Assembly (NCBI GenBank): GCA_902762565.1
Contig: CACWOS010000020.1
Location: forward strand, 25,235-89,234
Direction of reading: 5' to 3'
From: an uncultured Prevotellaceae bacterium
Lineage (GTDB): Bacteria; Bacteroidota; Bacteroidia; Bacteroidales; Bacteroidaceae
DNA: 64,000 nucleotides
The notes beneath the pieces were generated by a model, which made no database searches, had not been told where the DNA came from, and saw only the letters and a list, made by a program, of their open reading frames with translations. The position numbers and the translations under genes are program-made. Positions 1-64,000 of this stretch are shown one piece after another (the stretch's first letter is position 1; every line of letters starts with the position of its first letter).

Positions 1-2887
1 CTCTCACGTCTACTAGTTCTGGAACGCCTTTATATGTCGACTTTGGGCCTTGTACGGTAACGGTATCACCCACGTTGATTCCATATGACTCCCATGACAT
101 TCCATCGCGTGGATATCTGCCTACATAGTCTACCGTTCCATAAATATACAGACTATCAGTAGCATCCTCTATATACCAGTTGCCAAATGTGGTATTGGAA
201 ATGCTCTTCACACGTCCCTTGACACGATAGGTCTTTCCGTCTTCGCCAGCTCCCACTTCAGCGCAAGTAGAGAACTTGTTATCGGTTTCTTGATTCTTTG
301 CTGTGAAGTATCCAGGATTCGACGTTCCACCATCAATATGGGCATAGGTGTGGTCTACATGGTTTGAATCATAGGCGGTGCTTGCTCCGCCAACGAGGTT
401 GGTACAGCCTGTGAACATATTCCCACCGTTTGTTACTGCTTCAGTACTCCATCCATTTCCTATATAGATAGTAGTGAGGCTAGAACAACCATTGAACATA
501 TACCCCATGTTTGTAACATTGTCTGTATTGAAGTTGCTTACGTCAAGGGTGGTGAGGCTAGAACAACCACGGAACATAGACCCCATGTCCGTCACGTTAG
601 CCGTGTTGAAGACGCTCACGTCAAGGCTAGTTAGACCAGAACAACCATAGAACATACCAATCATGTTTGTCACATTGTCCGTATTGAAGCTGCTCACGTC
701 AAGGGCAGTGAGACCAGAACAGCCATCGAACATCCAGCTCATATTCGTCACATTGTCCGTCTTGAAATTGCTTACGTCAAGGTTTGTCAGACCAGAACAG
801 TCAAGGAACATATAACTCATGTCCGTCACACTATCCGTCTTGAAGTTGCTCACATCAAGGGTTGTCAGACTGGAACAGTTACCGAACATAGACCCCATGT
901 CCGTCACATTGGCCGTATTGAAGTGGCTCACATCAAGGGTGGTGAGGCCGAAACAAAGAGAGAACATAGACCCCATGTCCGTCACATTGGCCGTATTGAA
1001 GTGGCTCACATCAAGGGTGGTGAGGCCGAAACAAAGAGAGAACATATACCCCATGTCCGTCACATTGGCCGTATTGAAGTTGCTTACGTCAAGGTTTGTC
1101 AGACCAGAACAGCCAAAGAACATAGCACTCATGTTTGTAACATTGTCCGTCTTGAAGTTGCTCACGTCAAGACTTGTCAGGCCAGAACAGCCATAGAACA
1201 TAGAATTCATGTCCGTCACGTTGTCCGTCTTGAAGCCGCTTACGTCAAGGTTTGTCAGACCAGAACAATCATAGAACATATCGGACATGTTCGTCACATT
1301 GTTCGTCTTGAAGTTGCTCACGTCAAGACTTGTCAGGCCAGAACAGCCATAGAACATAGAATTCATGTCCGTCACGTTGTCCGTCTTGAAGTTGCTCACG
1401 TCAAGGTTCGTTAGGCCAGTACAGCCAGAGAACAACCAGCTCATGTTCGTCACATTGTCCGTCTTGAAGTTGCTCACGTCAAGGTTCGTTAGGCCAGTAC
1501 AGCCAGAGAACAACCAGCTCATGTCCGTCACATTGTCCGTCTTGAAGTTGCTCACGTCAAGGTTTGTCAGACCAGAACAGCCAAAGAACATATCGGACAT
1601 GTTCGTCACATTGTCCGTCTTGAAGTTGCTCACGTCAAGGTTTGTCAGACCAGAACAGCCATCGAACATTCTCCTCATGTTCGTCACGTTGTCCGTCTTG
1701 AGATATTCAATACCTGAGATTGCTGTCAATTTATTGCATTTATAGAACCAATAGGCTGTAGAGGTCAAAGTTGTACAGTTAGCAAATGAATCATCAAATA
1801 CGACAGTAGTAATATTCTCACGCTTTTCATCCCAACCGGAATCTATATTCCATCTTTCTTGCCCACTATCATAAGTTTCGGTAAATGGTCCAACACTCAT
1901 ACCATTCCTTTCCGTTTTCTTGTTGTCGTAGTAGAACGTCAGAGTCTGTCCATATGTCACTCCCGTAGAATCGCTTGAAAGTACAGAAGTCGTGTCTGTT
2001 GTCAGCACAGCGTATGGCTCTATAGTTAATGAAGCATTCTTGTCAGTGAAGTAACCAGGATTCGATGTTCCACCATCAATGTGGGCATAGGTGTAATCTA
2101 CGTGGTTAGGGTCGAAATGAGTGCCTGCACCACCGACAAGGGCGGCGCAGTCTTTGAATACATCAACACTCTCCGTCAGGTTAGCAGTCGTCCAATTATC
2201 ACCAACCCAAATCGTGGTTAAGGCAGAACAGCCCTCGAACATTGATTGTATTCCATAATTATAAATGTTTGCGTCATATTTTACATTTGAAGTGTTAAAA
2301 CTGCTCAAGTCAAGGCTCGTTAGGCCAGTGCAGTCTAAGAACATCCAGCTCATGTTCGTCACATTGTACGTCTTGAAGTTGCTCACGTCAAGGCTCGTTA
2401 GGCCAGTGCAGCCTAAGAACATCGACTGCATGCTCGTCACATTGCCCGTATTGAAGCTGCTTAAGTCAAGACTCGTCAAATCAGAACAGCCAAAGAACAT
2501 AGACCCCATGTCCGTCACGTTAGCCGTGTTGAAGCCGCTTATGTCAAGGCTTGTCAGACAGGAACAGTTACCGAACATCCAGCTCATATTCGTCACATTG
2601 TCCGTCTTGAGATTACCTATTCCAGAAATATCTGTCAATTTTTCGCATCCATAGAACCAAAAGGCAGTAGAGGTCAGAGTAGTGCAGCCAACACTCATAC
2701 CACCTCTTGTCGCTTTCTGGTCATCATAGTAGAACGTCAGCGTCTTGCCATAGGTCACTCCCGTGGAATCTTGTGAAAGAATAGTTGCGCTATCCGTGGT
2801 CAACACAGCATATGGCTCTTGCGCCCACAACTTCATTGGCATCATGATGGCGAGCATCACAAACATAAGGGAAAATAGTTTTTTCAT
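1..2887 (-). CDS. BspA-like leucine-rich-repeat surface protein (DUF285 / 26-residue-repeat type); C-terminus runs off the left edge
   Basis: ATG at 2887..2885 gives MKKLFSLMFVMLAIMMPMKLWAQ (signal peptide). I checked the minus-strand frame codon by codon at both ends; the last codons in the window read ...TVTVQGPKSTYKGVPELVDVR. The body is more than 25 copies of a 26-aa unit like DVSNFxTxNVTxMxxMFxGCSxLTxL. It is absent from the ORF track because no stop lies in the window. Confidence 0.85.
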   Translation of the reverse strand, partial: MKKLFSLMFVMLAIMMPMKLWAQEPYAVLTTDSATILSQDSTGVTYGKTLTFYYDDQKATRGGMSVGCTTLTSTAFWFYGCEKLTDISGIGNLKTDNVTNMSWMFGNCSCLTSLDISGFNTANVTDMGSMFFGCSDLTSLDLSSFNTGNVTSMQSMFLGCTGLTSLDVSNFKTYNVTNMSWMFLDCTGLTSLDLSSFNTSNVKYDANIYNYGIQSMFEGCSALTTIWVGDNWTTANLTESVDVFKDCAALVGGAGTHFDPNHVDYTYAHIDGGTSNPGYFTDKNASLTIEPYAVLTTDTTSVLSSDSTGVTYGQTLTFYYDNKKTERNGMSVGPFTETYDSGQERWNIDSGWDEKRENITTVVFDDSFANCTTLTSTAYWFYKCNKLTAISGIEYLKTDNVTNMRRMFDGCSGLTNLDVSNFKTDNVTNMSDMFFGCSGLTNLDVSNFKTDNVTDMSWLFSGCTGLTNLDVSNFKTDNVTNMSWLFSGCTGLTNLDVSNFKTDNVTDMNSMFYGCSGLTSLDVSNFKTNNVTNMSDMFYDCSGLTNLDVSGFKTDNVTDMNSMFYGCSGLTSLDVSNFKTDNVTNMSAMFFGCSGLTNLDVSNFNTANVTDMGYMFSLCFGLTTLDVSHFNTANVTDMGSMFSLCFGLTTLDVSHFNTANVTDMGSMFGNCSSLTTLDVSNFKTDSVTDMSYMFLDCSGLTNLDVSNFKTDNVTNMSWMFDGCSGLTALDVSSFNTDNVTNMIGMFYGCSGLTSLDVSVFNTANVTDMGSMFRGCSSLTTLDVSNFNTDNVTNMGYMFNGCSSLTTIYIGNGWSTEAVTNGGNMFTGCTNLVGGASTAYDSNHVDHTYAHIDGGTSNPGYFTAKNQETDNKFSTCAEVGAGEDGKTYRVKGRVKSISNTTFGNWYIEDATDSLYIYGTVDYVGRYPRDGMSWESYGINVGDTVTVQGPKSTYKGVPELVDVR

Positions 2888-2954
2888 ATCTTAACGTTTT
2901 TAGTTTTTTATCGTTATTACTTCTGTTTCGGCAAGTAGTGACATACTACGATTG

Positions 2955-2962
2955 CAAAGATA
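2955..2962 (-). promoter_or_regulatory. Bacteroidota -7 promoter box (TAtcTTTG on minus strand) for the LRR protein gene
   Basis: The plus strand reads CAAAGATA, the reverse complement of the TAnnTTTG consensus, 68 nt upstream of the ATG at 2887. Confidence 0.5.
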
Positions 2963-3023
2963 CGGAATATTCCTGAAACGACAAAGGAAAAGAGTAAAAA
3001 TCTGCGATATAAGCGATATCAGC

Positions 3024-3088
3024 GAGCGAAACGGCTTTTCGCTTACAGCAAAACGGCCTTTCTCTGATAGAGAGAAGCCGTTTCGCTC
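3024..3088. repeat. 17-bp inverted repeat (16/17 complementary) with a 31-nt spacer
   Basis: gagcgaaacggcttttc (3024-3040) pairs with gagaagccgtttcgctc (3072-3088). Confidence 0.75.
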
Positions 3089-3136
3089 AGAGGCCGAAGG
3101 CTTCAAGCTAGCAGGGCGAAGGAAGCAAACGTATTG

Positions 3137-3240
3137 TCCGAAGGAAGCAGAAGGGTCACGCGAAGGAAGCGGACGCCTCTTCCGCTACGTGCGGACGGGG
3201 CGCGAGAAGGAAGCGGAAGGGCCGAGAGCCCGTAGCGGGC
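3137..3240. repeat. GC-rich structured repeat module, copy 1 (GGAAGCGGA-type units)
   Basis: Starts tccgaaggaagc..., like copy 2 at 42272. It carries repeated gaaggaagcgga units and a ccgc-N5-gcgg core. It is far more GC-rich than its surroundings and has no credible coding frame. Confidence 0.75.
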
Positions 3241-3245
3241 AATCC

Positions 3246-3491
3246 CTGATTTGGGTTGACTGCTGACAACAACACCTCCCCTCCTCCCTTCGCATGGTTT
3301 GAATGCCGATTCAGAAAGGGATTGGAGCACGGGAGGTGTCGTTCTAACTCCTCCCTTTCACCTCTGAAGTGTATGACGGGAGGTGTCAATGAGGTGTCTC
3401 AGTACCACCTCCCGTGCTCCAATCCCTTTGCCTATCGGCATTTGAGACTCTTATAGGGATATGGGAAGTCTTGTTAGTCAACCCAGATCAG
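3246..3491. repeat. 246-bp imperfect foldback; miniature (cargo-less) copy of the TIR element at 42397-44003
   Basis: Outer inverted repeat: ctgatttgggttgact (3246-3261) with agtcaacccagatcag (3476-3491), 15/16. Inner arms: 3302-3338 with 3406-3442, a 37-bp inverted repeat with a 4-nt internal mismatch. 3273-3468 is collinear with both ends of the 42.4-44.0 kb element. Confidence 0.8.
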
Positions 3492-3560
3492 GAAACGTCA
3501 GACTTGTATTATTCTGGTTATCTACTTGCAAAAGTATTTGGTGATATAGATTTTAATGCG

Positions 3561-3568
3561 TACTTTTG
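3561..3568 (+). promoter_or_regulatory. -7 promoter box TActTTTG for rnhB
   Basis: Matches TAnnTTTG, 23 nt upstream of the ATG at 3592. It lies inside the longer ORF-track call, which argues for the 3592 start. Confidence 0.55.
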
Positions 3569-3591
3569 CAGGACGAAAAGCAAGAAAGACG

Positions 3592-4230
3592 ATGTTAGAG
3601 AGTTGTTATTACAAGGGAAAGGTGGAGGCTGGCTGCGATGAGGCTGGTCGCGGATGTCTGGCAGGTAGCGTGTTTGCGGCTGCTGTCATCCTGCCTGAGG
3701 GTTATCAGAACGAGTTGCTGAACGATTCGAAGCAACTGACGGAGAAGAAGCGCTATCAGTTGCGAGAGATGATAGAACGCGATGCGGTGGCGTGGGCCGT
3801 GGGTATTGTGACGCCTGAAGAGATTGACCAGATCAACATCCTCAATGCTTCAATACTGGCTATGCATCGTGCCTTAGACCAGCTGAAGGTGCGTCCTGAG
3901 GCTGTCATCGTGGACGGCAACCGCTTCAAGCCGTACCGTGAACCATTAACCAATAACCATGAACCAATTATCATTCCCCATACCACGATAGTCAAAGGTG
4001 ACGGCAAGTACCTTTCTATTGCTGCAGCCTCGATATTGGCCAAAACCTATCGTGACGACTATATGAACCAATTGGCAGAGGAATATCCACCATACGACTG
4101 GAAGTCGAACAAGGGCTATCCCACGAAGAAGCATCGCGACGCTATCAGGCAATTCGGCATCACGCCTTATCATCGCAAAACATTTAATATGTTGGGCGAC
4201 GGACAGCTATCCCTTAACTTTGAGGAGTGA
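3592..4230 (+). CDS. rnhB: Ribonuclease HII
   Basis: [35 protein letters not shown]... carries the RNase HII DEAGRG catalytic motif at full length. Start moved from 3556 to 3592 because of the promoter box. Confidence 0.9.
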
Positions 4231-4328
4231 AAAGAGAAGTGAAAAGAGAAGTGATAAGTGATAAGTGAGGAGTGATAAGTGATAAGTGAGGAGTGATAAG
4301 TGATAAGTGAGGAGTGATAAATGATAAG
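4231..4328. repeat. Heptamer microsatellite array (GTGATAA/GTGAGGA; 21-bp super-unit x3) filling the whole convergent intergenic spacer
   Basis: gtgataagtgataagtgagga is repeated three times. The array runs from the rnhB stop (4230) to the stop of the minus-strand gene (4329). Confidence 0.9.
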
Positions 4329-4583
4329 TTAGTTGACGGTGACGCGCAATGAATTGAGGACACGACGTTTCAGACTTTCTGCCTGCTCAGGTGTCAGCAA
4401 TTCGCAGTCATCCAAGTGCATGAGGATATCGTAAGCCTTCAGATATGCCGAACGAATCTGGGGAGCCGCAGACAGATAAGAAGCCCAGTAGGACTCTTTA
4501 TCAGGAACACAATCCATGACGTAACGGATGAAGTCGTCGTCCGTCAGGAATTGCTCTACTGTTGTATAGATGGCTCGTTTCAT
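4329..4583 (-). CDS. Small hypothetical protein downstream of an ECF sigma factor; resembles only the cytoplasmic N-terminal part of FecR-type anti-sigma factors
   Basis: 84-aa ORF co-oriented with the sigma gene, with no transmembrane segment. The anti-sigma similarity is by eye only (acidic helix FLTDDDFIRYV..., then ...SYLSAAPQIRSAYLKAYDIL). Confidence 0.45.
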   Translation of the reverse strand: MKRAIYTTVEQFLTDDDFIRYVMDCVPDKESYWASYLSAAPQIRSAYLKAYDILMHLDDCELLTPEQAESLKRRVLNSLRVTVN

Positions 4584-4643
4584 TTGATTCGTCGTTAGTT
4601 AGCTTTATAGTAGCTATTATAAAGACGAAACAAAAGTCAGAAT

Positions 4644-4689
4644 GTCATCATTTCGCTGACATCATTTATCATTTGTCATTTATCATTTA
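4644..4689. repeat. Heptamer array (TCATTTA/TCATTTG type), inverted relative to the 4231-4328 array
   Basis: catcatttcgctgacatcatttatcatttgtcatttatcattt. Its reverse complement contains atgataaatga, which matches the end of the 4231-4328 array. Confidence 0.7.
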
Positions 4690-4701
4690 GGGCATAGCCC
4701 G

Positions 4702-5301
4702 TTACATCGCAGCCTCTCTGAGTTTCAACATGCCACGATGCATCAGATTGCGAACAGAGTGATAGTTCATCTTCATGATGTCGCATATCTCGTCGTACTT
4801 GCGCTCTTCCAGATAGTAGAGTGTGATGGCCTGACGCTGACGACGTGTCAGATGATTCATCAAGTGAGCCACTTGTGCCGACTGCATCAGTTCACGTTCT
4901 GTGGTCAAGTAGTCGTGTTCTACATCCTCGGCAGCACGACGATAGGCGTAACATTCTACCTCGCCATCGTCCGTGAAGGTGTTACGACGAAACTCGTCGA
5001 GCAAGCGATTCTTCAGCGAAATAATGAGGTAGGAATTGAGATTATTAATGGAATGATTTTCGTTGCGCTTGGTGTACACTTTGGTAAATACGTCGTGGAT
5101 GCAGTCTTTTAGCAGCTCTTGGTCTTGCGTCAGCTTGATGCCGTAGTTGTACAGGATGTGTACATAAAGGTCATAAAGTTCTGAGAAAGCATGGTTGTCA
5201 CCAGCAAAAAACTCTGCTGCCAACTGTTTGGCCTTTTCCTTAAAACTCCTTTTGTCAGGGGTTAAAGTGACTTGTTTGCGTGGATTAGTTTCCATCATCA
5301 T
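4702..5301 (-). CDS. RNA polymerase sigma-70 factor, ECF subfamily
   Basis: Region 2 (DLYVHILYNYGIKL...DCIHDVFTKVY) and region 4 HTH (LTRRQRQAITLYYLEERKYDEICDIMKMNYHSVRNLMHRGMLKLRE). Confidence 0.85.
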   Translation of the reverse strand: MMMETNPRKQVTLTPDKRSFKEKAKQLAAEFFAGDNHAFSELYDLYVHILYNYGIKLTQDQELLKDCIHDVFTKVYTKRNENHSINNLNSYLIISLKNRLLDEFRRNTFTDDGEVECYAYRRAAEDVEHDYLTTERELMQSAQVAHLMNHLTRRQRQAITLYYLEERKYDEICDIMKMNYHSVRNLMHRGMLKLREAAM

Positions 5302-5327
5302 AATTAAGTAGTAGTTTGTTTCGCTTG

Positions 5328-5335
5328 CAAAGATA
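5328..5335 (-). promoter_or_regulatory. -7 promoter box (TAtcTTTG on minus strand) for the ECF sigma gene
   Basis: The plus strand reads CAAAGATA, 27 nt upstream of the ATG at 5301. Confidence 0.5.
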
Positions 5336-5348
5336 CGAAAAAAGAAAT

Positions 5349-5449
5349 GATAAGTGATAAGTGATAAGTGATAAATTTACTTTCTCAAGTAATTTTTAAT
5401 ATTTTTTACATTTTCACTTCTCACTCATCACTCATCACTTCTCACTTCT
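5349..5449 (-). terminator. Intrinsic-terminator-like hairpin built from two inverted heptamer arrays
   Basis: On the minus-strand RNA, GUGAUGAGUGAUGAGUGA (from 5414-5449) pairs with UCACUUAUCACUUAUCAC (from 5349-5376). The only non-Watson-Crick positions are G-U wobbles. A UUUCUUUUUU run follows. It lies directly after the stop at 5442. Confidence 0.6.
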
Positions 5450-8400
5450 GTTTGAGCCAGAAAAGTCCTTTGCCAGATAGGTTTCGTTCTTTCAATGGCG
5501 TCAACTTACCAGTCTTTAAGTCTATCTGGACAACCTTTAGTTTGGGGTCGTTGACAGGTACCGTCTTATCAGAATCCTTATAGACAAGGACATCTTTCGG
5601 ACCATGAAGTTGGTAAGTACCATCTTTAGCCTGCGAACTGTCAACCTGCATGGTGGCGATAGCTTTTAGGAATGCTTCGTCCTTGACGGGGATGTTGGCA
5701 CACGAACCACCTGCCATCAATGCTGCCCAACCCATCTCTGGAGCCTTCTGAGCAGAATAGACAACGGCCTTGTCTGGATACTGTGTGCGATATTCGCTGA
5801 CGGCACGATAGACATCCTCGAAGCGGGCGCTGCCTGTGCGAATCTTGCGCATATACTGGCGCTGGGCCATATTCACACCACCAGGGGGTGTATATTCTCC
5901 TTTGTTATGATAGAACCACTGTTCAATGTCAATGATATCGACCACCTTTGAACGCTTGGGGTCTTTCAGGATGGCATCCTGTACGTCCTTGTTGACAGCC
6001 AAAGCAACGAGCACCTTGCCATTCTCCTGTTCCCATTCAGCAATGACGTCGAGCCAGAACTGAACGAAATGCAGAGGACCTGTGAACTCCTCGCCAATAG
6101 AGTGGATAACGTTGGGCTGCCCCTTGAAAGCATCCAGTGACTGACGGATATATTGACGATGCAGTTCGCGCAGGGTGGGGTTGGTGATGTCGTAGAACAA
6201 GGTAGCCGTGAAGATACGCTTGTCGCCTGTGAAGTTGACAGGCTCCAAGAAAGGCGTCTTGTTCACGTTGTTAGCCGTACGCCACGGACAGTCTACCCAG
6301 TGGGCGCCAGCTTCCAGTATGTTGTGTTGGAAGTAATGCTGATTCTTGAGGAGCATGCCGATGGGTTCAGCCTTCTTGGCGAATTGTTGCAAGCGCCAGA
6401 AATACCACTTGTTCAGCGTTGTGAGGTCGTATTTCGTCATGCCGTCCCAGGCTAAAGCGGCAAAACCGCTTTGCACACGACCTGTGCGTGCGAAGGGCTG
6501 TTCGTAGAAAGGTGCCCATGCGTCACCATTCTTACGACGGATGCGTTCGTGGTCGTCACGACGACGATCCGTCCAGAGGCCGTAGTTCTGACTAAAGAGC
6601 AGGGTGTTCGAGCGTTGCATAGTGGCTATCACAGAGTCAATGCGGTCTGTGCCGCCCGTTCCTTCATAGCCTGGCACAAAGCGTGTCAGGGCTGGTTTGG
6701 CCTTGGCCATCGCTGCGTCTGTCGTGCGACCATTCCACCAAGGTGTCTGGTGCTTACGACCAACGAGCACAGAGCCATCCTTGGTGAGCCAGCCGTTGGT
6801 GAGAGCGTAGATGCTGGGACTAGGTTCTCTAGAATCTCTAGAGCCTCTGGAATCTTTAGAGTCTCTAGAAAAACTAGATATTCTAGAATCTCTAGATATA
6901 TCAAGACGGGCGGCCTCTATCCATTGCTGCAAGGTTTGGCGAGGCTTCAGAGCCTCTTCGGCCATCTTCATGGCTTCTTCGATGGTTGGCGAGCTGCTGG
7001 CATTAAGGTCGCGCTCTAGTACGCGGCACTGCTGAGAGACATCACGTCCTAAACGTTTCTCCAGTTGTGAGGCAAAGAGTGAGTAGGGCTTGACGTGCTC
7101 GTTCATCTCTGTATACTCGCCATTACCATGTATCTGTCCCCAGCAACCACGAGAGTAATTGCGGTTAAGGGAGTCAGGCGAATAACAGAAAAGGCCTGAT
7201 GCTGTCGATTGCCACATGGTACTGTTGGCCGTACTCCAACCAGCTCCGAACTTCTCTAGTTCCCAATTCTTGAAGACGATATCATTGCCATCGATGTTGA
7301 CGATATCGAACAGGATGCCTGGTGCCCACGACGAGATGGCACCACTAGGACCAAAGCTCTCGAAACTCTCGCACTGAACAAAGGCATTCGGACCAGGAGC
7401 CGTATGGCCAACAGCAAAGTCGTTGATGCCATGTTCGGAGTAGCAACGTTGGAACAGTACCATTTCACCGAAAGTCAGGAATGTGCGACGACGGAAACCA
7501 CCAATCTCAGAGACGGGATTCGTCGACATGCAGTCTTCCACGCTAACCTGTTGGGCCGACTTTTGGATGACGACAGCCGAGCCGGCAAAATGCTGGAAGT
7601 TGACCATGCGCACCCAGCAGTTCTCTGCCTCAGCCACATAGATGCCATCCCAGCAATGGTCTTCGTCCAAAGGACGAGCATGGTCATAGTCTGACTCCAA
7701 CGAGAGGTTTTCTATGCCGCATTCGTTGAGGCGTCCCTTTTCTTCATAGACAATAGCTTTGGCACCACCCCACTGCTGCTCGATACTGCATGTGAGGGGG
7801 GCGTTGAGTGTGACTTGGTTGCCATTGACTGCTGTTATTTGTCTGTTCCATCGCACGTCGATATCGCCAGCATGCCAAGCCCAATAGCCCATGCGCTTGC
7901 CACCACCAAACGACGAACAACCAAGATAGTTGATCCATTCTTGGGTGGAAGGGCGATGGATGGCGAGACGTGTACCAGGTTGAAGTGATGAGCGAGAAGT
8001 GATGAGTGATAAGTTGAGGGCGCCTGCTTGGATGTCAGAGACGTCAAAGGTCTCCTTGACGACGACATCATGTGTTCCTTCTATATATACAGCAGCGCCA
8101 CGGTCGTAGCCCGTCTTGCGCAGGATGGTTTTTTCACGACCAGAACCACGTAGCACCACACCGCTGGTACGGATGCGTAGAGGTTCACTAATGATAAAGG
8201 TTCCCTCGCCCAACAATACGGCACCGCGAAAGCCGGACTGCTTATCGGGTTTCTGCTGGCTGACCCAGTCGATGGCAGCCTGAATCATAGCCGCATCATC
8301 CTGTCCTGATGGCGTGACATAGGTGACAGCCTTTACCAATGGAATGGGCTGTTCAGAACAATGGTAACCGCAATATGAGTAATCCATCGGCTGAGCAAGA

Positions 8401-8465
8401 GAAGTGAGAAGTGAGAAGTGATAAGTGATAAGTATCGTTAGCAGAAGCCGTTTATTCTTTTTCAT
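5442..8465 (-). CDS. Large secreted two-domain protein: N-terminal pectate-lyase-fold (right-handed beta-helix) domain plus a C-terminal glycoside-hydrolase-like domain (DUF6298-like); exact activity unknown
   Basis: 1007-aa ORF with a signal peptide (MKKNKRLLLTILITYHFSLLTSLAQP). The N-terminal motifs (DDAAMIQAAIDW...GAVLLGEGTFIISEPLRI) are typical of the pectate-lyase superfamily. A low-complexity SRDS linker sits in the middle. It lies in an operon with PL1 and DUF3826 genes. Confidence 0.6.
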   Translation of the reverse strand: MKKNKRLLLTILITYHFSLLTSLAQPMDYSYCGYHCSEQPIPLVKAVTYVTPSGQDDAAMIQAAIDWVSQQKPDKQSGFRGAVLLGEGTFIISEPLRIRTSGVVLRGSGREKTILRKTGYDRGAAVYIEGTHDVVVKETFDVSDIQAGALNLSLITSRSSLQPGTRLAIHRPSTQEWINYLGCSSFGGGKRMGYWAWHAGDIDVRWNRQITAVNGNQVTLNAPLTCSIEQQWGGAKAIVYEEKGRLNECGIENLSLESDYDHARPLDEDHCWDGIYVAEAENCWVRMVNFQHFAGSAVVIQKSAQQVSVEDCMSTNPVSEIGGFRRRTFLTFGEMVLFQRCYSEHGINDFAVGHTAPGPNAFVQCESFESFGPSGAISSWAPGILFDIVNIDGNDIVFKNWELEKFGAGWSTANSTMWQSTASGLFCYSPDSLNRNYSRGCWGQIHGNGEYTEMNEHVKPYSLFASQLEKRLGRDVSQQCRVLERDLNASSSPTIEEAMKMAEEALKPRQTLQQWIEAARLDISRDSRISSFSRDSKDSRGSRDSREPSPSIYALTNGWLTKDGSVLVGRKHQTPWWNGRTTDAAMAKAKPALTRFVPGYEGTGGTDRIDSVIATMQRSNTLLFSQNYGLWTDRRRDDHERIRRKNGDAWAPFYEQPFARTGRVQSGFAALAWDGMTKYDLTTLNKWYFWRLQQFAKKAEPIGMLLKNQHYFQHNILEAGAHWVDCPWRTANNVNKTPFLEPVNFTGDKRIFTATLFYDITNPTLRELHRQYIRQSLDAFKGQPNVIHSIGEEFTGPLHFVQFWLDVIAEWEQENGKVLVALAVNKDVQDAILKDPKRSKVVDIIDIEQWFYHNKGEYTPPGGVNMAQRQYMRKIRTGSARFEDVYRAVSEYRTQYPDKAVVYSAQKAPEMGWAALMAGGSCANIPVKDEAFLKAIATMQVDSSQAKDGTYQLHGPKDVLVYKDSDKTVPVNDPKLKVVQIDLKTGKLTPLKERNLSGKGLFWLKQK
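6826..6898. repeat. TCTAGA-rich tandem repeat inside the CDS (encodes the linker SRDSRISSFSRDSKDSRGSRDSRE)
   Basis: tctagaatctctagagcctctggaatctttagagtctctagaaaaactagatattctagaatctctagat, containing several XbaI-type palindromes. Confidence 0.85.
8398..8434. repeat. Heptamer array (GTGAGAA/GTGATAA) that encodes the signal-peptide core of the 5442-8465 gene
   Basis: agagaagtgagaagtgagaagtgataagtgataagta; the minus-strand reading gives LITYHFSLLTS. Confidence 0.9.
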
Positions 8466-8823
8466 TGTTTCTAGGTAATACTGTTTTTGTTGTGGATATT
8501 AACATATTTATTAATTCATTACAATCATCCAGCAAACTTTGTGCTTCCATATCTGATAGATATTCAGATGCAGCTAACAATCGAATCCAATATCTTGTCT
8601 CATTCGCTTCTTTTAAAGAAATTTGCATTTTAGTGCCAAAATCTGCTTTTGATTGGGCGAATTGTGCTTCAGCGATATTTGCACCTATAGAAGTACCTGA
8701 ACGTAGGATTTGCTTAGAAATCACAAATTCACGTTGTTTATCTATTAAGTATTTGTTTAAGTTTACAATACGTATCGCAAAATTAAAACTCTTTTCTTCT
8801 AATATGCTTTTAATTTCACTCAT
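8452..8823 (-). CDS. Four-helix-bundle protein (23S rRNA intervening-sequence protein family)
   Basis: MSEIKSILEEKSFNFAIRIVNLNKYL...ISKQILRSGTSIGANIAEAQ...KMQISLKEANETRYWIRLL matches the family signature (SxGANIAEG, EANETxYWL). The ATG is at 8823; the ORF-track start at 8826 is GTG. The gene is markedly more AT-rich than its neighbours and overlaps the next start codon by 14 nt. Confidence 0.85.
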   Translation of the reverse strand: MSEIKSILEEKSFNFAIRIVNLNKYLIDKQREFVISKQILRSGTSIGANIAEAQFAQSKADFGTKMQISLKEANETRYWIRLLAASEYLSDMEAQSLLDDCNELINMLISTTKTVLPRNNEKE

Positions 8824-8859
8824 CACTTCTCACTTATCACTTCTCACTCATCACTTCTT
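8817..8859. repeat. Heptamer array (TTCTCAC/TTATCAC orientation), complementary to the 8398-8434 array
   Basis: 8830-8848 (tcacttatcacttctcact) is the perfect reverse complement of 8410-8428, 19 bp in all. The flanks extend this to about 30 of 34 paired positions. Confidence 0.85.
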
Positions 8860-9489
8860 TCGTTTCATCCAGGCATCACGTTCCTTCTTCAAGTCGTAGC
8901 CACGGGCAGAGAGCCAATTGTTGGTGCGACCGCGATACTTGTCGAACCAGAAGTGCTTACCTTTTGAGTCAGCAGCATCCATCGCATACTCGCGAGCCTC
9001 TTTGAGCCAGATCAGTACCTGAGCCTTTTCCTCTTCCGTGAGGCTTGGAATCATTTCCAACTGCGCATTGTAGTCGCGCTTCAGTCGTCCGTATGTCATT
9101 CCATCTTTGACAGCATCAATCTGCTCGTCGTTCAGGTAGAGTGCTAAAGCAGAGGCCAGTTCGAAGTGATGCTTGTAGAGTTCTGCATAGAGGGCATCCT
9201 CTTGGGTCTTCTTGTCGTACTTCGAATGGATGTCGTTCAGCAGAAAATAACGGTTGGCAATAATGTTACGCACGTTCTCTGCCTTCTGAGCATCGTTGAG
9301 CTGGAGGCCGTCGACAATCTTCTGGGCGCGTCCTTTGATGGTCTCTACATACTGTGGGTCCTGGCCCTCAGTTTTAAGGGCAACTTGGGCAGAAGAAGTG
9401 ATAAGTGATGAGTGATAAATGATAAGTATTAACAATACTTTCAACCACCACGTCACTTTCACTTCACATATTTTATTCCTTTTCATCAT
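8851..9489 (-). CDS. DUF3826 domain-containing protein (pectin-PUL-associated)
   Basis: 212 aa with a signal peptide. Its helical repeat sequence (KAQKIVDGLQLNDAQKAENVRNIIANRYF...) and its position next to a PL1 lyase are typical of DUF3826. Confidence 0.65.
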   Translation of the reverse strand: MMKRNKICEVKVTWWLKVLLILIIYHSSLITSSAQVALKTEGQDPQYVETIKGRAQKIVDGLQLNDAQKAENVRNIIANRYFLLNDIHSKYDKKTQEDALYAELYKHHFELASALALYLNDEQIDAVKDGMTYGRLKRDYNAQLEMIPSLTEEEKAQVLIWLKEAREYAMDAADSKGKHFWFDKYRGRTNNWLSARGYDLKKERDAWMKRKK

Positions 9490-9541
9490 TTCTCACTCAT
9501 CACTTATCACTCATCACTTATCACTCATCACTTCTCACTTC
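9392..9541. repeat. Pair of inverted heptamer arrays with a 22-bp perfect inverted repeat bracketing the DUF3826 start codon
   Basis: 9397-9418 (agtgataagtgatgagtgataa) is the perfect reverse complement of 9504-9525 (ttatcactcatcacttatcact). The 85-nt spacer contains the ATGs at 9489 and 9486. Confidence 0.9.
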
Positions 9542-11306
9542 AAAGTTTCCCTTTGGCAGCCAGCGTGTCGTAGTTATTGTTCAGATTGCGCCAGTCTGTC
9601 TTGGTTTGAGGATTAATGCCGTTGATGTACTTCTCGATGTTGGTATAGCCATCACCGTTGCAGTCAGCATTAGCGTCACTGGCATCGTTGGGATTCAGGC
9701 CATATCGTATCTCCCACTCATCAGGCATACCGTCATTGTCACTGTCCTTGTAGGGCTCCCAAGCCTTGTATTCAGGATAGCCACCCATCTGACGAGGATC
9801 GGTGATGATGCCCTGTTTGTAAGAGTCCTGGGGCAGACGACGATACTTGAAGAAGCCCTGTTCGTTCTGTGACTTCTTGTGCAGGCCCCACATGTCGCCA
9901 TAAGGATTCTGCTTGACACCCGTCTTCTTCTCAATCTTGGCCAGTTCCTTCTCGTAGTCCTTGACGAAGTAGGCCTGACCTGTGCGAACCTCCTCGCAGA
10001 TGCGCTGGTCCACGATATCGCGACAAGGAATGGTAGCACCAGCATTCGCAAGTACCCATTCAAAAGCCTGCTCAGCACCCATGACTTTCAGGTAGGGCAT
10101 CTCGAAGGGTTCATTTGAACGCATCAGTGCCTTCTCTGTCTCGTCCATATCACCATCCTTATCGGCGGTCTGAACGCCACCGTCCCAGTTGTCCTTTGTT
10201 ACTTTATCATTACCCTCCATGATATTGCCTACAGCATAGACGCGACCAAACTGCTTGAAGGGGAACAAACCCTGTGAACGGCTCTCAGCCTTCACGATAC
10301 GACGTCCGACAGGTGTATCTGTGGGTGTGAGAGGGCCTGGCTTGTAGTAGTTGTTGATGAAGTTCGACATCGTGGTAAACTCGCCACCATCAGCCGTGCG
10401 GTGTACCCAGTTATAGACAATGTTATTGACGAAGTTGAACACGCCACCCCATCCGATGGAGGGGTTACGGCCAGTATTATCTGCCCACAGATTGCGCATA
10501 AAGGTGGTGTTTTCGCCACCAATGGTCGAACCAAAGGCATGATTCCATGTGTCTAGGGCCTTAGCAGAGATGGTGTTCTGAATGGTCACGTTGACAGTCG
10601 GTTCCTTGCGGTTGGGCTTGCCATCCTTCATATCGAACATGTGACGATAAAATGAGATGTTTTCGTCCAATCCCCACTCACATGAACAGTGGTCAATCAT
10701 GATGTTACCTACAGGGTTGCCACCAAACGAGTCTTCACGATTGGTGACCAATGTCTCGCCACGACGGAAACGCATATGGCGGACAATGACGTCGTGTGTA
10801 TCAACCTGGAATGACTCGCCAGCAATGATGACACCATCGCCAGGTGCTGTTTGTCCGGCTATCGTGATATAAGGACCACGCACGTAGATGGGCGACTTCA
10901 GACGGATAATACCACTGACGTTGAACACCACGATACGCGCACCACCCTGCTCACAGGCCCAGCGGAACGAGCCAGGACCGTCATCGTTCAGGTTGGTGAC
11001 GGTGAGCACTTTGCCACCTCGTCCACCAAAGGTGAACATACCACCACCCTCAGCACCAGGGAATGCAGGAATCTTGGCTTGGCGCAGATCGTAGGGACGA
11101 GCGGCCCAGGGCACGTAGGGACGGCCTTCTTTAGCCTCTTTGATGACGATGGGGAATGCTATCTCCCAAGCGGAGTCGGCATGTGCCTTCCACTGTGCTT
11201 TCTGTTCTGCAATAAGCTTCTTGGCCTCATCGGTGAGGTCTGGATACTGTGCACTGGCTGTCACACTCATGAGGCCAGCCACTGCCATTAAAATTACTTT
11301 CTTCAT
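9540..11306 (-). CDS. Pectate lyase, polysaccharide lyase family 1, with a C-terminal acidic Ca-binding-type repeat
   Basis: AFPGAEGGGMFTFGGRGGKVLTVTNLNDDGPGSFRWACEQGGARIVVFNVSGII...ITIAGQTAPGDGV...HMRFRRG are PL1 hallmarks. The C-terminus reads DSDNDGMPDEWE...DANADCNGDGYTNIEKY. Confidence 0.85.
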   Translation of the reverse strand: MKKVILMAVAGLMSVTASAQYPDLTDEAKKLIAEQKAQWKAHADSAWEIAFPIVIKEAKEGRPYVPWAARPYDLRQAKIPAFPGAEGGGMFTFGGRGGKVLTVTNLNDDGPGSFRWACEQGGARIVVFNVSGIIRLKSPIYVRGPYITIAGQTAPGDGVIIAGESFQVDTHDVIVRHMRFRRGETLVTNREDSFGGNPVGNIMIDHCSCEWGLDENISFYRHMFDMKDGKPNRKEPTVNVTIQNTISAKALDTWNHAFGSTIGGENTTFMRNLWADNTGRNPSIGWGGVFNFVNNIVYNWVHRTADGGEFTTMSNFINNYYKPGPLTPTDTPVGRRIVKAESRSQGLFPFKQFGRVYAVGNIMEGNDKVTKDNWDGGVQTADKDGDMDETEKALMRSNEPFEMPYLKVMGAEQAFEWVLANAGATIPCRDIVDQRICEEVRTGQAYFVKDYEKELAKIEKKTGVKQNPYGDMWGLHKKSQNEQGFFKYRRLPQDSYKQGIITDPRQMGGYPEYKAWEPYKDSDNDGMPDEWEIRYGLNPNDASDANADCNGDGYTNIEKYINGINPQTKTDWRNLNNNYDTLAAKGKL

Positions 11307-11428
11307 AACGATATGTCTTAGTTCTGCTTAGTTTTTCTTTATAGACGTACATATTATAATAATGTCATCATATCACAAAAAACTAAATAAATTTGGTATT
11401 TCTCTCACTTATTCGTACCTTTGCAGCC

Positions 11429-13504
11429 ATGAATCGACTAAACATGCTATTGATGGCCTTGCTGACGACAACGATTGCTGTCGCCCAAACTGATACGGCA
11501 ACAGTAAAAGGGGAGCAGTTAGAGGAGGTTATTGTCAATGCCAACAATGCGCAACGTCGTCTTGGTGCCGTCCAGATTGGTGCCGAGCAGATACAGGTCA
11601 AGGAACTGACCAGCAAACCTGTCTTGTTTGGTGAGGCAGACATTATGCGTTCTGTCCAGCTGTTGCCTGGCGTGAAGGCCGAGAGCGATGCTTCGAGCAG
11701 TTTCCAGGTACGAGGTGGCACGTCAGCACAGAACACTATCCTATATGATGAGGCTCCAGTCTATAACGTTGGACACCTGGCAGGACTTTTCTCTGCCTTC
11801 AACGATGATGCATTGGCAACGGCCACACTTTATAAAGGACTGATTCCTGCCCAGTTTGGTGGGGCCTCGTCTGCCGTTTTCGACATAGCCACACGTACAG
11901 GTAATCGCCAACAGTGGCACGGTTCTGCTACGATAGGACTGTTGGCCGCCAAAGCATCGGTAGAGGGACCCGTTGTGAAAGATAAGCTGGGTGTGCTGTT
12001 TAATATCCGTCGCTCGTATGCAGATATGTTTCTGAAGTTGAGCAACGATTTCCGTGGCAACACGCTTTATTTCTATGATACCAATCTGAAGCTTGACTAT
12101 CAGTTGAACGACCGCAATCAGCTCTTCTTCTCCTTCTTTGCCAGTCATGACAGAACGGCTATCGAGGATATGGTGGACATTCGCTGGACCAATATTGCAG
12201 GCTCGTTGTCGTGGTTGAGCTATCTGGGACATCACTCAACCAGTCAGACCACGTTGTTGGCCTCATCGTATGACACGGATAACGGCATCTGGCTATTGGG
12301 TACAAATATCGCCTATCTTGGACATATCCGTCATGTGGGCCTGCGCCAGAACTTCCGTATTTTGACTGGTCGCCACGAGATTAATGCTGGTTTGCAGACA
12401 ATGCTGACCGATGTTAAGTCTGCAGAGTGGCAACGAGTGACCAATCATGAGAAGGAACAGCGTAAGGCTTGGGATAACGCGTTGTGGGCCAACTGGCAAT
12501 ATGAGGTGTCTGAGCGTCTGGCCTTCTCTGCAGGATTGCGACTGACGGCATTCTCGGCCTTAGGCGGTCCGTTCTACTATGACATAGATGACTCAGGACA
12601 GATTACGTGGATGTATCGTCGCAAGAAGAATCGTCCAGTCAAGACCCATGTCACCTTAGAGCCTCGCCTCAGCATGGTGTGGAAAGCAACACCTTTGCTC
12701 AGCATCAAGGCAGGTTATAGCCGTACTAGTCAGAACATTCACGCACTGCGCAACCAGAGTACATCGACACCTTTCGACCGCTATACGATGAGTTCGAATC
12801 TAGTAAAACCAGAGATAGCCAATCAGGTGAGTTTAGGGTTCTTTGCTATGACACCTTCGCAGGACTATGACTTCTCGCTCGAAGGCTACTATCGTCATGT
12901 GGACAATGTGCTCGACTATCGTGACGGCATCAGCTTTTCGTCTGCTATCGAGATTGAGCGACTGGTGTTGGCAGGCAAGGGCAGGGGGTATGGCGCAGAG
13001 CTATGTGCCAGAAAGAATAAGGGACGTCTGACGGGTTGGCTCAGCTATACGCTGTCGTGGAGTCAGACGCAGATAGAAGGTATCAATCAAGGCCGTTGGT
13101 ATGATGCCAATAACGACCGTCGTCATGACATTAACATTGTTGCCAGCTACCGGCTGTCGCCTCGTTGGCTGTTCAGTGCCGTATGGGTCTATAATTCTGG
13201 TCAGGCCTTTACAGCACCCAGTGCCAAGTATGAGATTATTGACAACTACATCTATTATTATGCTGAGCGTAACGGATACCGTGCCCCAGATTATCATCAT
13301 CTGGACGTGAGTGCCACGTGGACTAAGAAAATCAAGGGCGGCCGTATGACACGAGAGTGGGTGTTTGGCATCTACAATCTCTACAACCGCTATAATCCCT
13401 ACTTGATTAATTTCGAGGATTCGAAGAGCGGAAAGCGTACCAAGGCCAAGCAGTACAGCCTCTTTGGTATCGTACCTTCCGTATCGTTCAACATTAAATT
13501 TTAA
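11429..13504 (+). CDS. TonB-dependent outer-membrane receptor
   Basis: Signal peptide (MNRLNMLLMALLTTTIAVAQ), a plug domain (FGEADIMRSVQLLPGVKAESDASSSFQVRGG) and a C-terminal beta-barrel ending in F. A TAccTTTG box at 11416-11423 excludes the 11393 start; a start at 11444 is also possible. Confidence 0.85.
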   Translation: MNRLNMLLMALLTTTIAVAQTDTATVKGEQLEEVIVNANNAQRRLGAVQIGAEQIQVKELTSKPVLFGEADIMRSVQLLPGVKAESDASSSFQVRGGTSAQNTILYDEAPVYNVGHLAGLFSAFNDDALATATLYKGLIPAQFGGASSAVFDIATRTGNRQQWHGSATIGLLAAKASVEGPVVKDKLGVLFNIRRSYADMFLKLSNDFRGNTLYFYDTNLKLDYQLNDRNQLFFSFFASHDRTAIEDMVDIRWTNIAGSLSWLSYLGHHSTSQTTLLASSYDTDNGIWLLGTNIAYLGHIRHVGLRQNFRILTGRHEINAGLQTMLTDVKSAEWQRVTNHEKEQRKAWDNALWANWQYEVSERLAFSAGLRLTAFSALGGPFYYDIDDSGQITWMYRRKKNRPVKTHVTLEPRLSMVWKATPLLSIKAGYSRTSQNIHALRNQSTSTPFDRYTMSSNLVKPEIANQVSLGFFAMTPSQDYDFSLEGYYRHVDNVLDYRDGISFSSAIEIERLVLAGKGRGYGAELCARKNKGRLTGWLSYTLSWSQTQIEGINQGRWYDANNDRRHDINIVASYRLSPRWLFSAVWVYNSGQAFTAPSAKYEIIDNYIYYYAERNGYRAPDYHHLDVSATWTKKIKGGRMTREWVFGIYNLYNRYNPYLINFEDSKSGKRTKAKQYSLFGIVPSVSFNIKF

Positions 13505-13530
13505 GAAGTTAAAGAAGTTAAAGAAGATAT

Positions 13531-14364
13531 ATGAAGTTAAAGACAATAGTTTCGTTGTGGTCCTTTGTCCTTTTACTTTTATCCTGCGAGAAAGAGATAG
13601 ACGTCGACTACCATCAGGTAGACCAACTCTATGTGGCAGAGGGCCTGGTGACGCAGGATGGTACGACGAATCGGACTAATAGGCCGACTTATGTGCGCCT
13701 GACTACCACACAGGATATGACAGATAATGTGTCGAATGGGCACAATCTGGCTGGGGCAACCGTCGTGCTTTCTGAAGAGGGCTGCGTCGTTGATACCCTG
13801 CGCTATTGGCGTAACGGCTATTATGTTTCAAACTGTCAGGGATTTGAAGGTTGTAAATATACGATTGATATCTATCTGGACGGTAACCATTTTCAGTCGT
13901 CATCCGTCATGCAGGCTGAGCCTCAGTTCTCTAGTTTCCGTTTTGTATGGAAGGACGTGCTGACAGAGCGCATGCTCTTTGCCGACTTGAAGATTAATGA
14001 TGTCAGTGGTCAGAACAACTACTACTTTATGCACATCTATCGCAATGGGATAGGCTATCGTTGGGCTGTGATGGACGACTCGCACAATCCTGGCGGCGAA
14101 CTGCAACAGCTATTCAGTTGTACCACTGAGCGCAATCTTGATAAGAATGATGATGACGGGCTGAAGGATGGCGACAAGATACATGTGGAGATACGTTCCA
14201 TAGACCGCCGCACGTACGACTACTTCTATTCTTTGCAGGTGATGCAGAACTCTGGCACTAATCCTGTTCAGAACTTCACTGGCGGCTGTTTGGGCTATTT
14301 CTCTGCCTGCTACATTGTCAACTACGACACCACCTTCCGTCGCGCTGACGTCGAAACGGAATAA
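13531..14364 (+). CDS. DUF4249-family lipoprotein (usual partner of this TonB-receptor type)
   Basis: Lipoprotein signal (LLLLSCEK), about 277 aa, immediately downstream of the receptor. The family assignment rests on gene order and overall look. Confidence 0.5.
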   Translation: MKLKTIVSLWSFVLLLLSCEKEIDVDYHQVDQLYVAEGLVTQDGTTNRTNRPTYVRLTTTQDMTDNVSNGHNLAGATVVLSEEGCVVDTLRYWRNGYYVSNCQGFEGCKYTIDIYLDGNHFQSSSVMQAEPQFSSFRFVWKDVLTERMLFADLKINDVSGQNNYYFMHIYRNGIGYRWAVMDDSHNPGGELQQLFSCTTERNLDKNDDDGLKDGDKIHVEIRSIDRRTYDYFYSLQVMQNSGTNPVQNFTGGCLGYFSACYIVNYDTTFRRADVETE

Positions 14365-14365
14365 T

Positions 14366-14436
14366 TCTCACTTATCGTTTATCACTTATCCTTTATCACT
14401 TATCACCTCTCGCTTATCACTCCTCGCTCCTCACTT
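14366..14436. repeat. Heptamer array (TTATCAC orientation) between convergent genes, overlapping the last codons of the 14417-14863 gene
   Basis: ctcacttatcgtttatcacttatcctttatcacttatcacctctcgcttatcactcctcgctcctcac. Confidence 0.85.
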
Positions 14437-14863
14437 CCATGTCGTCCGTCCTGTCGAGTGTGACAAGGGCTATAACGGTTTGTTCGTTGAATTCGAACTT
14501 ATATTCTGCTTTGATTTGTTTGTTGGAGAACGACTGGATGACCCAGTGCATTAATCGGTCCTGACCGTCAGCCAGTTTGCCTTCGATACGAATTTCAGCA
14601 CTACCAGCACGATATTTTCCATCCATTTGTCCGTCAGGATAGGTGATGGTTACAGTGCTGTCCTTGCGGAATATCACGTGGTCGTAGCTAAAGCTAAGCC
14701 CTGTTTCCTCTTCGCTCTGCAATTCATAGCTGAAAGCCCACGTGCCAGGCAGCAACTCTGCCACAGCATAATCATCGTCGCTCAGCTTATCGCACCCTAT
14801 CAACGAACCAGCCATCAGCACCACAGACAGTAGCAGAAAAGTGTATCTTATCTTTTTTATCAT
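14417..14863 (-). CDS. Hypothetical lipoprotein
   Basis: MIKKIRYTFLLLSVVLMAGSLIGCDK is a lipobox. No family recognised. Confidence 0.6.
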   Translation of the reverse strand: MIKKIRYTFLLLSVVLMAGSLIGCDKLSDDDYAVAELLPGTWAFSYELQSEEETGLSFSYDHVIFRKDSTVTITYPDGQMDGKYRAGSAEIRIEGKLADGQDRLMHWVIQSFSNKQIKAEYKFEFNEQTVIALVTLDRTDDMEVRSEE

Positions 14864-15022
14864 GTTGCAAAGGTAGGCTTTATTTTTGAAAAGCCCAAAA
14901 AATAAAGGCTTTTTCGCTTATTTTTTATCGAAATATTTGGTGGTTTTAAGAAAAAGTAATATATTTGCACCGTAAAAATGAAAACTATTTAGTAACATTA
15001 TTAACTATAAAACGTAATTTTT

Positions 15023-16168
15023 ATGAAGAAAACTAATTTTTTGTATGCATCACTCATGATGGCGGCATGCACATTCGGTGTGCAGTCTTGTACAGTAGAT
15101 GACAACCCTGCTCCCGATCCTACGATTCTCACGGAAGTATTTACCTACGACTTTGAAGCAGCTTTCAATGCTAGTGAGAATCCTGCTAACAAGAATGGTA
15201 GTGCAGCCAATGGTCAGGCGTTCTATGGATGGGAAGGCGCTGAGAAAACTGACAGCAAGCGTCAGGACTACAAGGGTTACGAATGGGCAGAGGGTAGTGT
15301 ACTGCCTGAGGTTTGCCATGTATGGCGTCGTAGCGACCGTATAAATGGTAACATCAAAGATGGTGGTCTTTACTGCCCCAGTGACAGAGAAATGGCTATT
15401 GATGGTCTGTCGGAAGGTTCTATTGTCCAGATTACATATGATGCTCCTGAAAAGGCCGATCAGACTTCTCTGAAGGATATTCCATTCGGAAATTGGAGCG
15501 CATGGGTTGGCGGTGAATTGACTAATCCTTGGGATCCCGAATGGCATGAAGGTGAAGCTTCAGGCCAGCCCTATGGTGACGGTAGTGTTAATGCTTATGC
15601 AGATCTCTCAGAATATGCTAAGCTTATAGTTGTTGCGACAGACGGAACTCCACGTATGCTTTTCAATCGTGATGCAGATGGTGGTCAGTGCAGCGAGAAT
15701 GAGGCTGAGTCTCACCTGATTGACAATACTAATGCAGGATGTATGACTTGGGCTGCCAAGTATTTCTCTTCTAAACCTGGCGAAAATGAGGGTGAGACGA
15801 TTTGGACTGTTGACTTGGCTCAGATGGTAAAGGATAAGGGCTACGCCCACTTGCACGCTATCAAAGGTGGTAACTGGGCAAACTGCACAGTTACTAGCAT
15901 GAAGGTTGAGGGCTATCCTTATAAGGAGAAGCTGCTTTGGGCTATTGGTTCTTCAGAGGAACTTGGTGCTCGTGCAGAAGCTCAAATCGAAGGTGTTGAC
16001 GAGGTGGTCATTTCTGGTCAGACAGAGATCGCTTCTGGTGCTAATATCTTGATTAAGTCTGTAACACCTGCTGAGAACGGTACTGGCTACATCGTAGTGA
16101 AGGTTAAGAAGGGTATGACCATCAAGAAGGTTGTGATTACCAACTTCACTGAGCAGATGCCTTACTAA
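15023..16168 (+). CDS. Hypothetical lipoprotein
   Basis: MKKTNFLYASLMMAACTFGVQSCT is a lipobox; a hairpin terminator follows. No family recognised. Confidence 0.6.
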   Translation: MKKTNFLYASLMMAACTFGVQSCTVDDNPAPDPTILTEVFTYDFEAAFNASENPANKNGSAANGQAFYGWEGAEKTDSKRQDYKGYEWAEGSVLPEVCHVWRRSDRINGNIKDGGLYCPSDREMAIDGLSEGSIVQITYDAPEKADQTSLKDIPFGNWSAWVGGELTNPWDPEWHEGEASGQPYGDGSVNAYADLSEYAKLIVVATDGTPRMLFNRDADGGQCSENEAESHLIDNTNAGCMTWAAKYFSSKPGENEGETIWTVDLAQMVKDKGYAHLHAIKGGNWANCTVTSMKVEGYPYKEKLLWAIGSSEELGARAEAQIEGVDEVVISGQTEIASGANILIKSVTPAENGTGYIVVKVKKGMTIKKVVITNFTEQMPY

Positions 16169-16192
16169 TAATGATTTAATCAATCAATAACA

Positions 16193-16225
16193 AAAGTGAC
16201 TCCGCAATTCGCGGGGTCACTTTTG
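16193..16225 (+). terminator. Rho-independent terminator
   Basis: aaaagtgactccgc-aatt-gcggggtcactttt followed by a T-run. Confidence 0.8.
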
Positions 16226-16318
16226 TGTATATAGACAGAAAAAAAAGAGGGAAATGATGACATGATGAGTGCTAAATCGTCTTAAATGATGTAAAACTAT
16301 GTAGTCTACAAAACAAAA

Positions 16319-17206
16319 ATGAACTGGATGAGATGCAGAAGAGGCCTCGCAATGGGGCTAATAATGATGCTTGCCACATGGCCAATAGGCTTGATGGCAC
16401 AGCGCTATCGTGTGGCTGCATGCGACTGGATGATGCTGAAACGACAAAAACTTGGCGAATTCAAGTTGGCTAGCGAGATAGGTGCCGATGGCGTAGAGAT
16501 GGATATGGGGCCGCTGGGCCAACGTGTGTTATTCGACAACAAGCTGCGCGACCCACACTTTCAGCAACTATTCCGCCATACAGCCGACAGCATAGGTGTT
16601 AAGGTGCCCTCAATAGCAATGTCAGGCTTCTTTGCACAAAGTTTTCTGAAGCGCGAGAACTATCGTGACTTGATTAACGACTGCCTGCAAACAATGGCAG
16701 TGATGGATTCGGAAGTAGCCTTTTTGCCCTTAGGTGGCAGCGGACACGAATGGAAGGAAAAGGGCGAGGCTCGCACGGAGCTGGTGCGACGCCTGCATGA
16801 AGTGGGCGAGATGGCTCGGCTGGCTGGCAAGGTCATCGCCATCCGTACGCAGCTAGACGCGCGCGCGAACATTAAATTATTAAAGGAGGTCAAGAGCGAT
16901 GGCATCAAGATCTACTATAATCTGCAGGATGCCGTAGACAACGGACGCGACCCTGCCAAGGAATTGATGCAGCTTGGTGCGAAACGGGTAGCTCAGATTC
17001 ATGCCTCGCTGACAGACAGCGTCACCCTTGACGTAGACCCTCGTATTGATATGTATCGCATCAAAAAGACTCTCGATGAGATGAACTGGAGCGGCTGGCT
17101 GGTCGTGGAACGTAGTCGCAACGCCAAGGATGTCAAGAACGTGAAAGGCAACTATGGCCGCAACGTTGCCTATCTGAAGAAGATATTTCAGGCGGGGAGG
17201 CCCTAA
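16319..17206 (+). CDS. Sugar phosphate isomerase/epimerase family protein (xylose-isomerase-like TIM barrel)
   Basis: YRVAACDWMMLKRQKLGEFKLASEIGADGVEMDMG and the overall length resemble the UlaE/SgbU-like TIM-barrel family. The N-terminus is signal-like. Confidence 0.65.
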   Translation: MNWMRCRRGLAMGLIMMLATWPIGLMAQRYRVAACDWMMLKRQKLGEFKLASEIGADGVEMDMGPLGQRVLFDNKLRDPHFQQLFRHTADSIGVKVPSIAMSGFFAQSFLKRENYRDLINDCLQTMAVMDSEVAFLPLGGSGHEWKEKGEARTELVRRLHEVGEMARLAGKVIAIRTQLDARANIKLLKEVKSDGIKIYYNLQDAVDNGRDPAKELMQLGAKRVAQIHASLTDSVTLDVDPRIDMYRIKKTLDEMNWSGWLVVERSRNAKDVKNVKGNYGRNVAYLKKIFQAGRP

Positions 17207-17242
17207 TGAATAGTGAATAGTGAAAAAGTGAATAGTGAATAT
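17207..17242. repeat. Heptamer array (GTGAATA type)
   Basis: tgaatagtgaatagtgaaaaagtgaatagtgaatat, directly after the stop at 17206. Confidence 0.85.
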
Positions 17243-17267
17243 AATATCAATTAAAAACTAATAGCTT

Positions 17268-18770
17268 ATGAAGATGAAACAATTAACAACAAGGAAGTTG
17301 TGCTCAATGGCTATCATAGCTTGTGGAGTGCTCTTCTTTGGATCTTGTGCTCAAGATGGATTCGATGACGAATCGTTTGAGACAAGTGTACGAAACACGC
17401 AAGTGGAAACGCCTACCGCTGACAAGATTACCATCAAACAGAACACTTCTGGAACGGAACAGATTATTTCATGGCCTGTCGTGTTAGGTGCTGGTGGCTT
17501 TGAATGTAAGGTTGTTGACGAGAGTGATGCTACGAATCCTGAGGTTATCTTCGAGGGCGTGGTTGATGGCTGTTCGTTCCGTGCCAAGCGTGAGGATGAT
17601 TCCAATTACCGCATTTATATTCGTGCCTTAGGTAATAAGAAGTATAATAACACCGATGCCACTACAACTACTGAGGTGGCTTACAGCACTATTGTCAAGC
17701 CTTATAAGGTGATACCCTCTGGCACAGACCTTGCTACGTTCTTCAAGGAGGAGCAGGTGCCAGAGAACACAATAGACGAAACAACCAAGGAATTGGTTGC
17801 TATAGCCTATAACTTAGAGGCCGGTGGTACATACACCATGTCCGACACGGTGTCGTTTGGTAATCGCAAGGTGTTGCTGTATTCTACGAAGGCCGGTGCA
17901 GACATCAAACTGACAGGTGAAAAGAATGCCCATTTCCAAATTCAAAATGGCTTTACGTTGCGTAACCTTCGCATTGATTGTGCTGAATCATCGGCATTAG
18001 GACTCATCAACTGCTCGGACACACCTGATGAGAGCGTTCCATTTAACGAGTCGTTGTTTACTTCAGCTGCAACTAAGGGTGATTATTTGATTGCGGAGCC
18101 TATTGAGGTGAAAAACTGTATGATTAAGGACCTAAAGAAAGCTCTTATTGCCTCCAGCGAGAAGAGTGCGTGGTGCTTGCTGACTCTCACAATCATGAAT
18201 AATATTATTCAGATGGATAACGAAAAGGACTATTTCCTGAATTTCTATGGCACTGGCAGTGGAAAGTCTTCAGCATTCAAGGAGCTGCTTATCCAGAACA
18301 ACACTATTTATAACCTACAGGAGAACTCAAGCCAGTTTGCCATCCGTTTCGGCAACGCTTCTAATGCCATTAAGCTTTTTGGTTCGAACAGCAATCCGGA
18401 AGTAGGGCGCTTTAAGTGGAGAATTTCTAATAACACCATCATGCGGGTCTTCGCAGGCAAGGCTTTTGGTAATAATCTACCCAACAATGCCTGTGTCATC
18501 AATATCATAACAGACAATATCCTGATAGATGACCTGCAGATTGAAAAGTATGCACTTGGCAATCAGACCAAGACTGCCTACAACAACTATCTCTTTGGTA
18601 TTATTAGCAATGTGTCCGCATCTGATGCAAAGTTTGGAACGGTGATGGATCCCGGTATCGTACCGCCTACCACCTCCTTAGACCTGACTCAGAAGAACGG
18701 TGGCCTGAATCTGACACCTTCCGGAGAGGTGTTTACAAGTGGAGCAGGTGATCCACGTTGGCTAAAATAA
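17268..18770 (+). CDS. PUL-associated surface lipoprotein, FN3-like N-terminus plus beta-helix-like region (DUF4957/DUF5123-like)
   Basis: Lipobox (FFGSCAQD), 500 aa, directly upstream of the SusC/SusD pair. The family call is tentative. Confidence 0.45.
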   Translation: MKMKQLTTRKLCSMAIIACGVLFFGSCAQDGFDDESFETSVRNTQVETPTADKITIKQNTSGTEQIISWPVVLGAGGFECKVVDESDATNPEVIFEGVVDGCSFRAKREDDSNYRIYIRALGNKKYNNTDATTTTEVAYSTIVKPYKVIPSGTDLATFFKEEQVPENTIDETTKELVAIAYNLEAGGTYTMSDTVSFGNRKVLLYSTKAGADIKLTGEKNAHFQIQNGFTLRNLRIDCAESSALGLINCSDTPDESVPFNESLFTSAATKGDYLIAEPIEVKNCMIKDLKKALIASSEKSAWCLLTLTIMNNIIQMDNEKDYFLNFYGTGSGKSSAFKELLIQNNTIYNLQENSSQFAIRFGNASNAIKLFGSNSNPEVGRFKWRISNNTIMRVFAGKAFGNNLPNNACVINIITDNILIDDLQIEKYALGNQTKTAYNNYLFGIISNVSASDAKFGTVMDPGIVPPTTSLDLTQKNGGLNLTPSGEVFTSGAGDPRWLK

Positions 18771-18818
18771 TGCTTCGCTAATTGATAATTGTAATAGTTA
18801 AATGATAAAAGAAAGAGT

Positions 18819-21800
18819 ATGAAACACAAGATATTTAACTTCTGCCTTGGACTGATGCTGATGTGCTCGACATCTGTCTTGGCACAGAACCAGACCGTGA
18901 CGGGTACTGTTGTCGATGAACTCGGTGAACCCGTTATTGGTGCTACAGTAACAGTGGAAGGTACAAAGACAGCCACCGTTACTGATCTGGATGGTAACTA
19001 TAAGATTGCTGCTCCTGCAGGAGCCAAGGTTGTTATCAGTTATATCGGCTATCTCTCGCAGACTGTCAAGCCTGGTGGACGGGTACAACTACAAGAAGAC
19101 AAGCAGACTCTAGAGGAGGTTGTAGTCGTTGGTTACGGCTCACAGAAGAAGGCTCACCTGACGGGTTCGGTTGCAACGGTCGACATGGATGATGTCCAGG
19201 ATTTGGCAAATGCAGGACTTGCCTCTTCACTGAGCGGACTGGTAAACGGTCTGGGTGTCAGTGGTGGTGATGGTCGTCCTGGTGAGCGTGCAACCATGAG
19301 CATCCGTGACGTCAGCTCGTTTGGCGAGATTGGTTCAACGGCTCAGGAGCCTCTATATGTTATTGATGGCTATATATATCCTAACGACGTCAAGGTTGGT
19401 AATGTGTCCCAGAACCTGGGCGCTGAGGCTTTCAACAACTTGGATGCTTCTGAAATTGAAAGCATCACCGTGTTGAAGGACGCATCCGCAGCAGTTTATG
19501 GTGCCCGCGCTGCCAATGGCGTCATCTTGGTTACTACTAAGAAAGGCAAAATGGGTGAGCCAACCATCAGTTATAGTGGCTCGTTTGGTTTTACCAATGC
19601 TATCAGCCATCCGGAAATGCTGAATGCCTATCAGTACGGACGTCTCTATAACGCTGTAGCAGCCAGAGAGATTGATGCCAACAATACGCTGAATGTCAAG
19701 ACCGCTCTCTTCCAGCCAGATGAGTTAGAGGCCATGAAGAGTCTGAACAACAATCTGTTGGACAAATACTGGGAGACAGGTATTAAGACCAAACATGCCG
19801 TAAATGTTAGCGGTGCAACGGAAAAGGTCAACTATTTTGCTGGCGTCAGCTACTTCAAGCAGGATGGTAACCTGGGTAAGCTGGACTACGACCGATGGAA
19901 CTATCGTGCGGGTGTCGATGTCAAGATTAGTAAGTGGCTGTCGGCCAACCTGACCGTCAGCGGTGATTATGGCAAGAAGAACAAGCCCTTGCTGAAGGTT
20001 GGTGGCACTAATGCGGAAAAGGACTACAATCTGCTGTTGAGTCGTCCATATTATATGCCTGAGTATGTTAATGGTTATCCTATTGTCTCTTATGGACCAT
20101 CTAATACACAGCAGAACCAAAATCAGCTGTACTCATTTGATGTCCTTCAGAACAATGGTGATTACAGCCGTAACATGTCGTCTAATAGCAATATCAATGC
20201 TAGTTTGAGCTACGATTTTGGATGGAGTAAAGTCCTGAAGGGCCTAAAGCTGAAGTTCTCCTATTCGAAGAGTATCAATACAGATAAGACCAACGAATAT
20301 GGTTCTGCCTTTGACATTTACCAGATGACCTCCCGCTTTGGCAGCGGCGCACATCTGTATACGCCCGTTTCGGCAGCAGACGACATAGACACCTATTATG
20401 CCGACAGTAACTTCAACAAGATAACAACAAACAATGGCGACTATCTGAGTCGTTCCATGATTCGCACGGACAACTACCAGATTAACTTCACAGCACAATA
20501 TGGCCGTGACTTTGGTAAGCATCATGTCAATGCACTCTTCTCCATAGAAAAGTCAGAGGCTGAGAGTGAGTATCTGGTAGGACAGGTCACACAGCCTTAT
20601 GAGTTCACTAGCGGACAGTCGAATTCTGCTACTGGCGAGCAGAGCACCACATTTACACGTTCAGAGAGTGGTACACTGTCATATATCGGACGACTCAACT
20701 ATGCATATGCCGACCGCTATTTGTTCGAATTCCTTTTGCGTGCCGATGCATCTACCAAGTTTGCTCCTGAGAACTATTGGGGCACCTTCCCTGCTATTTC
20801 TGCCGGTTGGGTGATTAGCGAGGAGCCTTGGTTCCAAAATATCAAGTCTCTCAAGTGGGTTGACTTCTTGAAGATTCGTGCCAGCTGGGGTCTTACTGGT
20901 CGTGACAACACGGCTGCCTGGCAGTGGATGAAAGTGTACGCACTGGACGCAAACCGTGGTGTTGTCTTCGGTGAAGGTACACAGAACGACAGCGGACGCC
21001 GTATCACGATTAACAAAACGAACTCAGCAGTCAATCCTGACGTACACTGGGACAAGTCTTACAAGACCAATATCGGTTTCGACCTGCAGGTGTTGAATAA
21101 GCGACTGGCCTTTACCTTCGACTACTATTATGAGAAGAACCGCGAGATGTTGCTCAATCTGATGCAGGATATTCCGGCAACAATCGGAACACAGTCGGCA
21201 GCCATGAATCTTGGCGAGATTAATAACTGGGGTTGGGAACTGGGTATTACCTGGCGAGATAAGATTGGTAAGGACTTCAAGTATCGTGTTGGCTTGAACA
21301 CAGGTTATTCGGATAACGAAGTACTCAATATGGACTGGGCAACAGAATATCTGTACCGCCAGATTACGCCAGGTAGTCGTACGGACATCGGGCGCTGGGG
21401 TATGCAGTGCATCGGTATGTTCCGCAGCTATCAAGAAATTGAGGAATATTTCGAGACCTATATGAAGAAGGATGACGGTACCTACGGAACCTATATGGGG
21501 TTGTCAAAGACCGACGTTCGTCCTGGTATGCTGATTTACAAAGATGTGCGTGGCGAGAAGGGTATTGGCGAGCCAGACCATAAGGTTGATAAGGATGACG
21601 ATCAGGTATGCCTGTCCAAGCGCAATAATCCGTATGGCTTCACTATCAATCTGAATGCTGAATGGAAAGGCCTGTCATTAACCACTCAGTTCAATGCCAG
21701 CTGGGGAGGCTACACCACTCTGCCCACTCAGGCAATTTCGCCCCAAGGCAGTTTGGAATACTATAATATGCCTTCTTTCTGGAATGTGGATAATATGTAT

Positions 21801-22154
21801 TCTTATTCTGATGTCATTGCCAAGGATGCCGACGGTAACGACTACTATCTTGTGAGGGCTAATCACGATGCCGTGTACCCCAACCTTGGTTACAGCATCA
21901 ACAGTGTTGCATCTACCTTCTGGCGCATTAGTTCTGCCCAGGTACGCATCAGCCGTCTGACGCTGGCTTATTCGCTGCCGAAGGAATGGTTCAAGAAGGT
22001 AGGCATCAAGAGCGCACGCATCAATGTGACAGGCCAGAACCTGATTAACTTCTACAATCCCTATCCTGATAAATTCATGAGTCCGATGGCCGGTACTTAT
22101 GGCACTTATCCCAATCTGCGTTCATGGACAGTGGGAGTGAACTTGTCATTCTAA
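18819..22154 (+). CDS. SusC/RagA-family TonB-linked outer-membrane protein
   Basis: Carboxypeptidase-regulatory-like start (VTGTVVDELGEPVIGATVTVEGTK..TDLDGNYKI), VVVGYGSQKK, a plug domain, and 1111 aa ending in F. Confidence 0.95.
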   Translation: MKHKIFNFCLGLMLMCSTSVLAQNQTVTGTVVDELGEPVIGATVTVEGTKTATVTDLDGNYKIAAPAGAKVVISYIGYLSQTVKPGGRVQLQEDKQTLEEVVVVGYGSQKKAHLTGSVATVDMDDVQDLANAGLASSLSGLVNGLGVSGGDGRPGERATMSIRDVSSFGEIGSTAQEPLYVIDGYIYPNDVKVGNVSQNLGAEAFNNLDASEIESITVLKDASAAVYGARAANGVILVTTKKGKMGEPTISYSGSFGFTNAISHPEMLNAYQYGRLYNAVAAREIDANNTLNVKTALFQPDELEAMKSLNNNLLDKYWETGIKTKHAVNVSGATEKVNYFAGVSYFKQDGNLGKLDYDRWNYRAGVDVKISKWLSANLTVSGDYGKKNKPLLKVGGTNAEKDYNLLLSRPYYMPEYVNGYPIVSYGPSNTQQNQNQLYSFDVLQNNGDYSRNMSSNSNINASLSYDFGWSKVLKGLKLKFSYSKSINTDKTNEYGSAFDIYQMTSRFGSGAHLYTPVSAADDIDTYYADSNFNKITTNNGDYLSRSMIRTDNYQINFTAQYGRDFGKHHVNALFSIEKSEAESEYLVGQVTQPYEFTSGQSNSATGEQSTTFTRSESGTLSYIGRLNYAYADRYLFEFLLRADASTKFAPENYWGTFPAISAGWVISEEPWFQNIKSLKWVDFLKIRASWGLTGRDNTAAWQWMKVYALDANRGVVFGEGTQNDSGRRITINKTNSAVNPDVHWDKSYKTNIGFDLQVLNKRLAFTFDYYYEKNREMLLNLMQDIPATIGTQSAAMNLGEINNWGWELGITWRDKIGKDFKYRVGLNTGYSDNEVLNMDWATEYLYRQITPGSRTDIGRWGMQCIGMFRSYQEIEEYFETYMKKDDGTYGTYMGLSKTDVRPGMLIYKDVRGEKGIGEPDHKVDKDDDQVCLSKRNNPYGFTINLNAEWKGLSLTTQFNASWGGYTTLPTQAISPQGSLEYYNMPSFWNVDNMYSYSDVIAKDADGNDYYLVRANHDAVYPNLGYSINSVASTFWRISSAQVRISRLTLAYSLPKEWFKKVGIKSARINVTGQNLINFYNPYPDKFMSPMAGTYGTYPNLRSWTVGVNLSF

Positions 22155-22181
22155 GTTATCAAGATTAAAGAACAATCGATT

Positions 22182-24398
22182 ATGAAACAAATAATAAAAT
22201 TTTTTAGTATTGGTTTGACAGCTGCATTAGCGTTCACCTCATGTAGCGATAAGTTTCTTGAGGACAAGAAGAACTATGACAACGCACAGTCAGATATCTA
22301 TAACTTCTATAGTGGTGCAAGCGCACGTTTGGCCGACCTATACAGTTGGTGTCTGCCTAATGTTGGTGATATTGCTTGGAACAACCCATCAATGGGTAGT
22401 AACGATATATGTGCAAAGGCTACTGAGGAGTATTCTGGGTTGAGCGATCTGGTTGATCCAGAGATAACTCTGGTATCTAACGCTCAGACGAATAGCGTTC
22501 CAGACTATTTCCAGCAGCAGCAGAATAATATTCAGGCGTCAGTATATGGTCGTATCCGCAATGTCAACGATTGTATTGAGGGCATTTCTGCAGGAACGCT
22601 TCCTAATGAGCAGAAGAACGAATTGTTAGGTCAGGCATATTTCCTGCGTGCATGGTGCTATTATAATCTGTTTAAATGGTATGGCGGCGTACCTCTCGTT
22701 AAAAAGACTGCTGACCCCGTGGCAACGAATGTCACTGAACGTTCTTCTTCAAAAGCTACGATGGAATTCATCCTCGAAGATCTAAAAACAGCCGTGGAGA
22801 TGCTTGGTACTAAGAAAATGAGTTCATCTAATTATGGTCGTGTCAGTGGCGGAACGGCACTTGCCCTGAAGGGACGTGTCCTGCTGTTGTGGGCAAGTCC
22901 ATTGTTCAATCGTAAGAACGAAACTTCTCGCTGGACTACAGCTTACGAGACGATGAAAGCTGACTTGGAGGGTATCGACGCTTGTGGTTATGGTCTATAT
23001 ACGAACAATGCTTCAGGTGCTGTAGGCGGTGCTTTCGCAGAAATGTTCCTGCAGTCAAGTTTCAATCAGGAAGCAGTCTTCATGACACTGTATAATCAAG
23101 TGGCCAATGACGACGGTCTCGATATTCAGAAGAACAACTCATGGGAACGCTCCATACGCCCCAGCAACACTGGCGGTGGCGGTAAGACGGCTTCTGCCTA
23201 TCTCATCAACCTCTTCCCGATGAAAGATGGTCGCCGTCCGTCGAATCTGGCTGATGCCGATGTCAATGGCGTTGACACCTATAGCAAACTGGAGGTGTCA
23301 ACTAAGACCTATAACCCAGAATTCCCGTTTGTTGACCGTGACCCGCGTTTTTATCATACGTTTGGGTTCCCAGGTTTCCGTTGGGCCTATAGTGGCGATG
23401 CGAGTCTGAAGGATGCTCGTAATCCCAGTGACGGTGCCAACTATACATTGTGGAACTATGTATGGTATGTTGATAAGGACGATGAAGGTAATATTGACAG
23501 TGGAAATTCCTTTGGTGCTGATAACTTGTTCTCCAGCAAGTGTGGTGTCTATGTACGAAAGAAGAGCGATGACCTTGACATCAATACCAAGCCGTTGTAT
23601 CAGTATATGGCAACCTATACAAAGGGTGCTGCTCCCTTCTTCTCTGCTGCTCCTCTTATTGAGATACGTTATGCAGAAGTGTTGTTGAACTTCGCTGAAG
23701 TGGCTTGTATGGCTGGTCACATGGATGAGGCTGTTGCTGTACTTCAGCAAATCCGTGCCCGTGCAGGCTATACGCCAGAAAACAATTATGGTCTGCAGGA
23801 CAATTTGACGACAGATCAGGCAACCTGTATGAGTGCTATTCTCTATGAACGTCAGATAGAGTTTGCCTACGAGGGTAAGCGTTTCGACGACATGCGCCGT
23901 TGGATGCTCTTTGACGGTGGTGCAACACTTCCAACAGGTGCTCCTGAGTCATGGAAACCGACAGGCTGGGGTGGCAATACCTGTACTTGGTTAGGTGTGG
24001 AGCCGCTAAATGGTCATGCTCGTCACAACATCGAGTTCCGTACAGCTAATAAGTATGGTGTAGGCGGAAAGACGCAAGAGGCTGAGAGCGATCCTTTGGT
24101 GAAGGCTGGCGTCATTAGGCCTGATGGTGTCGATCTGCGTAAGGCTGACGAGCTGGATGCACAAATAACAACACTGAAAAACTGGTATGCCGCCAATTTG
24201 AAGTTCCAGCGTAAACGTGGTGACGGATACTATCAGACAGGAACCAATGTCGGGCAGGACAAGGTTGTCAGCTTTAAACCGAAATATTATTTCTTTGGGC
24301 TAAGTAGTGGAGCACAGACAGGTAACAAGGCTTTACCTCAGACAATCGGTTGGGAAGCAACCTACAATGAAGCCACCTTCGACCCGTTGGCTGAGTAG
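22182..24398 (+). CDS. SusD/RagB-family nutrient-binding lipoprotein
   Basis: Lipobox (AFTSCSDKFLE), AYFLRAWCYYNLFKWYGGVPL, YAEVLLNFAE and ILYERQIEFAYEGKRFDDMRRW motifs. Confidence 0.95.
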   Translation: MKQIIKFFSIGLTAALAFTSCSDKFLEDKKNYDNAQSDIYNFYSGASARLADLYSWCLPNVGDIAWNNPSMGSNDICAKATEEYSGLSDLVDPEITLVSNAQTNSVPDYFQQQQNNIQASVYGRIRNVNDCIEGISAGTLPNEQKNELLGQAYFLRAWCYYNLFKWYGGVPLVKKTADPVATNVTERSSSKATMEFILEDLKTAVEMLGTKKMSSSNYGRVSGGTALALKGRVLLLWASPLFNRKNETSRWTTAYETMKADLEGIDACGYGLYTNNASGAVGGAFAEMFLQSSFNQEAVFMTLYNQVANDDGLDIQKNNSWERSIRPSNTGGGGKTASAYLINLFPMKDGRRPSNLADADVNGVDTYSKLEVSTKTYNPEFPFVDRDPRFYHTFGFPGFRWAYSGDASLKDARNPSDGANYTLWNYVWYVDKDDEGNIDSGNSFGADNLFSSKCGVYVRKKSDDLDINTKPLYQYMATYTKGAAPFFSAAPLIEIRYAEVLLNFAEVACMAGHMDEAVAVLQQIRARAGYTPENNYGLQDNLTTDQATCMSAILYERQIEFAYEGKRFDDMRRWMLFDGGATLPTGAPESWKPTGWGGNTCTWLGVEPLNGHARHNIEFRTANKYGVGGKTQEAESDPLVKAGVIRPDGVDLRKADELDAQITTLKNWYAANLKFQRKRGDGYYQTGTNVGQDKVVSFKPKYYFFGLSSGAQTGNKALPQTIGWEATYNEATFDPLAE

Positions 24399-24455
24399 TA
24401 CGGCTATTTAGTGACAATTCTTTGAAAAGTTCGTCTTATATATAAATATACGTAT

Positions 24456-27290
24456 ATGAGACGAACTTTTCTTTTGGCATTATTGGGATTTGCTTTCTCA
24501 TCAATGCAAGCTCAGTCGTTGGTAGAAACGCAACGACAATATCTGAGTGGACATGGGTGCGATGATATGGTGCAGTGGGACTTCTTCTGCACTGATGGCC
24601 GAAATAGTGGGAAATGGACAAAGATAGGTGTTCCTTCATGTTGGGAACTGCAGGGCTTTGGCACGTACCAGTATGGCATGCGCTTCTATGGCAAGGCTAC
24701 GCCAGAGGGTATTGCTGACGAGACAGGCAAGTACAAGACAGAGTTCACTTTGCCAAAGGAGTGGGTAGGTCGTCAGATAGAGCTTGTATTCGAGGCAGCA
24801 TTTACAGAGATTCGTGTACAAATCAATGGTCGTAAGGCTGGTAATGGTACTTATCAAGGAGGCTTTACGCGACATACGATAGACGTGTCTGATCGTGTGT
24901 TCTTTGGTACGAAAAAGAACCGTTTGGAGGTTGAGGTGCTGAAGGAAAGTACGAATTCACAGGTAAATCTGGCTGAGCGTCGTGCGGACTACTGGAACTT
25001 TGGAGGTATCTGGCGTCCTGTGTTTATTGTCAGTAAGCCTATTCAAAATATACAGCGTGTAGCAATTGATGCTAAGGCTGATGGTCGTTTTATGGCTCAT
25101 GTTTTCCTGAACAAGGCAGTATCTCAAGCTTCAGTATGTGTTGATGTTATCGACGCCAATGGAAAGAAGGTCGCTACTAGTCCAGCTTTCACGACTGCCA
25201 GCGACGAAGCTAAGGTTGACTTCAGCGTTAAAAGCCCCAAACTGTGGAATGCTGAGCAGCCGAACCTTTATACGGCAGTCTTTACATTGAAAACTTCAGA
25301 GGGCAAGACACTCCATGTAGAACGCCAGAAGTTCGGTTTCCGTACTATTGAATATCGTCACACATATAATGGTGATAAGGAGGATGGCGTGTTTATCAAT
25401 GGACAGAAGGTGATCTTCAAGGGTGTCAATCGTCATTCGTTCCGTCCAGAGACAGGTCGTACGCTGTCGAAGGCCAAGAATATTGAGGATGTCAAGCTGA
25501 TTAAGAGCATGAATATGAATGCCGTGCGCCTGAGCCACTATCCAGCTGACCCAGAGTTTCTGGACGCTTGCGACTCGCTGGGACTTTATGTGGAGTGCGA
25601 ACAGCCAGGTTGGCATTGGGCTCACGAAACGATTGTTGGCAGTCAAATAGTAGAGGAAATGGTGACACGCGACGTGAACCATCCATCCATCATTTTCTGG
25701 AGCAATGGTAATGAAGGTGGCTTCAACTACGAACTGGAGCCAGTCTTTGCGAAGTTCGACCCTCAACAGCGTGTGGTGCTCTATCCTTGGGCTAATCGCA
25801 ATGGTTTCGAAACCAAGCACTATCGTTCTTGGGGTGAGACGGCAGACTATATGCGCCAAAAGGAAATCTTCATGCCTACAGAGTTTCTGCACGGACTGTA
25901 TGATGGAGGTCATGGAGCTGGTCTAAAGGATTACTGGAAGTTGATGATGTCGAATCCTCGTTGTGCAGGCGGCTTCCTGTGGGACTTGATGGACCAGGCT
26001 GTTGTCCGTACGGACCAAAACGGCATTCTTGACCCCGTGGGTAACTTTGGCTCTGATGGTATCGTTGGTCCTCACATGGAAAAGGAAGGCTCGTTCTATA
26101 CCATCCGCGAGGTATGGAGTCCTGTGCAGTTTTCACGAAGCCTGACAGGTATAAGTGTCAGGAACGATTATTGCTTCATCAATCTTAAGGACTGCCGGTT
26201 CAGCTACAAACTGCTGGATATGCCTGCCTATGGCGAGAAGGATGTCAAAGTTGTCATGGAAGGCAAGCTCGCTTCGCCTGATGTTGCACCAGGCCAAACA
26301 GGTAAGTTGAACATTGATCTAAATAATAGAAAGTTTGATGCTGACGTGGTAGAAGTAACAGCAATAGACCCATACGGACATGAGATAATTACATGGAGCT
26401 ACAAGTACTGGACAAAGGCAGGCAACTTCAACAGACCCACACTGCGTAAGAATACGCAACAGTACTCGTACACAGAGGAGGGCGACCAGCTGTTGGTGAA
26501 GAACGGCCCGCGTCAATACACCTTCTCCAAGAAGACGGGTAGGTTGATGGGAGTCTCTGTAGGCGATAAAAAACTCTCGTTCAGCAATGGTCCCCGCTTT
26601 GTAGCCGCTAAGCGTGCTGACCGTTCACAGGATGGCTTTTACAACCACGACGACAAGCAAGCTTTCCAGAAGAAGACACAATATACGGAGTATGCCGATC
26701 AGGGTGCCTTTGACGGCTTTATCTTCAGCGACAGTACGCTGGTGGCTAACTATCAGCATGGTACTATCAATCAGGTGACTTGGCGTTTCCTCGCTGATGG
26801 CGGAGTCTATATGAACGTTGACTACTACTTTAACGGCATCGTTGACCTGATGGGCATATGTTTCGACTATCCTGAGACGATGGTGAAAAGCAAGCAATGG
26901 GTAGGCAAGGGGCCCTATCGCGTCTGGCAGAATCGTCAGGAAGGTCCACAATATGGCTATTGGCAGAACGACTACAACGACCCCATTCCTGGCGAGTCGT
27001 GGGACTATCCTGAATTTAAGGGCTATTTCTCGAATGTCAATTGGATGAAGCTGAATACCAGCGAAGGCGCCATCGGCATCGAGATGATGACAGGAAAAGT
27101 AGGCGTCTACACACCTCGTGATGGTCGAGACCATATTCTCTACAACCTGCCAGAGACAGGCATCTCTATACTGACGACCATTCCTGCTGTTCGCAACAAG
27201 GTGAATACGACAGATTTGAATGGTCCCAGCGCCCAACCCTATTGGAGCAAAGGGAAAGGAAGCATCAAAGCCATCCTGAGATTTGAATGA
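24456..27290 (+). CDS. Glycoside hydrolase family 2
   Basis: NAVRLSHYPADPEFLDACDSLGLYV, WSNGNEGG and the usual sugar-binding / Ig / TIM-barrel order. Confidence 0.9.
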   Translation: MRRTFLLALLGFAFSSMQAQSLVETQRQYLSGHGCDDMVQWDFFCTDGRNSGKWTKIGVPSCWELQGFGTYQYGMRFYGKATPEGIADETGKYKTEFTLPKEWVGRQIELVFEAAFTEIRVQINGRKAGNGTYQGGFTRHTIDVSDRVFFGTKKNRLEVEVLKESTNSQVNLAERRADYWNFGGIWRPVFIVSKPIQNIQRVAIDAKADGRFMAHVFLNKAVSQASVCVDVIDANGKKVATSPAFTTASDEAKVDFSVKSPKLWNAEQPNLYTAVFTLKTSEGKTLHVERQKFGFRTIEYRHTYNGDKEDGVFINGQKVIFKGVNRHSFRPETGRTLSKAKNIEDVKLIKSMNMNAVRLSHYPADPEFLDACDSLGLYVECEQPGWHWAHETIVGSQIVEEMVTRDVNHPSIIFWSNGNEGGFNYELEPVFAKFDPQQRVVLYPWANRNGFETKHYRSWGETADYMRQKEIFMPTEFLHGLYDGGHGAGLKDYWKLMMSNPRCAGGFLWDLMDQAVVRTDQNGILDPVGNFGSDGIVGPHMEKEGSFYTIREVWSPVQFSRSLTGISVRNDYCFINLKDCRFSYKLLDMPAYGEKDVKVVMEGKLASPDVAPGQTGKLNIDLNNRKFDADVVEVTAIDPYGHEIITWSYKYWTKAGNFNRPTLRKNTQQYSYTEEGDQLLVKNGPRQYTFSKKTGRLMGVSVGDKKLSFSNGPRFVAAKRADRSQDGFYNHDDKQAFQKKTQYTEYADQGAFDGFIFSDSTLVANYQHGTINQVTWRFLADGGVYMNVDYYFNGIVDLMGICFDYPETMVKSKQWVGKGPYRVWQNRQEGPQYGYWQNDYNDPIPGESWDYPEFKGYFSNVNWMKLNTSEGAIGIEMMTGKVGVYTPRDGRDHILYNLPETGISILTTIPAVRNKVNTTDLNGPSAQPYWSKGKGSIKAILRFE

Positions 27291-27309
27291 TGAATAAACA
27301 TTAAATGAT

Positions 27310-30300
27310 ATGAAACGACTAACATTATTATTGCTATTAGCTGTAGGTTATTGGCAGTTAGCCATTGCAGACACAACGAAACCTTGGACCTTCTGGTATT
27401 GGATGTATGGAGCCGTATCAGAGGAAGGCATTAAGGCTGACCTCAAAGCGATGAAGGATGCTGGTTTAGGTGGTTGTTATCTCATGCCTATCCGTGGGGC
27501 AGAGGAACGCTCAGAATACGGAGGGAAGGCCAATGCTATGAGTGACAACTTTTGGCATTTAGTTGATGTTGCTCTTGCTGAGGCTGATGCTCTTGGTTTG
27601 GAGATGGGTATTCATGTTTGTGACGGTTTTGCATTGGCAGGTGGTCCTTGGATTAAGCCTGAGGAATCCATGCAGAAAATCGTTTTTTGTGATACCATAG
27701 TCCGTGGTGGCCCCCATCATTTCCAGATGGCGAAGCCCCAACACTATGGTGACTATTATGAGGACATTGCCACTTATGCCATTCCTGTGGCTGAACTCAA
27801 TCTTGAGGCCTTTGCATACAGAGGTGCTGACCTGAAGACGACCTATTCTCTTAAGTCAGGGAATAAGACGACCTATTCTTCTGAAGTCACGGTGAACGAT
27901 AAAGGGGTTTATTGTGCAGACAGCCCTTGTTGGTTTCAGTACGAATTCAAGCAGCCAACGTTAATTTTCAATGTGGAGATTGAACCATCAGGCACCAATA
28001 TCCAGTGTCAGCGATTGCTGGTGAAATCTTCTGACGATGGCGTTAATTTCCAAACGGTAAAACAGCTGACACCACCAAGACAAGGGTGGCAGAATACGGG
28101 CTTTAACACCACGTTCAGCATTCCTCCAACAAGCGCTAAATACTTTCGTTTTGAGTGGACACCTGTTGGTTCAGAGCCAGGTTCAGAAGACCTTGACGCA
28201 GCCAAGTGGAAACCCGTATTGCGACTGAAAGATATTCGATTGGGAACTCTGCCACTGATTGACAACTGGGAAGGCAAGGCTGGCTACGTTTGGCGCAAGG
28301 CTCCTGACACACCCGCTTCAGACCTGCGTGAGAACGTCCTTCTATATGCTTCTGACCTTGTACGCATCCCCTTGAACGGCGACCTCGTGGATGTAGAACT
28401 TCTTGGTGGTACATATCGTATCCTGCGTATGGGACATACGTCAACAGGACACACCAATGCTACAGGTGGTGGTGCCAAGGGCTTGGAGTGTGACAAGTTC
28501 TCTCGTGCAGCTGTCGAGAAGCAGATAGACAATTGGTTTGGCAAGTTCATGCAACGCCCTCATCATGAGGTCATCAAGTATATGCATGTCGATTCTTGGG
28601 AGTGTGGCAGCCAGAACTGGGGCTATAATTTTGTCAACGAGTTCATTCGTCGTCGTGGTTATAATCTATTAGAGGTATTGCCTATCATGGCAGGTGTGGC
28701 GATGGTTGAAGGCGACTTGATGTTACGTGAGGTTCGTCAGACAATAGATGACCTTACTAACGAGGTGTTCTTTGCGACTGTTGCCCAAAAAGCTCATCAA
28801 TATGGTGTTCAGCTATCAACAGAGAGTGTGGCCCCCACGATGGTGTCCGATGGTATGACACATTATAAATATGCTGACGTGCCTATGGGTGAGTATTGGT
28901 TGAATTCGCCTACCCACGATAAGCCCAACGACATGCTCGACGCCATCAGTGCGGCCCATGTCTATGGTAAGAATATTGTGCAGGCAGAGGGATTCACAGA
29001 GGTACGTGGCGTATGGGACGAGACGCCAGCTATGGTGAAGCCATTGTTGGATCGGAACTTCGCCTTGGGTATGAATCGTCTCTTCTTCCATGTGAATACC
29101 CACAATCCTTGGCTCGACAAGAAACCAGGCATGACTCTTGATGGAATAGGTCTATTCTTCCAGCGCGACCAGACCTGGTTCCCAGAGGCCAAAGGTTTTG
29201 TCGACTATATCACACGCTGTCAGACACTCTTGCAAAAGGGTAAGCCTGTGGTGGACATCGCTGTCTATACGGGTGATGAGTTGCCAAGTCGCGCTTTGAC
29301 ACCAGATAAATTAGTACCCATGTTGCCAGGTCTGTTTGGAGCAGAGCGTGTGGCTTCAGAGAAGGCTCGTCTTGCTCATGCAGGACAACCTATGGAGGAA
29401 TCGCCTGTTGGTGTGAAACATTCTGCAGGTATTCTCGACCTGAAGGATTGGATTAATCCGTTACATGGCTATCACTACGATTCGATGAATAAGGATGCCC
29501 TGCTGAGTCAGCCCTTTAATTATAAGGCATTGGTGATTCCTAAAGGCACTCTAGTTTCTACACAAGTTAAGAATCGCATTGACCAACTGCGTTACCAAGG
29601 TGTACTCGTCATTGAGGAACCCTATCAACATGCCCAGCTGGAGGGTACTACTCCTGATGTCATCCTGCCAGAAGGTATTGCCTATGCCCATCGTACTGGT
29701 GAAGATCGTGAGATTTATTTCCTGTCGAACCAGACAAGTGAAGAGCAAACCTTCAGGCCGACCTTCCGTCAGATGCGCCAGAATGCCGTGCTCTACAATC
29801 CGCTAACAGATGAAAAGATGCACTTTGACGGCAATGTGACGTTGCCCCCTTATGGCTCCCTATTTGTTAGTTTTGGGCAAGACATTGATTCCCACGTTGG
29901 GAAGCAAATATTCCCAAGGAGGGAAAAAGTGGTTCCCAAGGAGGGAATAATGAGTCAGCCTTGGGATATCACTTTCCGCGAGTCAGGCTTAACGCTGAAA
30001 GACCAGCAACCCTTCGACTGGAGCAAGCATAGTGACGATAAGATTCGCTATTTCAGTGGTCATGCCCGCTATACATTAACATGTAAACTGAAGAAGAGAG
30101 AGCTTCCCAAGAAGCGTGCTTGGTTGTCGTTCCCCAATGTGAAGGATATTGCCCACGTCTGGATTAACGGCAAGGATTGTGGTATTGTCTGGACGGCTCC
30201 TTATGAGTTGGAGATTACGGGAGCGCTGAAGAAAGGCAAGAATACGATAGAAATAGAAGTTGTAAACACCTGGCACAATGCTTTGCGAGGTGCTGACCAA

Positions 30301-30411
30301 GGCAAGGCTCCATACGACGGAATCTGGACGAATGCCAAGTATCGTACCAAGGGCGATGACCTTTTGCCTGCAGGTCTGATAACACAGCCAGAATTGAGAA
30401 TTGAAAAATAG
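27310..30411 (+). CDS. Glycoside hydrolase, GH106-like (alpha-L-rhamnosidase family) with a C-terminal jelly-roll domain
   Basis: N-terminal KPWTFWYWMYGAVSEEGIKADLKAMKDAGLGG and C-terminal WINGKDCGIVWTAPYELEITGALKKGKNTIEIEVVNTW are typical of this family, by recall. Confidence 0.6.
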   Translation: MKRLTLLLLLAVGYWQLAIADTTKPWTFWYWMYGAVSEEGIKADLKAMKDAGLGGCYLMPIRGAEERSEYGGKANAMSDNFWHLVDVALAEADALGLEMGIHVCDGFALAGGPWIKPEESMQKIVFCDTIVRGGPHHFQMAKPQHYGDYYEDIATYAIPVAELNLEAFAYRGADLKTTYSLKSGNKTTYSSEVTVNDKGVYCADSPCWFQYEFKQPTLIFNVEIEPSGTNIQCQRLLVKSSDDGVNFQTVKQLTPPRQGWQNTGFNTTFSIPPTSAKYFRFEWTPVGSEPGSEDLDAAKWKPVLRLKDIRLGTLPLIDNWEGKAGYVWRKAPDTPASDLRENVLLYASDLVRIPLNGDLVDVELLGGTYRILRMGHTSTGHTNATGGGAKGLECDKFSRAAVEKQIDNWFGKFMQRPHHEVIKYMHVDSWECGSQNWGYNFVNEFIRRRGYNLLEVLPIMAGVAMVEGDLMLREVRQTIDDLTNEVFFATVAQKAHQYGVQLSTESVAPTMVSDGMTHYKYADVPMGEYWLNSPTHDKPNDMLDAISAAHVYGKNIVQAEGFTEVRGVWDETPAMVKPLLDRNFALGMNRLFFHVNTHNPWLDKKPGMTLDGIGLFFQRDQTWFPEAKGFVDYITRCQTLLQKGKPVVDIAVYTGDELPSRALTPDKLVPMLPGLFGAERVASEKARLAHAGQPMEESPVGVKHSAGILDLKDWINPLHGYHYDSMNKDALLSQPFNYKALVIPKGTLVSTQVKNRIDQLRYQGVLVIEEPYQHAQLEGTTPDVILPEGIAYAHRTGEDREIYFLSNQTSEEQTFRPTFRQMRQNAVLYNPLTDEKMHFDGNVTLPPYGSLFVSFGQDIDSHVGKQIFPRREKVVPKEGIMSQPWDITFRESGLTLKDQQPFDWSKHSDDKIRYFSGHARYTLTCKLKKRELPKKRAWLSFPNVKDIAHVWINGKDCGIVWTAPYELEITGALKKGKNTIEIEVVNTWHNALRGADQGKAPYDGIWTNAKYRTKGDDLLPAGLITQPELRIEK

Positions 30412-30419
30412 ATAACAAG

Positions 30420-31898
30420 ATGAGAAAATGGATTTGCATCTTCGTCGCGTTGATAGCCGTCACGGCTCATGCTAAGGTCAGACTGCCTCAGTTCTTCAGC
30501 GATGGTATGGTGCTACAACAGGAATCGGAGTGTAACATCTGGGGTTGGATAGAACCAGGAAAGAGAGTAAGCATTACGACCTCATGGGACAAAAAATGTC
30601 ACATGGCGCAGGCTAACAAAGATGGACGTTTTGGAGTGACAGTAAAGACGCCTAAGGCTGGAGGACCATACTTTATCGGCTTTAAAGACAAGGACTACGT
30701 GCAGGTTAGCAATGTGATGATTGGCGAGGTGTGGATATGTTCTGGTCAGTCGAACATGGAGATGCTGATGAAGGGTTACAAAGCACAGCCTGTAGAAGGT
30801 GCTGCTGAGGAACTGCTTTCGTGTAATGACGATGGTCTGCGACTGTTCTATGGTAAACGTCGTGCTTCATTAGAGCCTCAGCAAGACCTTGCGGGAACGT
30901 GGCAGCCTGCCAATGCTGCCAGCGTTCGTGAGTTCTCGGCTACAGCTTATTACTTTGGCAAGGCGCTGAGAAAGACGTTAGATGTCCCTGTGGGACTGAT
31001 CTGTACTGCCTTCGGTGGTAGTGCCTGTGAAGCTTGGATGAAAGCCGACTGGTTGAAGGCCTTCCCCAAAGTCAAGCAGACGATTACTGAAGAGGACGTC
31101 AAGAAGCTACAGCAGCGTTGTCCAACGGCTCTCTATAATGGACAACTCAAACCCATTATCGGCTATGGCATCCGTGGTGCCATCTGGTATCAGGGTGAGG
31201 ACAATGTGCCACGCTACGACTACTACGCTCCCCTGATGGCGCGTATGGTTCAGGGCTGGCGCGAGGACTGGAAGCATACGAGTGGAAAGGCGCAGGGCAA
31301 CTTCCCCTTCTATTATTGTCAGATAGCACCTTGGGGATATGACGAAACAGACTGGGCTCTCTACAATAGTGCTTTCCTCCGCGAACAGCAAGAGAAGGTA
31401 GAATCGACGGTCCCTAACTGTCGTATGGCCGTACTGATGGATACAGGTATCAAGGATGTCATCCATCCTCGCAAGAAGCGCCAAGCAGGTGAGCGCCTTG
31501 CTATCCTTGCCCTCAGCAATACCTATGATGTCAAGGGTCTGCCAGACTTTGCCAAATATAAAGAAGTGTCATTCCAAAACGATACTGCCGTTGTGTCCTT
31601 TGACCGTTCGAAGGAGTGGGTGTATTTCGAGAATGGATCAACTTCCAAGAACTTCGAGGTGGCTGGTGCCGACCGTGTGTTCCATCCTGCCACGAAGGTA
31701 TGGATTTCCCGCAATCGTCTCTATGTCATCTGCGATGAAGTAAAGACGCCCGTCGCTGTTCGCTATGCCTTCAAAGATTTTGTAGTTGGCGATTTGATGC
31801 ACGATGGCCTACCCGTCTCGTCATTCCGTACAGACGACTGGGAGCCTACACCGTCTCATGTTTCCAAAACAACGGGCGATTATAATAACCCTAAGTAA
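30420..31898 (+). CDS. Sialate O-acetylesterase-like (SASA/DUF303) carbohydrate esterase
   Basis: GEVWICSGQSNMEM and IRGAIWYQGEDN motifs. Confidence 0.85.
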   Translation: MRKWICIFVALIAVTAHAKVRLPQFFSDGMVLQQESECNIWGWIEPGKRVSITTSWDKKCHMAQANKDGRFGVTVKTPKAGGPYFIGFKDKDYVQVSNVMIGEVWICSGQSNMEMLMKGYKAQPVEGAAEELLSCNDDGLRLFYGKRRASLEPQQDLAGTWQPANAASVREFSATAYYFGKALRKTLDVPVGLICTAFGGSACEAWMKADWLKAFPKVKQTITEEDVKKLQQRCPTALYNGQLKPIIGYGIRGAIWYQGEDNVPRYDYYAPLMARMVQGWREDWKHTSGKAQGNFPFYYCQIAPWGYDETDWALYNSAFLREQQEKVESTVPNCRMAVLMDTGIKDVIHPRKKRQAGERLAILALSNTYDVKGLPDFAKYKEVSFQNDTAVVSFDRSKEWVYFENGSTSKNFEVAGADRVFHPATKVWISRNRLYVICDEVKTPVAVRYAFKDFVVGDLMHDGLPVSSFRTDDWEPTPSHVSKTTGDYNNPK

Positions 31899-32020
31899 AA
31901 AGGTAAAAAAGTAAAAAGGTAAACAAGTAAAATGAAGAGAGTCATAACAATGAATAATAAGAGGGTATATAGGTTGGTATTGTTTTTTTTACCTTTTTAC
32001 CTTTTTACGTTTCTACCTTT
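31895..32020. repeat. Inverted A/T-rich 8-9-mer arrays (GGTAAAAA / TTTTTACC) bracketing the GH2 start codon
   Basis: 31895-31909 (gtaaaaaggtaaaaa) is the perfect reverse complement of 31994-32008; extended, the match is 21/22. The downstream arm encodes LFFLPFYLFTFLPL of the signal peptide. Confidence 0.85.
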
Positions 32021-34553
32021 AAAGGCGCAGACCTCTGTTGCAGGTCTTTTCCCTTTGGCAAATAGTGGCCGTCTTGTGTGGAACTTCAATGCAGGCTGGC
32101 GCTTTTATTTAGGTGATGTGGCTGATGCTGAGGCCAAGGATTTTAATGATAAAGGGTGGGAGATCGTCTCAACACCCCATAGTGTTCAATTGATGCCTGC
32201 TGAAGCCAGTGGTTGTCGCAACTATCAAGGTATTGCCTGGTATCGAAAACATTTTGTGTTGCCCAAAGAATGCGCAGGCCGTGACGTGACCCTCCATTTC
32301 GAGGCCATCATGGGCAAGCAGACCATCTATGTCAATGGCCAAAAGGTCAAGGACCACGAGGGCGGCTATCTGCCTATCACTATCTCCCTGTCTGCTCTTG
32401 GCATATCCGCAGGTGACGACTGTGTTGTCGCCATCATGGCTGACAACAGCGACGACAAGACCTATCCTCCAGGTAAGAAGCAGATGACCCTCGACTTCGC
32501 TTATCATGGCGGCATCTACCGTGATGTATGGCTCATAGCAAAGAACAAGGTAGCCATTACAGATGCCTTAGATGAGAATAAAGTGGCAGGTGGAGGTATT
32601 TTCGTCCATTATGCCAATATCAGCGAGAAGAGTGCAGAGGTATTTATTAATACAGAGGTACGTAACAACGACACGAAACCTCATGCCATTACCATTGAGA
32701 ATACCCTTTCTGCCATCGTTCCCGTTGGTTCTCCAACGAGCCTAAAAACAAAAGTAAAGCTGCAAGCAGGCGAAGCGAAGACCGTTACCCAGCGTTTTCT
32801 CGTGAAAAATCCAAAGCTATGGAGTCCAGAGGCCCCCAATCAATATCAGATAGCTACTTGCGTTAAGGAAGGTAAGCAATCGCTTGATGGTGGTATTACG
32901 AAGATTGGCATCCGTTCTTTTGAATTCGTACGCACGGATGATGCCCAAGGACGTCAGTCTGGTTTCTACCTCAATGGCAAGAAGTATCACCAACTGGTAG
33001 GTGCTAATCGTCATCAGGACTTTGCCTACGTAGGTAATGCTCTGCCCAATTCTCAGCAGTGGCGCGATGCCAAGCGCTTGCGTGATGCTGGCTTTACCAT
33101 CATCCGTACGGCTCACTATCCTCAGGATCCTTCATTTATGGATGCTTGCGATGAATTGGGCCTTTTTATCATTGTGGCGACACCTGGTTGGCAATATTGG
33201 AACAAGGACAAGGGTTGGGACGAGAAAGTACACGAGAACACACGTAACATCATTCGTCGTGACAGAAACCATCCTTGTGTCTTGATGTGGGAACCTATCT
33301 TGAATGAGACGCGCTATCCTGAGGAGTTTGCCTTGCAGGCTCTGCGGATTACCAAGGACGAATATCCTTATCCCTATCGTCCTGTTGCTGCTGCTGACGT
33401 GCATTCCGCTGGAGTTGCAGACAACTATGATGTGGTGTATGGCTGGCCAGGTGATGACTTTAAGGAAGACAAGCCTAAGCAGTGCATCTTTACTCGCGAA
33501 TTTGGCGAATTGGTAGACGACTGGTATGCCCATAACAATCTGAATCGTGCCTCTCGTTCGTGGGGCGAGCGTCCGATGCTCCTGCAGGCCTTGAGCCTCT
33601 ATCGTTCTACGCAGGAGTTGTACCAGACGACAGGCCAGTTCATTGGAGGTTGCCAGTGGCACCCCTTCGACCATCAGCGTGGCTATCATCCTGATCCCTA
33701 CTGGGGTGGTATCTACGATGCCTTCCGCCAGAAGAAGACGGCTTTCGATATGTTTGCTGCTGTGCTACAGCCACCTACTCAACAGCCCATCGTGACTATT
33801 GCTCATGAGATGACGCAGTTCTCAGAGAAGGATGTTACCATCTTCTCAAATTGCGATAGCGTTCGCCTCTCGTTGTATGATGGTGAACACTGTTGGGAAC
33901 AGCCCGTTAAGAATGGGCTTGTTGTCTTCAGGGATGCTTGGGACTTCTTCGAGGCTCGCAATCACAGCTACACGCAGAAATCGTGGCAAAGCGTGAAGAT
34001 GGTGGCTGAGGGTATTATGAATGGCAAAGTAGTTTGTAAGGAAGAGAAGATGCCCTCGCGCAGAAGTACCAAGTTGCGCCTTTATGTCGATGAGATGGGT
34101 AAAAAGCTCGTGGCTGATGGCTCTGATTTCGTCGTCGTGGTTTGTGAAGTGACAGACGATTTAGGCCACGTACGCCGTATGGCCAAAGAAAACATCCGCT
34201 TCACTATTGAGGGTGAGGGCGAAATCATAGGCGATGCCAGTATTAATGCCAATCCACGTGCAGTGGAGTGGGGGTCAGCGCCAGTCTTAATCCGTAGCAC
34301 CAAGAAAGCCGGTAAGATAAAGGTTAAGGCTGAAGTACAGTTCCCTGGTGTTCATGCCCCAACCCCTGCCGAACTCGAAATAGAGAGCATCCCTTACGAT
34401 GTGCCGATGTGTTTCAAAGCCAGTGAAGTAAATCAGACGAAAATATCTAGAAGAACAAGTACTTCTAATTCCACTCAGCTTTCTGATAAAGAGAAAGCCA
34501 AGATGCTTCAAGAGGTAGAAGCACAACAGGCAGATTTTGGCGTAAAACGTTAA
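31932..34553 (+). CDS. Glycoside hydrolase family 2 (beta-galactosidase-like)
   Basis: IIRTAHYPQDPSFMDACDELGLFI and NHPCVLMWEPILNE, in GH2 domain order. A start at 31950 is also possible. Confidence 0.85.
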   Translation: MKRVITMNNKRVYRLVLFFLPFYLFTFLPLKAQTSVAGLFPLANSGRLVWNFNAGWRFYLGDVADAEAKDFNDKGWEIVSTPHSVQLMPAEASGCRNYQGIAWYRKHFVLPKECAGRDVTLHFEAIMGKQTIYVNGQKVKDHEGGYLPITISLSALGISAGDDCVVAIMADNSDDKTYPPGKKQMTLDFAYHGGIYRDVWLIAKNKVAITDALDENKVAGGGIFVHYANISEKSAEVFINTEVRNNDTKPHAITIENTLSAIVPVGSPTSLKTKVKLQAGEAKTVTQRFLVKNPKLWSPEAPNQYQIATCVKEGKQSLDGGITKIGIRSFEFVRTDDAQGRQSGFYLNGKKYHQLVGANRHQDFAYVGNALPNSQQWRDAKRLRDAGFTIIRTAHYPQDPSFMDACDELGLFIIVATPGWQYWNKDKGWDEKVHENTRNIIRRDRNHPCVLMWEPILNETRYPEEFALQALRITKDEYPYPYRPVAAADVHSAGVADNYDVVYGWPGDDFKEDKPKQCIFTREFGELVDDWYAHNNLNRASRSWGERPMLLQALSLYRSTQELYQTTGQFIGGCQWHPFDHQRGYHPDPYWGGIYDAFRQKKTAFDMFAAVLQPPTQQPIVTIAHEMTQFSEKDVTIFSNCDSVRLSLYDGEHCWEQPVKNGLVVFRDAWDFFEARNHSYTQKSWQSVKMVAEGIMNGKVVCKEEKMPSRRSTKLRLYVDEMGKKLVADGSDFVVVVCEVTDDLGHVRRMAKENIRFTIEGEGEIIGDASINANPRAVEWGSAPVLIRSTKKAGKIKVKAEVQFPGVHAPTPAELEIESIPYDVPMCFKASEVNQTKISRRTSTSNSTQLSDKEKAKMLQEVEAQQADFGVKR

Positions 34554-34602
34554 GAAAACAAAAATTCTTCTATATATATAAGGTGTAACCAAAACTTTTG
34601 CC

Positions 34603-34610
34603 TACTTTTG
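34603..34610 (+). promoter_or_regulatory. -7 promoter box TActTTTG for topA
   Basis: Consensus match 125 nt upstream of the topA ATG. Confidence 0.5.
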
Positions 34611-34615
34611 CAGCC

Positions 34616-34705
34616 CGAAAGTCGACGTTAGTCAACTTTTCAATATGCGAAAGTCGACGTTAGTCAACTTTACGATTAAACGAAAGTCGACGTAAGTCTG
34701 CTTTT
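34616..34705 (+). promoter_or_regulatory. Three phased direct repeats of a 24-bp imperfect palindrome in the topA leader
   Basis: CGAAAGTCGACGTTAGTCAACTTT at 34616-34639 and 34648-34671 (identical), and a diverged third copy at 34681-34705. The copy starts are 32 and 33 bp apart. Each copy is AAAGTCGAC-N4-GTCAACTTT. Confidence 0.8.
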
Positions 34706-34734
34706 CTTGGTTGCAAAAGTAAAAGAAACGATAT

Positions 34735-37038
34735 ATGCAAAAGAATTTAGTGATTGTAGAGTCGCCTGCAAAGGCAAAGACCATTGAAAAGTTTCTCGGC
34801 AAGGACTATAAAGTCATGTCGAGTTATGGTCATATCCGTGACTTAAAGAAAAAGGAGATGAGTATCGATACCAACACGCTTCAGCCAGAATATGAGATTC
34901 CTGAGGAGAAGATGAAGTTGGTAAATGAACTGAAGCAGAATGCAGAGAAGGCTGATAAGGTATGGCTTGCATCCGATGAGGACCGTGAGGGAGAAGCTAT
35001 CTCTTGGCATCTGTGTGAAGTACTGGGGTTGGACGAAGAGAAGACCAATCGTATCGTCTTCCATGAAATCACTAAGCCTGCTATTCTGGAAGCCATCGAA
35101 CATCCTCGTCATTTGGATATGAATTTGGTCAATGCCCAGCAGGCTCGTCGTGTGCTCGACCGTTTGGTAGGCTTTAAGCTGTCGCCAGTTCTTTGGCGTA
35201 AGGTGAAGCCAGCCCTCTCTGCTGGTCGCGTACAGAGTGTGGCTGTGCGTTTGATAGTCGAACGTGAGCGTGAGATACAGGCTTTCCAGAGTGAACCATT
35301 TTATAGCGTTGTAGGTATCTTTGCCATTACAAATGCCGATGGCTCACAGACAGAGGTACGAGCAACGTTGGCTCAGCGCCTGAAGACCCATGATGAAGTG
35401 GAGTCGTTCTTAAAGAAGTGCATAGATGCTAAATTCACAGTGGAAAGTGTCAGCAAGAAACCTATGAAGCGCACACCTGCGCCTCCTTTCACGACATCAA
35501 CACTTCAGCAGGAAGCTGCCCGTAAGCTAGGCTTTACCGTTTCCCAGACGATGATGGTGGCTCAGCATTTGTATGAGCACGGACAAATCACCTATATGCG
35601 TACTGACTCTGTCAACCTTTCCAGCCTGTGTATCAATGCTGCTAAAGAAGAAATCAACAACCTTTATGGTGAAGAGTATTCTAAGGTTCGCAAGTATCAT
35701 ACCAGTTCGAAGGGTGCTCAAGAGGCTCACGAAGCTATCCGTCCCACCTATATGGACAAGCAGACCATCGAAGGTACTGCCCAGGAGCGTAAGCTGTACG
35801 AATTGATTTGGAAACGTACCATTGCCAGTCAGATGGCAGATGCCGTTATGGAGAGAACTACCGTGAACATCTCTATCAGTGGTGCTGATGAGCAGTTTGT
35901 TGCTCAGGGTGAAGTTGTTAAGTTCGATGGTTTCATTAAAGTATATCGCGAGAGCTATGACGACGACGACCAACAGGAGGAAGAAAGTCATCTGCTCCCT
36001 CCTTTGAAGAAAGGCATGGAACTGACGCGTCGTGAGATTCAGGCTACTGAGCGTTTCAGCCAGGCTCCCCAACGCTATACGGAAGCTTCGCTGGTGCATA
36101 AACTGGAGGAACTGGGTATTGGCCGTCCTTCAACCTATGCGCCCACCATCTCTACTATCCAGCAACGTGAATACGTCCATAAGGGTGATCAGAAGGGCGA
36201 GGAACGTACCTATACTGTTGATATCCTGAAAGGTAAGATTATTTCTCAGAAGGAACGTAAGGAAATGGTTGGCTCTGATAAGGGCAAACTATTGCCCACT
36301 GACATTGGTGTTGTGGTCAACGACTTCCTGATGAAGCACTTCACGGAGATTATGGACTATAACTTTACCGCTAAGGTTGAGCAAGACTTCGATAAGATTG
36401 CTGAAGGCGGTGAGAAATGGACACAGATGATGAAGGCTTTCTATCGTGACTTTGAACCAACGGTAGAGAATACTATGAACGATCGTCAGGAGCGCAAGGC
36501 TGGCGAACGTCTGTTAGGCAAGGATACAAAGACGGGCAAGCCTGTCTATGTAAAGATTGGCCGTTTTGGTCCTGTGGTACAGATTGGTACAGCTGAAGAC
36601 ACAGAAAAGCCCCTGTTTGCTCAGCTACCCGCCGATAAGAGCATGGAGACCATTACACTTGATGAGGCTTTAGAGTTGTTCAAGTTACCTCGTACGGTAG
36701 GTGAGTTCGAGGGTGCTCCTGTGGTGATTGGTGCTGGCCGTTTTGGTCCTTATATCCTGCACCAGAAGAAGTACACTTCGTTGCCAAAAGAGTCTGATCC
36801 CTTGACCATCTCACTCGATGAGTCAATCCGTTTGATTCTTGAAAAGCGCCTTCAGGAGAGTAAGAAACACATGAAGACGTTCGAAGAAGATCCGAAGTTA
36901 GAGGTGCTGAATGGCCGTTATGGCCCCTACTTGGCTTACGATGGCAAGAACTATCGTCTGCTCAAGTCACAGCAAGCTAAGGCAGCCGAGCTATCTTACG
37001 ACGAGTGTATGGCCATCATTGAGAAGCAGAAGAAATGA
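34735..37038 (+). CDS. topA: DNA topoisomerase I
   Basis: Toprim start (LVIVESPAKAKTIEKFLG) and the active-site region ITYMRTDS; 767 aa. Confidence 0.95.
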   Translation: MQKNLVIVESPAKAKTIEKFLGKDYKVMSSYGHIRDLKKKEMSIDTNTLQPEYEIPEEKMKLVNELKQNAEKADKVWLASDEDREGEAISWHLCEVLGLDEEKTNRIVFHEITKPAILEAIEHPRHLDMNLVNAQQARRVLDRLVGFKLSPVLWRKVKPALSAGRVQSVAVRLIVEREREIQAFQSEPFYSVVGIFAITNADGSQTEVRATLAQRLKTHDEVESFLKKCIDAKFTVESVSKKPMKRTPAPPFTTSTLQQEAARKLGFTVSQTMMVAQHLYEHGQITYMRTDSVNLSSLCINAAKEEINNLYGEEYSKVRKYHTSSKGAQEAHEAIRPTYMDKQTIEGTAQERKLYELIWKRTIASQMADAVMERTTVNISISGADEQFVAQGEVVKFDGFIKVYRESYDDDDQQEEESHLLPPLKKGMELTRREIQATERFSQAPQRYTEASLVHKLEELGIGRPSTYAPTISTIQQREYVHKGDQKGEERTYTVDILKGKIISQKERKEMVGSDKGKLLPTDIGVVVNDFLMKHFTEIMDYNFTAKVEQDFDKIAEGGEKWTQMMKAFYRDFEPTVENTMNDRQERKAGERLLGKDTKTGKPVYVKIGRFGPVVQIGTAEDTEKPLFAQLPADKSMETITLDEALELFKLPRTVGEFEGAPVVIGAGRFGPYILHQKKYTSLPKESDPLTISLDESIRLILEKRLQESKKHMKTFEEDPKLEVLNGRYGPYLAYDGKNYRLLKSQQAKAAELSYDECMAIIEKQKK

Positions 37039-37562
37039 AGCGTATCATCCTGGTAGGTTACATGGGCTCAGGAAAGACGACCGTGGGCAAGGCCCTCTCT
37101 AAGGAGACGGGCATGATGTTCTACGATCTCGACTGGTATATTGAGAGTCGCATGCGTAAATCTGTGTCCCAGATATTTGCCGAAAAAGGTGAAGAAGGCT
37201 TTCGCAAGATTGAGTATAACATGCTGCACGAAGTAGCAGAGTTCGAGGATGTCATCATCAGTTGTGGTGGTGGCACACCTTGTTTCTTCGATAATATGGA
37301 CTATCTTAATCAGCAGGGCGATGTGGTGTATCTGAAGGCTTCGCCAGAGACGCTTTATAAACATCTGCTGATGGCAAAGGTTGAGCGTCCCTTGCTGAAA
37401 GATAAAAGCCCAGAAGAGCTGATAGACTATATCACAGAACACCTGAAAGGGCGAGCACCTTTCTATGAGAAGGCGAAATACACGCTGGATGTCAACGTAC
37501 TCGACGAATACGATAAAATCAAGGAAAGTGTGGCTGCTCTTCGTGCCCAATTATCACTTTAA
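37035..37562 (+). CDS. aroK: Shikimate kinase
   Basis: IILVGYMGSGKTTVGKAL Walker A; 175 aa; ATGA overlap with topA. Confidence 0.9.
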   Translation: MKRIILVGYMGSGKTTVGKALSKETGMMFYDLDWYIESRMRKSVSQIFAEKGEEGFRKIEYNMLHEVAEFEDVIISCGGGTPCFFDNMDYLNQQGDVVYLKASPETLYKHLLMAKVERPLLKDKSPEELIDYITEHLKGRAPFYEKAKYTLDVNVLDEYDKIKESVAALRAQLSL

Positions 37563-37596
37563 GAACCCTATTTTATCCTATAAAATCCTAATAGAA

Positions 37597-39489
37597 ATGA
37601 AGAAATGGACCATCGATGACTCCAAGGAGCTCTACAACATCAACGGCTGGGGTACCAGCTACTTCGGTATCAACGACGAGGGTAATGTCTTTGTGACCCC
37701 TTGCAAGGACGGCACACAGATCGACCTCCGTGAGGTGATGGACGAACTGTCGTTACGTGATGTCACATCACCCGTCTTGTTACGTTTCCCAGATATTCTT
37801 GACAACCGTATCGAGAAGACATGGAGTTGCTTCAAGAAAGCCGCTGAAGAATATGAGTATAAAGGCGAGAACTATGTCGTGTTCCCTATTAAGGTCAATC
37901 AGATGCAGCCTGTGGTTGAGGAGATCATTTCTCATGGACGCAAGTTCAATCTGGGTATTGAGGCTGGTTCTAAGCCCGAGTTGCATGCTGTCATTGCAGT
38001 ACAGTGTCAGAGCGACTCTATCATCATCTGTAATGGTTATAAGGACCAGTCGTATATTGAACTGGCTTTGTTGGCACAGAAGATGGGCAAACGTATCTTC
38101 ATCGTTGTCGAGAAACTCAACGAACTTGAGATTATTGCCCGTGAGGCCAAGAAACTGGGTGTTCGCCCCAATATCGGCATCCGTATCAAACTAGCCTCCA
38201 GTGGTAGTGGCAAGTGGGAAGAGAGTGGAGGTGACGCCTCGAAGTTTGGTCTGACCAGCGCCGAGTTGCTCGAAGCACTTGATATGCTTGATAAGAAAGA
38301 TATGCGCGACTGCCTGCGTCTCATCCACTTCCATATCGGATCGCAGATTACAAAAATCCGTCGTATCCAGACTGCCCTTCGTGAGGCTTCCCAGTTCTAT
38401 GTGCAACTGCACAAGATGGGCTATAACGTAGACTTCGTAGATTGCGGTGGTGGTCTGGGTGTTGACTACGACGGTACACGCTCACCATCAAGTGAGAGTT
38501 CTGTTAACTATAGCATTCAGGAATATGTCAACGACTGTATCTATACCTTTGTAGATGCAGCTAACCGAAATGAGATTCCTCATCCCAACCTGATTACGGA
38601 AAGTGGCCGCTCGTTAGCAGCCCACCATTCCGTATTGGTCATTGATGTGTTGGAAACAGCCTCACTGCCAGAGATGCCTGAGGAGTTCGAGCCTGATGAG
38701 AATAGCCATCAGTTGGTCAAGGACCTTTATGAGATTTGGGATAACCTCACGCCCCGTAATGTGCTGGAGGACTGGCACGACGCTGAGCAGATTCGAGAAG
38801 AGGTGCTCGACCTTTTTGCTCATGGAATCGTCGACTTAAAGACGCGTGCTGAGGTTGAGGCCATGTATTGGAGCGTGTGTCATGAGATTCATGCTTTGGC
38901 CAAGAATCTGAAGCATGTCCCAGAGGAGTTGATGAACATCGACAAATTGTTGGCAGATAAGTACTTCTGCAACTTCTCGCTGTTCCAGTCATTGCCTGAC
39001 TCGTGGGCCATCGATCAGGTGTTCCCCATCATGCCTATCCAGCGACTGAATGAGCGCCCTACGCGTAATGCTACCATTCAGGACATTACCTGCGACTCAG
39101 ACGGTAAGATAGCCAACTTTGCCACCAATCGGCATAACTCCCACTCATTGCCTGTTCACTCACTGAAAAAGAATGAGAACTACTATCTGGGTGTGTTCCT
39201 TGTAGGTGCTTATCAGGAAATCCTAGGCGATATGCACAACCTCTTTGGTGACACGACCGCAGTCCATATCTCTGTGAAGGATGGCACCTATCATATCGAC
39301 CAGATATTTGATGGTGAGACAGTAGAGGAAGTGTTGGAGTATGTCCAGTATAATCCTAAGAAACTGGTTCGTCAACTGGAGATTTGGGTGGCTAAGAGTG
39401 TGAAGCAGGGCAAGATAACGCTTGAAGAAGGCAAGGAGTTCCTCTCCAATTATCGCTCTGGGCTCTATGGTTACACCTATCTAGAATAA
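37597..39489 (+). CDS. speA: Biosynthetic arginine decarboxylase
   Basis: MKKWTIDDSKELYNINGWGTSYFGIN..., FPIKVNQ and HIGSQI motifs. The start is set at the ATG at 37597; the ORF-track start at 37465 overlaps aroK. Confidence 0.9.
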   Translation: MKKWTIDDSKELYNINGWGTSYFGINDEGNVFVTPCKDGTQIDLREVMDELSLRDVTSPVLLRFPDILDNRIEKTWSCFKKAAEEYEYKGENYVVFPIKVNQMQPVVEEIISHGRKFNLGIEAGSKPELHAVIAVQCQSDSIIICNGYKDQSYIELALLAQKMGKRIFIVVEKLNELEIIAREAKKLGVRPNIGIRIKLASSGSGKWEESGGDASKFGLTSAELLEALDMLDKKDMRDCLRLIHFHIGSQITKIRRIQTALREASQFYVQLHKMGYNVDFVDCGGGLGVDYDGTRSPSSESSVNYSIQEYVNDCIYTFVDAANRNEIPHPNLITESGRSLAAHHSVLVIDVLETASLPEMPEEFEPDENSHQLVKDLYEIWDNLTPRNVLEDWHDAEQIREEVLDLFAHGIVDLKTRAEVEAMYWSVCHEIHALAKNLKHVPEELMNIDKLLADKYFCNFSLFQSLPDSWAIDQVFPIMPIQRLNERPTRNATIQDITCDSDGKIANFATNRHNSHSLPVHSLKKNENYYLGVFLVGAYQEILGDMHNLFGDTTAVHISVKDGTYHIDQIFDGETVEEVLEYVQYNPKKLVRQLEIWVAKSVKQGKITLEEGKEFLSNYRSGLYGYTYLE

Positions 39490-39533
39490 CTAGACTATCT
39501 AGATCGTCTAGAACAACTAGAACAACTAGAATA
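39487..39533. repeat. CTAGA-rich microsatellite filling the speA-argB spacer
   Basis: taactagactatctagatcgtctagaacaactagaacaactagaat. Confidence 0.85.
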
Positions 39534-40309
39534 TGAAAGAAAAACTTACAATAGTAAAGGTTGGAGGAGCTGTGGTCGAGGACGAACTGCAGCTCTCTCA
39601 GTTGTTACGCGACTTCTCAGCCATTGAGGGCCGTAAAGTGTTGGTGCATGGTGGCGGTCGTAAGGCCACGAAGATGGCAGAACGTCTGGGCATCGAGACA
39701 CATATGGTCAACGGGCGTCGCATTACTGATAGCGATATGCTGGAGGTAGTAACAATGGTTTATGGTGGACTGGTCAATAAGAACCTCGTGGCTCGCCTAC
39801 AGGCGAATGGTGTTAATGCCATCGGACTGACAGGTGCCGATGCCGATGTCATCCGTAGTCACAAGCGCCCTCTGAAAGATGGTATTGACTATGGTTTTGT
39901 TGGCGACGTAGACAATGTAGCCAACGCAACACTTGCCCACCTGATTGAGGCAGGCATCACACCTGTCTTGGCTCCCCTGACTCATGATGGCGAGGGACAC
40001 ATCCTCAATACCAATGCCGATACCATCGCCTCTGAGGCTGCTAAAGCGTTGGCAAACAACTACGATGTGACACTTATTTTCTCGTTCGAGAAGAAGGGTG
40101 TACTCTCTAATCCTGACGATGACGACAGCGTCATTCCAACCATTACGCGTGCCTTATATAATCAATATAAGGCCGATGGCACGATCTCTGGCGGTATGCT
40201 GCCGAAGATAGAGAATGCATTGGCAGCTGTTGAGGCTGGCGTCAGTCGCGTGATCATCACCCTTGCAACGGCTATTGACGGAAAGCACGGAACGGTCATT
40301 GAGAAGTGA
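39533..40309 (+). CDS. argB: Acetylglutamate kinase
   Basis: IVKVGGAVVED..., VLVHGGG and NTNADT motifs; 258 aa. Confidence 0.9.
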   Translation: MKEKLTIVKVGGAVVEDELQLSQLLRDFSAIEGRKVLVHGGGRKATKMAERLGIETHMVNGRRITDSDMLEVVTMVYGGLVNKNLVARLQANGVNAIGLTGADADVIRSHKRPLKDGIDYGFVGDVDNVANATLAHLIEAGITPVLAPLTHDGEGHILNTNADTIASEAAKALANNYDVTLIFSFEKKGVLSNPDDDDSVIPTITRALYNQYKADGTISGGMLPKIENALAAVEAGVSRVIITLATAIDGKHGTVIEK

Positions 40310-40315
40310 CAAGTG

Positions 40316-40828
40316 ATGAAGACCATTAGTTTCCAATCCGACATCTTGCCGCTGAAGAACGAACTCTTCCGCATGGCCCTTCGCATCACGCAGAATCGCG
40401 AAGAGGCCGAAGATGTTGTGCAGGAAACGATGATCAAGGTGTGGAATCGTCGCGAACAGTGGTCGCAGCTGGAGTCGATAGAGGCCTTTTGTCTGACCAT
40501 CTGTCGCAATCTGGCACTCGACAAGATGCGACGTATGGACAATCAGGCTCAGAGCTTGGACGACGACATAGACCCCCTCGACCAAAGTCATGGTGCCAAT
40601 CCTGAGCAGGTAGCTATTCAGAACGACCGTACCCAGATGGTGCGTCAAATCATCGATGAACTGCCTGAGCGTCTGCGTACCTGTATGCAGTTGCGCGATA
40701 TCGAGGGCAAGAGCTATCGTGATATTGCTGCTATTCTCGACATCACAGAACAGCAAGTAAAGGTCAATATCTTCCGTGCTCGACAGGCTGTCAGAGAGCG
40801 ATATTTGAAGATAGAGAAAAATTTTTGA
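40316..40828 (+). CDS. RNA polymerase sigma factor, ECF subfamily
   Basis: AEDVVQETMIKVW (region 2) and CMQLRDIEGKSYRDIAAILDITEQQVKVNIFRARQAVRE (region 4). The ATG is at 40316; position 40313 is GTG. Confidence 0.85.
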   Translation: MKTISFQSDILPLKNELFRMALRITQNREEAEDVVQETMIKVWNRREQWSQLESIEAFCLTICRNLALDKMRRMDNQAQSLDDDIDPLDQSHGANPEQVAIQNDRTQMVRQIIDELPERLRTCMQLRDIEGKSYRDIAAILDITEQQVKVNIFRARQAVRERYLKIEKNF

Positions 40829-40890
40829 GATATTCTGTAACTTTCTTGTTTTACAAACGTCTTCCATATAGAGACAAACAAAAATAAGGT

Positions 40891-41355
40891 ATGGATTACA
40901 AGTACATCGAACAACTCTTGGAGCGCTACTGGGCTGCTGAGACCTCTCTTGAAGAGGAAAGCATCCTGCGCACCTTCTTCAGCCAGAAGGACATTCCGGC
41001 TGAGATGGAGCATCTGCGCCCCTTATTCACTGACGAGGCTGTTGGTGAGACGTTGGGCGATGACTTTGATGCTCGCATCTTGGCTATGATTGACAAGCCA
41101 GTGGTAAAGGCTCGCGAGGTGTCGCTCACCCAGCGCTTAATGCCACTCTTCAAGGCTGCTGCTATCGTTGCCATCATCCTGACCTTGGGTGGCGCGCTGC
41201 AGGCTCCATGGGATAGTACTTGGAATACGCCTGAAGACTATGCCGCCATGCAACAGGTTGACACCATGAATGTCATTCCTGTGCAGGCTGAGAATATCAG
41301 CGCTACAGCATCCGATAGTATTGCCGTGCTGCAGGCTGATCAGCCCAAAGACTAA
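40891..41355 (+). CDS. Putative anti-sigma factor / membrane protein
   Basis: It follows the ECF sigma gene. The N-terminus (IEQLLERYWAAETSLEEESILRTFF) is typical of Bacteroidota anti-sigma N-termini, and there is one transmembrane segment (LFKAAAIVAIILTLGGAL). Confidence 0.5.
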   Translation: MDYKYIEQLLERYWAAETSLEEESILRTFFSQKDIPAEMEHLRPLFTDEAVGETLGDDFDARILAMIDKPVVKAREVSLTQRLMPLFKAAAIVAIILTLGGALQAPWDSTWNTPEDYAAMQQVDTMNVIPVQAENISATASDSIAVLQADQPKD

Positions 41356-41498
41356 GATTTTTCTATGCTTTCTCTATATTAACGTCATGTTTAGTAAACA
41401 CAAGGGGTTACAGCTGTGAAGCCAGATTTCCCCAATTCGACCCAAACAAGCTAAAAAGCGGTCGATTTCTCTCAAATTTTTCATAACATACTAACGGT

Positions 41499-41538
41499 GA
41501 ACGGGCTGCCTATCCGATGAGACGGAGGCAGCCCGTTC
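41499..41538 (+). other. 13-bp perfect stem-loop 21 nt upstream of the LUD gene start
   Basis: gaacgggctgcct (41499-41511) pairs with aggcagcccgttc (41526-41538). No T-run follows on either strand. Confidence 0.7.
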
Positions 41539-41559
41539 GATAAAAACTCATTTAGACAT

Positions 41560-42195
41560 ATGACACCACAAGAACTAAGAAACGAATCGTTGGCCACGAA
41601 GATGATCAAGAATCTGAACCGCCGCAACATGGAGGCCTTCTATTGCCCTACGGCAGAGGAGGCAGTGAAGAAAGTGTCCGAACTCATTGCTGACGGTAGC
41701 AGTGTGACGTGGGGAGGCTCTATGACTGTCCGCGACCTTGGCATTCCTGACATGCTCAGACGCCGTGGCACCCTCGAAGTACTTGATCGTGACCTTGTAG
41801 AGGGCGAGGCTGTTCATGACATCTATCTTCGTGCTTTTACAGCCGATGTCTATCTGACCAGTGCCAATGCCATCTCTGAGGATGGTGTTATCGTCAATGT
41901 TGATGGTAACGGCAATCGTGTGGCAGCCATTACTTGGGGCCCCAAGAAGGTCATCTTTATTATTGGCATGAACAAGGTAGCCCAAACAGTCGAGGCTGCT
42001 CTTTCCAGAGCCAGAGGTACGGCATCACCCATTAATGCCAAACGTTTCGATATCAAGACTCCCTGTCAGGTTGATGGCATGTGCCATAACTGCAATTCGC
42101 CCGAAAGCATCTGCAGCTATGTTCACTTCCTGCGCAACTCTCGCAATAAAGGTCGCCACGTCGTGGTACTGGTAGGCGAGAATCTTGGCTATTAA
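41560..42195 (+). CDS. LUD-domain protein (lactate-utilisation LutC/YkgG-like, DUF162)
   Basis: 211 aa; TSANAISEDGVIVNVDGNGNRV and a C-terminal CxxC region, typical of stand-alone LUD proteins. Confidence 0.65.
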   Translation: MTPQELRNESLATKMIKNLNRRNMEAFYCPTAEEAVKKVSELIADGSSVTWGGSMTVRDLGIPDMLRRRGTLEVLDRDLVEGEAVHDIYLRAFTADVYLTSANAISEDGVIVNVDGNGNRVAAITWGPKKVIFIIGMNKVAQTVEAALSRARGTASPINAKRFDIKTPCQVDGMCHNCNSPESICSYVHFLRNSRNKGRHVVVLVGENLGY

Positions 42196-42271
42196 CCTAT
42201 CTTTCTTAAATCCACAAGGAAATATATCAAAATGTACTCTTCCCTATAAAAGATGACAATAGAATTGATAT

Positions 42272-42376
42272 TCCGAAGGAAGCGGACGGGTCGCGAGGAG
42301 GAAGCGGACGGGTCGCGAGGAGGAAGCGGAAGGGCCGTCCGCACGTAGCGGAAAGGGCCTCCGCTTCCTTCGGAAG
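42272..42376. repeat. GC-rich structured repeat module, copy 2
   Basis: A 22-bp unit (gaagcggacgggtcgcgaggag) is perfectly duplicated at 42279-42300 and 42301-42322. A 14-bp perfect stem joins ccgaaggaagcgga (42273-42286) to tccgcttccttcgg (42360-42373). Confidence 0.8.
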
Positions 42377-42596
42377 GGGTGCGCAAAGTAAGCAAGCACC
42401 TCCCCTCCTCCCTTCGTATAGTTTGAATGCCGATTTAGAAAGGGATTGAAGCACGGGAGGTGTCGTTCCAACTCCTCCTTTTCACCTCCGAAGTAACCCT
42501 GAAGTGACCCTCTGAAAAGTTGGACGATTAATGCTAATTTTACAAATTTTAAGAGATATTTCTGGGTCAAAATATTGCAGGCCGCAATATATTTCG

Positions 42597-42604
42597 TACC
42601 TTTG
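42597..42604 (+). promoter_or_regulatory. -7 promoter box TAccTTTG internal to the element, for the VapE-like gene
   Basis: Consensus match 84 nt upstream of the ATG at 42688. Confidence 0.5.
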
Positions 42605-42687
42605 CATCGGCATTCATGAGTGGGTGCTATAGGCTATGAAGAACACATGCCTATAAACCGAATTATTAATTAAAGATCTTAAAAAGA

Positions 42688-43902
42688 ATGAGTAAAAATC
42701 TAACTGTAAACGGCGAGGCTATGAACGCTTCGCTGGAAGGGATGCTCGCTGTCGAGCTGTTTCTGAACGACAAGTACCTGTTCCGTCGCAACGTGCTGAA
42801 CGGTAAGGTAGAATTTTCGAAAAAGCCAACTGAGGCCAATGAACCCGTCTGGCGTCCGCTGACGGAGCAAGCACTGAACAGTATCGTCCTTGAGGCGATG
42901 CGCGCGGACATCTGCGAGGGAAAGAATCCAAAGTCGGACATCCAGACGATTATCAATTCTGATGATGTGCCGACGTTCGATCCCATCAAGACGTATCTCG
43001 ACAGCCTGCCCCAATGGGATGGACAGAACCATGTGGCTCAGCTGTTTGGCCGTATTCCTGGCATCAGTTCTGAGCAACTCGCGTACCTTAGTATATGGTT
43101 GCGCTCTTGTGTTGCTCATTGGCTGCAGATGGATACGCTTCACGGCAACGAATGCGTACCTACGCTGATTGGCGCTCAGGGGTGTGGCAAGACAACCTTC
43201 CTGCGTCGACTGCTGCCCACACATCTGCGCCAGTACTATCTGGACCACCTGAACCTGTCGAACAAGTTCGATAAGGAGATGGCACTGACAAACAATCTGC
43301 TTGTGAACCTCGATGAACTCGAGGCCATCCGCCGCAGTCAGCATGCGTCACTGAAGCAGTTGCTGTCGAAGAACAAAGTGAACGGACGTAAGATCTATGG
43401 CGATTCGCAGGACGACCGTCCGCGTTATGCGTCGTTTGTGGCAACCACCAACAACCGTCATCCGCTGACGGACGGCACAGGAAGTCGTCGCTACATCTGT
43501 CTGACGATTCCTGATGGTCAGCTCATCAACAACGATGGCGACATTGACTATGACCAGCTGTATGCGCAGGTGCTGTACGAACTGCAAGAGCTGAAAGCTC
43601 CGTATTGGTTTAACAACGACGAGGTGAAGCGTATTCAGGAGATGAACCAGGAGTTTATGGAGCAGAAGGATATGGCAGAAATCGTTACAGCCTGTTTCCG
43701 TAAGCCAAAGGATGGTGAGCAGGTGAAGACGATGAATGGCACTCAGATGATTAAGTTGATGCAGAAGGATTATCCTTCGCTGAAACTCGACCACAGCACC
43801 CGAATCCATTTGGGACAGGCTATGAAAGACCTAGGCTACGAGCATACGGAGCATAGCCATGTAGCCTTCTACAAGGTCGTTCCAAAAGTCAAAGCAGCTT
43901 GA
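42688..43902 (+). CDS. VapE/VirE-family P-loop NTPase (DUF3874-type; D5/SF3-helicase-like)
   Basis: Walker A (LIGAQGCGKTTFLRRL), Walker B (LLVNLDELE) and the sensor-like FVATTN; 404 aa. It has the architecture common to Bacteroidales virulence-protein-E / DUF3874 genes. Confidence 0.75.
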   Translation: MSKNLTVNGEAMNASLEGMLAVELFLNDKYLFRRNVLNGKVEFSKKPTEANEPVWRPLTEQALNSIVLEAMRADICEGKNPKSDIQTIINSDDVPTFDPIKTYLDSLPQWDGQNHVAQLFGRIPGISSEQLAYLSIWLRSCVAHWLQMDTLHGNECVPTLIGAQGCGKTTFLRRLLPTHLRQYYLDHLNLSNKFDKEMALTNNLLVNLDELEAIRRSQHASLKQLLSKNKVNGRKIYGDSQDDRPRYASFVATTNNRHPLTDGTGSRRYICLTIPDGQLINNDGDIDYDQLYAQVLYELQELKAPYWFNNDEVKRIQEMNQEFMEQKDMAEIVTACFRKPKDGEQVKTMNGTQMIKLMQKDYPSLKLDHSTRIHLGQAMKDLGYEHTEHSHVAFYKVVPKVKAA

Positions 43903-44010
43903 GCAGTAACGGGAGGTGTCGATGAGGTGTCTCAGCAGCACCTCCCGTGCTTCAATCCCTTTGCCTGTCGGCATTTGAGCCTCTTAAAGGGATATGGGAG
44001 GTGTATGTCA

Positions 44011-44051
44011 AAAAACAAGCGATGTGCCCGTGAGCTACATCGCTTGTTTTT
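44011..44051. terminator. Bidirectional terminator-like hairpin
   Basis: aaaaacaagcgatgt (44011-44025) pairs with acatcgcttgttttt (44037-44051). Confidence 0.7.
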
Positions 44052-44053
44052 GT

Positions 44054-44073
44054 TAATACTCATCCTCGTTGAA
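44054..44073. repeat. att-like 20-mer, copy A (taatactcatcctcgttgaa)
   Basis: Identical to copy B and 19/20 to copy C. Its reverse complement reads FNEDEY-stop. Confidence 0.9.
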
Positions 44074-44155
44074 GTTTAAAGCACATACTGAGTACCAGCG
44101 AGTTACAGTGCTCCGTGCCATTATTGTGCCACTAATTTTAGACATAGAATTAAGT

Positions 44156-44605
44156 TTATGCCAAGAGTTTCTTCACAATCTCAGAGATGACTCGTCCATC
44201 AGCCTTTCCTGCCAACTGCTTGCTGGCAGTGCCCATTACCTTTCCCATCTCCTTCATGCTTGTGGCTCCAACTTCAGCAATGATCTTCTTCACCTCTGCC
44301 TCTATCTCCTCTTGGGAAAGTTGTTTCGGCAAATAACTCTCCAACACTTCTACCTGTGCCAACTCTGCATCAGCCAAGTCCTGACGTCCTGCCTGTGTGT
44401 AGGTTGCCGCAGTCTCTTTGCCCTGCTTTGCAAGTTTTGAGATAATCTTCAATGCATCAGCATCAGCCAATGTGTCGTTGGCTCCTGGAGCAGTCTTTGC
44501 CTCAAGGAACACTTTCTTAATGTTGCGAAGCGTTTCCAAACGCACCTTGTCGCGAGCCTTCATTGCGGATTTGATGTCCTCGCTAATCTGATCGAATAAA
44601 GTCAT
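44156..44605 (-). CDS. GatB/YqeY domain-containing protein
   Basis: MTLFDQISEDIKSAMKARDKVRLETLRNIK...; 149 aa; typical YqeY. Confidence 0.9.
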   Translation of the reverse strand: MTLFDQISEDIKSAMKARDKVRLETLRNIKKVFLEAKTAPGANDTLADADALKIISKLAKQGKETAATYTQAGRQDLADAELAQVEVLESYLPKQLSQEEIEAEVKKIIAEVGATSMKEMGKVMGTASKQLAGKADGRVISEIVKKLLA

Positions 44606-44634
44606 AATGCTATTTTTTTAACTTTAACATGATG

Positions 44635-44642
44635 CAAAGATA
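44635..44642 (-). promoter_or_regulatory. -7 promoter box (TAtcTTTG on minus strand) for the YqeY gene
   Basis: The plus strand reads CAAAGATA, 30 nt upstream of the ATG at 44605. Confidence 0.5.
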
Positions 44643-44970
44643 CAGTATTTTTTCTTATCTACCCCTTTTTACGTGAAGTCTTAGACTTTTTTAGCGATTA
44701 TACACGCACGAACCTTCAATTATAGATAATGGAATCCGTGAAGCCTGCCGTGCGTGTGGATAGTGGTCTCATATAATTACTGAATAATCACTTTTAAGCT
44801 AAAAAAGTGGCACATGTGCCAACTTTTCAGTGCAAAACGTACAAACGAACCGTTCTGCATACCAGGAATCCCATTTGGGCATTGACTTAAGCACACAGAA
44901 AGACGGCCCGAGGCATCCAATCGTCTACCTCAGGCCGTCTGAAAGCGCAAAGTTGAGTTAAATCGCGAAC

Positions 44971-44990
44971 TAATACTCATCCTCGTTGAA
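44971..44990. repeat. att-like 20-mer, copy B
   Basis: taatactcatcctcgttgaa, preceded on the left by hairpins at 44901-44940 and 44803-44827. Confidence 0.9.
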
Positions 44991-45337
44991 AACTTGCCTC
45001 ATAACTGATTATCAGAACCTTACGACATTCTTAACTATTTTTAGCCAAATAAACTGCACGGTCTGAGACTATCAAAGGCGATTCGCTGACATATTGGGCA
45101 AACATATCCTGCGACCTCTTTCACTATAGAAAGAATTCGAATATATCAAAATCACCCTATTACATCTACACTATCTCTTACTAAATGTTAAATATTAATT
45201 TGGTTTATATTGTAAACTTATCTATCTTTGCACCGTGATTCGAACACATGAGGCAGAATCCTGGCTTTCTGCAGGAGCCGGGACGAGGCCGGAGAACAAA
45301 GAAAACAAAGTGTGTAACATCCAAAAACAAAAGAACA

Positions 45338-45964
45338 ATGGAAGAAAAAAGCAATCTGACTGCCGAGCGCAGTCTGGAGATAATCAGGGAATCAATAGAG
45401 CGCAGTCAACGCACCATCAACAAGAACTCGGCCATTCCGCTCATCTGGTGGGGAGCTTGTGTCGTCGTATTTTCGCTATTTATCGCTTACCTGTGGAAAA
45501 ATCATGGCGGGCCGGCGTGGAATATGCTTTGGGCCGTATTATGGTTGATAGGCTATGCAGGCAACTGGCTCATTGACAAGCGAAGGGAGCGCGTGCCGAC
45601 GACCTTTGTGGGTAAGACCATCGGACATGTATGGGCGACATTTGGTGTGTTTTGCTGTGGCGTAGGCATGATATTCGGTTTTATCGGCTGCGGAATGCTA
45701 CCTATGGAACTAATTATGCACAAGGTGTATATCTTCGGCTGCATCACCAGCGTTATCTCCCTGTGTTTCGGAATGGGCACAACCATCACAGGCCTCGTCA
45801 TCCGAAACCACGTCATTCAGGTGTGCGGCCTTGTAGCGGGCATCGGCGGATTCTTCGGAGCTTTGCACTTCTCAGCTCATGCACAACTCTATGTGATGGC
45901 TGTCGTGGCCTTGATTGGTCTAATCGTGCCAGGTGTAACCATTCTCTTGCAAAACCAGAAATAA
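45338..45964 (+). CDS. Hypothetical multi-pass membrane protein
   Basis: Several hydrophobic segments; upstream partner of a small wHTH regulator. A TAtcTTTG box at 45223-45230 means the 45248 start cannot be excluded. Confidence 0.6.
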   Translation: MEEKSNLTAERSLEIIRESIERSQRTINKNSAIPLIWWGACVVVFSLFIAYLWKNHGGPAWNMLWAVLWLIGYAGNWLIDKRRERVPTTFVGKTIGHVWATFGVFCCGVGMIFGFIGCGMLPMELIMHKVYIFGCITSVISLCFGMGTTITGLVIRNHVIQVCGLVAGIGGFFGALHFSAHAQLYVMAVVALIGLIVPGVTILLQNQK

Positions 45965-45976
45965 GGAGGTGCCAAT

Positions 45977-46261
45977 ATGTTCAAACCGTTAGACCCACTG
46001 CTGCACTCCGAACTGCGACTGGCCGTGATGTCGCTGCTTATCAGTGCCGACGAGGCCGAGTTCCCTTACATCAAGGAGCAGACAGGAGCCACGGCTGGCA
46101 ACCTGAGTGTGCAGATTGACAAACTCTCGGCGGCGGGCTACATCGAGGTCGAGAAGACTTTCAAAGGCAAGAGGCCATGCACACTCTGCCGCATCACCCC
46201 TGCTGGTCTGAAAGCTTTTGAAGAGTATGTTGAATCGTTAAAGAGTTATTTGAAAATATGA
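45977..46261 (+). CDS. Winged-helix transcriptional regulator (HTH_34 / ArsR-MarR-like)
   Basis: LDPLLHSELRLAVMSLLISADEAEFPYIKEQTGATAGNLSVQIDKLSAAGYIEVEK; 94 aa. Confidence 0.75.
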   Translation: MFKPLDPLLHSELRLAVMSLLISADEAEFPYIKEQTGATAGNLSVQIDKLSAAGYIEVEKTFKGKRPCTLCRITPAGLKAFEEYVESLKSYLKI

Positions 46262-47550
46262 AAAAACTGTTTTTGTTGTTTATACTTTGTATCACCACTA
46301 TCGCTACTAAAGCACAAAGTGGCGATGCAAAAGGTGAGTGGTCTGGACAACTGAATGTATTTGGCCAGAAACTAACACTCGTGTTCCTTCTAGACGATGA
46401 AAACTGTACATTAGACTCACCAGACCAGGGCGTCAAGGGTGTTCCTGCTAAATTGGAGCGCACAGAAACAGGTATCAAAGTTTCAGTTTCGTCAATCAAT
46501 GCCAGCTACGAAGGTGTAAATAAAGGTGACTCCATCACGGGAACATTTAAACAGCGTGGGGTGTCATTTCCACTGACCCTAAAACCGGGCACGATGAAAC
46601 GCAACCGTCCGCAGACACCCGTCGGTCCCAACCCCTACCAGACACAGGAGGTGAGTTTCAATAATGGCGATGCAGTGCTGAAAGGCACACTTATTCTGCC
46701 TCAGAAGTATACAAAGGAAACGCCGGTGGTGCTGATGGTGACAGGTAGTGGACTTCAAAACAGAGATGAAGAAGTCTTTGAGCACAAACCCTTTGCTGTC
46801 ATTGCCGATGCTTTGGCCAAACAAGGCATCGCCACACTCCGCTATGACGACCGCGGTTTCGGGGAATCTAAGGGCGACCTGGTAAATGTCACCACCGAAG
46901 ATCTTAAGAACGATGCACTAGCAGGCGTGGAACTATTACGCAAGCAGTTCAAGAAAGTTGGCGTCCTTGGCCATAGCGAGGGCGGCACCATCGGACTCAT
47001 ACTGGCAGCAGAAGGCAAAGTGGACTTCGTTGTAAGTTTGGCTGGAGGAGTGACATCATTCGAGGAAACACTATTGGACCAAAACCGATGGACACTACAA
47101 CAGGCAGGATATTCGAAGGATGTGACAGGCCGTTATTGCACAGTACTTAAAGGTCTGTTCGACGAACTGAAGGTAGGCAGAAATCCAGCACCAGCCAACC
47201 ACAATCTGCCTGCGGAACTGGAGCAGAACCTCAAGATGGCACAAGCACAGAGTAGCACGCCCTATATGCGTTATTTCCTCGGACTGGATTTAACCGGCAG
47301 CTTAGGAAAAATCACCTGCCCCGTACTGGCACTGAACGGAACGAAGGACCGTCAAGTGAACTGCGAAGAGAATTTGAATGCTCTCCGAGGAGGACTTGCA
47401 GGTCAGAAAGAAATCAAGGCCATGGATGGACTCAACCACATGTTCCAGCACTGTGGCACGGGCGATCCGAGTGAATATAAGGACATCGAAGAAACATTTG
47501 CACCCGAAGCTCTTGACATCATCACGACATGGCTGAAGAAGTTTAAATAA
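46258..47550 (+). CDS. Secreted alpha/beta hydrolase
   Basis: Signal peptide, nucleophile elbow (GHSEGG) and a C-terminal DGLNHMF (His); ATGA overlap with the regulator gene. Confidence 0.75.
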   Translation: MKKLFLLFILCITTIATKAQSGDAKGEWSGQLNVFGQKLTLVFLLDDENCTLDSPDQGVKGVPAKLERTETGIKVSVSSINASYEGVNKGDSITGTFKQRGVSFPLTLKPGTMKRNRPQTPVGPNPYQTQEVSFNNGDAVLKGTLILPQKYTKETPVVLMVTGSGLQNRDEEVFEHKPFAVIADALAKQGIATLRYDDRGFGESKGDLVNVTTEDLKNDALAGVELLRKQFKKVGVLGHSEGGTIGLILAAEGKVDFVVSLAGGVTSFEETLLDQNRWTLQQAGYSKDVTGRYCTVLKGLFDELKVGRNPAPANHNLPAELEQNLKMAQAQSSTPYMRYFLGLDLTGSLGKITCPVLALNGTKDRQVNCEENLNALRGGLAGQKEIKAMDGLNHMFQHCGTGDPSEYKDIEETFAPEALDIITTWLKKFK

Positions 47551-47619
47551 TCTCACCAGTGAATTGAATCTCGATACAATCTTGCCTATACCAAACAGAT
47601 TTTCTGATATATCTATTAT

Positions 47620-47650
47620 GAGCCTGCCGATGACAATTACCGGCAGGCTC
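47620..47650. terminator. Bidirectional terminator hairpin
   Basis: gagcctgccg-atgacaatta-ccggcaggctc, followed by gtatttta. Confidence 0.75.
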
Positions 47651-47665
47651 GTATTTTATAGAGTA

Positions 47666-48046
47666 TCACATATGAATGTTACGGTTCCTGGTTTGCAGAC
47701 AAGCTTCCTTCATATCTTGGGATATAGCAGAGAGTTGCCCTTTGACACGCTCACACTCCTCGCGATTCAGAAAGGGAAGTGAGGCATTGTACACAGTTTC
47801 TGCTGCTTTTTCCTTATCGGGTTGGCCATTCATATAGCGTTTGACATCGCACTCCTGGCGATAGCTGAAACTACGATAGCCAGACTGAATATAATCTACA
47901 ACAGCCTTAACAGCACCTCTTAGCAGTTCAGGAAGATAGACAGATAGAAAACCGTTCGGAAAACACGAACAGTTGTGACAGGCAGATATTATGCCTATTA
48001 TACAAAAATGCGTTATGCAAATTTGTATAATTGTATTTTTAATCCC
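47666..48046 (-). pseudogene. Start-less 126-codon open frame (possible gene remnant)
   Basis: Hand translation: ...YLPELLRGAVKAVVDYIQSGYRSFSYRQECDVKRYMNGQPDKEKAAETVYNASLPFLNREECERVKGQLSAISQDMKEACLQTRNRNIHM-stop. The only ATG would leave 55 aa. No family recognised. Confidence 0.3.
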
Positions 48047-49451
48047 CTACCACTTCCCAGTAACCACCTTTGTCTGGGCCAATACGTTTAATTATTCCTT
48101 TATCTTGTAAAGACCTAATATGTTTAGCAATAGTTCGACGAATAATCCCAATGGAATCTGCCATTTCCTGGGTTGTAACATAAGGATTCTCACGAATTAA
48201 GTTTATTATTTTCTGTGTACTTTTCTGTGTACTTTTCTGTGTACTTTTCTGTGTAGTATCTGCATTACTACCCTGTAAAGTCGGAATATATGGTATCTCG
48301 ATACGGTACACATCCTGCTCTTCTATGATTGGTTCCTTGCCATTAGCATAAAGCGGCGTATACTTGAACATCTTTCTTATTCCACTGCCCAGTTCCTCAA
48401 CTATACCCATTTGAGAAAACACATTGGCTATCTTTGGATTCTTACGATGTGGACGCATAGTCTGTAGGTTGATAGTACCATAGACGTATGGGATATTCCA
48501 ATTCTCTGTGACGATGCGATCGCGATAAATCGTAAACGTCGTTGGATAAGCACTACTGTACTCGCGATGGATGATGAGGTTTAGGGCAACCTCTCTCAGT
48601 ATCCTGTCACGCAGACTGAATCTCTGTATTCCCTCAATGTAGGGCTGTTCTGGCAGATGCTTCTTGATAAAGTCCATCATTATTGGATAGGCTTTCAACA
48701 GATTGCAACTCAACAACTCCCTGTCATCATATAACTCTATGTCGTTTACTCGGCACAAGAGATCTATTCTGTATGTTGGCAAAGCAGTTGCAATAGCATG
48801 ACTGTTACCAAACAACAAGATTGCTGCCAGTGTCAGTCCCTCTTTGCCTGTTTCAGGATCAATGGCAATTAGTTCACCTGAACGTATAATTTCCTCGTTT
48901 GACAGATTTAGCCAAGGATGTTTCGAGTTCTCAATACGAATTCCTCTTTTCAGTTCATCAAAAGCTTCCTCGTCGAGATCCTTCATCCCTAGCATCGGAT
49001 ATACCCTATCCTCAGTCTTCATTCTGCTCTTACGAATAAACAGATTGGCAATCTGCTCGGTACTACGCAATTCAAAGTCACCATCCTGATTACGGTCGTA
49101 ATAGATTCCTTTATAGCTATGAGCCTGGTTACTCTCAGGGACATAGAAATAAATAATCTGCTTACCGTCTATTTCCATCGGCTCATAACTCAAATAGTAA
49201 GTCGGCTTGAACAGTTGAGGATTATTCATATCCTTTGCCAACTGATCCATCTGCTCTTGAACTTTCGCAGGATTGATGCCGACAATATTACCGTCGTTGT
49301 CTGCGCCCAATACTACATGGCCACCTCTACGATTCAAGAACGCACAGATAGATTCATATACAGAGCGAGCCAGACTGTCTTGCGACTTCTTGAACTCGAT
49401 CTCTGTACCTTCCTTTTGGGCTATTATCGTCTTTAACTTATCTGGAGTCAT
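48039..49451 (-). CDS. AlbA_2 (Schlafen-like, divergent-AAA) / HATPase-like / C-terminal wHTH protein
   Basis: N-terminus (KEGTEIEFKKSQDSLARSVYESICAFLNRRGGHVVLG), mid region (ALNLIIHREYS) and C-terminal wHTH (VTTQEMADSIGIIRRTIAKHIRSLQDKGIIKRIG). AT-rich. Confidence 0.65.
   Translation of the reverse strand: MTPDKLKTIIAQKEGTEIEFKKSQDSLARSVYESICAFLNRRGGHVVLGADNDGNIVGINPAKVQEQMDQLAKDMNNPQLFKPTYYLSYEPMEIDGKQIIYFYVPESNQAHSYKGIYYDRNQDGDFELRSTEQIANLFIRKSRMKTEDRVYPMLGMKDLDEEAFDELKRGIRIENSKHPWLNLSNEEIIRSGELIAIDPETGKEGLTLAAILLFGNSHAIATALPTYRIDLLCRVNDIELYDDRELLSCNLLKAYPIMMDFIKKHLPEQPYIEGIQRFSLRDRILREVALNLIIHREYSSAYPTTFTIYRDRIVTENWNIPYVYGTINLQTMRPHRKNPKIANVFSQMGIVEELGSGIRKMFKYTPLYANGKEPIIEEQDVYRIEIPYIPTLQGSNADTTQKSTQKSTQKSTQKIINLIRENPYVTTQEMADSIGIIRRTIAKHIRSLQDKGIIKRIGPDKGGYWEVVGD
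48209..48256. repeat. In-frame 12-bp tandem repeat x4 (encodes TQKS x4)
   Basis: ttttctgtgtac x3 plus ttttctgtgtag. Confidence 0.9.
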
Positions 49452-49474
49452 GATTGTCTTTTTTTGTCAGGGTG

Positions 49475-49482
49475 CAAAGGTA
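49475..49482 (-). promoter_or_regulatory. -7 promoter box (TAccTTTG on minus strand) for the AlbA_2 gene
   Basis: The plus strand reads CAAAGGTA, 24 nt upstream of the ATG at 49451. Confidence 0.5.
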
Positions 49483-49494
49483 ACGAGAAAAATC

Positions 49495-49521
49495 AAAAAA
49501 GTGGCAAATTAATGCCACTTT
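49495..49521 (-). terminator. Rho-independent terminator of the DUF2795 gene
   Basis: The minus strand reads aaagtggca-ttaatt-tgccac followed by ttttttgattttt. Confidence 0.8.
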
Positions 49522-49529
49522 CCTAATTG

Positions 49530-49751
49530 TTAGTACTCATCCTCGTTGAATAGGAAGTCTTCTTTTGTGGGATAGTCGGGCCAAATCTCCTCGATACTCT
49601 CGTAGATATCGCCCTCGTCTTCAATCTCCTGTAAATTCTCCAGCACCTCGAGGGGAGCGCCAGAGCGGATTGCGTAATCTATCAGTTCGTCCTTGGTTGC
49701 GGGCCAGGGAGCATCTTCCAATTTTGAAGCTAATTCTAGTGTCCAATACAT
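49530..49751 (-). CDS. DUF2795 domain-containing protein
   Basis: MYWTLELASKLEDAPWPATKDELIDYAIRSGAPLEVLENLQEIEDE... The start is set at 49751 because the -7 box at 49785-49792 lies inside the longer ORF-track call. Confidence 0.75.
   Translation of the reverse strand: MYWTLELASKLEDAPWPATKDELIDYAIRSGAPLEVLENLQEIEDEGDIYESIEEIWPDYPTKEDFLFNEDEY
49531..49550. repeat. att-like 20-mer, copy C (the functional 3' end of the DUF2795 gene)
   Basis: tagtactcatcctcgttgaa, which is FNEDEY plus the last two bases of the TAA stop (49530-49532) on the minus strand. Confidence 0.9.
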
Positions 49752-49784
49752 AGTTTTAATTATTATAGTTTCTGAATTTGCCCG

Positions 49785-49792
49785 CAAAAGTA
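49785..49792 (-). promoter_or_regulatory. -7 promoter box (TActTTTG on minus strand) for the DUF2795 gene
   Basis: The plus strand reads CAAAAGTA, 34 nt upstream of the ATG at 49751. Confidence 0.5.
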
Positions 49793-49804
49793 ATATTTTT
49801 TTTC

Positions 49805-50371
49805 CTATTTACAAACGTTCTGCCATATTTTTTCTTCTATTCCTTGAAGAAAATTCAACTTTTTGGCCAAAACGAACAAATAATCACTCAAACGGTTGAT
49901 ATATTGCTGCACTTCTGGTGACACAACAGCATCTTCTGAGAGAGCCACGATGCAACGCTCAGCACGTCGACAAACGGTGCGACAGACATGGGCCTGAGCC
50001 GCCTCCTGACATCCACCAGGAAGAATGAAACCTTGAGGTTCGGGCAACTCGTGCATGATGGTGTCAACCTCTTGTTCCAATAGCTCTATCTCGCCCTCTG
50101 GCAGATGGGCTGAAGGATATAGAGGTGTCTGCGACTGGTCGGTAGCGAGATTGGTGCAAACATTGAAGAGGCAGGTCTGAATGCGCACGACCATCTGGTA
50201 TTCATGACTATCTACAGGCAATAGTGATGCCAAGAGTCCTAGGTGTGAACTGAGTTCGTCGACGGTGCCATAGGCCTCCAGACGGGTGCTGGCTTTTGAT
50301 ACACGTTGGCCACCAACCAGTGAGGTTAGTCCTTTGTCGCCTGTACGGGTGTATACTTTTGTAATCTTCAT
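49805..50371 (-). CDS. ATP:cob(I)alamin adenosyltransferase, PduO type
   Basis: MKITKVYTRTGDKGLTSLVGGQRVSKASTRLEAYGTVDELSSHLGLL is the family N-terminal signature. Confidence 0.9.
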   Translation of the reverse strand: MKITKVYTRTGDKGLTSLVGGQRVSKASTRLEAYGTVDELSSHLGLLASLLPVDSHEYQMVVRIQTCLFNVCTNLATDQSQTPLYPSAHLPEGEIELLEQEVDTIMHELPEPQGFILPGGCQEAAQAHVCRTVCRRAERCIVALSEDAVVSPEVQQYINRLSDYLFVLAKKLNFLQGIEEKIWQNVCK

Positions 50372-50383
50372 ATAGGTTTGTGT

Positions 50384-50908
50384 TTAGAAATTGATGCGAT
50401 AGTTATGTTTGAAACGTTGGGTGTCGAAGAAGACGATGCCACAATAATAGAGGTCGAAGGTGGTACCTGTACGCTCGTCATGTTCGATAGCATGCCAGGC
50501 TTCCCAATCACGGAAGATGCCTTCGACGATGATGACGGACTGCTGGTTACAATGCGTATAAAACTGCTCTAGTTGTGCATGTTGTTCTATCTCGATACGA
50601 GCTAGTTGCAGCGGTTCGTTGCCTAAGTTGGAAAGAATGCGAGCAGAACGACAACCAGCTTGGAACCAAAGCAGATAGTCATCAGTAAGAATGGTAGATG
50701 GCTGGCGCCAGTTGGCTATGCGCAGATAGAGTTGTCCTAGATGGCGTTGATGCCAGCATGATGCCTTGATATGGTCGTAGGCATAGTAGGGGCTGTGTTC
50801 GTTGACCACTGTGCGCACGAAATCGAAGTCGGTAGGCGACTGGATGCCAAATCCCTGGCACTTGTGAATGCGGCTCAACCAGACGAGCCATCGCTTGAAT
50901 GCTGTCAT
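50384..50908 (-). CDS. Conserved hypothetical protein
   Basis: ATG at 50908; the ORF-track start at 50914 is TTG. No family recognised. Confidence 0.5.
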   Translation of the reverse strand: MTAFKRWLVWLSRIHKCQGFGIQSPTDFDFVRTVVNEHSPYYAYDHIKASCWHQRHLGQLYLRIANWRQPSTILTDDYLLWFQAGCRSARILSNLGNEPLQLARIEIEQHAQLEQFYTHCNQQSVIIVEGIFRDWEAWHAIEHDERTGTTFDLYYCGIVFFDTQRFKHNYRINF

Positions 50909-50910
50909 GG

Positions 50911-51774
50911 TCAATACTCTATATAAGGTTCCAGTCGATGAATCGCTTCGTCCGTGAAGTCCTTGCTGAGGCGTAACTCATCGATGCTCTTGATATCACC
51001 ATGCAGTCGGCGATAGTCGGTGATGGCTTTAGCCTGATAGAAGTTGATATACGGATGACGACGCAGCTGTTGTAACGTCAGTCTGTTGATATTCATGCGT
51101 TTGGGATGGGCATTGGCTATCACAAAGTACTGCTTGGCATCTTTGGGAAAGTTTTCTATCTCATCCAGTTGGTCAACGTTGACAAATCCACCCAAACGCT
51201 GACCATGACGGATAATCTCACTGGCATAGTAGGAGCCGATGCCTGGGACCTTCTTCAGTTGTGTGGTGTCGGCCGTATTCAGTACCACATGCTCGTTCTC
51301 CTGTATCTTGACAGGATAGCGCAGGGTATCACGCTCCACAGTTTCTCGCTTCCTCCCCACCAATGTCGAGGCTGGCAGATAGTCGCTGGAGATGCGGATG
51401 TAGGGTTCCAGTTCGCGATACTGCTTGACAGTCAGACCGTAAAGGCGGGCAAAATCCTCCTTCTGACGATAGATGCCCCCATTTGCCCGATATTTATAGA
51501 TGTTGCGTACCTGCCAAGGTTGTAGTCCAAGACGCAACAGCTGAGTGCTGTCTGCCGTATTGGGATCGAAAGGAAAACGTTCCACCTTTTGCGACTCAGT
51601 GGCATAATACTGTGTGGGACGCTTGCTGCGAGCGCTTTTCTGATGACTGAAGATGCTGTCGGAGGCCATTTGCTGAGGCTCGACCTTGTAGTCGCCAAAC
51701 TTCCAGAAGAAGGCTGCAAAGGCCACAGCCAGCAATAGGAGTGCGATAGCTATCTTACGGTCGTTGCGAATCAT
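50911..51774 (-). CDS. ComEA-like helix-hairpin-helix DNA-binding protein
   Basis: N-terminal transmembrane segment (IAIALLLLAVAFAAFFW) and three HhH repeats (for example LNTADTTQLKKVPGIGSYYASEIIRHG). The start at 51774 forms an ATGA overlap with the upstream stop; the longer ORF-track call overlaps the transporter gene. Confidence 0.75.
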   Translation of the reverse strand: MIRNDRKIAIALLLLAVAFAAFFWKFGDYKVEPQQMASDSIFSHQKSARSKRPTQYYATESQKVERFPFDPNTADSTQLLRLGLQPWQVRNIYKYRANGGIYRQKEDFARLYGLTVKQYRELEPYIRISSDYLPASTLVGRKRETVERDTLRYPVKIQENEHVVLNTADTTQLKKVPGIGSYYASEIIRHGQRLGGFVNVDQLDEIENFPKDAKQYFVIANAHPKRMNINRLTLQQLRRHPYINFYQAKAITDYRRLHGDIKSIDELRLSKDFTDEAIHRLEPYIEY

Positions 51775-53129
51775 ATAATACCTAGCTGATGAAGGAAGAC
51801 AAGGACGATGCAGAGCGGACAGACGTAACGCACAGCAAAGAGGAATACGGGGAAGATGCGTTGTCCGTGCGTGCCCCAGTTGGTAAACTCGTCGTGAGCC
51901 ACCTGACGTGGGATATACCAGCCCACAAACAGACAAGCTAACAACGCACCTATGGGCAGCATGAAGTTAGCTGTCAACTGGTCGCAGAAATCCATCACAG
52001 AGATGCCTAATAGTTTCAGTTCGTCCATAGCACCTACGGACAGCGAACAAACCATGCAGATGAGCGAGGCCACCACTGTTATGACCCATGCAGAACGGCG
52101 TCGTGGCATGTTCCACTCTTCTGTAAAGAAGGCTGTGCCGATCTCGTGCATCGAGATGGTAGAGGTGAGAGCGGCAAACACCAATAGGGCAAAGAACATA
52201 ACGCCAACGACATAGCCCGCGATAGGCATAGCGGCAAAAGCCTGTTGGAAGACATTGGGTAGGGTGATGAAAATGAGCGACGGACCAGAGTCAGGACTGA
52301 TACCTACTGATGCTGCAGCAGGGAATATCATCAAACCAGACAGAATGGCTATCATCGTATCAAGCAAGGCTATCTGACCTGCCGAAGCCAACAGGTTGGT
52401 ATCGCGTGAAAAGTAGCTGGCGTAAGTACATAAGCAGGCCGTACCTAACGACAGCGAGAAGAAGGCCTGTCCTAAGGCATCCAGCATCACATTGCTGGAC
52501 AACTTGCTGAAGTCGGGCTGGAACAGGAAACGCACCCCTTCCATAGCGCCAGGCAAGAGACAGGAAGCGACCACCAATATGAGCAGTAGGAGAAACAAGA
52601 TAGGCATGAGCGTTTTGGAGGCTCGTTCAATACCGCCTCGCACACCTCTTACCACTACCAGATGGGTAATCAGGATAAATGCTATGCCAAACAGGACTGG
52701 GCGGATGGGACTGCTCGAGAAGCTGACGAAATAGTCTTTCACATAGTTGGCATCGCCACTCAGCTGTCCAACCAATGCGGCATACAGATACTGTAGACAC
52801 CAGCCTGCTACCACCGCATAGAAACCTAGAATGATGGTTGAGGTCAGTATGCCAAGATAGCCTACCAGTTTCCAAGGTCGTCCACCAGACAGCTTATCGT
52901 AGGCAGCAGCGGCATTCGCTTGTGCATGACGACCAACAATGAATTCGCATATCATGCCTGGCAGTCCAAGCAACAGAATACAGATGATATATACCAGAAT
53001 GAAGGCGGCACCACCATCTTCGCCTACCATATACGGGAAGCGCCATACGTTGCCCAGTCCAACGGCACTGCCTGCCGTAGCTAGCACAATGCCTATCTTA
53101 CTGCCAAAATTACCTCGTTCGTTACTCAT
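51771..53129 (-). CDS. Sodium-dependent transporter, SNF (neurotransmitter:sodium symporter) family
   Basis: GSAVGLGNVWRFPYMVGEDGGAAF. Confidence 0.9.
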   Translation of the reverse strand: MSNERGNFGSKIGIVLATAGSAVGLGNVWRFPYMVGEDGGAAFILVYIICILLLGLPGMICEFIVGRHAQANAAAAYDKLSGGRPWKLVGYLGILTSTIILGFYAVVAGWCLQYLYAALVGQLSGDANYVKDYFVSFSSSPIRPVLFGIAFILITHLVVVRGVRGGIERASKTLMPILFLLLLILVVASCLLPGAMEGVRFLFQPDFSKLSSNVMLDALGQAFFSLSLGTACLCTYASYFSRDTNLLASAGQIALLDTMIAILSGLMIFPAAASVGISPDSGPSLIFITLPNVFQQAFAAMPIAGYVVGVMFFALLVFAALTSTISMHEIGTAFFTEEWNMPRRRSAWVITVVASLICMVCSLSVGAMDELKLLGISVMDFCDQLTANFMLPIGALLACLFVGWYIPRQVAHDEFTNWGTHGQRIFPVFLFAVRYVCPLCIVLVFLHQLGII

Positions 53130-53130
53130 A

Positions 53131-54510
53131 TTACTTTAAAAGACCTAATTGATGAAGGAATATGAACAAAATGGCTAGCGGACAGACATACTTTATCAAG
53201 AATAGATAGAAGTGGAAGAAGCGTCCACGCAGGGTGCCCCAGTTGGTAAACTCATCGCGAACCAGTTTGTGAGGCAGGAACCATCCAATGAAGATACATG
53301 TCAGGAAACCTACGACGGGTAGGAAAATCTGTCCTGTGATGAAGTCGAACCAATCAAATAAAGTTTTTCCAAAGAACTCAAAGCAGTTAACTGCTCCTAA
53401 CGACAGCGAGCAGAAGACGCCGATGATAGATGTTGATATGGTGACAATGAGTGCTGCCTTCTTGCGGGTGATCAGCATCTCCTCTTGAAAGAATGCGGTT
53501 GACACCTCGTGTAGTGACATCAACGACGTCAGGGCTGCCAATGAAAGCAGGACGAAAAACAGCAATGACACGATGTAGCCCACGATAGGCATTGTGCCGA
53601 AAGCCTGCTGGAACACGTTGGGCAGTGTGATGAAGATGAGCGACGGACCTGAGTCTGGATTGACCCCAACAGAGAAGGCTGCAGGGAATATCATGAGGCC
53701 GGCCAGAATGGCTACCAGACAGTCGATGACGGCAATCTGCACAGCCGAATTGGTCAGGTTGGTTTGCTTGGAGAAGTAGCTGGCGTAGGTACACAGACAT
53801 CCCATCGCAATGCTGAGCGAATAGAACGACTGGCCCAATGCTGCCAGGAATACGTCGCTGTTAATCTTCGAGAAGTCGGGCTTGAAGAGGAAGTTGATGC
53901 CCTTTTCTGCGCCAGGCAACATACATGCTGCCACCACAATGACGAGCAGCAATATAAACAAGGTGGGCATCATGAGTTTCGAGGCCCGTTCAATACCATC
54001 GCGTACCCCATGTTCGATAATCAGGTAGGTGATTCCCAGAATGATAACCGTCCAAAGAACGGGTTTCACGGGGTCGGATGCCAATGAGGTAAAATACTGT
54101 TGGAAGTATTCTGGTGAGCCAGACATATGACCTATCAGCGAAGCCCAAATATACTGCAAACACCAACCCGCTACCACTGCATAGTAGCCTGTGATAAGAA
54201 ATCCTGTGAGTACACCCATATAGCCGATAAAGGCCCAAGGACTGTTGCCAGCCAATTTGCGGTAGGCACGAGCTGTATTAGCCCGTCCGCTACGTCCGAT
54301 GATAAACTCACTAATCATGCAGGGAATGCCCAATAGCAGGACACAGGCGACATAGATGATGATAAAAACGGCGCCACCATTCTCGCCCGTCATATAGGGG
54401 AAACGCCATACGTTACCCAGTCCGACAGCACTACCCGCAGTGGCTAATATCACACCCAGTTTGCTGCCAAAATTCGCTCTTTCTAGTTTAGCAATCTCAG
54501 ATTTTCTCAT
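53131..54510 (-). CDS. Sodium-dependent transporter, SNF family (tandem paralog)
   Basis: GSAVGLGNVWRFPYMTGENGGAVF. The start is set at the ATG at 54510 (MRKSEIAKLERANFGSKLG). Confidence 0.9.
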   Translation of the reverse strand: MRKSEIAKLERANFGSKLGVILATAGSAVGLGNVWRFPYMTGENGGAVFIIIYVACVLLLGIPCMISEFIIGRSGRANTARAYRKLAGNSPWAFIGYMGVLTGFLITGYYAVVAGWCLQYIWASLIGHMSGSPEYFQQYFTSLASDPVKPVLWTVIILGITYLIIEHGVRDGIERASKLMMPTLFILLLVIVVAACMLPGAEKGINFLFKPDFSKINSDVFLAALGQSFYSLSIAMGCLCTYASYFSKQTNLTNSAVQIAVIDCLVAILAGLMIFPAAFSVGVNPDSGPSLIFITLPNVFQQAFGTMPIVGYIVSLLFFVLLSLAALTSLMSLHEVSTAFFQEEMLITRKKAALIVTISTSIIGVFCSLSLGAVNCFEFFGKTLFDWFDFITGQIFLPVVGFLTCIFIGWFLPHKLVRDEFTNWGTLRGRFFHFYLFLIKYVCPLAILFIFLHQLGLLK

Positions 54511-54555
54511 AATCGCTTGCAAAAGTATAAAATAATTCTTACTTTTGCAACCGAA

Positions 54556-54957
54556 ATGAAAGATATTCTGCAAAAAACAGTGCAAATAGTCAAGAAATAC
54601 CCCTTTAGCATTTGCTGTATCGTTCTGATTTGGATACTGTCGTTCCTGCCTTTTCCAGAGATGGAATCCTTAGAGGACGTGCCGTTTGTTGATAAGTGGA
54701 CACACATCGTCATGTACGGTGGTACGTGTGGTGTGATATGGACGGAGTATATTCGTAAACACCTGACTTTGGACACTGAAAAACTCTTTTTCTATGCGTG
54801 GCTGTTGCCCATCGTGATGAGTGGTGTAATAGAACTGCTACAAGAGTATTGTACCACCTATCGCGGAGGCGAGTGGCTCGACTTGGCAGCCAATAGCACG
54901 GGTGTCACTTTAGCTGTCGTTTATGGTCTGTTTTTCCGTTATTTCTATAAGAAATAG
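54556..54957 (+). CDS. VanZ-family membrane protein
   Basis: MKDILQKT...; FVDKWTHIVMYGG motif. A TActTTTG box at 54540-54547 excludes the 54517 start. Confidence 0.6.
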   Translation: MKDILQKTVQIVKKYPFSICCIVLIWILSFLPFPEMESLEDVPFVDKWTHIVMYGGTCGVIWTEYIRKHLTLDTEKLFFYAWLLPIVMSGVIELLQEYCTTYRGGEWLDLAANSTGVTLAVVYGLFFRYFYKK

Positions 54958-55020
54958 CCTCTAAATGCCTTGTTTTGATGTTTTTAACTTTAAAACAGCC
55001 GATAAGTGTAGTTTTTTGCG

Positions 55021-55028
55021 TACCTTTG
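55021..55028 (+). promoter_or_regulatory. -7 promoter box TAccTTTG for the lipid-cluster operon
   Basis: Consensus match 29 nt upstream of the ATG at 55057. Confidence 0.5.
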
Positions 55029-55056
55029 CAGGTTGAATCGCAATTAACAAAGTAAA

Positions 55057-56037
55057 ATGAACGAAAATTTAAATAAGACGTTGAAGTCTGTCGAGACGGA
55101 AGACTGGCTCGATTTACATGTGGTGCGCCCTTTCTGTTACTATTGGGCTGTGCTCTTTGCTAAGCTTGACATTCATCCGAATACGGTGACCATCCTCTCC
55201 ATGATTATTGGTGCTATTAGTGCCATCTTCTTTGGATGTGCCAGCTTCTATTACTCTGGCACATGGGGCTTGATGATGAATATCATTGCCATTTTGTTGC
55301 TCTGTCTGGCAGACATCTTTGACTGTACAGACGGACAGTTAGCTCGTATGACGGGAAAGAAGAGTCGTTTGGGTCGTATCCTTGATGGCGTAGCCGGCTT
55401 TGCCTGGTTCATCCCCATCTATCATGCGATGGTGTACCGTTTCTACCTGCACCATGACTTGGAGTTCCAGTGGTTGGGTATTGACAACACCCCAGAGAAT
55501 GTGCTGATAGCCACAGGTATAGCTTATGCTTTGGGTCTTATTGGCGGTATCATGGGAACGGGTGGACAACAGCGTTTGGCTGACTATTACATTCAGATTC
55601 ACCTCTTCTTTTTGAAAGGTGAGAAGGGGGCCGAGCTGGATAACTCGAAGCGCCAGCAGGAGATTTACGACCAGATGACGGATGAAACACCAGCCGTGGA
55701 GCGTTATTTCCAGAAGACTTACATCGACTACACCAAGAAACAGGAGGCTTCCACACCTCAGTTCCAACGTCTGATGCAGAAAATCCGCGAGAAGTTTGGT
55801 ACTTCTGACAATATGCCGGAATCTGTGCGTCAGGAGTTCCATGATGCTTCCCTGCCCGTTATCAAATGGAACGGTTTGTTGACTTTCAACTTCCGTTCGT
55901 TTTGGTTGTTCCTGTTTTGTCTGCTCGACGTGCCCATTATGTATTTCGTTTGGGAGATTGTAGGTATGGGATTGCTCTATACCTATGTCAGACATCGTCA
56001 TGAATCATTCTGCAAGCGTATCGCTGACAAACTATAA
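55057..56037 (+). CDS. CDP-alcohol phosphatidyltransferase family protein
   Basis: DCTDGQLARMTGKKSRLGRILDGVAG matches the D-G-x2-A-R-x8-G-x3-D signature. Confidence 0.85.
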   Translation: MNENLNKTLKSVETEDWLDLHVVRPFCYYWAVLFAKLDIHPNTVTILSMIIGAISAIFFGCASFYYSGTWGLMMNIIAILLLCLADIFDCTDGQLARMTGKKSRLGRILDGVAGFAWFIPIYHAMVYRFYLHHDLEFQWLGIDNTPENVLIATGIAYALGLIGGIMGTGGQQRLADYYIQIHLFFLKGEKGAELDNSKRQQEIYDQMTDETPAVERYFQKTYIDYTKKQEASTPQFQRLMQKIREKFGTSDNMPESVRQEFHDASLPVIKWNGLLTFNFRSFWLFLFCLLDVPIMYFVWEIVGMGLLYTYVRHRHESFCKRIADKL

Positions 56038-56046
56038 TAGCCCAAT

Positions 56047-57081
56047 ATGACTTGGACGAAGCAACGACTCAATAATCTGTTCTTCATCATCGGCGTAGTG
56101 GCTGTGGTGGTGATGCTGTTTACGTTCGACGTGAGTTTCGTCGAATTGTGGCAGCACCTGTGTCATGCAGGCTACTGGCTGATACCGATTATTGGCGTGT
56201 GGTTCTTGGTCTATGGACTGAATGCGTTGGCTTGGCAGGCAACAATAGAAGGTAATTTGGGTGGTAAGGCACCTGTGTCCTTTTGGCGTATCTATCGTCT
56301 GACCATCACGGGCTACGCATTGAACTATGCTACACCTGTAGGCGGGTTGGGTGGTGAACCCTATCGTATTATGGAGTTGTCTAAGGATATCGATAAGGAG
56401 CATGCTACATCGAGTGTCATACTCTATGCCATGATGCATTTTTTTGCCCACTTCTGGTTTTGGTTTATCAGCATCTTCATCTATCTGGCATTGGTTGCTG
56501 TAGGTGATCTGCCCATCAATGCATTCATCGGAACGGTATTGAGCGTCATTGTGGTGTTCTGCCTTTTGGCTTTCTACCTGTTTTCGAAGGGCTATCGCAA
56601 CGGACTGGTGAAATATGTGTTAGGCGTTGTGGCCAATATCCCTGGTCTTAAGAAGTGGACGTTGCGTTTTTGGGCCCGTCATGCTGAGGCCATCGAGAAT
56701 ATCGACAAGCAGATAGCCTCTTTACACGGACAGGACAAGGGCGCTTTCTATAAGAGTCTGATTCTCGAATACCTGTCGCGTGTGGTACAGAGTTCAGAGG
56801 TGCTGTTTATGCTGCTGCTCTTTGGCATCGACAATGGCGGAGGCATCGATGGTATCATCATTACCTATCTGCACTCCATCCTCATTGTGGCCTTTACCAC
56901 GCTGTTTGCCAATCTGATAGGTTTCCTGCCTATGCAGTTGGGCGTTCAGGAAGGTGGCTTCGTGCTCTCTATTGCAGCCCTTGGCTTGTCGGCTGCGTTA
57001 GGCATCTTCGTCAGCATCATCTGCCGTGTACGTGAAATCATCTGGATTGTCGTGGGCATCGGGCTGATGCGCTTACGCTAG
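56047..57081 (+). CDS. Flippase-like / lysylphosphatidylglycerol-synthase TM-region (UPF0104) membrane protein
   Basis: Polytopic, with YALNYATPVGGLGGEPYRIMEL, typical of UPF0104. Confidence 0.55.
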   Translation: MTWTKQRLNNLFFIIGVVAVVVMLFTFDVSFVELWQHLCHAGYWLIPIIGVWFLVYGLNALAWQATIEGNLGGKAPVSFWRIYRLTITGYALNYATPVGGLGGEPYRIMELSKDIDKEHATSSVILYAMMHFFAHFWFWFISIFIYLALVAVGDLPINAFIGTVLSVIVVFCLLAFYLFSKGYRNGLVKYVLGVVANIPGLKKWTLRFWARHAEAIENIDKQIASLHGQDKGAFYKSLILEYLSRVVQSSEVLFMLLLFGIDNGGGIDGIIITYLHSILIVAFTTLFANLIGFLPMQLGVQEGGFVLSIAALGLSAALGIFVSIICRVREIIWIVVGIGLMRLR

Positions 57082-57094
57082 AGCGCGCTATGCT

Positions 57095-57125
57095 AGTGAA
57101 GAGTGAATAATGAAAAGTGAAAAAT
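57095..57125. repeat. Heptamer array (GTGAAxA type)
   Basis: agtgaagagtgaataatgaaaagtgaaaaa. Confidence 0.8.
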
Positions 57126-58210
57126 TAAGATATATATTTATGGAAAAACAAATGAATTTTCTCGACAGAAATGAGTTTAACTTTGAGCCCAGCCAGAAGG
57201 TGGTTGACGCTATTAAGAATTTTGACCCAAAGACGCTGTGCTTCTATACCCGCATCTATGACGAAGGTAAGAAGAGTGTGATTAGTGTTCGCGTCAGTGA
57301 GATCTACAATGTACCTGAGGAGCAGGTGTTGCTGACATATGGTGGTGAGGATATGCTGAAAAACGCCATCCACTACTTCCTCAGCATCAACAGCCAGGAG
57401 GGAGCAACAGAGCCTAACACCAAAATTCTGATTCCAGAGTTCTCATGGTGGTACTACAACCGTGTAGCTTCTGAGTGTGGTGGTACGTTCGAGATGTATC
57501 CCCTACACGAGATGGAGGACACTTTTGCTTACGATGTCGACGAGGTCATCGAGTACACCAACCGAGTACATCCCCGTATGCTGTTGCTGGCTTCGCCCAA
57601 TAACCCCACAGGAAACGGCTTAACACCAGAAGAGACAGGCCGTATCATGGAGAATATTCCAAGCGATACGATGGTACTGATAGATGAGGCTTATGCCAGC
57701 TTCATTTCTACTGATACCGCTTATATTGCTCCGCTAGTCAACAAGTACTCGAACCTGATTATCTCGCGTACACTCTCGAAGTTCTACGGACTGCCTGGCC
57801 TGCGCTGCGGTTTCGGCTTTATTGGCAAGGGTCACGACCAGTTCCTGAGCTACGTCAACAAGTACTTAGGCTATAACCGTTTTTCTGAGTCTGTCGCATT
57901 GGCTGCTCTCGACAGCGATGAGCACTATCGCCATGTGGCCGATGATATGGAGTGGGGACGTCAGTTGTATAAGAAGGAACTGGGCAACCTCCCGGGCTTT
58001 AAGGTGTACAAGAGCGTCGCCAACTTCATCCTTATCAAGTATCCTTTGGAAATCAAGGATGCATTGATGCAGGCCCTGAAGATTCAGGACTATAAGATTA
58101 AGTTCATGGCTGATAAGGGGCTGGAGTCCTGTCTCCGCATCACACTGGGTCGTAAGGAGCAGACACAGACAGTTGTCGATACTATTCTTAAAGTTTATAA
58201 TAGTAAATGA
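57110..58210 (+). CDS. Class I/II PLP-dependent aminotransferase (HisC / CobD-like)
   Basis: ASPNNPTGN, IDEAYASF and SRTLSKFYGLPGLRCG (PLP lysine). A start at 57140 is equally possible. Confidence 0.8.
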   Translation: MKSEKLRYIFMEKQMNFLDRNEFNFEPSQKVVDAIKNFDPKTLCFYTRIYDEGKKSVISVRVSEIYNVPEEQVLLTYGGEDMLKNAIHYFLSINSQEGATEPNTKILIPEFSWWYYNRVASECGGTFEMYPLHEMEDTFAYDVDEVIEYTNRVHPRMLLLASPNNPTGNGLTPEETGRIMENIPSDTMVLIDEAYASFISTDTAYIAPLVNKYSNLIISRTLSKFYGLPGLRCGFGFIGKGHDQFLSYVNKYLGYNRFSESVALAALDSDEHYRHVADDMEWGRQLYKKELGNLPGFKVYKSVANFILIKYPLEIKDALMQALKIQDYKIKFMADKGLESCLRITLGRKEQTQTVVDTILKVYNSK

Positions 58211-58527
58211 CACAAGAAGAGAAGACACAGTTGGAAGAACGGATCGTTGACGTGCTGAAAACCGTCTACGATCCTGAGATTCCTGTCAATATCTACGACC
58301 TGGGCATGATCTACAAGATTGATGTCCAGGACGACTCTTCCGTCGATCTCGATATGACCTTTACGGCTCCCAACTGCCCTGCTGCCGACTTTATATTAGA
58401 AGATGTACGCACGAAGGTCGAATCTGTTGACGGCATCAAGAGTGCTAATGTCAACCTCGTTTTCGAGCCCGCCTGGGATCAGTCGATGATGAGCGAAGAG
58501 GCACGCGTCGAACTAGGGTTCGACTAG
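58207..58527 (+). CDS. DUF59 / SufT-like Fe-S cluster assembly protein
   Basis: VYDPEIPVNIYDLGMIY...TAPNCPA; ATGA overlap with the upstream gene. Confidence 0.85.
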   Translation: MTQEEKTQLEERIVDVLKTVYDPEIPVNIYDLGMIYKIDVQDDSSVDLDMTFTAPNCPAADFILEDVRTKVESVDGIKSANVNLVFEPAWDQSMMSEEARVELGFD

Positions 58528-58556
58528 TGAATAGTGAAAAGTGAATAGTGAAAAAT
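58527..58556. repeat. Heptamer array (GTGAATA/GTGAAAA)
   Basis: gtgaatagtgaaaagtgaatagtgaaaaat. Confidence 0.85.
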
Positions 58557-59342
58557 ATGAAGAACGTCTATTTCCTTTCTGACGCCCACCTTGGGTCATT
58601 GGCCGTTCCGCACCAACGTATGCAGGAGCGTCGTTTGGTACGTTTCCTCGATAGTATCAAGGAGAAGGCAGCAGCCATCTACCTGTTGGGTGACATGTTC
58701 GACTTTTGGTACGAATACCGTTATGTCGTACCAAAGGGTTTCACCCGCTTTTTAGGCAAACTGTCGGAACTGACGGACATGGGTGTCGAGGTACACTATT
58801 TCACGGGCAACCACGACATCTGGGCCTACGAATACTTGGAGAAGGAGTGTGGTGTCATTCTGCATAAAAAGGAAGAGACGACTGAGATCTACGGTCACGA
58901 GTTCTTTCTGGCACACGGCGACGGCATGGGCGACCCTAACAAGTCGTTCAAAGTCATCCGCGCCATCTTCCACAACAAGGTATGCCAATGGCTCTTTTCT
59001 GCCCTCCATCCGCGTTGGGGCATGAGCTTTGGACTGACGTGGGCCAAGCATAGCTATATCAAGCACAAGGAGAACGACGATGTATATTATCTGGGTGAGG
59101 ATAAGGAGCATCTGGTGCTCTTTGCCAAGCAGTACATCCAAGAACACCCTAATATCGACTACTTTATCTTCGGACACCGCCATATCGAGCTCGACATCAA
59201 GCTGGAGCGTCCCATAGAAGGCAGCGGTCATAAGGCTCGCATGATGATCTTAGGCGATTGGATCAGTCAGTTCACCTATGCTGTCTACGATGGTGAACAC
59301 ATGTTCCTCGAAGAATATATAGAAGGTGAGAGTCAACCCTGA
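58557..59342 (+). CDS. lpxH: UDP-2,3-diacylglucosamine diphosphatase
   Basis: VYFLSDAHLG, LLGDMFDFW, GNHD and GHRH metallophosphatase motifs. The ATG is at 58557; the ORF-track start at 58548 is a GTG inside the array. Confidence 0.85.
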   Translation: MKNVYFLSDAHLGSLAVPHQRMQERRLVRFLDSIKEKAAAIYLLGDMFDFWYEYRYVVPKGFTRFLGKLSELTDMGVEVHYFTGNHDIWAYEYLEKECGVILHKKEETTEIYGHEFFLAHGDGMGDPNKSFKVIRAIFHNKVCQWLFSALHPRWGMSFGLTWAKHSYIKHKENDDVYYLGEDKEHLVLFAKQYIQEHPNIDYFIFGHRHIELDIKLERPIEGSGHKARMMILGDWISQFTYAVYDGEHMFLEEYIEGESQP

Positions 59343-59345
59343 TTC

Positions 59346-60458
59346 TCACCTTATTTTTTGTGCACTGATTCGTTTGGCCTTAGCCTCTGAGGCAGTAGAG
59401 AGCTTGCCTTTCAGGTATTGTTCAATGATGAGACCTGCCATAGGTGCGGCAAGGTCGGCACCGAAGCCGCCATGTTCTATATAAACGGCGACAGCTATCT
59501 TGGGAATGTTCATCGGGGCAAAGCCGATGAAAGCGGAATGGTCGGCACCAGGATTCTCAATAGTACCTGTCTTGCCACAGATGGTATAGGTGGTGCGAAT
59601 GGCGGTGGCTGTGCCCTTTTCTACTGCCAGTTTCATACCTTCGATGACGGGAGGGTAGGCTTCTGGTTTCACCTTGGTCTGACGACGCGTCAAGTAGCGT
59701 TGGTTTTGGGTGTTTTGATGGATATGAGGCACGTAGTACCAGCCCTTATTGGCTATCGTTACAGCGAGGTTACATAGTTGCAGGGGTGTGCAGGTGACAT
59801 CGCCCTGACCCATACCGGCCCACCAGATGGTCTTGCCATCCCATCCGTTCTTATAGCGGCGGTTCAGATAGTCGGCACCAGCCAATAGGCCACCTTGTTC
59901 ACCTTCGATATCAATATGCATAGGGCCACCTAAGCCCATCGACTGCATATAGCTGCGCCACGTCGTGATGGCCTCATCCTTCGTCTCATACATAAAGTCA
60001 TCGTTGATCATTGAGGCGAAGGTCATCAGGAACCACGTATTGCACGATTGTGCCAGAGCATCCTTCAGTGACAATGGTGAACGATGCTGGTGGCAACCTA
60101 CCTTGATATTACCATCCGTCACGCCATTCACGCAATTGACCTTTGTCTCTGGCGTTATCACTCCCTCAGACAATAGCGTCAATGCCTGAGCCGTCTTGAA
60201 TGTCGAGCCTGGCGCCTGAGGCTTGCCGATGGCCTGGCGCACATCACTTCCCGATGGCGTGTTAGTGGCCATGCAGAGTATCTCGCCGTTAGCAGGATTG
60301 ATGGCTACGATAGCGCCCGTCTTACCCTTCAGCAACCGTTCGCCCAGTTGCTGTAATAAAGGGCGAAGGGTCAGCGGCCCGTCAGTAGGTAATTGCTGGG
60401 CGCCAACCCTTCCCGTAAATATCAGTAGCAGTGCTACGGTGAGAATACGTGTAATCAA
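59346..60458 (-). CDS. Penicillin-binding transpeptidase-domain protein (short, single domain)
   Basis: STFK (SxxK), SCN (SxN) and KTGT motifs, plus a signal peptide. The only in-frame start is the TTG at 60458. Confidence 0.75.
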   Translation of the reverse strand: MITRILTVALLLIFTGRVGAQQLPTDGPLTLRPLLQQLGERLLKGKTGAIVAINPANGEILCMATNTPSGSDVRQAIGKPQAPGSTFKTAQALTLLSEGVITPETKVNCVNGVTDGNIKVGCHQHRSPLSLKDALAQSCNTWFLMTFASMINDDFMYETKDEAITTWRSYMQSMGLGGPMHIDIEGEQGGLLAGADYLNRRYKNGWDGKTIWWAGMGQGDVTCTPLQLCNLAVTIANKGWYYVPHIHQNTQNQRYLTRRQTKVKPEAYPPVIEGMKLAVEKGTATAIRTTYTICGKTGTIENPGADHSAFIGFAPMNIPKIAVAVYIEHGGFGADLAAPMAGLIIEQYLKGKLSTASEAKAKRISAQKIR

Positions 60459-60470
60459 CGTGCTTGCAGA

Positions 60471-61661
60471 TTACAGCAGATTCATCGTATCGGTAGCAAT
60501 CATCAGCTCTTCGTCGGTAGGAATAACCACTACCTTGACCTTTGAGTCGTCAGCAGAGATGACAGCTTCCTCACCACGAACGTTGTTCTTGGCTTCGTCG
60601 AACTTCACGCCCAAGAACTCCAGGCCCTTGCAGACCTCAGAACGCATGCTAATCTGGTTTTCACCAACACCAGCGGTGAAGACGATGACATCGAGGCCAC
60701 CCATAGCAGCAGCATAGGCACCGATGTACTTCTTAATACGATAGAAATACATGTCCTGAGCTAACTTAGCACGTGCGTCACCGCTCTTGGCAGCGTTCTC
60801 TACGTCACGCATATCGCTAGAACCACCAGTGATACCAGCAACACCGCTCTTCTTATTGAGCAGGTTCGACATGCCGTCAGCGTCAAGGCCGAGCTTCTTC
60901 TCGATGAACGTCACAGCACCACCATCGATATCGCCAGCACGGGTACCCATGACGAGACCTTCCAGCGGTGTGAGACCCATAGAGGTGTCGATGCACTTGC
61001 CATCAACTACAGCTGCGATAGAACCACCGTTACCAATGTGGCAGGTCACCATCTTGGTGCCTTCAGCAGGAATACCGAGGAATTCACAGGCACGAGCTGA
61101 TACGTAGCGGTGAGAGGTGCCATGGAAACCATAGCGACGGATGCCGTACTTCTCGTACAGTTCGTAAGGAATAGCATACATATAGGCCTTGGGAGGCATG
61201 GTCTGATGGAAGGCGGTATCGAATACACCGACCTGAGGCAGACCCGGCATCAACTCCTTGACGGCATTCACGCCCTTCAGGTTAGCAGGGTTGTGCAATG
61301 GAGCTAGGTCAGAGCACTCTTCGAAGGCCTTCAGTACTTCGTCGGTCAGCACCACAGACTTATTGAACTTCTCGCCACCATGCACCATGCGATGACCGAC
61401 AGCGTCAATCTCGTCGAGACTCTTAATCACACCAATCTCAGGATCTGTCAGCAATGAGAAGATAAACTTCACGCCCTCAGTATGCTCAGGGATGTCGTGC
61501 ATAATCTGCTTCTTCTCACCATTGGCCAGCTTAACCTTTACAAAGGCGCCATCGAGACCAACGCGCTCAGCACCACCACTGGTCATCACACTCTTGTCGT
61601 CCATGTTATACAGTGCGTACTTAATTGACGACGAACCACAGTTTAATACAAGGATTTTCAT
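60471..61661 (-). CDS. ackA: Acetate kinase
   Basis: MKILVLNCGSSSIKY..., GFHGTSH and the full-length pattern. Confidence 0.95.
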   Translation of the reverse strand: MKILVLNCGSSSIKYALYNMDDKSVMTSGGAERVGLDGAFVKVKLANGEKKQIMHDIPEHTEGVKFIFSLLTDPEIGVIKSLDEIDAVGHRMVHGGEKFNKSVVLTDEVLKAFEECSDLAPLHNPANLKGVNAVKELMPGLPQVGVFDTAFHQTMPPKAYMYAIPYELYEKYGIRRYGFHGTSHRYVSARACEFLGIPAEGTKMVTCHIGNGGSIAAVVDGKCIDTSMGLTPLEGLVMGTRAGDIDGGAVTFIEKKLGLDADGMSNLLNKKSGVAGITGGSSDMRDVENAAKSGDARAKLAQDMYFYRIKKYIGAYAAAMGGLDVIVFTAGVGENQISMRSEVCKGLEFLGVKFDEAKNNVRGEEAVISADDSKVKVVVIPTDEELMIATDTMNLL

Positions 61662-61692
61662 TTTTTCTTAACTCTTAATTCTTAACTCTTAA

Positions 61693-62703
61693 CTACTTCT
61701 TCGCGTCCATGGCCTGACAAGCGGTGATGGCAATCATGTAGTAGATGTCATCAACAGAGCAACCACGAGAGAGGTCGTTGACAGGACGTGCAATACCCTG
61801 CAGCACGGGACCGATAGCGATGGCATCACCTAAGCGCTGAACCATCTTATAGCCGATATTTCCTACTTCCAGGTTGGGGAATACGAGCACATTGGCCTTA
61901 CCAGCGATGTCAGAACCAGGAGCCTTCTTGGCACCAACACTGGGAACCAAAGCGGCATCAGCCTGCAGTTCACCATCAATCTTTAGGTCAGGAGCCATCT
62001 CCTTGGCCAACTTCGTAGCCTCGATGACCTTGTCGCAAACCTCGTGCTTGGCGCTGCCCTTGGTCGAGAAGCTCAGCATAGCCACGCGGGGATCCTCGAA
62101 ACCAGCAACAGCCTTAGCCATCTGAGCGGTGCAGACTGCAATCTGAGCCAACTGATTAGCATCGGGCATAGGTGTTACAGCCACGTCAGCAATAACGAGC
62201 ACACCATCCTCACCATACTGCTTCTGCTTCGAGATGAGCAGCAGACCACCGCTGACGCAGGTAATGCCAGGCTGGCACTTGATAATCTGCAGGGCAGGAC
62301 GCAGCGTGTCGCCAGTAGTTGACAATGCACCACTGATCTGACCATCGGCACCCTCAGTCTTGATAATCATACAGCCCAGATAGAGAGGGTTCTTGATGAG
62401 TTTGCGAGCCTCCTCGATGGTCATACCCTTTGACTTGCGAATTTCAGCCAGCTTCTCAGCCAGTTCTTCGCTCTTGTCATAGTTCTCAGGATCAATCAGG
62501 GTAGCCTTACCAATATTGGTGAGACCCTTCTCTTTAGCCAGGGCTTCTACCTTTGCGGGGTTACCAATTAGGATGATGTCTGCGAGGTCATCAGCCAATG
62601 CTTTGTCGGCTGCACACAATGTACGCTCCTCTTCTGCTTCAGGGAGCACGATGCGCTGCTTGTTACTCTTAGCGCGCGCTACGATTTGACTTAATAAATC
62701 CAT
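61693..62703 (-). CDS. pta: Phosphate acetyltransferase
   Basis: RIVLPEAEEERTL...; PTA_PTB domain; 336 aa; upstream of ackA. Confidence 0.95.
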   Translation of the reverse strand: MDLLSQIVARAKSNKQRIVLPEAEEERTLCAADKALADDLADIILIGNPAKVEALAKEKGLTNIGKATLIDPENYDKSEELAEKLAEIRKSKGMTIEEARKLIKNPLYLGCMIIKTEGADGQISGALSTTGDTLRPALQIIKCQPGITCVSGGLLLISKQKQYGEDGVLVIADVAVTPMPDANQLAQIAVCTAQMAKAVAGFEDPRVAMLSFSTKGSAKHEVCDKVIEATKLAKEMAPDLKIDGELQADAALVPSVGAKKAPGSDIAGKANVLVFPNLEVGNIGYKMVQRLGDAIAIGPVLQGIARPVNDLSRGCSVDDIYYMIAITACQAMDAKK

Positions 62704-62744
62704 AAGTTGTTTGTATTTAAAATAATGATATTTGTTCTTGTCTG

Positions 62745-62752
62745 CAAAGGTA
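62745..62752 (-). promoter_or_regulatory. -7 promoter box (TAccTTTG on minus strand) for pta-ackA
   Basis: The plus strand reads CAAAGGTA, 42 nt upstream of the ATG at 62703. Confidence 0.5.
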
Positions 62753-62806
62753 CAAAATAATTAGGAATTAGGAATTACGAATTAGGAATTTTTTTAGCGT
62801 TTACGT

Positions 62807-63580
62807 TTACGCAAGCTCTTGTGTCAGGATGCTCTCTAACTTTTCTGCTGTCAGTCGCAGTTGAAATTCGTTGCGGATAGCGATAGAGATGCCTCCCGTC
62901 TCTTCCGAAACCACAATGGCTATACAGTCACTTTCGTGTGTGATACCCAAAGCAGCGCGATGGCGGAGGCCCAGCTCCTTGGGAATGTGCAGGTCGTGAC
63001 TGACTGGCAGGATGCAACCTGCTGCACGGATACGCTCATGGGCTATCACCATGGCTCCGTCGTGGAGTGGTGAGTTCTTGAAGAAGATGTTCTCAATGAG
63101 ACGCTGGTTGATACTGGCATCAAGACGTTCACCAGTGGCTACAATATCGTCGAGTGGGGTAGCGCGTTGAATGACGATGAGTGCACCAATCTTCTTTTTG
63201 CTCATGTTGAGACATGACATCACGATAGGCATGATGGTCTGTTTCAGTTGTTCATAGTCCCGCTTGTCGTTGTTGGCAAAGAGACGGCGCAGTGTCTGCA
63301 CACGCTGATGGGCACCTAAGTTATAGAGAAACTTGCGAATATCTTCCTGAAAGAGGATGATGAGTGCGATGACTCCCACACTGACCAACTTGTCCATAAT
63401 GGAGCCTAACAGCTTCATCTCAAGCACCTGTGACACGACGAGCCACAACATCACGAAAATCAGAATGCCCATGAAGACATTCAGTGAGCGTGACTCCTTC
63501 ATCAGCCTATAGATGTAGAACAGCATCAGGGCTACGAGGACGATGTCGATAATATCCTTTATTCCAAATTCGAAGAACAT
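62807..63580 (-). CDS. cdaA: Diadenylate cyclase CdaA (DisA_N domain)
   Basis: Three N-terminal transmembrane segments, DGAMVI and RHRAALGITHESDCIAIVVSEETGGIS. Confidence 0.9.
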   Translation of the reverse strand: MFFEFGIKDIIDIVLVALMLFYIYRLMKESRSLNVFMGILIFVMLWLVVSQVLEMKLLGSIMDKLVSVGVIALIILFQEDIRKFLYNLGAHQRVQTLRRLFANNDKRDYEQLKQTIMPIVMSCLNMSKKKIGALIVIQRATPLDDIVATGERLDASINQRLIENIFFKNSPLHDGAMVIAHERIRAAGCILPVSHDLHIPKELGLRHRAALGITHESDCIAIVVSEETGGISIAIRNEFQLRLTAEKLESILTQELA

Positions 63581-63584
63581 CCTT

Positions 63585-64000
63585 TTATCTCTTATCTTTT
63601 ATCTCTAAACTCTTAACGATCTTAGCGCAATCTACAGCCTCCTTGACGTCGTGTACCCTCAGAATATCGGCACCCTTCATGAGACCAATGGTGTTGAGGG
63701 CTATCGTACCAGCAAGTGCCTGCTCCTGTGTACTTTCCAACAAACGATAAATCATGGATTTTCGCGAGAGGGCTACCATGATGGGCAGTTTCAGCATCTG
63801 TAAACGCTCCATTCCGTTCATCACCTCATAGTTCTCCTCAACTGTCTTGCCAAAGCCAAAGCCTGGGTCGATGATGATATCCTTCTGCCCCATAGAACGC
63901 AACACGTCGACCACTTCGGCACTGTCGAGCAGGATGTCTTTGATGTTACTCTTGCGTGACATATATATATAAGGTACGCGCAAACGACTCACCATACGGA
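63585..64000 (-). CDS. folP: Dihydropteroate synthase, C-terminal part (N-terminus beyond the right edge)
   Basis: IIIDPGFGFGKT and ILRVHDV motifs. The frame is open to the window end, so the ORF-track Met at 63995 is internal. Confidence 0.85.
   Translation of the reverse strand, partial: RMVSRLRVPYIYMSRKSNIKDILLDSAEVVDVLRSMGQKDIIIDPGFGFGKTVEENYEVMNGMERLQMLKLPIMVALSRKSMIYRLLESTQEQALAGTIALNTIGLMKGADILRVHDVKEAVDCAKIVKSLEIKDKR

Follow-up and report, generated by a model that had tools for sequence, protein, structure and literature searches.

The window, the whole 64,000-nucleotide stretch analyzed here, carries on its forward strand a gene for a 404-amino-acid protein (42688..43902), the only gene between two long inverted repeats. 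The initial annotation had described the product as an ATPase of the VapE/DUF3874 type, and Pfam agreed, with matches to VapE-like_dom (8e-37), DUF5906, and DUF3874 and a VirE match also present. In PHROG, the protein aligned to the C-terminal helicase half of primase-helicase profiles. Its closest solved relative was SaPI1 Rep1 (PDB 7pds_A), which a profile built from 37 sequences matched at E = 4.4e-11, and the top Foldseek matches were all 7pds chains, at probabilities of 0.91-1.0 and a weak overall fold E-value of 2e-3. These matches, together with an AF2 model, mark it as a primase-less SF3 (VapE/SaPI-Rep-like) helicase with an N-terminal domain (residues ~20-110), a strongly conserved P-loop ATPase core (~150-270; Walker A lysine K168), and a C-terminal winged helix, the DUF3874 region (~330-400). 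Residues 330-400 were modeled at pLDDT 83-88 in the order H-S-H-H-S-S, which is winged-helix topology, while the ATPase core was modeled poorly (pLDDT below 50). A specificity wing is predicted at residues ~385-396 (EHTEHSHVAFYK). No nuclease, DDE, or recombinase domain was detected by Pfam, PHROG, or NCBIfam, the last of which had no family for the protein; PADLOC returned only AriA at E = 0.0066, which is not meaningful, and the unit has no primase domain.

The inverted repeats (arms) were located by repeat and pattern searches at 42397..42494 on the plus strand and 43909..44003 on the minus strand, the right arm being the mirror image of the left and starting 6 nt past the stop codon. As a repeat pair (family I9; 42397-42494 against 43909-44002), they align in inverted orientation over 64 nt at 75% complementarity. 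The arms, their core, and a second copy at 3273-3469 were all found as first reported; the inner core, given earlier as 24 of 25 positions, is indeed common to both ends but is a perfect 24-bp match (AAAGGGATTGAAGCACGGGAGGTG; 42439-42462 pairing with 43939-43962). A 23-nt core pattern had 4 matches in the window compared to 0 expected from 100 shuffles, and the 8-mer CACCTCCC/GGGAGGTG occurred 9 times in 64 kb against ~1.3 expected, always within the two elements. In each arm, a conserved near-palindromic module is surrounded by short iterons with a phasing of 11-12 bp. Specifically, the left arm holds outer iterons at 42397 (CACCTCCC) and 42405 (CTCCTCCC), the module GCCGATTTAGAAAGGG at 42429-42444, an inverted iteron GGGAGGTG at 42455-42462, and two inner iterons 11 nt apart (CTCCTCC at 42472 and CACCTCC at 42483). 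In the right arm, inner iterons lie at 43911 (GGGAGGTG) and 43923 (TGAGGTG), followed by the inverted iteron CACCTCCC at 43939, the module at 43957-43972, and outer iterons that end at 44003. Adjoining the left inner iterons is an AT-rich spacer (42495..42687, plus strand; 35% GC compared to ~51% in the gene), which contains the gene's own promoter, recognized earlier as TAccTTTG: a Bacteroidetes -7 box (TACCTTTG) at 42597-42604 on the plus strand, 91 nt before the ATG, with a predicted transcription start at ~42611. The left arm ends ~75 nt upstream of the -33 region without overlapping it and is therefore not a classical operator.

These parts belong to a cassette of ~1.8 kb on the plus strand (~42199/42202..44009), in which a 22-bp array and the left arm are followed by the promoter-containing AT-rich spacer, then the helicase gene, and finally the right arm. 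Its limits come from a metagenome contig (L093) that matches window positions 42202-44009 at 94.9% identity within unrelated flanks and from two sister-lineage contigs (L096/L097) that lack the unit and whose synteny with the window breaks at 42198, 3 nt past the stop codon of a LUD gene. The cassette is a discrete unit. Its arms are not the terminal inverted repeats of the first description: the unit starts ~195 bp beyond the left arm, and its two ends (~42199/42202 and 44009) show no inverted-repeat relationship to one another. No direct repeat flanked the unit at the occupied sites in the window, L093, L010/L011, or L069, so the target duplications proposed as a check were not found there. 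The mobile unit of the initial annotation thus holds insofar as the cassette is discrete, occurs in an unrelated context, and is missing from a sister lineage, but not in the sense of target duplications or many near-identical copies. Constant occupancy in related strains had been named as evidence against mobility; presence/absence polymorphism was found between lineages but not within the strain population, where the cassette is fixed across ~45 contigs.

The neighboring genes encode LUD-domain, sigma-70, YqeY (yqeY), and RNase HII (rnhB) proteins, the RNase HII gene being a neighbor of the miniature copy, and strain-variable DNA borders both copies (right of 44073-44138 for the full copy, left of 2949 for the second). 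In agreement with the first reading, no transposase or integrase was present among the neighbors of either copy, and there were no tRNA or tmRNA genes as integration targets. The exact arm core had 0 matches among GTDB representative genomes, a set evidently without the window's own species. One short contig (L108) was checked for a circular or extrachromosomal form; it was chromosomal and had no terminal overlap. A circle junction of the cassette would read GGGAGGTGTATGTC joined to TTTCTTAAATCC. Inverted repeats of 70-97% identity around a 1.4-kb segment could also delimit an invertible, phase-variable segment in which recombination between the arms flips the gene, and many metagenome contigs with family members span no more than 1.3-2.5 kb, a length that would result from assemblies breaking at the arms. 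We rejected this very improbable reading because the gene had one orientation relative to the LUD gene in all ~45 contigs; there is also no invertase nearby, and as the gene has its own promoter, flipping would not switch it.

The second copy, 39 kb away, is a gene-less miniature on the plus strand (3273..3469) in which a left-arm copy (3273-3370, 93% identity) and a right-arm copy (3376-3469, 91%) are collinear with those of the cassette, as first described. The spacing of about 65 nt reported earlier is true of the cores, while the arms themselves are only 5 nt apart. The miniature was also present in contigs of other strains (L090 and L092). It keeps CACCTCCC iterons and folds as a hairpin (-110 and -118 kcal/mol on the two strands; z = -9.2 and -12), and it has no AT-rich center and so may be unable to melt. 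A BLAST-based scan of the fetched loci for further gene-less palindromes was too insensitive, missing the window's own miniature.

Tandem repeats of 22 bp lie left of the arm in both copies. At the cassette, TRF identified 2.6 copies of AGGAAGCGGACGGGTCGCGAGG at 42277..42334 (repeat family D4/I23; no strand assigned), followed by a GC-rich, hairpin-like segment to ~42380; diverged 22-bp repeats at 3125..3238 beside the miniature (family D4, inverted pair I23; likewise unstranded) align with 42260-42351. Among related loci, exact 22-bp-period arrays occurred upstream of the left arm in 27, and any tandem repeat in that position in 31 of the 66 tested, with array units that are locus-specific. 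Covariation of the N-terminal domain with these arrays was considered and rejected (0.60 versus 0.59 identity). As a second repeat set that does not track the protein, the arrays count against the initiator-origin reading set out below. The miniature is also bordered by a 25-nt module, with the left copy (GGGCAATCCCTGATTTGGGTTGACT) at 3237..3261 on the plus strand and the right copy (TGACGTTTCCTGATCTGGGTTGACT) at 3476..3500 on the minus strand. The same module (consensus TGACGTTTCCTGATTTGGGTTGACT) was found just beyond the arms of 12 other units, on the plus strand to the left and the minus strand to the right, and was absent from the window's full copy.

Homologous loci from other rumen Prevotellaceae (64-81% amino acid identity, ~60 genomes) showed the same plan, with the gene framed by inverted arms in 68 of the 75 that were testable. 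Arms were usually ~100 nt long (at least 60 nt in 55 loci); the left arm was located 140-480 bp ahead of the ATG, and the right arm began ~0-20 nt past the stop codon in most of the 68 loci. The arms have one plan in common, in which two outer iterons 8 nt apart are followed by ~66-67 nt containing GCC(G/T)(A/T)TGTACAAAGGG and one inverted iteron, and these in turn by 2-5 inner iterons spaced 11-12 bp. The possibility raised at the outset, that the arms are an abundant repeat unrelated to VapE genes, is not borne out by these counts: the arms go specifically with this helicase family and cannot be put down to chance or to a generic intergenic repeat. No synteny was seen between 80 homologous loci and the window flanks, and the only recurrent neighbors across 70 loci were DUF6078 and BspA-LRR genes; BspA-type surface-protein genes adjoin 7 loci and the miniature.

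The family has many copies, 378 relatives having been confirmed among species-representative genomes. Isolates with such cassettes include Prevotella sp. tf2-5, khp7, tc2-28, and HUN156. There were no families of near-identical copies, and paralogs in one genome had different repeats. The repeat finder detected no long arms at a homolog of 50% identity (L109) or at Bacteroides relatives of ~31-33% identity, so the arms may be a feature of a subfamily. By eye, short GTTACACC-like words in inverted orientation were noted around L109. Two short VapE/DUF3874 genes of B. finegoldii (L106 and L107) likewise had no long flanking arms by the repeat finder, and only L107, beside a divergent HU-family gene, had 22-bp arrays. 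Proteins of the VapE family are annotated on small plasmids (e.g., the 4.3-kb Gluconobacter plasmid NC_003374), and relatives of 31-36% identity were found on human-gut virome contigs of 4.6-15 kb; their presence on small replicons is consistent with a replicon-initiator role. A peptide-pattern scan of IMG/VR found no relative.

Pooled across loci, the two arms showed long-term coevolution (odds ratio 15.6, p = 8e-61), which favors the initiator-origin reading set out below. We also considered an RNA-level element, with the flanks of the mRNA forming a long stem for RNase III processing or stabilization and the miniature being a structured small RNA or terminator. The very stable fold of the miniature on either strand would fit, as would one A-T to G-C double change between the cores of the two copies, but this compensatory change was not significant (1 shared versus 13 single-arm changes, p = 0.48). 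All 69 loci examined had a TAnnTTTG box in the stretch from the left arm to the ATG; with the promoter downstream of it, the left arm is not part of the gene's transcript. Mismatches between arms had no wobble bias (224 of the G:T type versus 220 of the A:C type), and there was no G:U bias on either strand. In addition, the direct, 11-12-bp-phased iterons within the arms are not needed for pairing, and the whole window at gathering score had no match to any curated Rfam covariance model. On promoter position and the missing G:U bias we rejected the RNA stem, which we regard as highly unlikely; the arms act as DNA, not RNA.

Iteron words vary by locus, including CACCTCCC, ACCTCAT, ACCTACC, ACCTAAC, ACCTCACT, ACACTCACCC, AACATATAAC, and others. 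The word is the same in both arms of one locus and mostly differs between paralogs of one genome. Iteron similarity tracked the C-terminal domain, most strongly at residues 381-400 (rho 0.39), and a partial Mantel correlation of 0.36 remained with the ATPase core removed (p = 0.001), in a statistic built on crude, automatically derived iteron consensus sequences. Individual loci showed the same pattern. The body of the L044 protein belongs to a clade with wing DCGH and iteron CCTCACT (84% identity), yet it has wing ERSH and iteron CCTCCC; L050 groups with a DRCR/CCTCAT clade (88%), yet has wing HRGN and iteron CCTAAC; and L038 and L064, which differ in background, have wing APKNVV and iteron CCTAAC in common. 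The covarying residues map to the wing hairpin of the AF2 model. The iteron word therefore co-varies with wing residues of the predicted C-terminal winged helix, and the arms look like docking sites of the cassette's own protein.

This covariation bears on the transposon-like relationship suggested by the initial annotation. The full copy and its internally deleted miniature do share both arms and are discrete at different sites, as in MITE/TIR pairs; the missing transposase and the non-terminal position of the arms do not fit. A nonautonomous TIR-type DNA transposon with a MITE-like derivative, whose arms or 25-nt module are bound by a transposase from elsewhere and whose helicase is cargo or accessory, would explain a discrete unit in unrelated contexts that is missing from a sister lineage, a gene-less derivative, and the inverted 25-nt module that lies just outside the arms in 12 units and flanks the miniature on either side. 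We consider it quite unlikely. The iteron word co-varies with the predicted DNA-binding wing of the internally encoded helicase rather than with any trans factor, and genes for transposases or integrases are neither present beside the two copies nor recurrent around the 70 loci. Nor do the absence of target duplications, the position and lack of mutual inversion of the ends, the absence of a near-identical copy burst, and the lack of the outer module at the window's full copy favor it. The hairpin-primed replicon with foldback termini proposed earlier likewise found no support, as the arms are iteron arrays. Arrays that co-vary with the wing of the encoded protein point instead to the anatomy of an initiator and its origin, as in SaPI Rep-ori, P4 alpha ori/crr, and mini-F/P1, and not to a MITE or transposon.

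Several known systems come close, among them that of the staphylococcal elements. SaPI Rep and Cch2 bind iterons directly downstream of their own genes via the C-terminal domain, which in SaPI Rep is a winged helix, and load themselves; their origins contain oppositely oriented iteron sets (PMC9371898, PMC7581432). Like SaPI/PICI Rep-ori and SCCmec Cch2, the cassette has an SF3 VapE-like helicase, a type that is self-loading in SaPI and Cch2. Its predicted C-terminal winged helix may, like that of SaPI Rep, recognize short element-specific iterons; iterons start directly after the stop codon here too, and the iteron sets face opposite ways. In SaPI, however, the opposed iterons surround a short AT-rich center, whereas the split sets of the cassette bracket gene and promoter; with one set placed upstream of the gene, its "center" comprises both the AT-rich spacer and the gene. 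The cassette further differs in the conserved palindromic module in each arm, in lacking a primase, integrase, repressor, or packaging gene and any island, in being a 1.8-kb single-gene unit among housekeeping genes of a Bacteroidota host (rumen Prevotella), and in a protein with only ~15% sequence identity to SaPI Rep1.

In mini-F (incB-repE-incC) and P1 (incC-repA-incA), the initiator gene lies between arrays of its own iterons, of which one serves as origin and the other in copy control (handcuffing); these are plasmids, and their initiators are WH1-WH2 proteins (RepE/RepA), not helicases. The cassette has the same arrangement of arrays on both sides of the gene, with a P-loop helicase and at chromosomal loci. 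A 22-bp repeat period is common to both systems, although the 22-bp arrays of the cassettes do not track the protein. P4 alpha is a helicase that also has a primase domain and binds DNA through a C-terminal winged helix, and the same octamer iteron occurs in two separated cis sites of P4 (ori and crr), both of which are needed for replication; P4 itself, a satellite of 11.6 kb, carries an integrase and genes for capsid hijacking. The cassette is similar in its helicase with a predicted C-terminal winged helix and in one iteron word at two separated sites, while the primase domain and the 11.6-kb satellite set P4 apart. Within the Bacteroidales, primase-helicases of the BT4734/BF3469 type combine a VirE_N AEP with VirE and DUF3874 (PMC11724360). 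The 404-amino-acid protein aligns to residues ~320-700 of such ~700-residue relatives at 32-41% identity, sharing the VapE ATPase and the DUF3874 C-terminal domain and lacking the ~300-residue AEP (VirE_N) primase domain. Searches of the literature on DUF3874, on VapE genes near inverted repeats, on BT4734, DUF4248, or DUF6078, and on iterons in Prevotella turned up no description of such a cassette.

Judged by sequence, the rumen Prevotellaceae harbor a large family of ~1.8-kb single-gene chromosomal cassettes with the anatomy of a replication-initiator/origin module. The reading that we favor, and hold to be probable with moderate confidence, is that the locus is a Rep-plus-split-origin cassette and the miniature an origin-only (or titration/handcuffing) derivative. 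Under this proposal, the DUF3874 winged helix would recognize the short locus-specific iteron, which is laid out in mirror-oriented arrays, one upstream of the gene's promoter and the other right past the stop codon. The protein would bind both arms through the winged helix, likely in the form of hexamers or of one double hexamer that bridges them, and the helicase may then melt the adjacent AT-rich spacer and load itself in the manner of SaPI Rep and SCCmec Cch2. The miniature would have lost the promoter-plus-gene core; because it keeps cognate iterons, protein made 39 kb away could act on it in trans. Besides the 22-bp arrays, points that weigh against this reading are a miniature that may be unable to melt, the negative searches for circular or extrachromosomal contigs and for IMG/VR relatives, the poorly modeled ATPase core with its weak overall fold E-value, and the long arms that the repeat finder did not detect at more distant homologs. 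Actual binding, origin firing, and the route of the cassette to new sites are what we infer here from the observed architecture, conservation, DNA-level constraint, protein-iteron covariation, and discreteness.

An alternative is that the protein binds the arms and no replication fires, the purpose being autoregulation or titration, a roadblock or insulator at the borders of variable regions, or the sensor or effector of a conflict system, with the miniature as an extra binding site. The cognate-site evidence serves this alternative equally well, both copies do lie at borders of strain-variable DNA, BspA-type genes adjoin 7 loci and the miniature, and the miniature is without an AT-rich center. 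The missing primase, the housekeeping-gene setting, and fixation in the strain population would also be odd for an active origin. Nevertheless, the ATPase core is strongly conserved, and every characterized close relative is a replicative initiator helicase; the left arm stays clear of the -33 region, unlike a classical operator, and PADLOC gave no meaningful match. We consider binding without replication unlikely overall.

A bolder version of the initiator-origin reading, to which we give rather little credence, is that the cassettes are autonomous minimal replicons within the chromosome, each with a private origin that its own sequence-specific, self-loading helicase would fire, or a 1.8-kb unit that spreads via a replicating intermediate without transposase or integrase, the miniatures being trans-activated satellite origins. 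If private origins are real, chromosomes of rumen Prevotella would have several initiator-specific secondary origins, like the multi-origin chromosomes of archaea. If the protein binds and fires the arms, a single gene with its two arrays would make up, within 1.8 kb, a very small self-contained initiator-origin unit, in a family that sits in a dominant rumen genus. DUF3874 would gain a function in iteron recognition, and wing residues against iteron bases would give a readable protein-DNA recognition code. The same reading would account for the fragmentation of metagenome assemblies at these genes, and in Prevotella and Bacteroides, where genetic manipulation is difficult, the cassettes could serve as a source of orthogonal replicon parts. 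Overall, the family would provide a test of whether bacterial chromosomes can have additional origins, each specific to its initiator, or mobile cassettes that replicate by means of a single gene.

The helicase open reading frame (404 aa; 42688-43902, + strand) lies between a left arm (42397-42494) and a right arm (43909-44002) that form inverted repeats of one another and share a perfect 24-bp core, AAAGGGATTGAAGCACGGGAGGTG. The encoded protein matches VapE-like_dom (8e-37), DUF5906, and DUF3874. A 23-nt pattern of the core has four matches in the window versus none in 100 shuffles, and the 64 kb contain nine occurrences of the 8-mer CACCTCCC/GGGAGGTG where ~1.3 are expected, every one within the full copy or the gene-less miniature 39 kb away. 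Both arms of this miniature (3273-3469) are collinear with those of the full copy (93% and 91% identity) and are separated by 5 nt versus 1414 nt; the predicted hairpin of the miniature is −110 kcal/mol (z = −9). The initial annotation had described inverted arms around a VapE-type gene, a gene-less copy, and a lack of mobility enzymes beside the element, and these observations hold: the genes neighboring the two copies are ordinary ones (sigma-70, LUD-domain, YqeY, RNase HII, and BspA-type LRR), with no transposase or integrase among them.

A scan with one genome per species yielded 378 confirmed relatives, of which the closest 80 (64 to 81% amino acid identity, many from metagenome-assembled genomes) served as comparative loci. 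These best 80 of 378 originate throughout from rumen Prevotellaceae, often several per genome, and none is syntenic with the locus in the window. A significant inverted repeat, usually ~100 nt long, frames the helicase gene in 68 of the 75 loci with sufficient flank; across framed loci, the left arm ends 140 to 480 bp upstream of the ATG, and in most the right arm starts 0 to 20 nt past the stop codon. The arms are a family trait rather than a local accident. Recurrent neighbors are limited to a DUF6078 gene (13 to 15 loci) and BspA-type LRR genes (7 loci). The DUF6078 protein (147 aa), the only frequently recurring neighbor, is encoded on the same strand ~80 nt downstream of the right arm (e.g., L012:5404-5847), and in the locus pairs L017/L020 and L057/L072 homology runs past the right arm on this side. 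Many metagenome contigs bearing the family are merely 1.3 to 2.5 kb, approximately the length of the inter-arm segment, suggesting assembly breaks at the inverted arms.

All arms follow a single plan, with an outer word pair, a central stretch, and inner words toward the gene. The outer part carries two word copies 8 nt apart, the central ~66-67 nt hold a near-palindromic conserved module, GCC(G/T)(A/T)TGTACAAAGGG, plus one inverted word copy, and the gene-facing side carries two to five inner copies at 11- to 12-bp spacing. Beside the inner words of the left arm, the spacer is AT-rich (35% GC versus ~51%). The word is CACCTCCC in the window and ACCTCAT, ACCTACC, ACCTAAC, ACCTCACT, ACACTCACCC, AACATATAAC, or others elsewhere; it is identical between both arms of one locus and mostly different among paralogues within a genome. 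Short repeats that are helically phased and element-specific in this way are termed iterons in replication biology.

Within the protein, the ATPase core (residues 150 to 270) is nearly invariant, while the N-terminal (1 to 110) and C-terminal (321 to 404) regions are variable. Using automatically derived iteron consensus sequences, iteron similarity between loci was found to follow the C-terminal domain, residues 381 to 400 above all (rho 0.39), and this correlation remained once the core was removed (partial Mantel correlation 0.36, p = 0.001). Residues of the wing, part of the predicted C-terminal winged helix, pair with the words as follows: E(H/R)SH with CCTCCC, DCGH with CCTCACT, DRC(R/H) with CCTCAT, xxGN/xSN with CCTA(A/C)C, Y(N/G)N with AACATATAAC, and HG(H/N)Q with ACACTC(C/A)CC. 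This pairing reads like a code and holds in independent lineages. Locus L044 belongs to the DCGH clade by its body (84% identity), yet carries ERSH and CCTCCC; L050 groups with the DRCR clade (88%), yet carries HRGN and CCTAAC; and L038 and L064, of different backgrounds, have APKNVV and CCTAAC in common. An AF2 model, only locally reliable, is confident for residues 330 to 400 (pLDDT 83 to 88) and poor for the ATPase core; the confident part has the helix-strand-helix-helix-strand-strand order of a winged helix, and the covarying residues sit on its wing hairpin. From covariation and predicted fold, we infer that DUF3874 would be a winged helix recognizing the iterons of its own cassette. The chief rival to a replicative interpretation, a protein-arm complex with a non-replicative role, is unlikely.

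The arms act at the DNA level, not the RNA level. The stretch from the left arm to the ATG contains a Bacteroidetes −7 promoter box (TAnnTTTG) in 69 of 69 loci (in the window TACCTTTG, 42597-42604), which places the left arm outside the gene's transcript. Wobble bias was absent from arm mismatches on both strands (224 G:T-type versus 220 A:C-type), and no Rfam match was obtained; a role of the arms in RNA therefore ranks below the chief rival and is highly improbable. The lone double change, A-T to G-C, that distinguishes the two copies in the window was not significant (1 shared versus 13 single-arm changes). Over longer distances, co-evolution of the arms is strong (pooled odds ratio 15.6, p = 8e-61) and extends to non-iteron positions (odds ratio 11), which points to episodic arm homogenization alongside selection on the iterons.

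The cassette is a discrete unit. In a metagenome contig (L093), window positions 42202-44009 recur (94.9% identity) in wholly different surroundings, bordered on one side by the start of an fhs-like gene and on the other by a different terminator. A sister lineage, with 94% identity in the LUD protein and ~81% in DNA, is syntenic with the window to 42198, 3 nt after the LUD stop codon, where a GH97 gene follows and the cassette is absent. When related cassettes of other genomes were compared in the pairs L010/L011, L007/L008, L054/L063, and L051/L065 (the last from a single genome), homology ended on the right at, or a few nucleotides from, the outer boundary of the right arm, and on the left 40 to 190 bp beyond the left arm. 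It is clear that the unit has come to occupy different sites. A target duplication, terminal inverted repeat, recombinase, or circular form was not found. A transposon is an improbable reading, worse than the chief rival, and the TIR/MITE framing of the initial annotation is not supported. The cassette is fixed in the strain population, and its single orientation in all ~45 contigs read makes an invertible switch, also worse than the chief rival, barely credible. DNA that varies between strains borders both the full copy (to the right of 44073-44138) and the miniature (to the left of 2949). To the right of the cassette (44073-44608 and beyond; breakpoints at ~44073, 44138, and 44608), L001, L002, L003, L005, L086, L088, and L108 vary, with yqeY plus various genes or an ABC-transporter/pyruvyl-transferase/glycosyltransferase polysaccharide locus as alternatives. 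This region also encodes a 470-aa protein (48039-49451, − strand) with Schlafen AlbA_2, HATPase_c_4, and winged-HTH domains.

Of 66 tested loci, 31 have a tandem repeat of some kind on the outer side of the left arm, and in 27 loci arrays of exact 22-bp period (2 to 4.4 copies; locus-specific, often palindromic units) lie 0 to 280 bp to the left of this arm. Since L010/L011 homology begins inside them, the arrays belong to the unit. Unit type tracks neither the helicase N-terminal domain nor the arm iteron class. Arrays also occur at a homologue of 50% identity and at one of two Bacteroides finegoldii genes examined (L107); at none of these loci did the repeat finder detect long arms. These short VapE/DUF3874 genes (L106 and L107; 447 and 412 aa) adjoin a divergent HU-family DNA-binding gene, with arrays intergenic and beyond the HU gene in L107 and none in L106; both records are labelled plasmids and look like chromosome pieces, as they carry transketolase and rpiB. 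In the window, three 22-bp repeats of type TTCCCAnnnnGGGAA, the unit type of the arrays upstream of left arms in L031, L036, L041, L056, L061, L063, and L077, lie at 29886-29950 within a mechanically called 1033-aa ORF (27310-30411). A 25-nt outer module (consensus TGACGTTTCCTGATTTGGGTTGACT) flanks the miniature (3237-3261, +; 3476-3500, −) and, in 12 other cassettes (including L012, L013, L016, L018, L037, L057, L069, L072, and L081), sits immediately beyond the arms, + on the left and − on the right irrespective of iteron class; the window's full copy lacks it. Heptamer arrays (AAGTGAT/AAGTGAG, up to 11.6 copies) occupy many intergenic spots in both orientations (4222-4329, 5348-5449, 7982-8433, 8816-8858, 9396-9540, 14368-14435, and 58525-58554) and adjoin cassettes in L007, L010, and L017. 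A partly palindromic 32-bp repeat (CGAAAGTCGACGTTAGTCAACTTTTC..., 2.8 copies, 34616-34706) sits between a promoter-like box and a topoisomerase gene start (34735).

The top solved-structure match by sequence was 7PDS, the SaPI1 Rep1 helicase bound to DNA (4.4e-11), which was also top by fold (probability 0.99 to 1.0, with a weak E-value). SaPI Reps and SCCmec Cch2 are self-loading helicases; 5- to 6-nt iterons directly downstream of the rep gene are bound by their C-terminal domain, which in SaPI Rep is a winged helix, and SaPI iterons form two opposed sets flanking an AT-rich center (PMC9371898, PMC7581432). Compared with BT4734-type primase-helicases (~700 aa), the window protein corresponds to the helicase and winged-helix half and lacks the AEP primase. 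Annotated VapE-family proteins also exist on small plasmids, and relatives with 31 to 36% identity occur on gut virome contigs of 4.6 to 15 kb. In sum, the cassette has the anatomy of an initiator-origin module, with the unusual feature that its two opposed sets of iterons enclose the gene for the initiator. This arrangement recalls mini-F (incB-repE-incC), P1 (incC-repA-incA), and P4 (ori/crr). A description of such a cassette was not found in the searchable literature. The initial suggestion of an unconventional replicon-like element around an SF3 helicase is partly correct; its hairpin-priming component is not supported.

The miniature, also present in other strains (contigs L090 and L092), keeps the CACCTCCC iterons, the central modules, and a diverged 22-bp repeat region on the left; exactly the spacer-promoter-gene core is missing, and its center has no AT-rich stretch. 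Adjoining it, ~20 copies of a 78-bp tandem repeat (396-2700, − strand) encode 26-aa BspA-type leucine-rich repeats (reverse-complement consensus GLTNLDVSNFKTDNVTDMRSMFYGCS), and this surface-protein gene varies between strains, as L090 and L092 part from the window left of 2949. Because the gene holds the same place relative to the arms family-wide, the miniature would most simply be an internal-deletion derivative of the full cassette. Overall, the best-supported reading, which we favor with modest confidence, is a Rep-plus-split-origin cassette, with iterons that are cognate and co-evolve and a miniature that retains only the origin. As the miniature has its iteron word in common with the full copy of the same genome, it could be a satellite origin or titration site acted on in trans.

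Follow-up and report, generated by a model that had tools for sequence, protein, structure and literature searches.

The Rep proteins of SaPIs are self-loading helicases in which a C-terminal winged helix recognizes iterons of 5–6 nt, six to twelve of which directly follow rep, where they flank an AT-rich center in opposite directions (PMC9371898). The locus described here belongs to an uncultured Prevotellaceae bacterium and lies in the window, a 64,000-nucleotide stretch of DNA (GCA_902762565.1, CACWOS010000020.1:25235-89234); its best structural and sequence match is to the Rep-ori modules of SaPIs and PICIs (PDB 7PDS and 8TCH). The likeness comprises a helicase with a C-terminal winged-helix reader, pairs of reader and repeat that are specific to a lineage, and short repeats in both orientations directly after the helicase gene, an arrangement that the right unit of the Prevotella locus fits. 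Judged by sequence and predicted fold, the module is like a SaPI Rep-ori in the features that were compared but differs in three main respects: (i) it is not part of an island, since it occurs by itself among housekeeping genes, with none for a primase, an integrase, or packaging; (ii) it has a second, mirror-image field upstream of the gene, whereas SaPIs have one iteron field with an AT-rich middle; and (iii) it has gene-less derivatives, doublets that are scattered in the Prevotella chromosome. The Prevotella motifs are also longer (~8–11 nt), and each unit has a conserved center.

Three other systems share parts of this organization. The alpha protein of the satellite phage P4 is a primase-helicase with a C-terminal winged helix that binds octamer repeats in two separate cis sites, ori and crr. 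The combination of a helicase with a winged helix and two repeat sites in cis is common to P4 and the Prevotella module, but alpha also includes a primase domain, the two P4 sites do not bracket the gene as mirror images, and P4 itself is an entire satellite genome. In REPIN-RAYT systems a single gene lies between inverted repeat copies, gene-less inverted doublets are dispersed, and each gene lineage has its own repeat type, the RAYT being an HUH/Y1 transposase. Here the likeness is one of layout only; the Prevotella protein is a helicase without a nuclease domain, and the copy numbers are low (~5 loci per type in this genome). TIR transposons and MITEs resemble the Prevotella element in their inverted ends, their internally deleted gene-less derivatives, and their presence in several copies per genome, but the Prevotella element lacks a transposase, a target-site duplication, and conserved termini.

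Structure of the Repeat Units

The window contains a large copy of the element, with a gene between its arms, and a small copy without one (Table 1). Reading of the sequence verified that the G and C at one pair of positions in the arms of the small copy are replaced by A and T in the large copy, and that this pair is the sole difference between the two copies within a 25-nt core. The window contains exactly four occurrences of the core, two in opposite orientation in each copy, as compared with an expectation of zero from shuffled sequences. Beyond it, the arms are imperfect inverted repeats of 63–64 nt with 75% complementarity, separated by 15 nt in the small copy and by 1422 nt in the large one. 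Folded as single-stranded DNA, the small copy reaches -50 kcal/mol (z = -7.45).

When the four arms are aligned, each read inward, they constitute whole homologous units of ~95–110 nt that extend beyond any 24-nt terminal repeat, and three solo units on other contigs of the same genome align with them over their full length. Each unit comprises, in order, a short motif (CACCTCCC or a close variant of it in the window) in two direct copies, a conserved center, a variable 9-nt linker, an inverted motif copy, and one to three further direct copies at a spacing of ~11 nt. The inverted copy and the next direct copy usually form a palindrome of 9–16 bp with a spacer of 5–7 nt; in the window's own units these palindromes are degenerate. 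A/T-rich sequence is present as a mini-palindrome in the center of each unit and as a stretch after the left unit, with no clear counterpart of the AT-rich unwinding region of SaPIs being defined, and a central stem around the conserved center is perfect in only a few loci. The site of the G/A difference is in the linker between the conserved center and the inverted motif copy, which varies more among members of the family than any other part of the core.

Table 1. Positions, in window coordinates, of the features of the two copies
Feature	Position	Strand	Remarks
Left unit, large copy	42397..42489	+	Homologous over ~95–110 nt to the three other units of the window and to the units on contigs C42, C1, and C8
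Two direct motif copies, large-copy left unit	42397-42412		
Inverted motif copy, large-copy left unit	42455-42462		
Degenerate direct motif copies, large-copy left unit	42472-42478, 42483-42489		
G/A site, large-copy left arm	42449	+	A here, G in the small copy; in the linker
Right unit, large copy	43911..44003	-	8 nt past the stop codon; same anatomy on the minus strand; G/A site at 43952 (T)
Left unit, gene-less small copy	3273..3365	+	G/A site at 3325 (G)
Right unit, gene-less small copy	3378..3470	-	G/A site at 3419 (C); outer homology to ~3495
Helicase gene	42688..43902	+	404 aa; VapE-like SF3 helicase with C-terminal DUF3874 winged-helix domain
Bacteroidota-type -7 promoter box TAnnTTTG (putative promoter)	42597..42604	+	~108 nt downstream of the left unit; read directly
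22-bp tandem repeat block with hairpins	42260..42372	.	Immediately left of the large-copy left unit
Matching 22-bp tandem block	3110-3238		Left of the small copy

The Enclosed Helicase

The helicase gene is the only gene that the large copy encloses, and no other ORF is present. The protein matches the VapE-like domain of Pfam (E = 8e-37), and the Walker A, Walker B, and sensor residues do not vary among 79 homologues. In the AlphaFold model, residues 329–400 have a winged-helix topology (pLDDT ~87), and the helicase core is of low confidence (residues 186–266). The top structural match found by Foldseek is SaPI1 Rep1 in a complex with dsDNA (7PDS, E = 3.6e-9, probability 1.0), with SaPIbov1 Rep, NrS-1, ASFV, and poxvirus D5-type helicases among the lower matches, and a sequence profile of the family matches 7pds_A among the PDB sequences (E = 2.4e-12). 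The Pfam, Foldseek, and profile matches and the conserved Walker and sensor residues place the protein among the self-loading SF3 (D5/VapE-like) helicases as a relative of SaPI Rep. The family is labeled as phage DNA helicase or primase in PHROGs; NCBIfam and PADLOC gave no meaningful family for the helicase, and domain searches gave no match to an HUH domain in the protein. The TAnnTTTG box ahead of the gene is a putative promoter, and a similar promoter-type box precedes the copy on contig C64.

Related Modules in Prevotella

A scan with one genome per species gave 378 relatives of the helicase, the best 80 of which (64–81% identity) are nearly all from rumen Prevotella. Enough flanking sequence was available for 75 related loci, and 61 loci, counting that of the window, have the gene between mirrored units. 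In these 61 loci the left arm is 150–440 nt upstream of the start codon and the right arm begins 1–35 nt (in a few, up to 85 nt) past the stop codon, so that repeats in both orientations lie directly 3' of the helicase gene as they do in Rep-ori modules of the SaPI/PICI type. The two arms of a locus are 65–96% identical, and in most loci 65–85%. Most of 76 right units have a perfect motif palindrome of 9–16 bp with a spacer of 5–7 nt, followed by direct copies at a spacing of ~11 nt. The motifs vary widely among loci (CATATAAC, CCTACC, CCTCAC, CCTAAC, CTATTAAC, and CCCTCAC), and each locus has a single motif that is common to both arms and to direct and inverted copies alike. Several loci are orthologous in position across species. 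The modules are common in rumen Prevotella and apparently undescribed in the searchable literature, in which an article that mentions DUF3874 does not deal with them and a full-text search on Prevotella miniature inverted repeats with a helicase led to an article on repeats of the Porphyromonas gingivalis genome.

The genome of the window contains a second type of element with the motif CCCTCAC, represented by a copy on C64, gene-less doublets on C76 and C70, a center-deleted palindrome on C53, and a left unit at the end of contig C20. The C64 copy (C64:1480-2290) has an internally deleted helicase gene that has lost approximately residues 52–345, and it differs from C70 and C76, which are of the same type, in having a right arm that nearly exactly repeats the left in inverted form. 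These gene-less CCCTCAC derivatives indicate that the small copy of the window is one of a series.

No flanking mirrored arms were found at the five paralogues of the same genome that have 30–39% identity to the helicase. Three of these five distant VapE/DUF3874 paralogues (C11 ~61270, C32 ~46138, and C45 ~1536) have direct and inverted short repeats of their own right after the stop codon, so that a repeat field 3' of the gene may be a general feature of the protein family.

Covariation of Motif and Wing Residues

The helicase is most variable in its C-terminal domain, the last 70 residues. Among pairs of loci compared at the same level of core identity, C-terminal identity is 0.61 where the two share a motif and 0.49–0.52 where they do not, and the identity of the N terminus does not differ between the two kinds of pair. 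A segment of 12 residues (385–396 in the numbering of the window protein), which forms the β-hairpin wing of the winged-helix domain in the AlphaFold model, has a sequence characteristic of each motif class. At position 391, 37 of the 40 loci with a ..TC.. motif have His and 17 of the 19 with ..TA.. have Asn, counts that take the loci as independent of ancestry; residue 390 (Ser, Gly, or Cys) also sorts by motif. The combinations of residue and motif recur in separate clades of a tree constructed from the helicase core only. The model and the behavior of residues 390 and 391 together point, computationally, to the C-terminal winged helix as the domain for repeat specificity. An alternative to recognition is that this domain and the right arm, beside which it is encoded, could travel together by recombination. 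With two wing residues that track two motif bases in dozens of lineages, the module combines a compact Rep-like helicase and putative binding sites with a readable recognition code, and it offers a testable case of how the specificities of initiator and site diversify.

A Putative Helicase-plus-Iteron Module

We propose, with a probability of roughly 0.7, that the arms are mirror-image clusters of repeats that most likely serve as docking sites of the helicase, and that the element constitutes a stand-alone, origin-like module of Rep plus iterons from which gene-less derivatives have arisen. The anatomy of the units, their layout across the family, the covariation of motif and wing, the structural kinship with SaPI Rep, and the unmatched natural variants described below are observed; binding by the helicase and any activity as a replication origin are inferred. 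The C-terminal winged-helix domain would read the motif in the way that SaPI Rep reads the iterons just after rep, the gene and its arms would form a self-specific, origin-like module, and the small copy would be a derivative from which the gene was lost. Two processes may keep the arms alike: both must fit one reader domain, so that over long times the motif would change together in both, and the inverted arms may occasionally recombine or overwrite each other. Against an origin role stands the setting of the modules, alone among housekeeping genes and without genes for a primase, an integrase, or packaging, which makes a role as a chromosomal replicon hard to rationalize.

More tentatively, and as a possibility that we consider doubtful at present, the stand-alone modules may represent an undescribed selfish or chromosome-organizing element of rumen Prevotella, in which each lineage has its own code of reader and motif, the two mirrored origin-like fields recombine, and gene-less doublets are seeded at further sites between genes. 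If so, the helicase could still bind the gene-less doublets in trans, and the relationship would be a helicase-based counterpart of that between REPIN and RAYT. Palindromic repeats are scattered between the genes of these genomes, and the module may account for one class of them.

Analysis of the Mirrored Substitution

In the original prediction, the mirrored G/A change was taken either as a compensatory double substitution under selection for intramolecular pairing or as the result of copying one arm from the other, as in foldback or hairpin replication. The change is real in this genome, but it provides no evidence of compensation. The four units have 92 alignable columns, of which 57 are invariant, 20 are side-specific, 14 have other patterns, one is mirrored, and none is crossed. 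The small and large copies differ within these columns at seven sites in the left unit and nine in the right, and random placement of these changes gives an expectation of 0.24 mirrored sites and a probability of 0.22 for at least one. The 20 side-specific columns are found in both copies, indicating that the divergence of left from right units is older than the split between the copies and that arm-to-arm homogenization has not occurred since.

A comparison of 21 sister pairs of loci gave 125 mirrored, 126 side-specific, and 18 crossed sites. The excess of mirrored sites stems from distant pairs in which whole arms and motifs are different; the nine recently split, side-dominated pairs have nine mirrored versus 10 crossed sites, which represents the background of homoplasy. 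Mismatches between the arms of the 61 loci comprise 278 versus 310 transitions and 744 transversions (56%), with no asymmetry of the G·U type.

Additional copies were obtained by an exact-match scan of metagenome contigs, which found six with 95–98.7% identity to the window; in five of them collinearity extends across the flanks, and L179 matches over the element only. The large copies in L181 and L179 have G in both arms and are matched. The large copy in L180 (left G, right A) and the small copies in L176 and L178 (both left A, right G) are unmatched, and L177 covers only the right arm of a large copy (A), so that matching cannot be told. Differences between the arms that are not mirrored, which the original prediction had named as the sign of random divergence, are present therefore in three conspecific contigs, and together with the probability of 0.22 they leave its claim of compensation without support. 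L176 and L178 have two further unmatched core positions each; in these contigs only 94 nt separate the G/A sites, and assemblies from two samples agree in their state, whereas L180, with arms 1.5 kb apart, is possibly a chimeric assembly of two strains. When the two copies of the window are included, four arm pairs are matched and three unmatched, which is close to random association, and among the conspecific contigs the G/A polymorphism is present in all four arms. The covarying pairs with rare unpaired states that identify a stem maintained by compensatory change were not observed. The G/A site is, in this reading, a polymorphism in an unconstrained linker that segregates separately in each arm among close relatives, and its matched state in this genome results from chance or, as a by-product, from patch exchange between the arms, and not from compensation. 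There is no need to invoke foldback replication or a long-range stem across 1.5 kb.

Exchange between the Arms

The suggestion that one arm is copied from the other holds for the family at the scale of whole arms or patches, with no sign of the foldback or hairpin replication that was proposed with it. In the C64 copy the right arm is of the left type and is a near-exact inverted copy of the left arm, the arms of L080 are 96% identical, and those of several loci are 90–96% identical. A 4-nt patch beside the core is reciprocally swapped between the arms in L176:2795-3055 and L178:933-1193 relative to positions 3240-3500 of the window, a pattern for which two nested inversions, or else a double crossover involving both inverted arms, provide the best explanation. 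Arm copying looks like ordinary recombination between inverted repeats.

Copying between the arms by short-patch gene conversion, by reciprocal exchange or, in the small copy, by template switching might also have produced the matched G/A state without selection for pairing. We regard this as a plausible but uncertain origin, with the odds somewhat against it. The reciprocal patch swap and the C64 right arm are in its favor, as are the loci with 90–96% identical arms in a family in which recently split pairs keep their side-specific differences, and the same G/A polymorphism in all four arms of contigs that are 95–98.7% identical suggests an exchange of alleles. However, the arms of the window are not homogenized but retain 20–25 side-specific differences, some of them ≤10 nt from the core, so that any tract must have been very short; the close doublets on C70 and C76 have 21 side-specific sites and no mirrored ones; and two independent transitions at a variable linker site fit the data equally well.

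Mobility, Pairing, and RNA Elements as Alternatives

The 1.6-kb copy may alternatively be a DNA transposon with the arms as its TIRs, the small copy being a MITE-like derivative and the transposase acting in trans. The element has inverted ends, gene-less or internally deleted copies are present at other loci of the genome (C76, C70, C53, and C64) in addition to the small copy of the window, and doublets with other motifs are found upstream of rnhB in other species. A 1.8-kb block that comprises the element and the 22-bp tandem repeats is shared with L179, where homology to the window begins at position 42202 and the sequence to its left is different, which indicates that the 22-bp block travels with the element there. 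Such an origin is nevertheless unlikely because no transposase or integrase was found in or beside the element, 18 loci with well-defined arms have neither target-site duplications nor conserved termini, the arms are full iteron fields with a motif that tracks the wing of the helicase, and orthologous positions are retained from one species to another. The relatives in viral contigs and plasmid records were all of <36% identity. The modules have LUD, YqeY, aldolase, DnaK, L19, and glycoside hydrolases as neighbors, which are housekeeping genes and not the integrase, primase, and phage-interference genes of an inducible island.

Empty sites were sought at the positions of both copies. Near yqeY, 40 relatives have neither an arm nor a LUD or helicase gene, and synteny is not kept there. 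The region upstream of rnhB was searched in 120 genomes of the genus, from which 29 loci were fetched and read, and gave no precise empty site; in most of these 29 a putative aminotransferase-like gene abuts rnhB, which indicates that the site of the small copy has been rearranged.

Selection to keep left and right arms paired, in a DNA cruciform or foldback or in an RNA stem that closes the gene, with a truly compensatory change from G:C to A:T, is very improbable. The perfect complementarity of the 25-nt core in both copies of this genome and the strong single-stranded fold of the small copy are as it would predict. It is contradicted by the unmatched states in the conspecific contigs, at the G/A site and at the two further positions of L176 and L178, by the frequency with which a mirrored site is expected by chance, and by arms that in most loci are only 65–85% alike with a majority of transversions and no G·U asymmetry among their mismatches. 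In addition, the left unit is upstream of the promoter box, which makes a single transcript over both arms unlikely, and searches of Rfam yielded no family, with generic hairpin (miRNA-precursor) noise being the only result at gathering and permissive thresholds. Equally remote is a role of the right unit as an RNA element of the 3' UTR (a terminator or stability hairpin), and of the left unit likewise for the upstream gene, which would suit the position of the right unit just past the stop codon and its perfect stem with a 5–7-nt loop in nearly all loci but not the direct motif copies that follow the stem in place of a T-run, the covariation of the stem sequence with DNA-binding wing residues, the occurrence of the same unit upstream of the promoter and in gene-less pairs, or the lack of an Rfam match.

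Repeats and Genes Adjoining the Elements

In the genome of the window, a 22-bp block with GC-rich hairpins is immediately left of nearly every left unit (C1, C8, C42, C64, C70, C76, C53, and C20:104767-104903), and the tandem block is also present by itself on C29 and C2; none of the 80 related loci from other species (L017–L096) contains it. A dispersed repeat of ~80–127 nt is often upstream of the 22-bp block and occurs at >12 sites of the same genome.

Gene-less inverted doublets are directly upstream of rnhB in other species, with the motif CTATTAAC in L126 (genome G106) and CTCTTCACC in L141, L144, and L146 (genomes G107, G040, and G072), and the small copy of the window is likewise directly upstream of rnhB. 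L123 and L125 contain runs of three to five copies of a 7-nt repeat inside the aminotransferase-like coding sequence upstream of rnhB, and these runs resemble the heptamer arrays that are frequent in the window.

An att-like 24-mer of the neighboring integration hotspot is found at positions 44050-44073, 44967-44990, and 49527-49550 of the window, the first beginning 47 nt after the right unit, and in L179 (3270-3300) the element adjoins the same 24-mer without the yqeY segment. Two groups of loci, which comprise ~16 of the 80, have a DUF6078 gene shortly after the element (for example, L068:3846-4289 and L042:3800-4279).

Follow-up and report, generated by a model that had tools for sequence, protein, structure and literature searches.

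Direct repeats of a DUF2795 gene end in a rumen Prevotellaceae genome point to serial site-specific integration

Results

Organization of the locus

The window analysed here, a 64,000-nt stretch of DNA from an uncultured Prevotellaceae bacterium (genome G000), carries on its minus strand a DUF2795 gene followed by two short units, each bounded by direct copies of a core repeat that corresponds to the end of the gene (Table 1). Both units end distally in a conserved arm that runs up to the next core. The 238-aa membrane protein of unit 2 has no match in Pfam or NCBIfam, and the yqeY gene of unit 1 is the only one in the genome.

Table 1. Features of the DUF2795 locus (window coordinates).
Feature	Position	Strand	Description
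Terminator A	44011-44051	-	AAAAACAAGCGATG...CATCGCTTGTTTTT; -23 kcal/mol, z = -7.3; flank behind last core
Core copy A	44053-44073	-	21 bp, TTCAACGAGGATGAGTATTAA, ends ...TATTAA; distal-most junction
Unit 1	44074-44969		0.9 kb: 267 nt with two hairpins, yqeY, arm A
Arm A	44074-44155	-	Conserved distal end of unit 1
yqeY	44156-44703	-	Own promoter region; Pfam YqeY, E = 1e-46
Hairpin	44803-44827		Unit 1; weaker, z = -2.1
Hairpin	44901-44940		Unit 1; inside a fold of -34.5 kcal/mol, z = -4.7
Core copy B	44970-44990	-	Ends ...TATTAG; unit 2/unit 1 junction
Unit 2	44991-49529		4.5 kb, without integrase
Arm B	44991-45107	-	Conserved distal end of unit 2, family 1a
Membrane protein	45248-45964	+	Unit 2; 238 aa
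HTH_34	45977-46261	+	Unit 2; Pfam
Alpha/beta hydrolase	46258-47550	+	Unit 2; Pfam
Non-coding or remnant module	47560-48040		Unit 2; widespread, recurs in many arrays
AlbA_2/HATPase_c_4/wHTH	48039-49451	-	Unit 2; Pfam
Unit 2 terminator hairpin	49491-49528	-	16-pair stem and T run; -19.6 kcal/mol, z = -8.6
Core copy C	49530-49550	-	TTCAACGAGGATGAGTACTAA, ends ...TACTAA; gene/unit 2 junction, attL-like, real gene end
DUF2795 gene	49530-49751	-	73 aa, PF11387, E = 7e-18; 3' end the putative chromosomal attachment site

The core repeat and its terminators

The 17-mer TACTCATCCTCGTTGAA occurs three times in direct orientation (44057-44073, 44974-44990 and 49534-49550, all on the plus strand), and a search of the window and of the genome agrees on this point with a preliminary description of the same DNA; 0.02 matches are expected by chance, and none of 100 shuffles had at least three. 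No further match was found in the window at up to 2 mismatches, nor were degenerate cores (up to 6 mismatches in 21) found between 30000 and 56000 beyond the known three, including to the left of the VapE cassette. Since the whole 3.39-Mb assembly holds only these three copies, all in the window (1 mismatch allowed), the repeat is not a dispersed genomic repeat, which the preliminary description had named, together with a lack of strain polymorphism at the junctions, as speaking against its reading; it is an att core.

Comparison over 21 bp bore out the relationship described earlier, with copies A and B identical over 20 bp and copy C matching them at 19/20, and translation of the minus strand gave FNEDEY followed by TAA, TAG and TAA in A, B and C, respectively, so that the reading frame and stop of DUF2795 are restored by all three. 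In every array inspected, the pseudo-copies likewise encode FNEDEY plus a stop. As had been claimed, only copy C ends a real gene, that of the 73-aa DUF2795 protein; the frames ending at A and B, given earlier as 30 and 10 codons, have those lengths when counted from the first Met, and 39 and 12 codons from stop to stop. Identity breaks off at the same base on both sides in all three copies. Unitigs of four source-like rumen metagenomes cross each of the three junctions with 0 mismatches, so that an assembly artefact is ruled out as the source of the repeats.

Folding corroborated the presence of a hairpin distal to each copy, the one at 44803-44827 being the weakest. The unit 2 terminator sits directly behind the restored stop codon of DUF2795, and similar GTGGCA...TGCCAC hairpins also lie behind cores in G162, G306 and L191. 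Homologues of terminator A were found directly behind an uninterrupted DUF2795 gene in G016 (L012), behind the last array core in G306 (L095) and L100, and behind a core in G147; copy A together with this terminator is probably the displaced original gene end.

The DUF2795 gene end in related genomes

An identical DUF2795 protein is encoded on thousands of rumen contigs. The gene order upstream is kept and synteny stops exactly at the stop codon: ten contigs with this protein have an adenosyltransferase gene directly upstream of it and unrelated genes downstream. A second core copy follows DUF2795 after 1.2 kb in L056 and 3.5 kb in L058.

A conserved arm of ~65 nt stands before each of the false gene ends, and the arm families end exactly at the core. 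Arms occur only on the distal side of units, have homologues at the right ends of elements that carry an integrase, and hold an imperfect palindromic box (e.g., TTGATAATCAA) 18-35 nt before the core. Copies of arm plus core were found in more than 119 genomic stretches, all from ruminant Prevotellaceae, among them the cultured strains Xylanibacter brevis ATCC 19188, X. ruminicola KHT3 and Segatella bryantii DSM 11371. Among 129 such copies across GTDB genomes, 77 end in AAGTT (families 1a and 1b) and 36 in TAAAC or TAAAT (arm A and A-like variants). Arm B follows the pattern ...TTTGGCTAAAAATAGTTAAGAATG..GTAAGTTGyTGATAATCAr....GAGCCAAGTT and then the core, and arm A reads TTAGTGGCACAATAATGGCACAGAGCACCGTAACTCGyTGGTACTCAGTATGTGCTTTAAAC and then the core.

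Several related rumen Prevotella carry a tyrosine integrase of ~450 aa about 200-300 nt behind the same core. In G220, a 453-aa protein with Arm-DNA-bind_5, Phage_int_SAM_5 and Phage_integrase domains lies 197 nt behind the core of the true gene end; its layout of arm-binding, SAM-like and catalytic parts is that of NBU-type Bacteroidota integrases. An integrase 40% identical to it is found behind the true gene end in G010, one of 35% identity lies 300 nt past a core in second position in G298 (C16), and Phage_integrase (PF00589) matches lie near a core copy in G298 (C22) and G162 (C67). Bounded by a core on one side and an arm plus core on the other, the G220 element is 14.4 kb long. Besides the integrase, it codes for an AAA_25/DnaB-like protein, DUF6371, cargo and a 602-aa protein without a Pfam or NCBIfam match; none of its products was recognised as a relaxase.

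Unit 2 resembles this element at both ends. Arm B together with core B (window 44970-45107) matches the right end of the G220 element at 86% identity, and the arms of G259, G147 and L058 match arm B at 85-88%. The AlbA_2 gene shares 85% aa and 90% nt identity (window 48275-49451) with the gene after the G220 integrase. The 1.4-kb integrase gene that stands between core and AlbA_2 in G220 is absent from unit 2, which presumably lost it by deletion; a 3.3-kb core-AlbA_2-arm-core unit in G259 is also devoid of integrase.

Mobility genes and junction variation

No recombinase or relaxase was detected in the units (Pfam, all ORFs of at least 90 aa, 44074-49529), and the best match to the integrase family profile in G000 scored 56 bits, compared with 687-825 within the family. 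A recombinase at this core, which the preliminary description proposed to seek, exists in relatives (G220, G010 and G298) and is absent from the window's own genome, where no integrase adjoins the attachment site. Classification of the units as integrative mobilisable elements was rejected, as they have no integrase of their own and neither relaxase nor oriT was found in the window. Next to the array lies the VapE cassette, which has inverted repeats of its own and is a separate element; nothing connects it with the DUF2795 att site.

Polymorphism at the junctions had likewise been proposed as a check; it was encountered among related genomes and co-resident populations, and in contigs of the window's own species all three junctions look fixed wherever they are covered (5 loci inspected, concordant where overlapping, jointly covering all three junctions). 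Two junctions were polymorphic. In a contig from run X5, an AlbA_2 unit with 1 mismatch in 1325 nt is joined across core C to an arm-2 unit, not to the gene. In runs X1, X2 and X4, position 44053/44054 is abutted by four different alternative flanks, preceded by a yqeY-arm A-core sequence of at least 97% identity. Neither an empty site for the window's species nor the excised circle anticipated earlier was seen in assembled contigs of public runs.

Discussion

Proposed integration at the DUF2795 gene end

We consider it very likely that the core, i.e., the last 17-21 bp of the DUF2795 gene, serves as attB for tyrosine-integrase elements of rumen Prevotellaceae, and, judging from the sequence comparisons, the 3' end of this gene is in all likelihood a docking site for mobile DNA that has undergone serial site-specific integration. 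The comparison with other genomes upholds the earlier proposal of repeated site-specific integration at the 3' end of a protein gene, in which the incoming DNA restores the gene end and brings a terminator: the last six codons are regained, and a hairpin stands behind the stop. Docking of elements would also account for gene order breaking exactly at DUF2795.

The incoming circle would carry an arm of ~65 nt, the core and the left end of the element, usually a terminator and then an integrase gene. Recombination within the core, where we place the crossover, would set the element directly behind the DUF2795 gene; the core copy of the element would regain FNEDEY and the stop codon, the element would supply a new terminator, and the original gene end would be displaced to the far side, now preceded by the arm of the element. 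Repetition at the gene-proximal core would lead to tandem stacking (accretion), with unit 1 probably entering first and unit 2 later.

Both units are flanked by direct att copies of the sort that site-specific integration leaves behind, and they hold no integrase, transfer or mobilisation genes. As the genome has no cognate integrase either, the units would be CIME-like relics or would need a helper; we regard them as putative relics of this kind that form a tandem accretion array and could move only if a helper element came in, and integrase-less units may be movable in trans. The published origin of such tandems comprises integration, decay to a CIME and entry of another element at the site that holds the gene end (PMC5704250), and the agreement of the array with these three steps counts in favour of integration.

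Alternative readings

Among ~150 core copies for which 2 kb or more of sequence downstream was available, only 3-4 have an integrase behind them, so that simple decay is perhaps not the whole story. A possible, though considerably less probable, explanation is an integron-like system in which the units that normally move are the integrase-less ones (cargo, ~65-nt arm and core); the rare elements with an integrase would excise and re-insert them in trans, and the array would be a store rather than a graveyard. Besides the scarcity of integrases, the arms fall into few well-conserved families, and L056 and L100 share a 1.23-kb thioredoxin-yqeY-arm A cassette at 97.4% identity, with homology running from the first base of one core to the last base of the next and unrelated flanks; X. 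ruminicola KHT3 has the same cassette behind DUF2795. Further, yqeY cassettes are 93-97% identical between hosts whose adenosyltransferase genes share 65-76% and whose DUF2795 genes share 83-90% identity, and the word depth of yqeY in source-like metagenomes is ~2-5x that of its neighbours. However, a stationary unit with different elements inserted at both bordering cores would give the same pattern, and the proximal part of yqeY units (44704-44970 in unit 1) varies between contexts. In type, the integrases are those of ordinary Bacteroidota integrative elements and not IntI, none resides beside the site in G000, and a circular cassette junction was not seen in assembled contigs. It can be suggested only tentatively that rumen Prevotellaceae keep behind DUF2795 a store of integrase-less cassettes, each ending in an arm and the 21-bp core, which rare elements with an integrase shuffle and pass from species to species in trans, and that one of these cassettes took up yqeY, a gene otherwise linked to ftsZ, and supplanted the native yqeY of many species.

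For unit 1, for which no integrase-bearing parent element was found, the variable proximal part and the occurrence of yqeY past the last core elsewhere raise the possibility of trapped chromosomal DNA. Unit 1 would then not be an element, but a chromosomal yqeY region bracketed by elements that decayed, or the outcome of gene capture after imprecise events, a reading that we find rather unlikely. It would fit a single gene with its own promoter, and the 96%-identical yqeY found in G220 and X. brevis ATCC 19188 just past the last core, with a conserved 2.5-kb right flank and without arm A; gene capture during accretion is documented in streptococcal ICE/CIME tandems (ref. 80 in PMC5704250). Conversely, arm A belongs to a conserved family of ~62 nt that has the layout of the other arms and ends exactly at the core in 36 copies, some of them away from yqeY: among 31 TAAAC copies, yqeY precedes 20 and does not precede 7, the remaining 4 being too near the end of the fetched stretch. 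In same-genus relatives the native yqeY lies directly behind ftsZ, a place that is empty in G000, and array-linked yqeY proteins are 96-100% identical, compared with 73-88% for ftsZ-linked ones, irrespective of host relatedness. The segment 44053-44703 (yqeY-arm A-core) recurs in at least 9 other contexts at 91-95% identity, and the module at 91-97% across many unrelated contexts. In this genome yqeY, a conserved gene of the cell-division cluster, lives on att-bounded DNA.

Local duplication or homologous recombination without any recombinase, which would suit the lack of a recombinase in the window and of one of the G220-type family in the genome, is strongly disfavoured and highly improbable, given the sharp and shared boundaries of identity around the three copies, the conserved arms and cognate integrases at the same site in many genomes, and the inserted segments being unrelated to each other.

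Relation to known systems

The proposed serial integration behind DUF2795 has close counterparts in several systems. The ICESt1/ICESt3-CIME tandems at the fda 3' end of Streptococcus thermophilus likewise have a protein-gene target whose end is restored, at least three direct att copies, att-bounded units without integrase or transfer genes, and entry of new elements at the gene-end site (PMC5704250). The present array differs in its Bacteroidota host, DUF2795 target and integrase lineage, and in that integrase-less units far outnumber intact ones. The ssrA islands of Dehalococcoides are also stacked behind a single-copy gene, with gene-end repeats of ~20 bp, a conserved motif just upstream of each repeat and an integration module, if present, beside the gene-proximal edge; about half of them have no integration module, and CIME-like behaviour has been suggested by the authors (PMC3146451). 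Those islands use a serine recombinase (DsiB, CcrB-like) and a tmRNA gene (PMC3146451), whereas a tyrosine integrase and a protein-coding gene are involved here. The Bacteroides elements NBU1/NBU2 and MTnPi4 of Prevotella intermedia are integrative mobilisable elements of Bacteroidota with one tyrosine integrase, which similarly use a short common core to enter the 3' end of a conserved gene (PMC5704250), but target tRNA genes, in contrast to the protein-coding target of the DUF2795-site family; moreover, the units of the window are without any mobility genes, and the G220 element is without a recognised relaxase.

Integrons, too, line up short pieces of cargo in ordered arrays, each piece closed by a conserved recombination site. 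They differ from the present arrays, which have neither an IntI-type integrase nor a resident integrase-attI platform, whose arms do not appear on inspection to be hairpin sites of the attC kind, and many of whose units have their own promoters and terminators. The G220 integrase scored 31.8 bits on TIGR02249, below the cut-off of 265, and was rejected as an IntI-type integrase.

Genetic tools for Prevotella are described as scarce (PMC8634118). The integrase together with an attP of ~100-200 bp (arm, core and left end) could make a single-copy integration vector, with the 21-bp site, conserved across Prevotellaceae, as candidate target. In Bacteroides, NBU2-based vectors are single-copy integration vectors. 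A literature search found no paper naming both DUF2795 and an integrase, nor an earlier description of this hotspot of gene gain and loss in the dominant rumen genus, which is used in more than 100 species-level genomes, cultured strains included.

Organization of the repeated gene end

The 3' end of the DUF2795 gene is a newly recognised, mechanistically conventional integration hotspot, and the feature analyzed here consists of two islets in tandem, both integrase-less and att-bounded, arranged between three copies (A, B and C) of a 21-bp att core. The preliminary description had reported three direct copies of a 17-mer contained in this core (TACTCATCCTCGTTGAA), and searches of both the window and the genome confirmed them on the plus strand at 44057, 44974 and 49534 (chance expectation in the window, 0.02), with no additional copy in the window at up to two mismatches. 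The 17-mer is not a dispersed repeat, since the 3.39-Mb assembly of the window's own genome (G000) holds these three copies only. When the 21-mer was searched from 30 to 56 kb with up to 6 mismatches, no copy besides A, B and C was obtained; a search to the left of the VapE cassette for a further core in degenerate form was likewise negative, and a tRNA or tmRNA as target was ruled out, as the window contains none.

Translation of the minus strand upheld the reading of each copy as FNEDEY plus a stop (TAA in A and C, TAG in B), with a genuine gene, encoding a DUF2795 protein of 73 aa, ending at C only, and frames of 30 and 10 codons, counted from the first Met, terminating at A and B. The hairpins named beside the copies fold as described, the one behind copy C being a textbook terminator. 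The three cores vary solely in their last bases (TAT/TAC and TAA/TAG), and the exchange would fall inside TTCAACGAGGATGAGTA if located upstream of these. In four rumen metagenomes holding G000, unitigs cross all three junctions with zero mismatches.

Features of the array and its flanks in the window, from left to right
Feature	Coordinates	Strand	Remarks
LUD-domain gene	41560-42195
VapE-like gene	42688-43902
Terminator A	44011-44051		right of VapE-like gene, next to core A
Core A	44053-44073	minus
Unit 1	44074-44969		arm A, yqeY
yqeY	44156-44605	minus	then 267 nt with two hairpins, then core B
Core B	44970-44990	minus
Unit 2	44991-49529		from arm B to the AlbA_2 gene and terminator
Arm B			right of core B
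Membrane protein, HTH_34 and alpha/beta hydrolase genes		plus	right of core B
Remnant module			between alpha/beta hydrolase and AlbA_2
AlbA_2/HATPase_c_4/wHTH gene	48039-49451	minus
Terminator			right of AlbA_2, next to core C
Core C	49530-49550	minus
DUF2795 and cobalamin adenosyltransferase genes		minus	right of core C

No recombinase or relaxase is encoded between cores A and C. The VapE cassette (42397-44003) adjoins terminator A. In a related contig (L059), FTHFS and DUF3857 genes occupy the place of the LUD and VapE genes and both units, and the entire 41.5-49.5 kb stretch is therefore variable. The sequence downstream of AlbA_2 (47560-48040) is a conserved module, recurring in over 15 further arrays at 72-91% identity. 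It includes a start-less 126-codon frame (47669-48046) that had no match in a Pfam search.

The DUF2795 gene end and its conserved arms in related genomes

Thousands of rumen contigs encode an identical 73-aa DUF2795 protein. In 10 of these contigs, the adenosyltransferase gene was always kept directly upstream and the downstream genes were all different, with a second gene-end copy in two, located 1.2 and 3.5 kb downstream. Within a genus sample of 401 genomes the 17-mer was matched in 185, many with two to five same-strand copies per contig, although these counts are inflated by its chance occurrence inside an unrelated conserved gene (...EIPFNEDEYENGRRED..., seen in stretches L061-L071 and L078); because raw 17-mer counts overestimate att copies, arm-plus-core patterns were used instead. 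Literature searches combining DUF2795 and integrases, or addressing integration hotspots of rumen Prevotella, yielded nothing relevant.

These arms are conserved sequences of about 65 nt that precede, in gene sense, every false gene end and stop exactly at the first core base. When one genome from each GTDB species was scanned for exact arm-plus-core matches, at least 119 stretches were obtained; those among the matches listed all belong to ruminant Prevotellaceae, including Xylanibacter brevis ATCC 19188, X. ruminicola KHT3, Segatella bryantii DSM 11371, and Prevotella sp. MA2016 and tc2-28. Among these listed matches, 77 of 129 arm copies end in AAGTT (families 1a and 1b, arm B of the window being 1a) and 36 in TAAAC or TAAAT, the type of arm A, while TACAT and AACTC endings form smaller groups. 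All families share an imperfect palindrome located 18-35 nt ahead of the core (e.g., GTTGATAATCAAT) and another conserved block at roughly -45 to -60, which together represent putative recombinase-binding sites.

The S. bryantii DSM 11371 stretch (L149) presents the hydrolase, HTH_34, membrane protein and yqeY-arm A in the same order as the window, at 86-92% nucleotide identity. At its positions 2330-2800, tandem repeats of ~75 nt (...CGCAAAGAACGCAAAGACGCCAAGTTTTTTAGGATGCAAAGAGTTTAAGA...) and a degenerate core replace arm B and core B; this core follows an arm type of its own, present also at 1425 and 6024.

Integrases at the site and origin of unit 2

A recombinase of the kind to be looked for according to the preliminary description was found in relatives, as a tyrosine integrase behind the core, but not in G000. 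A Pfam Phage_integrase search of six multi-copy genomes revealed an integrase near a core in three related rumen Prevotella genomes, namely G220, G298 (twice) and G162. That of G220 is 453 aa long, combines the domains Arm-DNA-bind_5, Phage_int_SAM_5 and Phage_integrase, and is encoded 197 nt after the DUF2795 stop; an integrase behind the true gene end of another relative (G010) is 40% identical to it, and the one behind the second-position core on contig C16 of G298 is 35% identical. Neither tblastn nor a family profile search detected a cognate integrase in G000, where the highest score against a profile of the three integrases was 56 bits, vs 687-825 bits within the family.

The G220 element spans 14.4 kb, ends in an arm 1a plus core, and further encodes AlbA_2, an AAA_25/DnaB-like protein, DUF6371, two AraC regulators and a CoA-enzyme activase. 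A 602-aa protein without Pfam or NCBIfam match (8738-10546 of stretch L091) is a candidate mobilisation protein of this element. Two parts of unit 2 with its core align with it: the AlbA_2 region at 48275-49451 with the gene following the integrase (90% nucleotide identity), and arm B plus core B (44970-45107) with the right end of the element (86%). By sequence homology, then, unit 2 is an integrase-less relative of the G220 element. In the window, 78 nt containing the terminator and a promoter-like box separate the DUF2795 stop from the AlbA_2 start; the same hairpin left end is situated behind a pseudo-core in another stretch (L191), and a similar core-AlbA_2-arm-core unit of 3.3 kb, without integrase, is found in the related genome G259.

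Probable serial integration and comparison with known systems

Serial site-specific integration at the gene 3' end, as first proposed, is supported by the arms, by the integrases at this site in relatives and by the homology to the G220 element. In the genome G016, a homologue of terminator A lies directly after an uninterrupted DUF2795 gene; in G306 and L100, homologues are situated behind the final core of the array. Most simply, core A and terminator A are the displaced original gene end, although a similar hairpin after a core in G147, bordering an HTH_34-membrane unit, indicates that this type is not exclusive to array ends. On the same reading, unit 1 would have entered first, and unit 2 would have joined it later through the gene-proximal core. 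The structure agrees with the published three-step scheme by which tandem arrays arise, i.e., integration, decay to a CIME keeping attL and attR, and arrival of a further element at the gene-end site (PMC5704250).

Integrase-less units dominate at this site, as a family integrase follows only 3-4 of ~150 cores that have 2 kb or more of downstream sequence among the loci fetched. This abundance fits heavy decay; movement of short att-bounded units in trans fits it equally well. The closest architectural analogue is given by the tandem ssrA-specific islands of Dehalococcoides, which are bounded by 20-bp gene-end repeats, each preceded by a conserved motif, and about half of which lack an integration module, although the recombinase there is a serine enzyme (PMC3146451). 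Within Bacteroidota, the elements nearest to this system are NBU1, NBU2 and MTnPi4, whose targets are tRNA genes (PMC5704250). Judged by its integrase, the system is not an integron.

The yqeY unit

The stretch comprising the yqeY promoter and gene, arm A and core A (44053-44703) occurs with 91-95% identity and unrelated flanks on at least nine metagenome contigs, and is present too in X. ruminicola KHT3 and S. bryantii. Stretches L056 and L100 share, at 97.4% identity, a thioredoxin-yqeY-arm A cassette of 1.23 kb, the homology extending from the first base of one core to the last base of the next. Identity of yqeY is decoupled from host relatedness, as the gene is 93-97% identical among genomes whose adenosyltransferase and DUF2795 genes share 65-76% and 83-90%, respectively. 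In seven relatives of the same genus ftsZ is directly followed by yqeY, while in G000 a 137-nt spacer without yqeY lies behind ftsZ (contig C1, 16577-16713, outside the window), and the array copy is the sole one; each genome tested has a single yqeY. Protein identity amounts to 96-100% for array-linked and 73-88% for ftsZ-linked copies, and to 79-82% for those on other contigs in G259 and G147. The decoupled identity, the empty place behind ftsZ and the single array copy argue that a captured yqeY may have spread horizontally, displacing the native one, with the caveat that G220 and X. brevis carry a 96%-identical yqeY just past the last core, in a conserved right flank and without arm A.

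Variation at the junctions

The strain polymorphism anticipated in the preliminary description is indicated for co-resident populations and was not seen within the window's species, where five loci inspected were identical wherever they covered the junctions. Excised circles, also anticipated, and empty-site junctions were absent from the assembled Logan contigs. In run X5, one contig carries the AlbA_2 unit (1 mismatch in 1325 nt) and continues through core C into an arm-2 unit instead of the gene; in X1, X2 and X4, four different flanks abut 44053/44054 behind a yqeY-arm A-core at least 97% identical to that of the window. The X5 joint and these alternative flanks point to variation in co-resident populations. 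Word depth over yqeY in the source-like metagenomes was ~2-5 times that of its neighbours. Furthermore, one contig each from X3 and X7 joins 46255 (end of HTH_34) to 49530 (the DUF2795 stop), with a shorter side of 27-28 letters, skipping AlbA_2 and the hydrolase (3274 nt); this joint may correspond to a smaller HTH_34-membrane unit of another strain or organism. L107, a metagenome contig of the same species with 99.7-100% identity over 11 kb, is missing the 92 nt at 45976-46067, including the HTH_34 start, and unitigs from several runs also end around 46083-46096.
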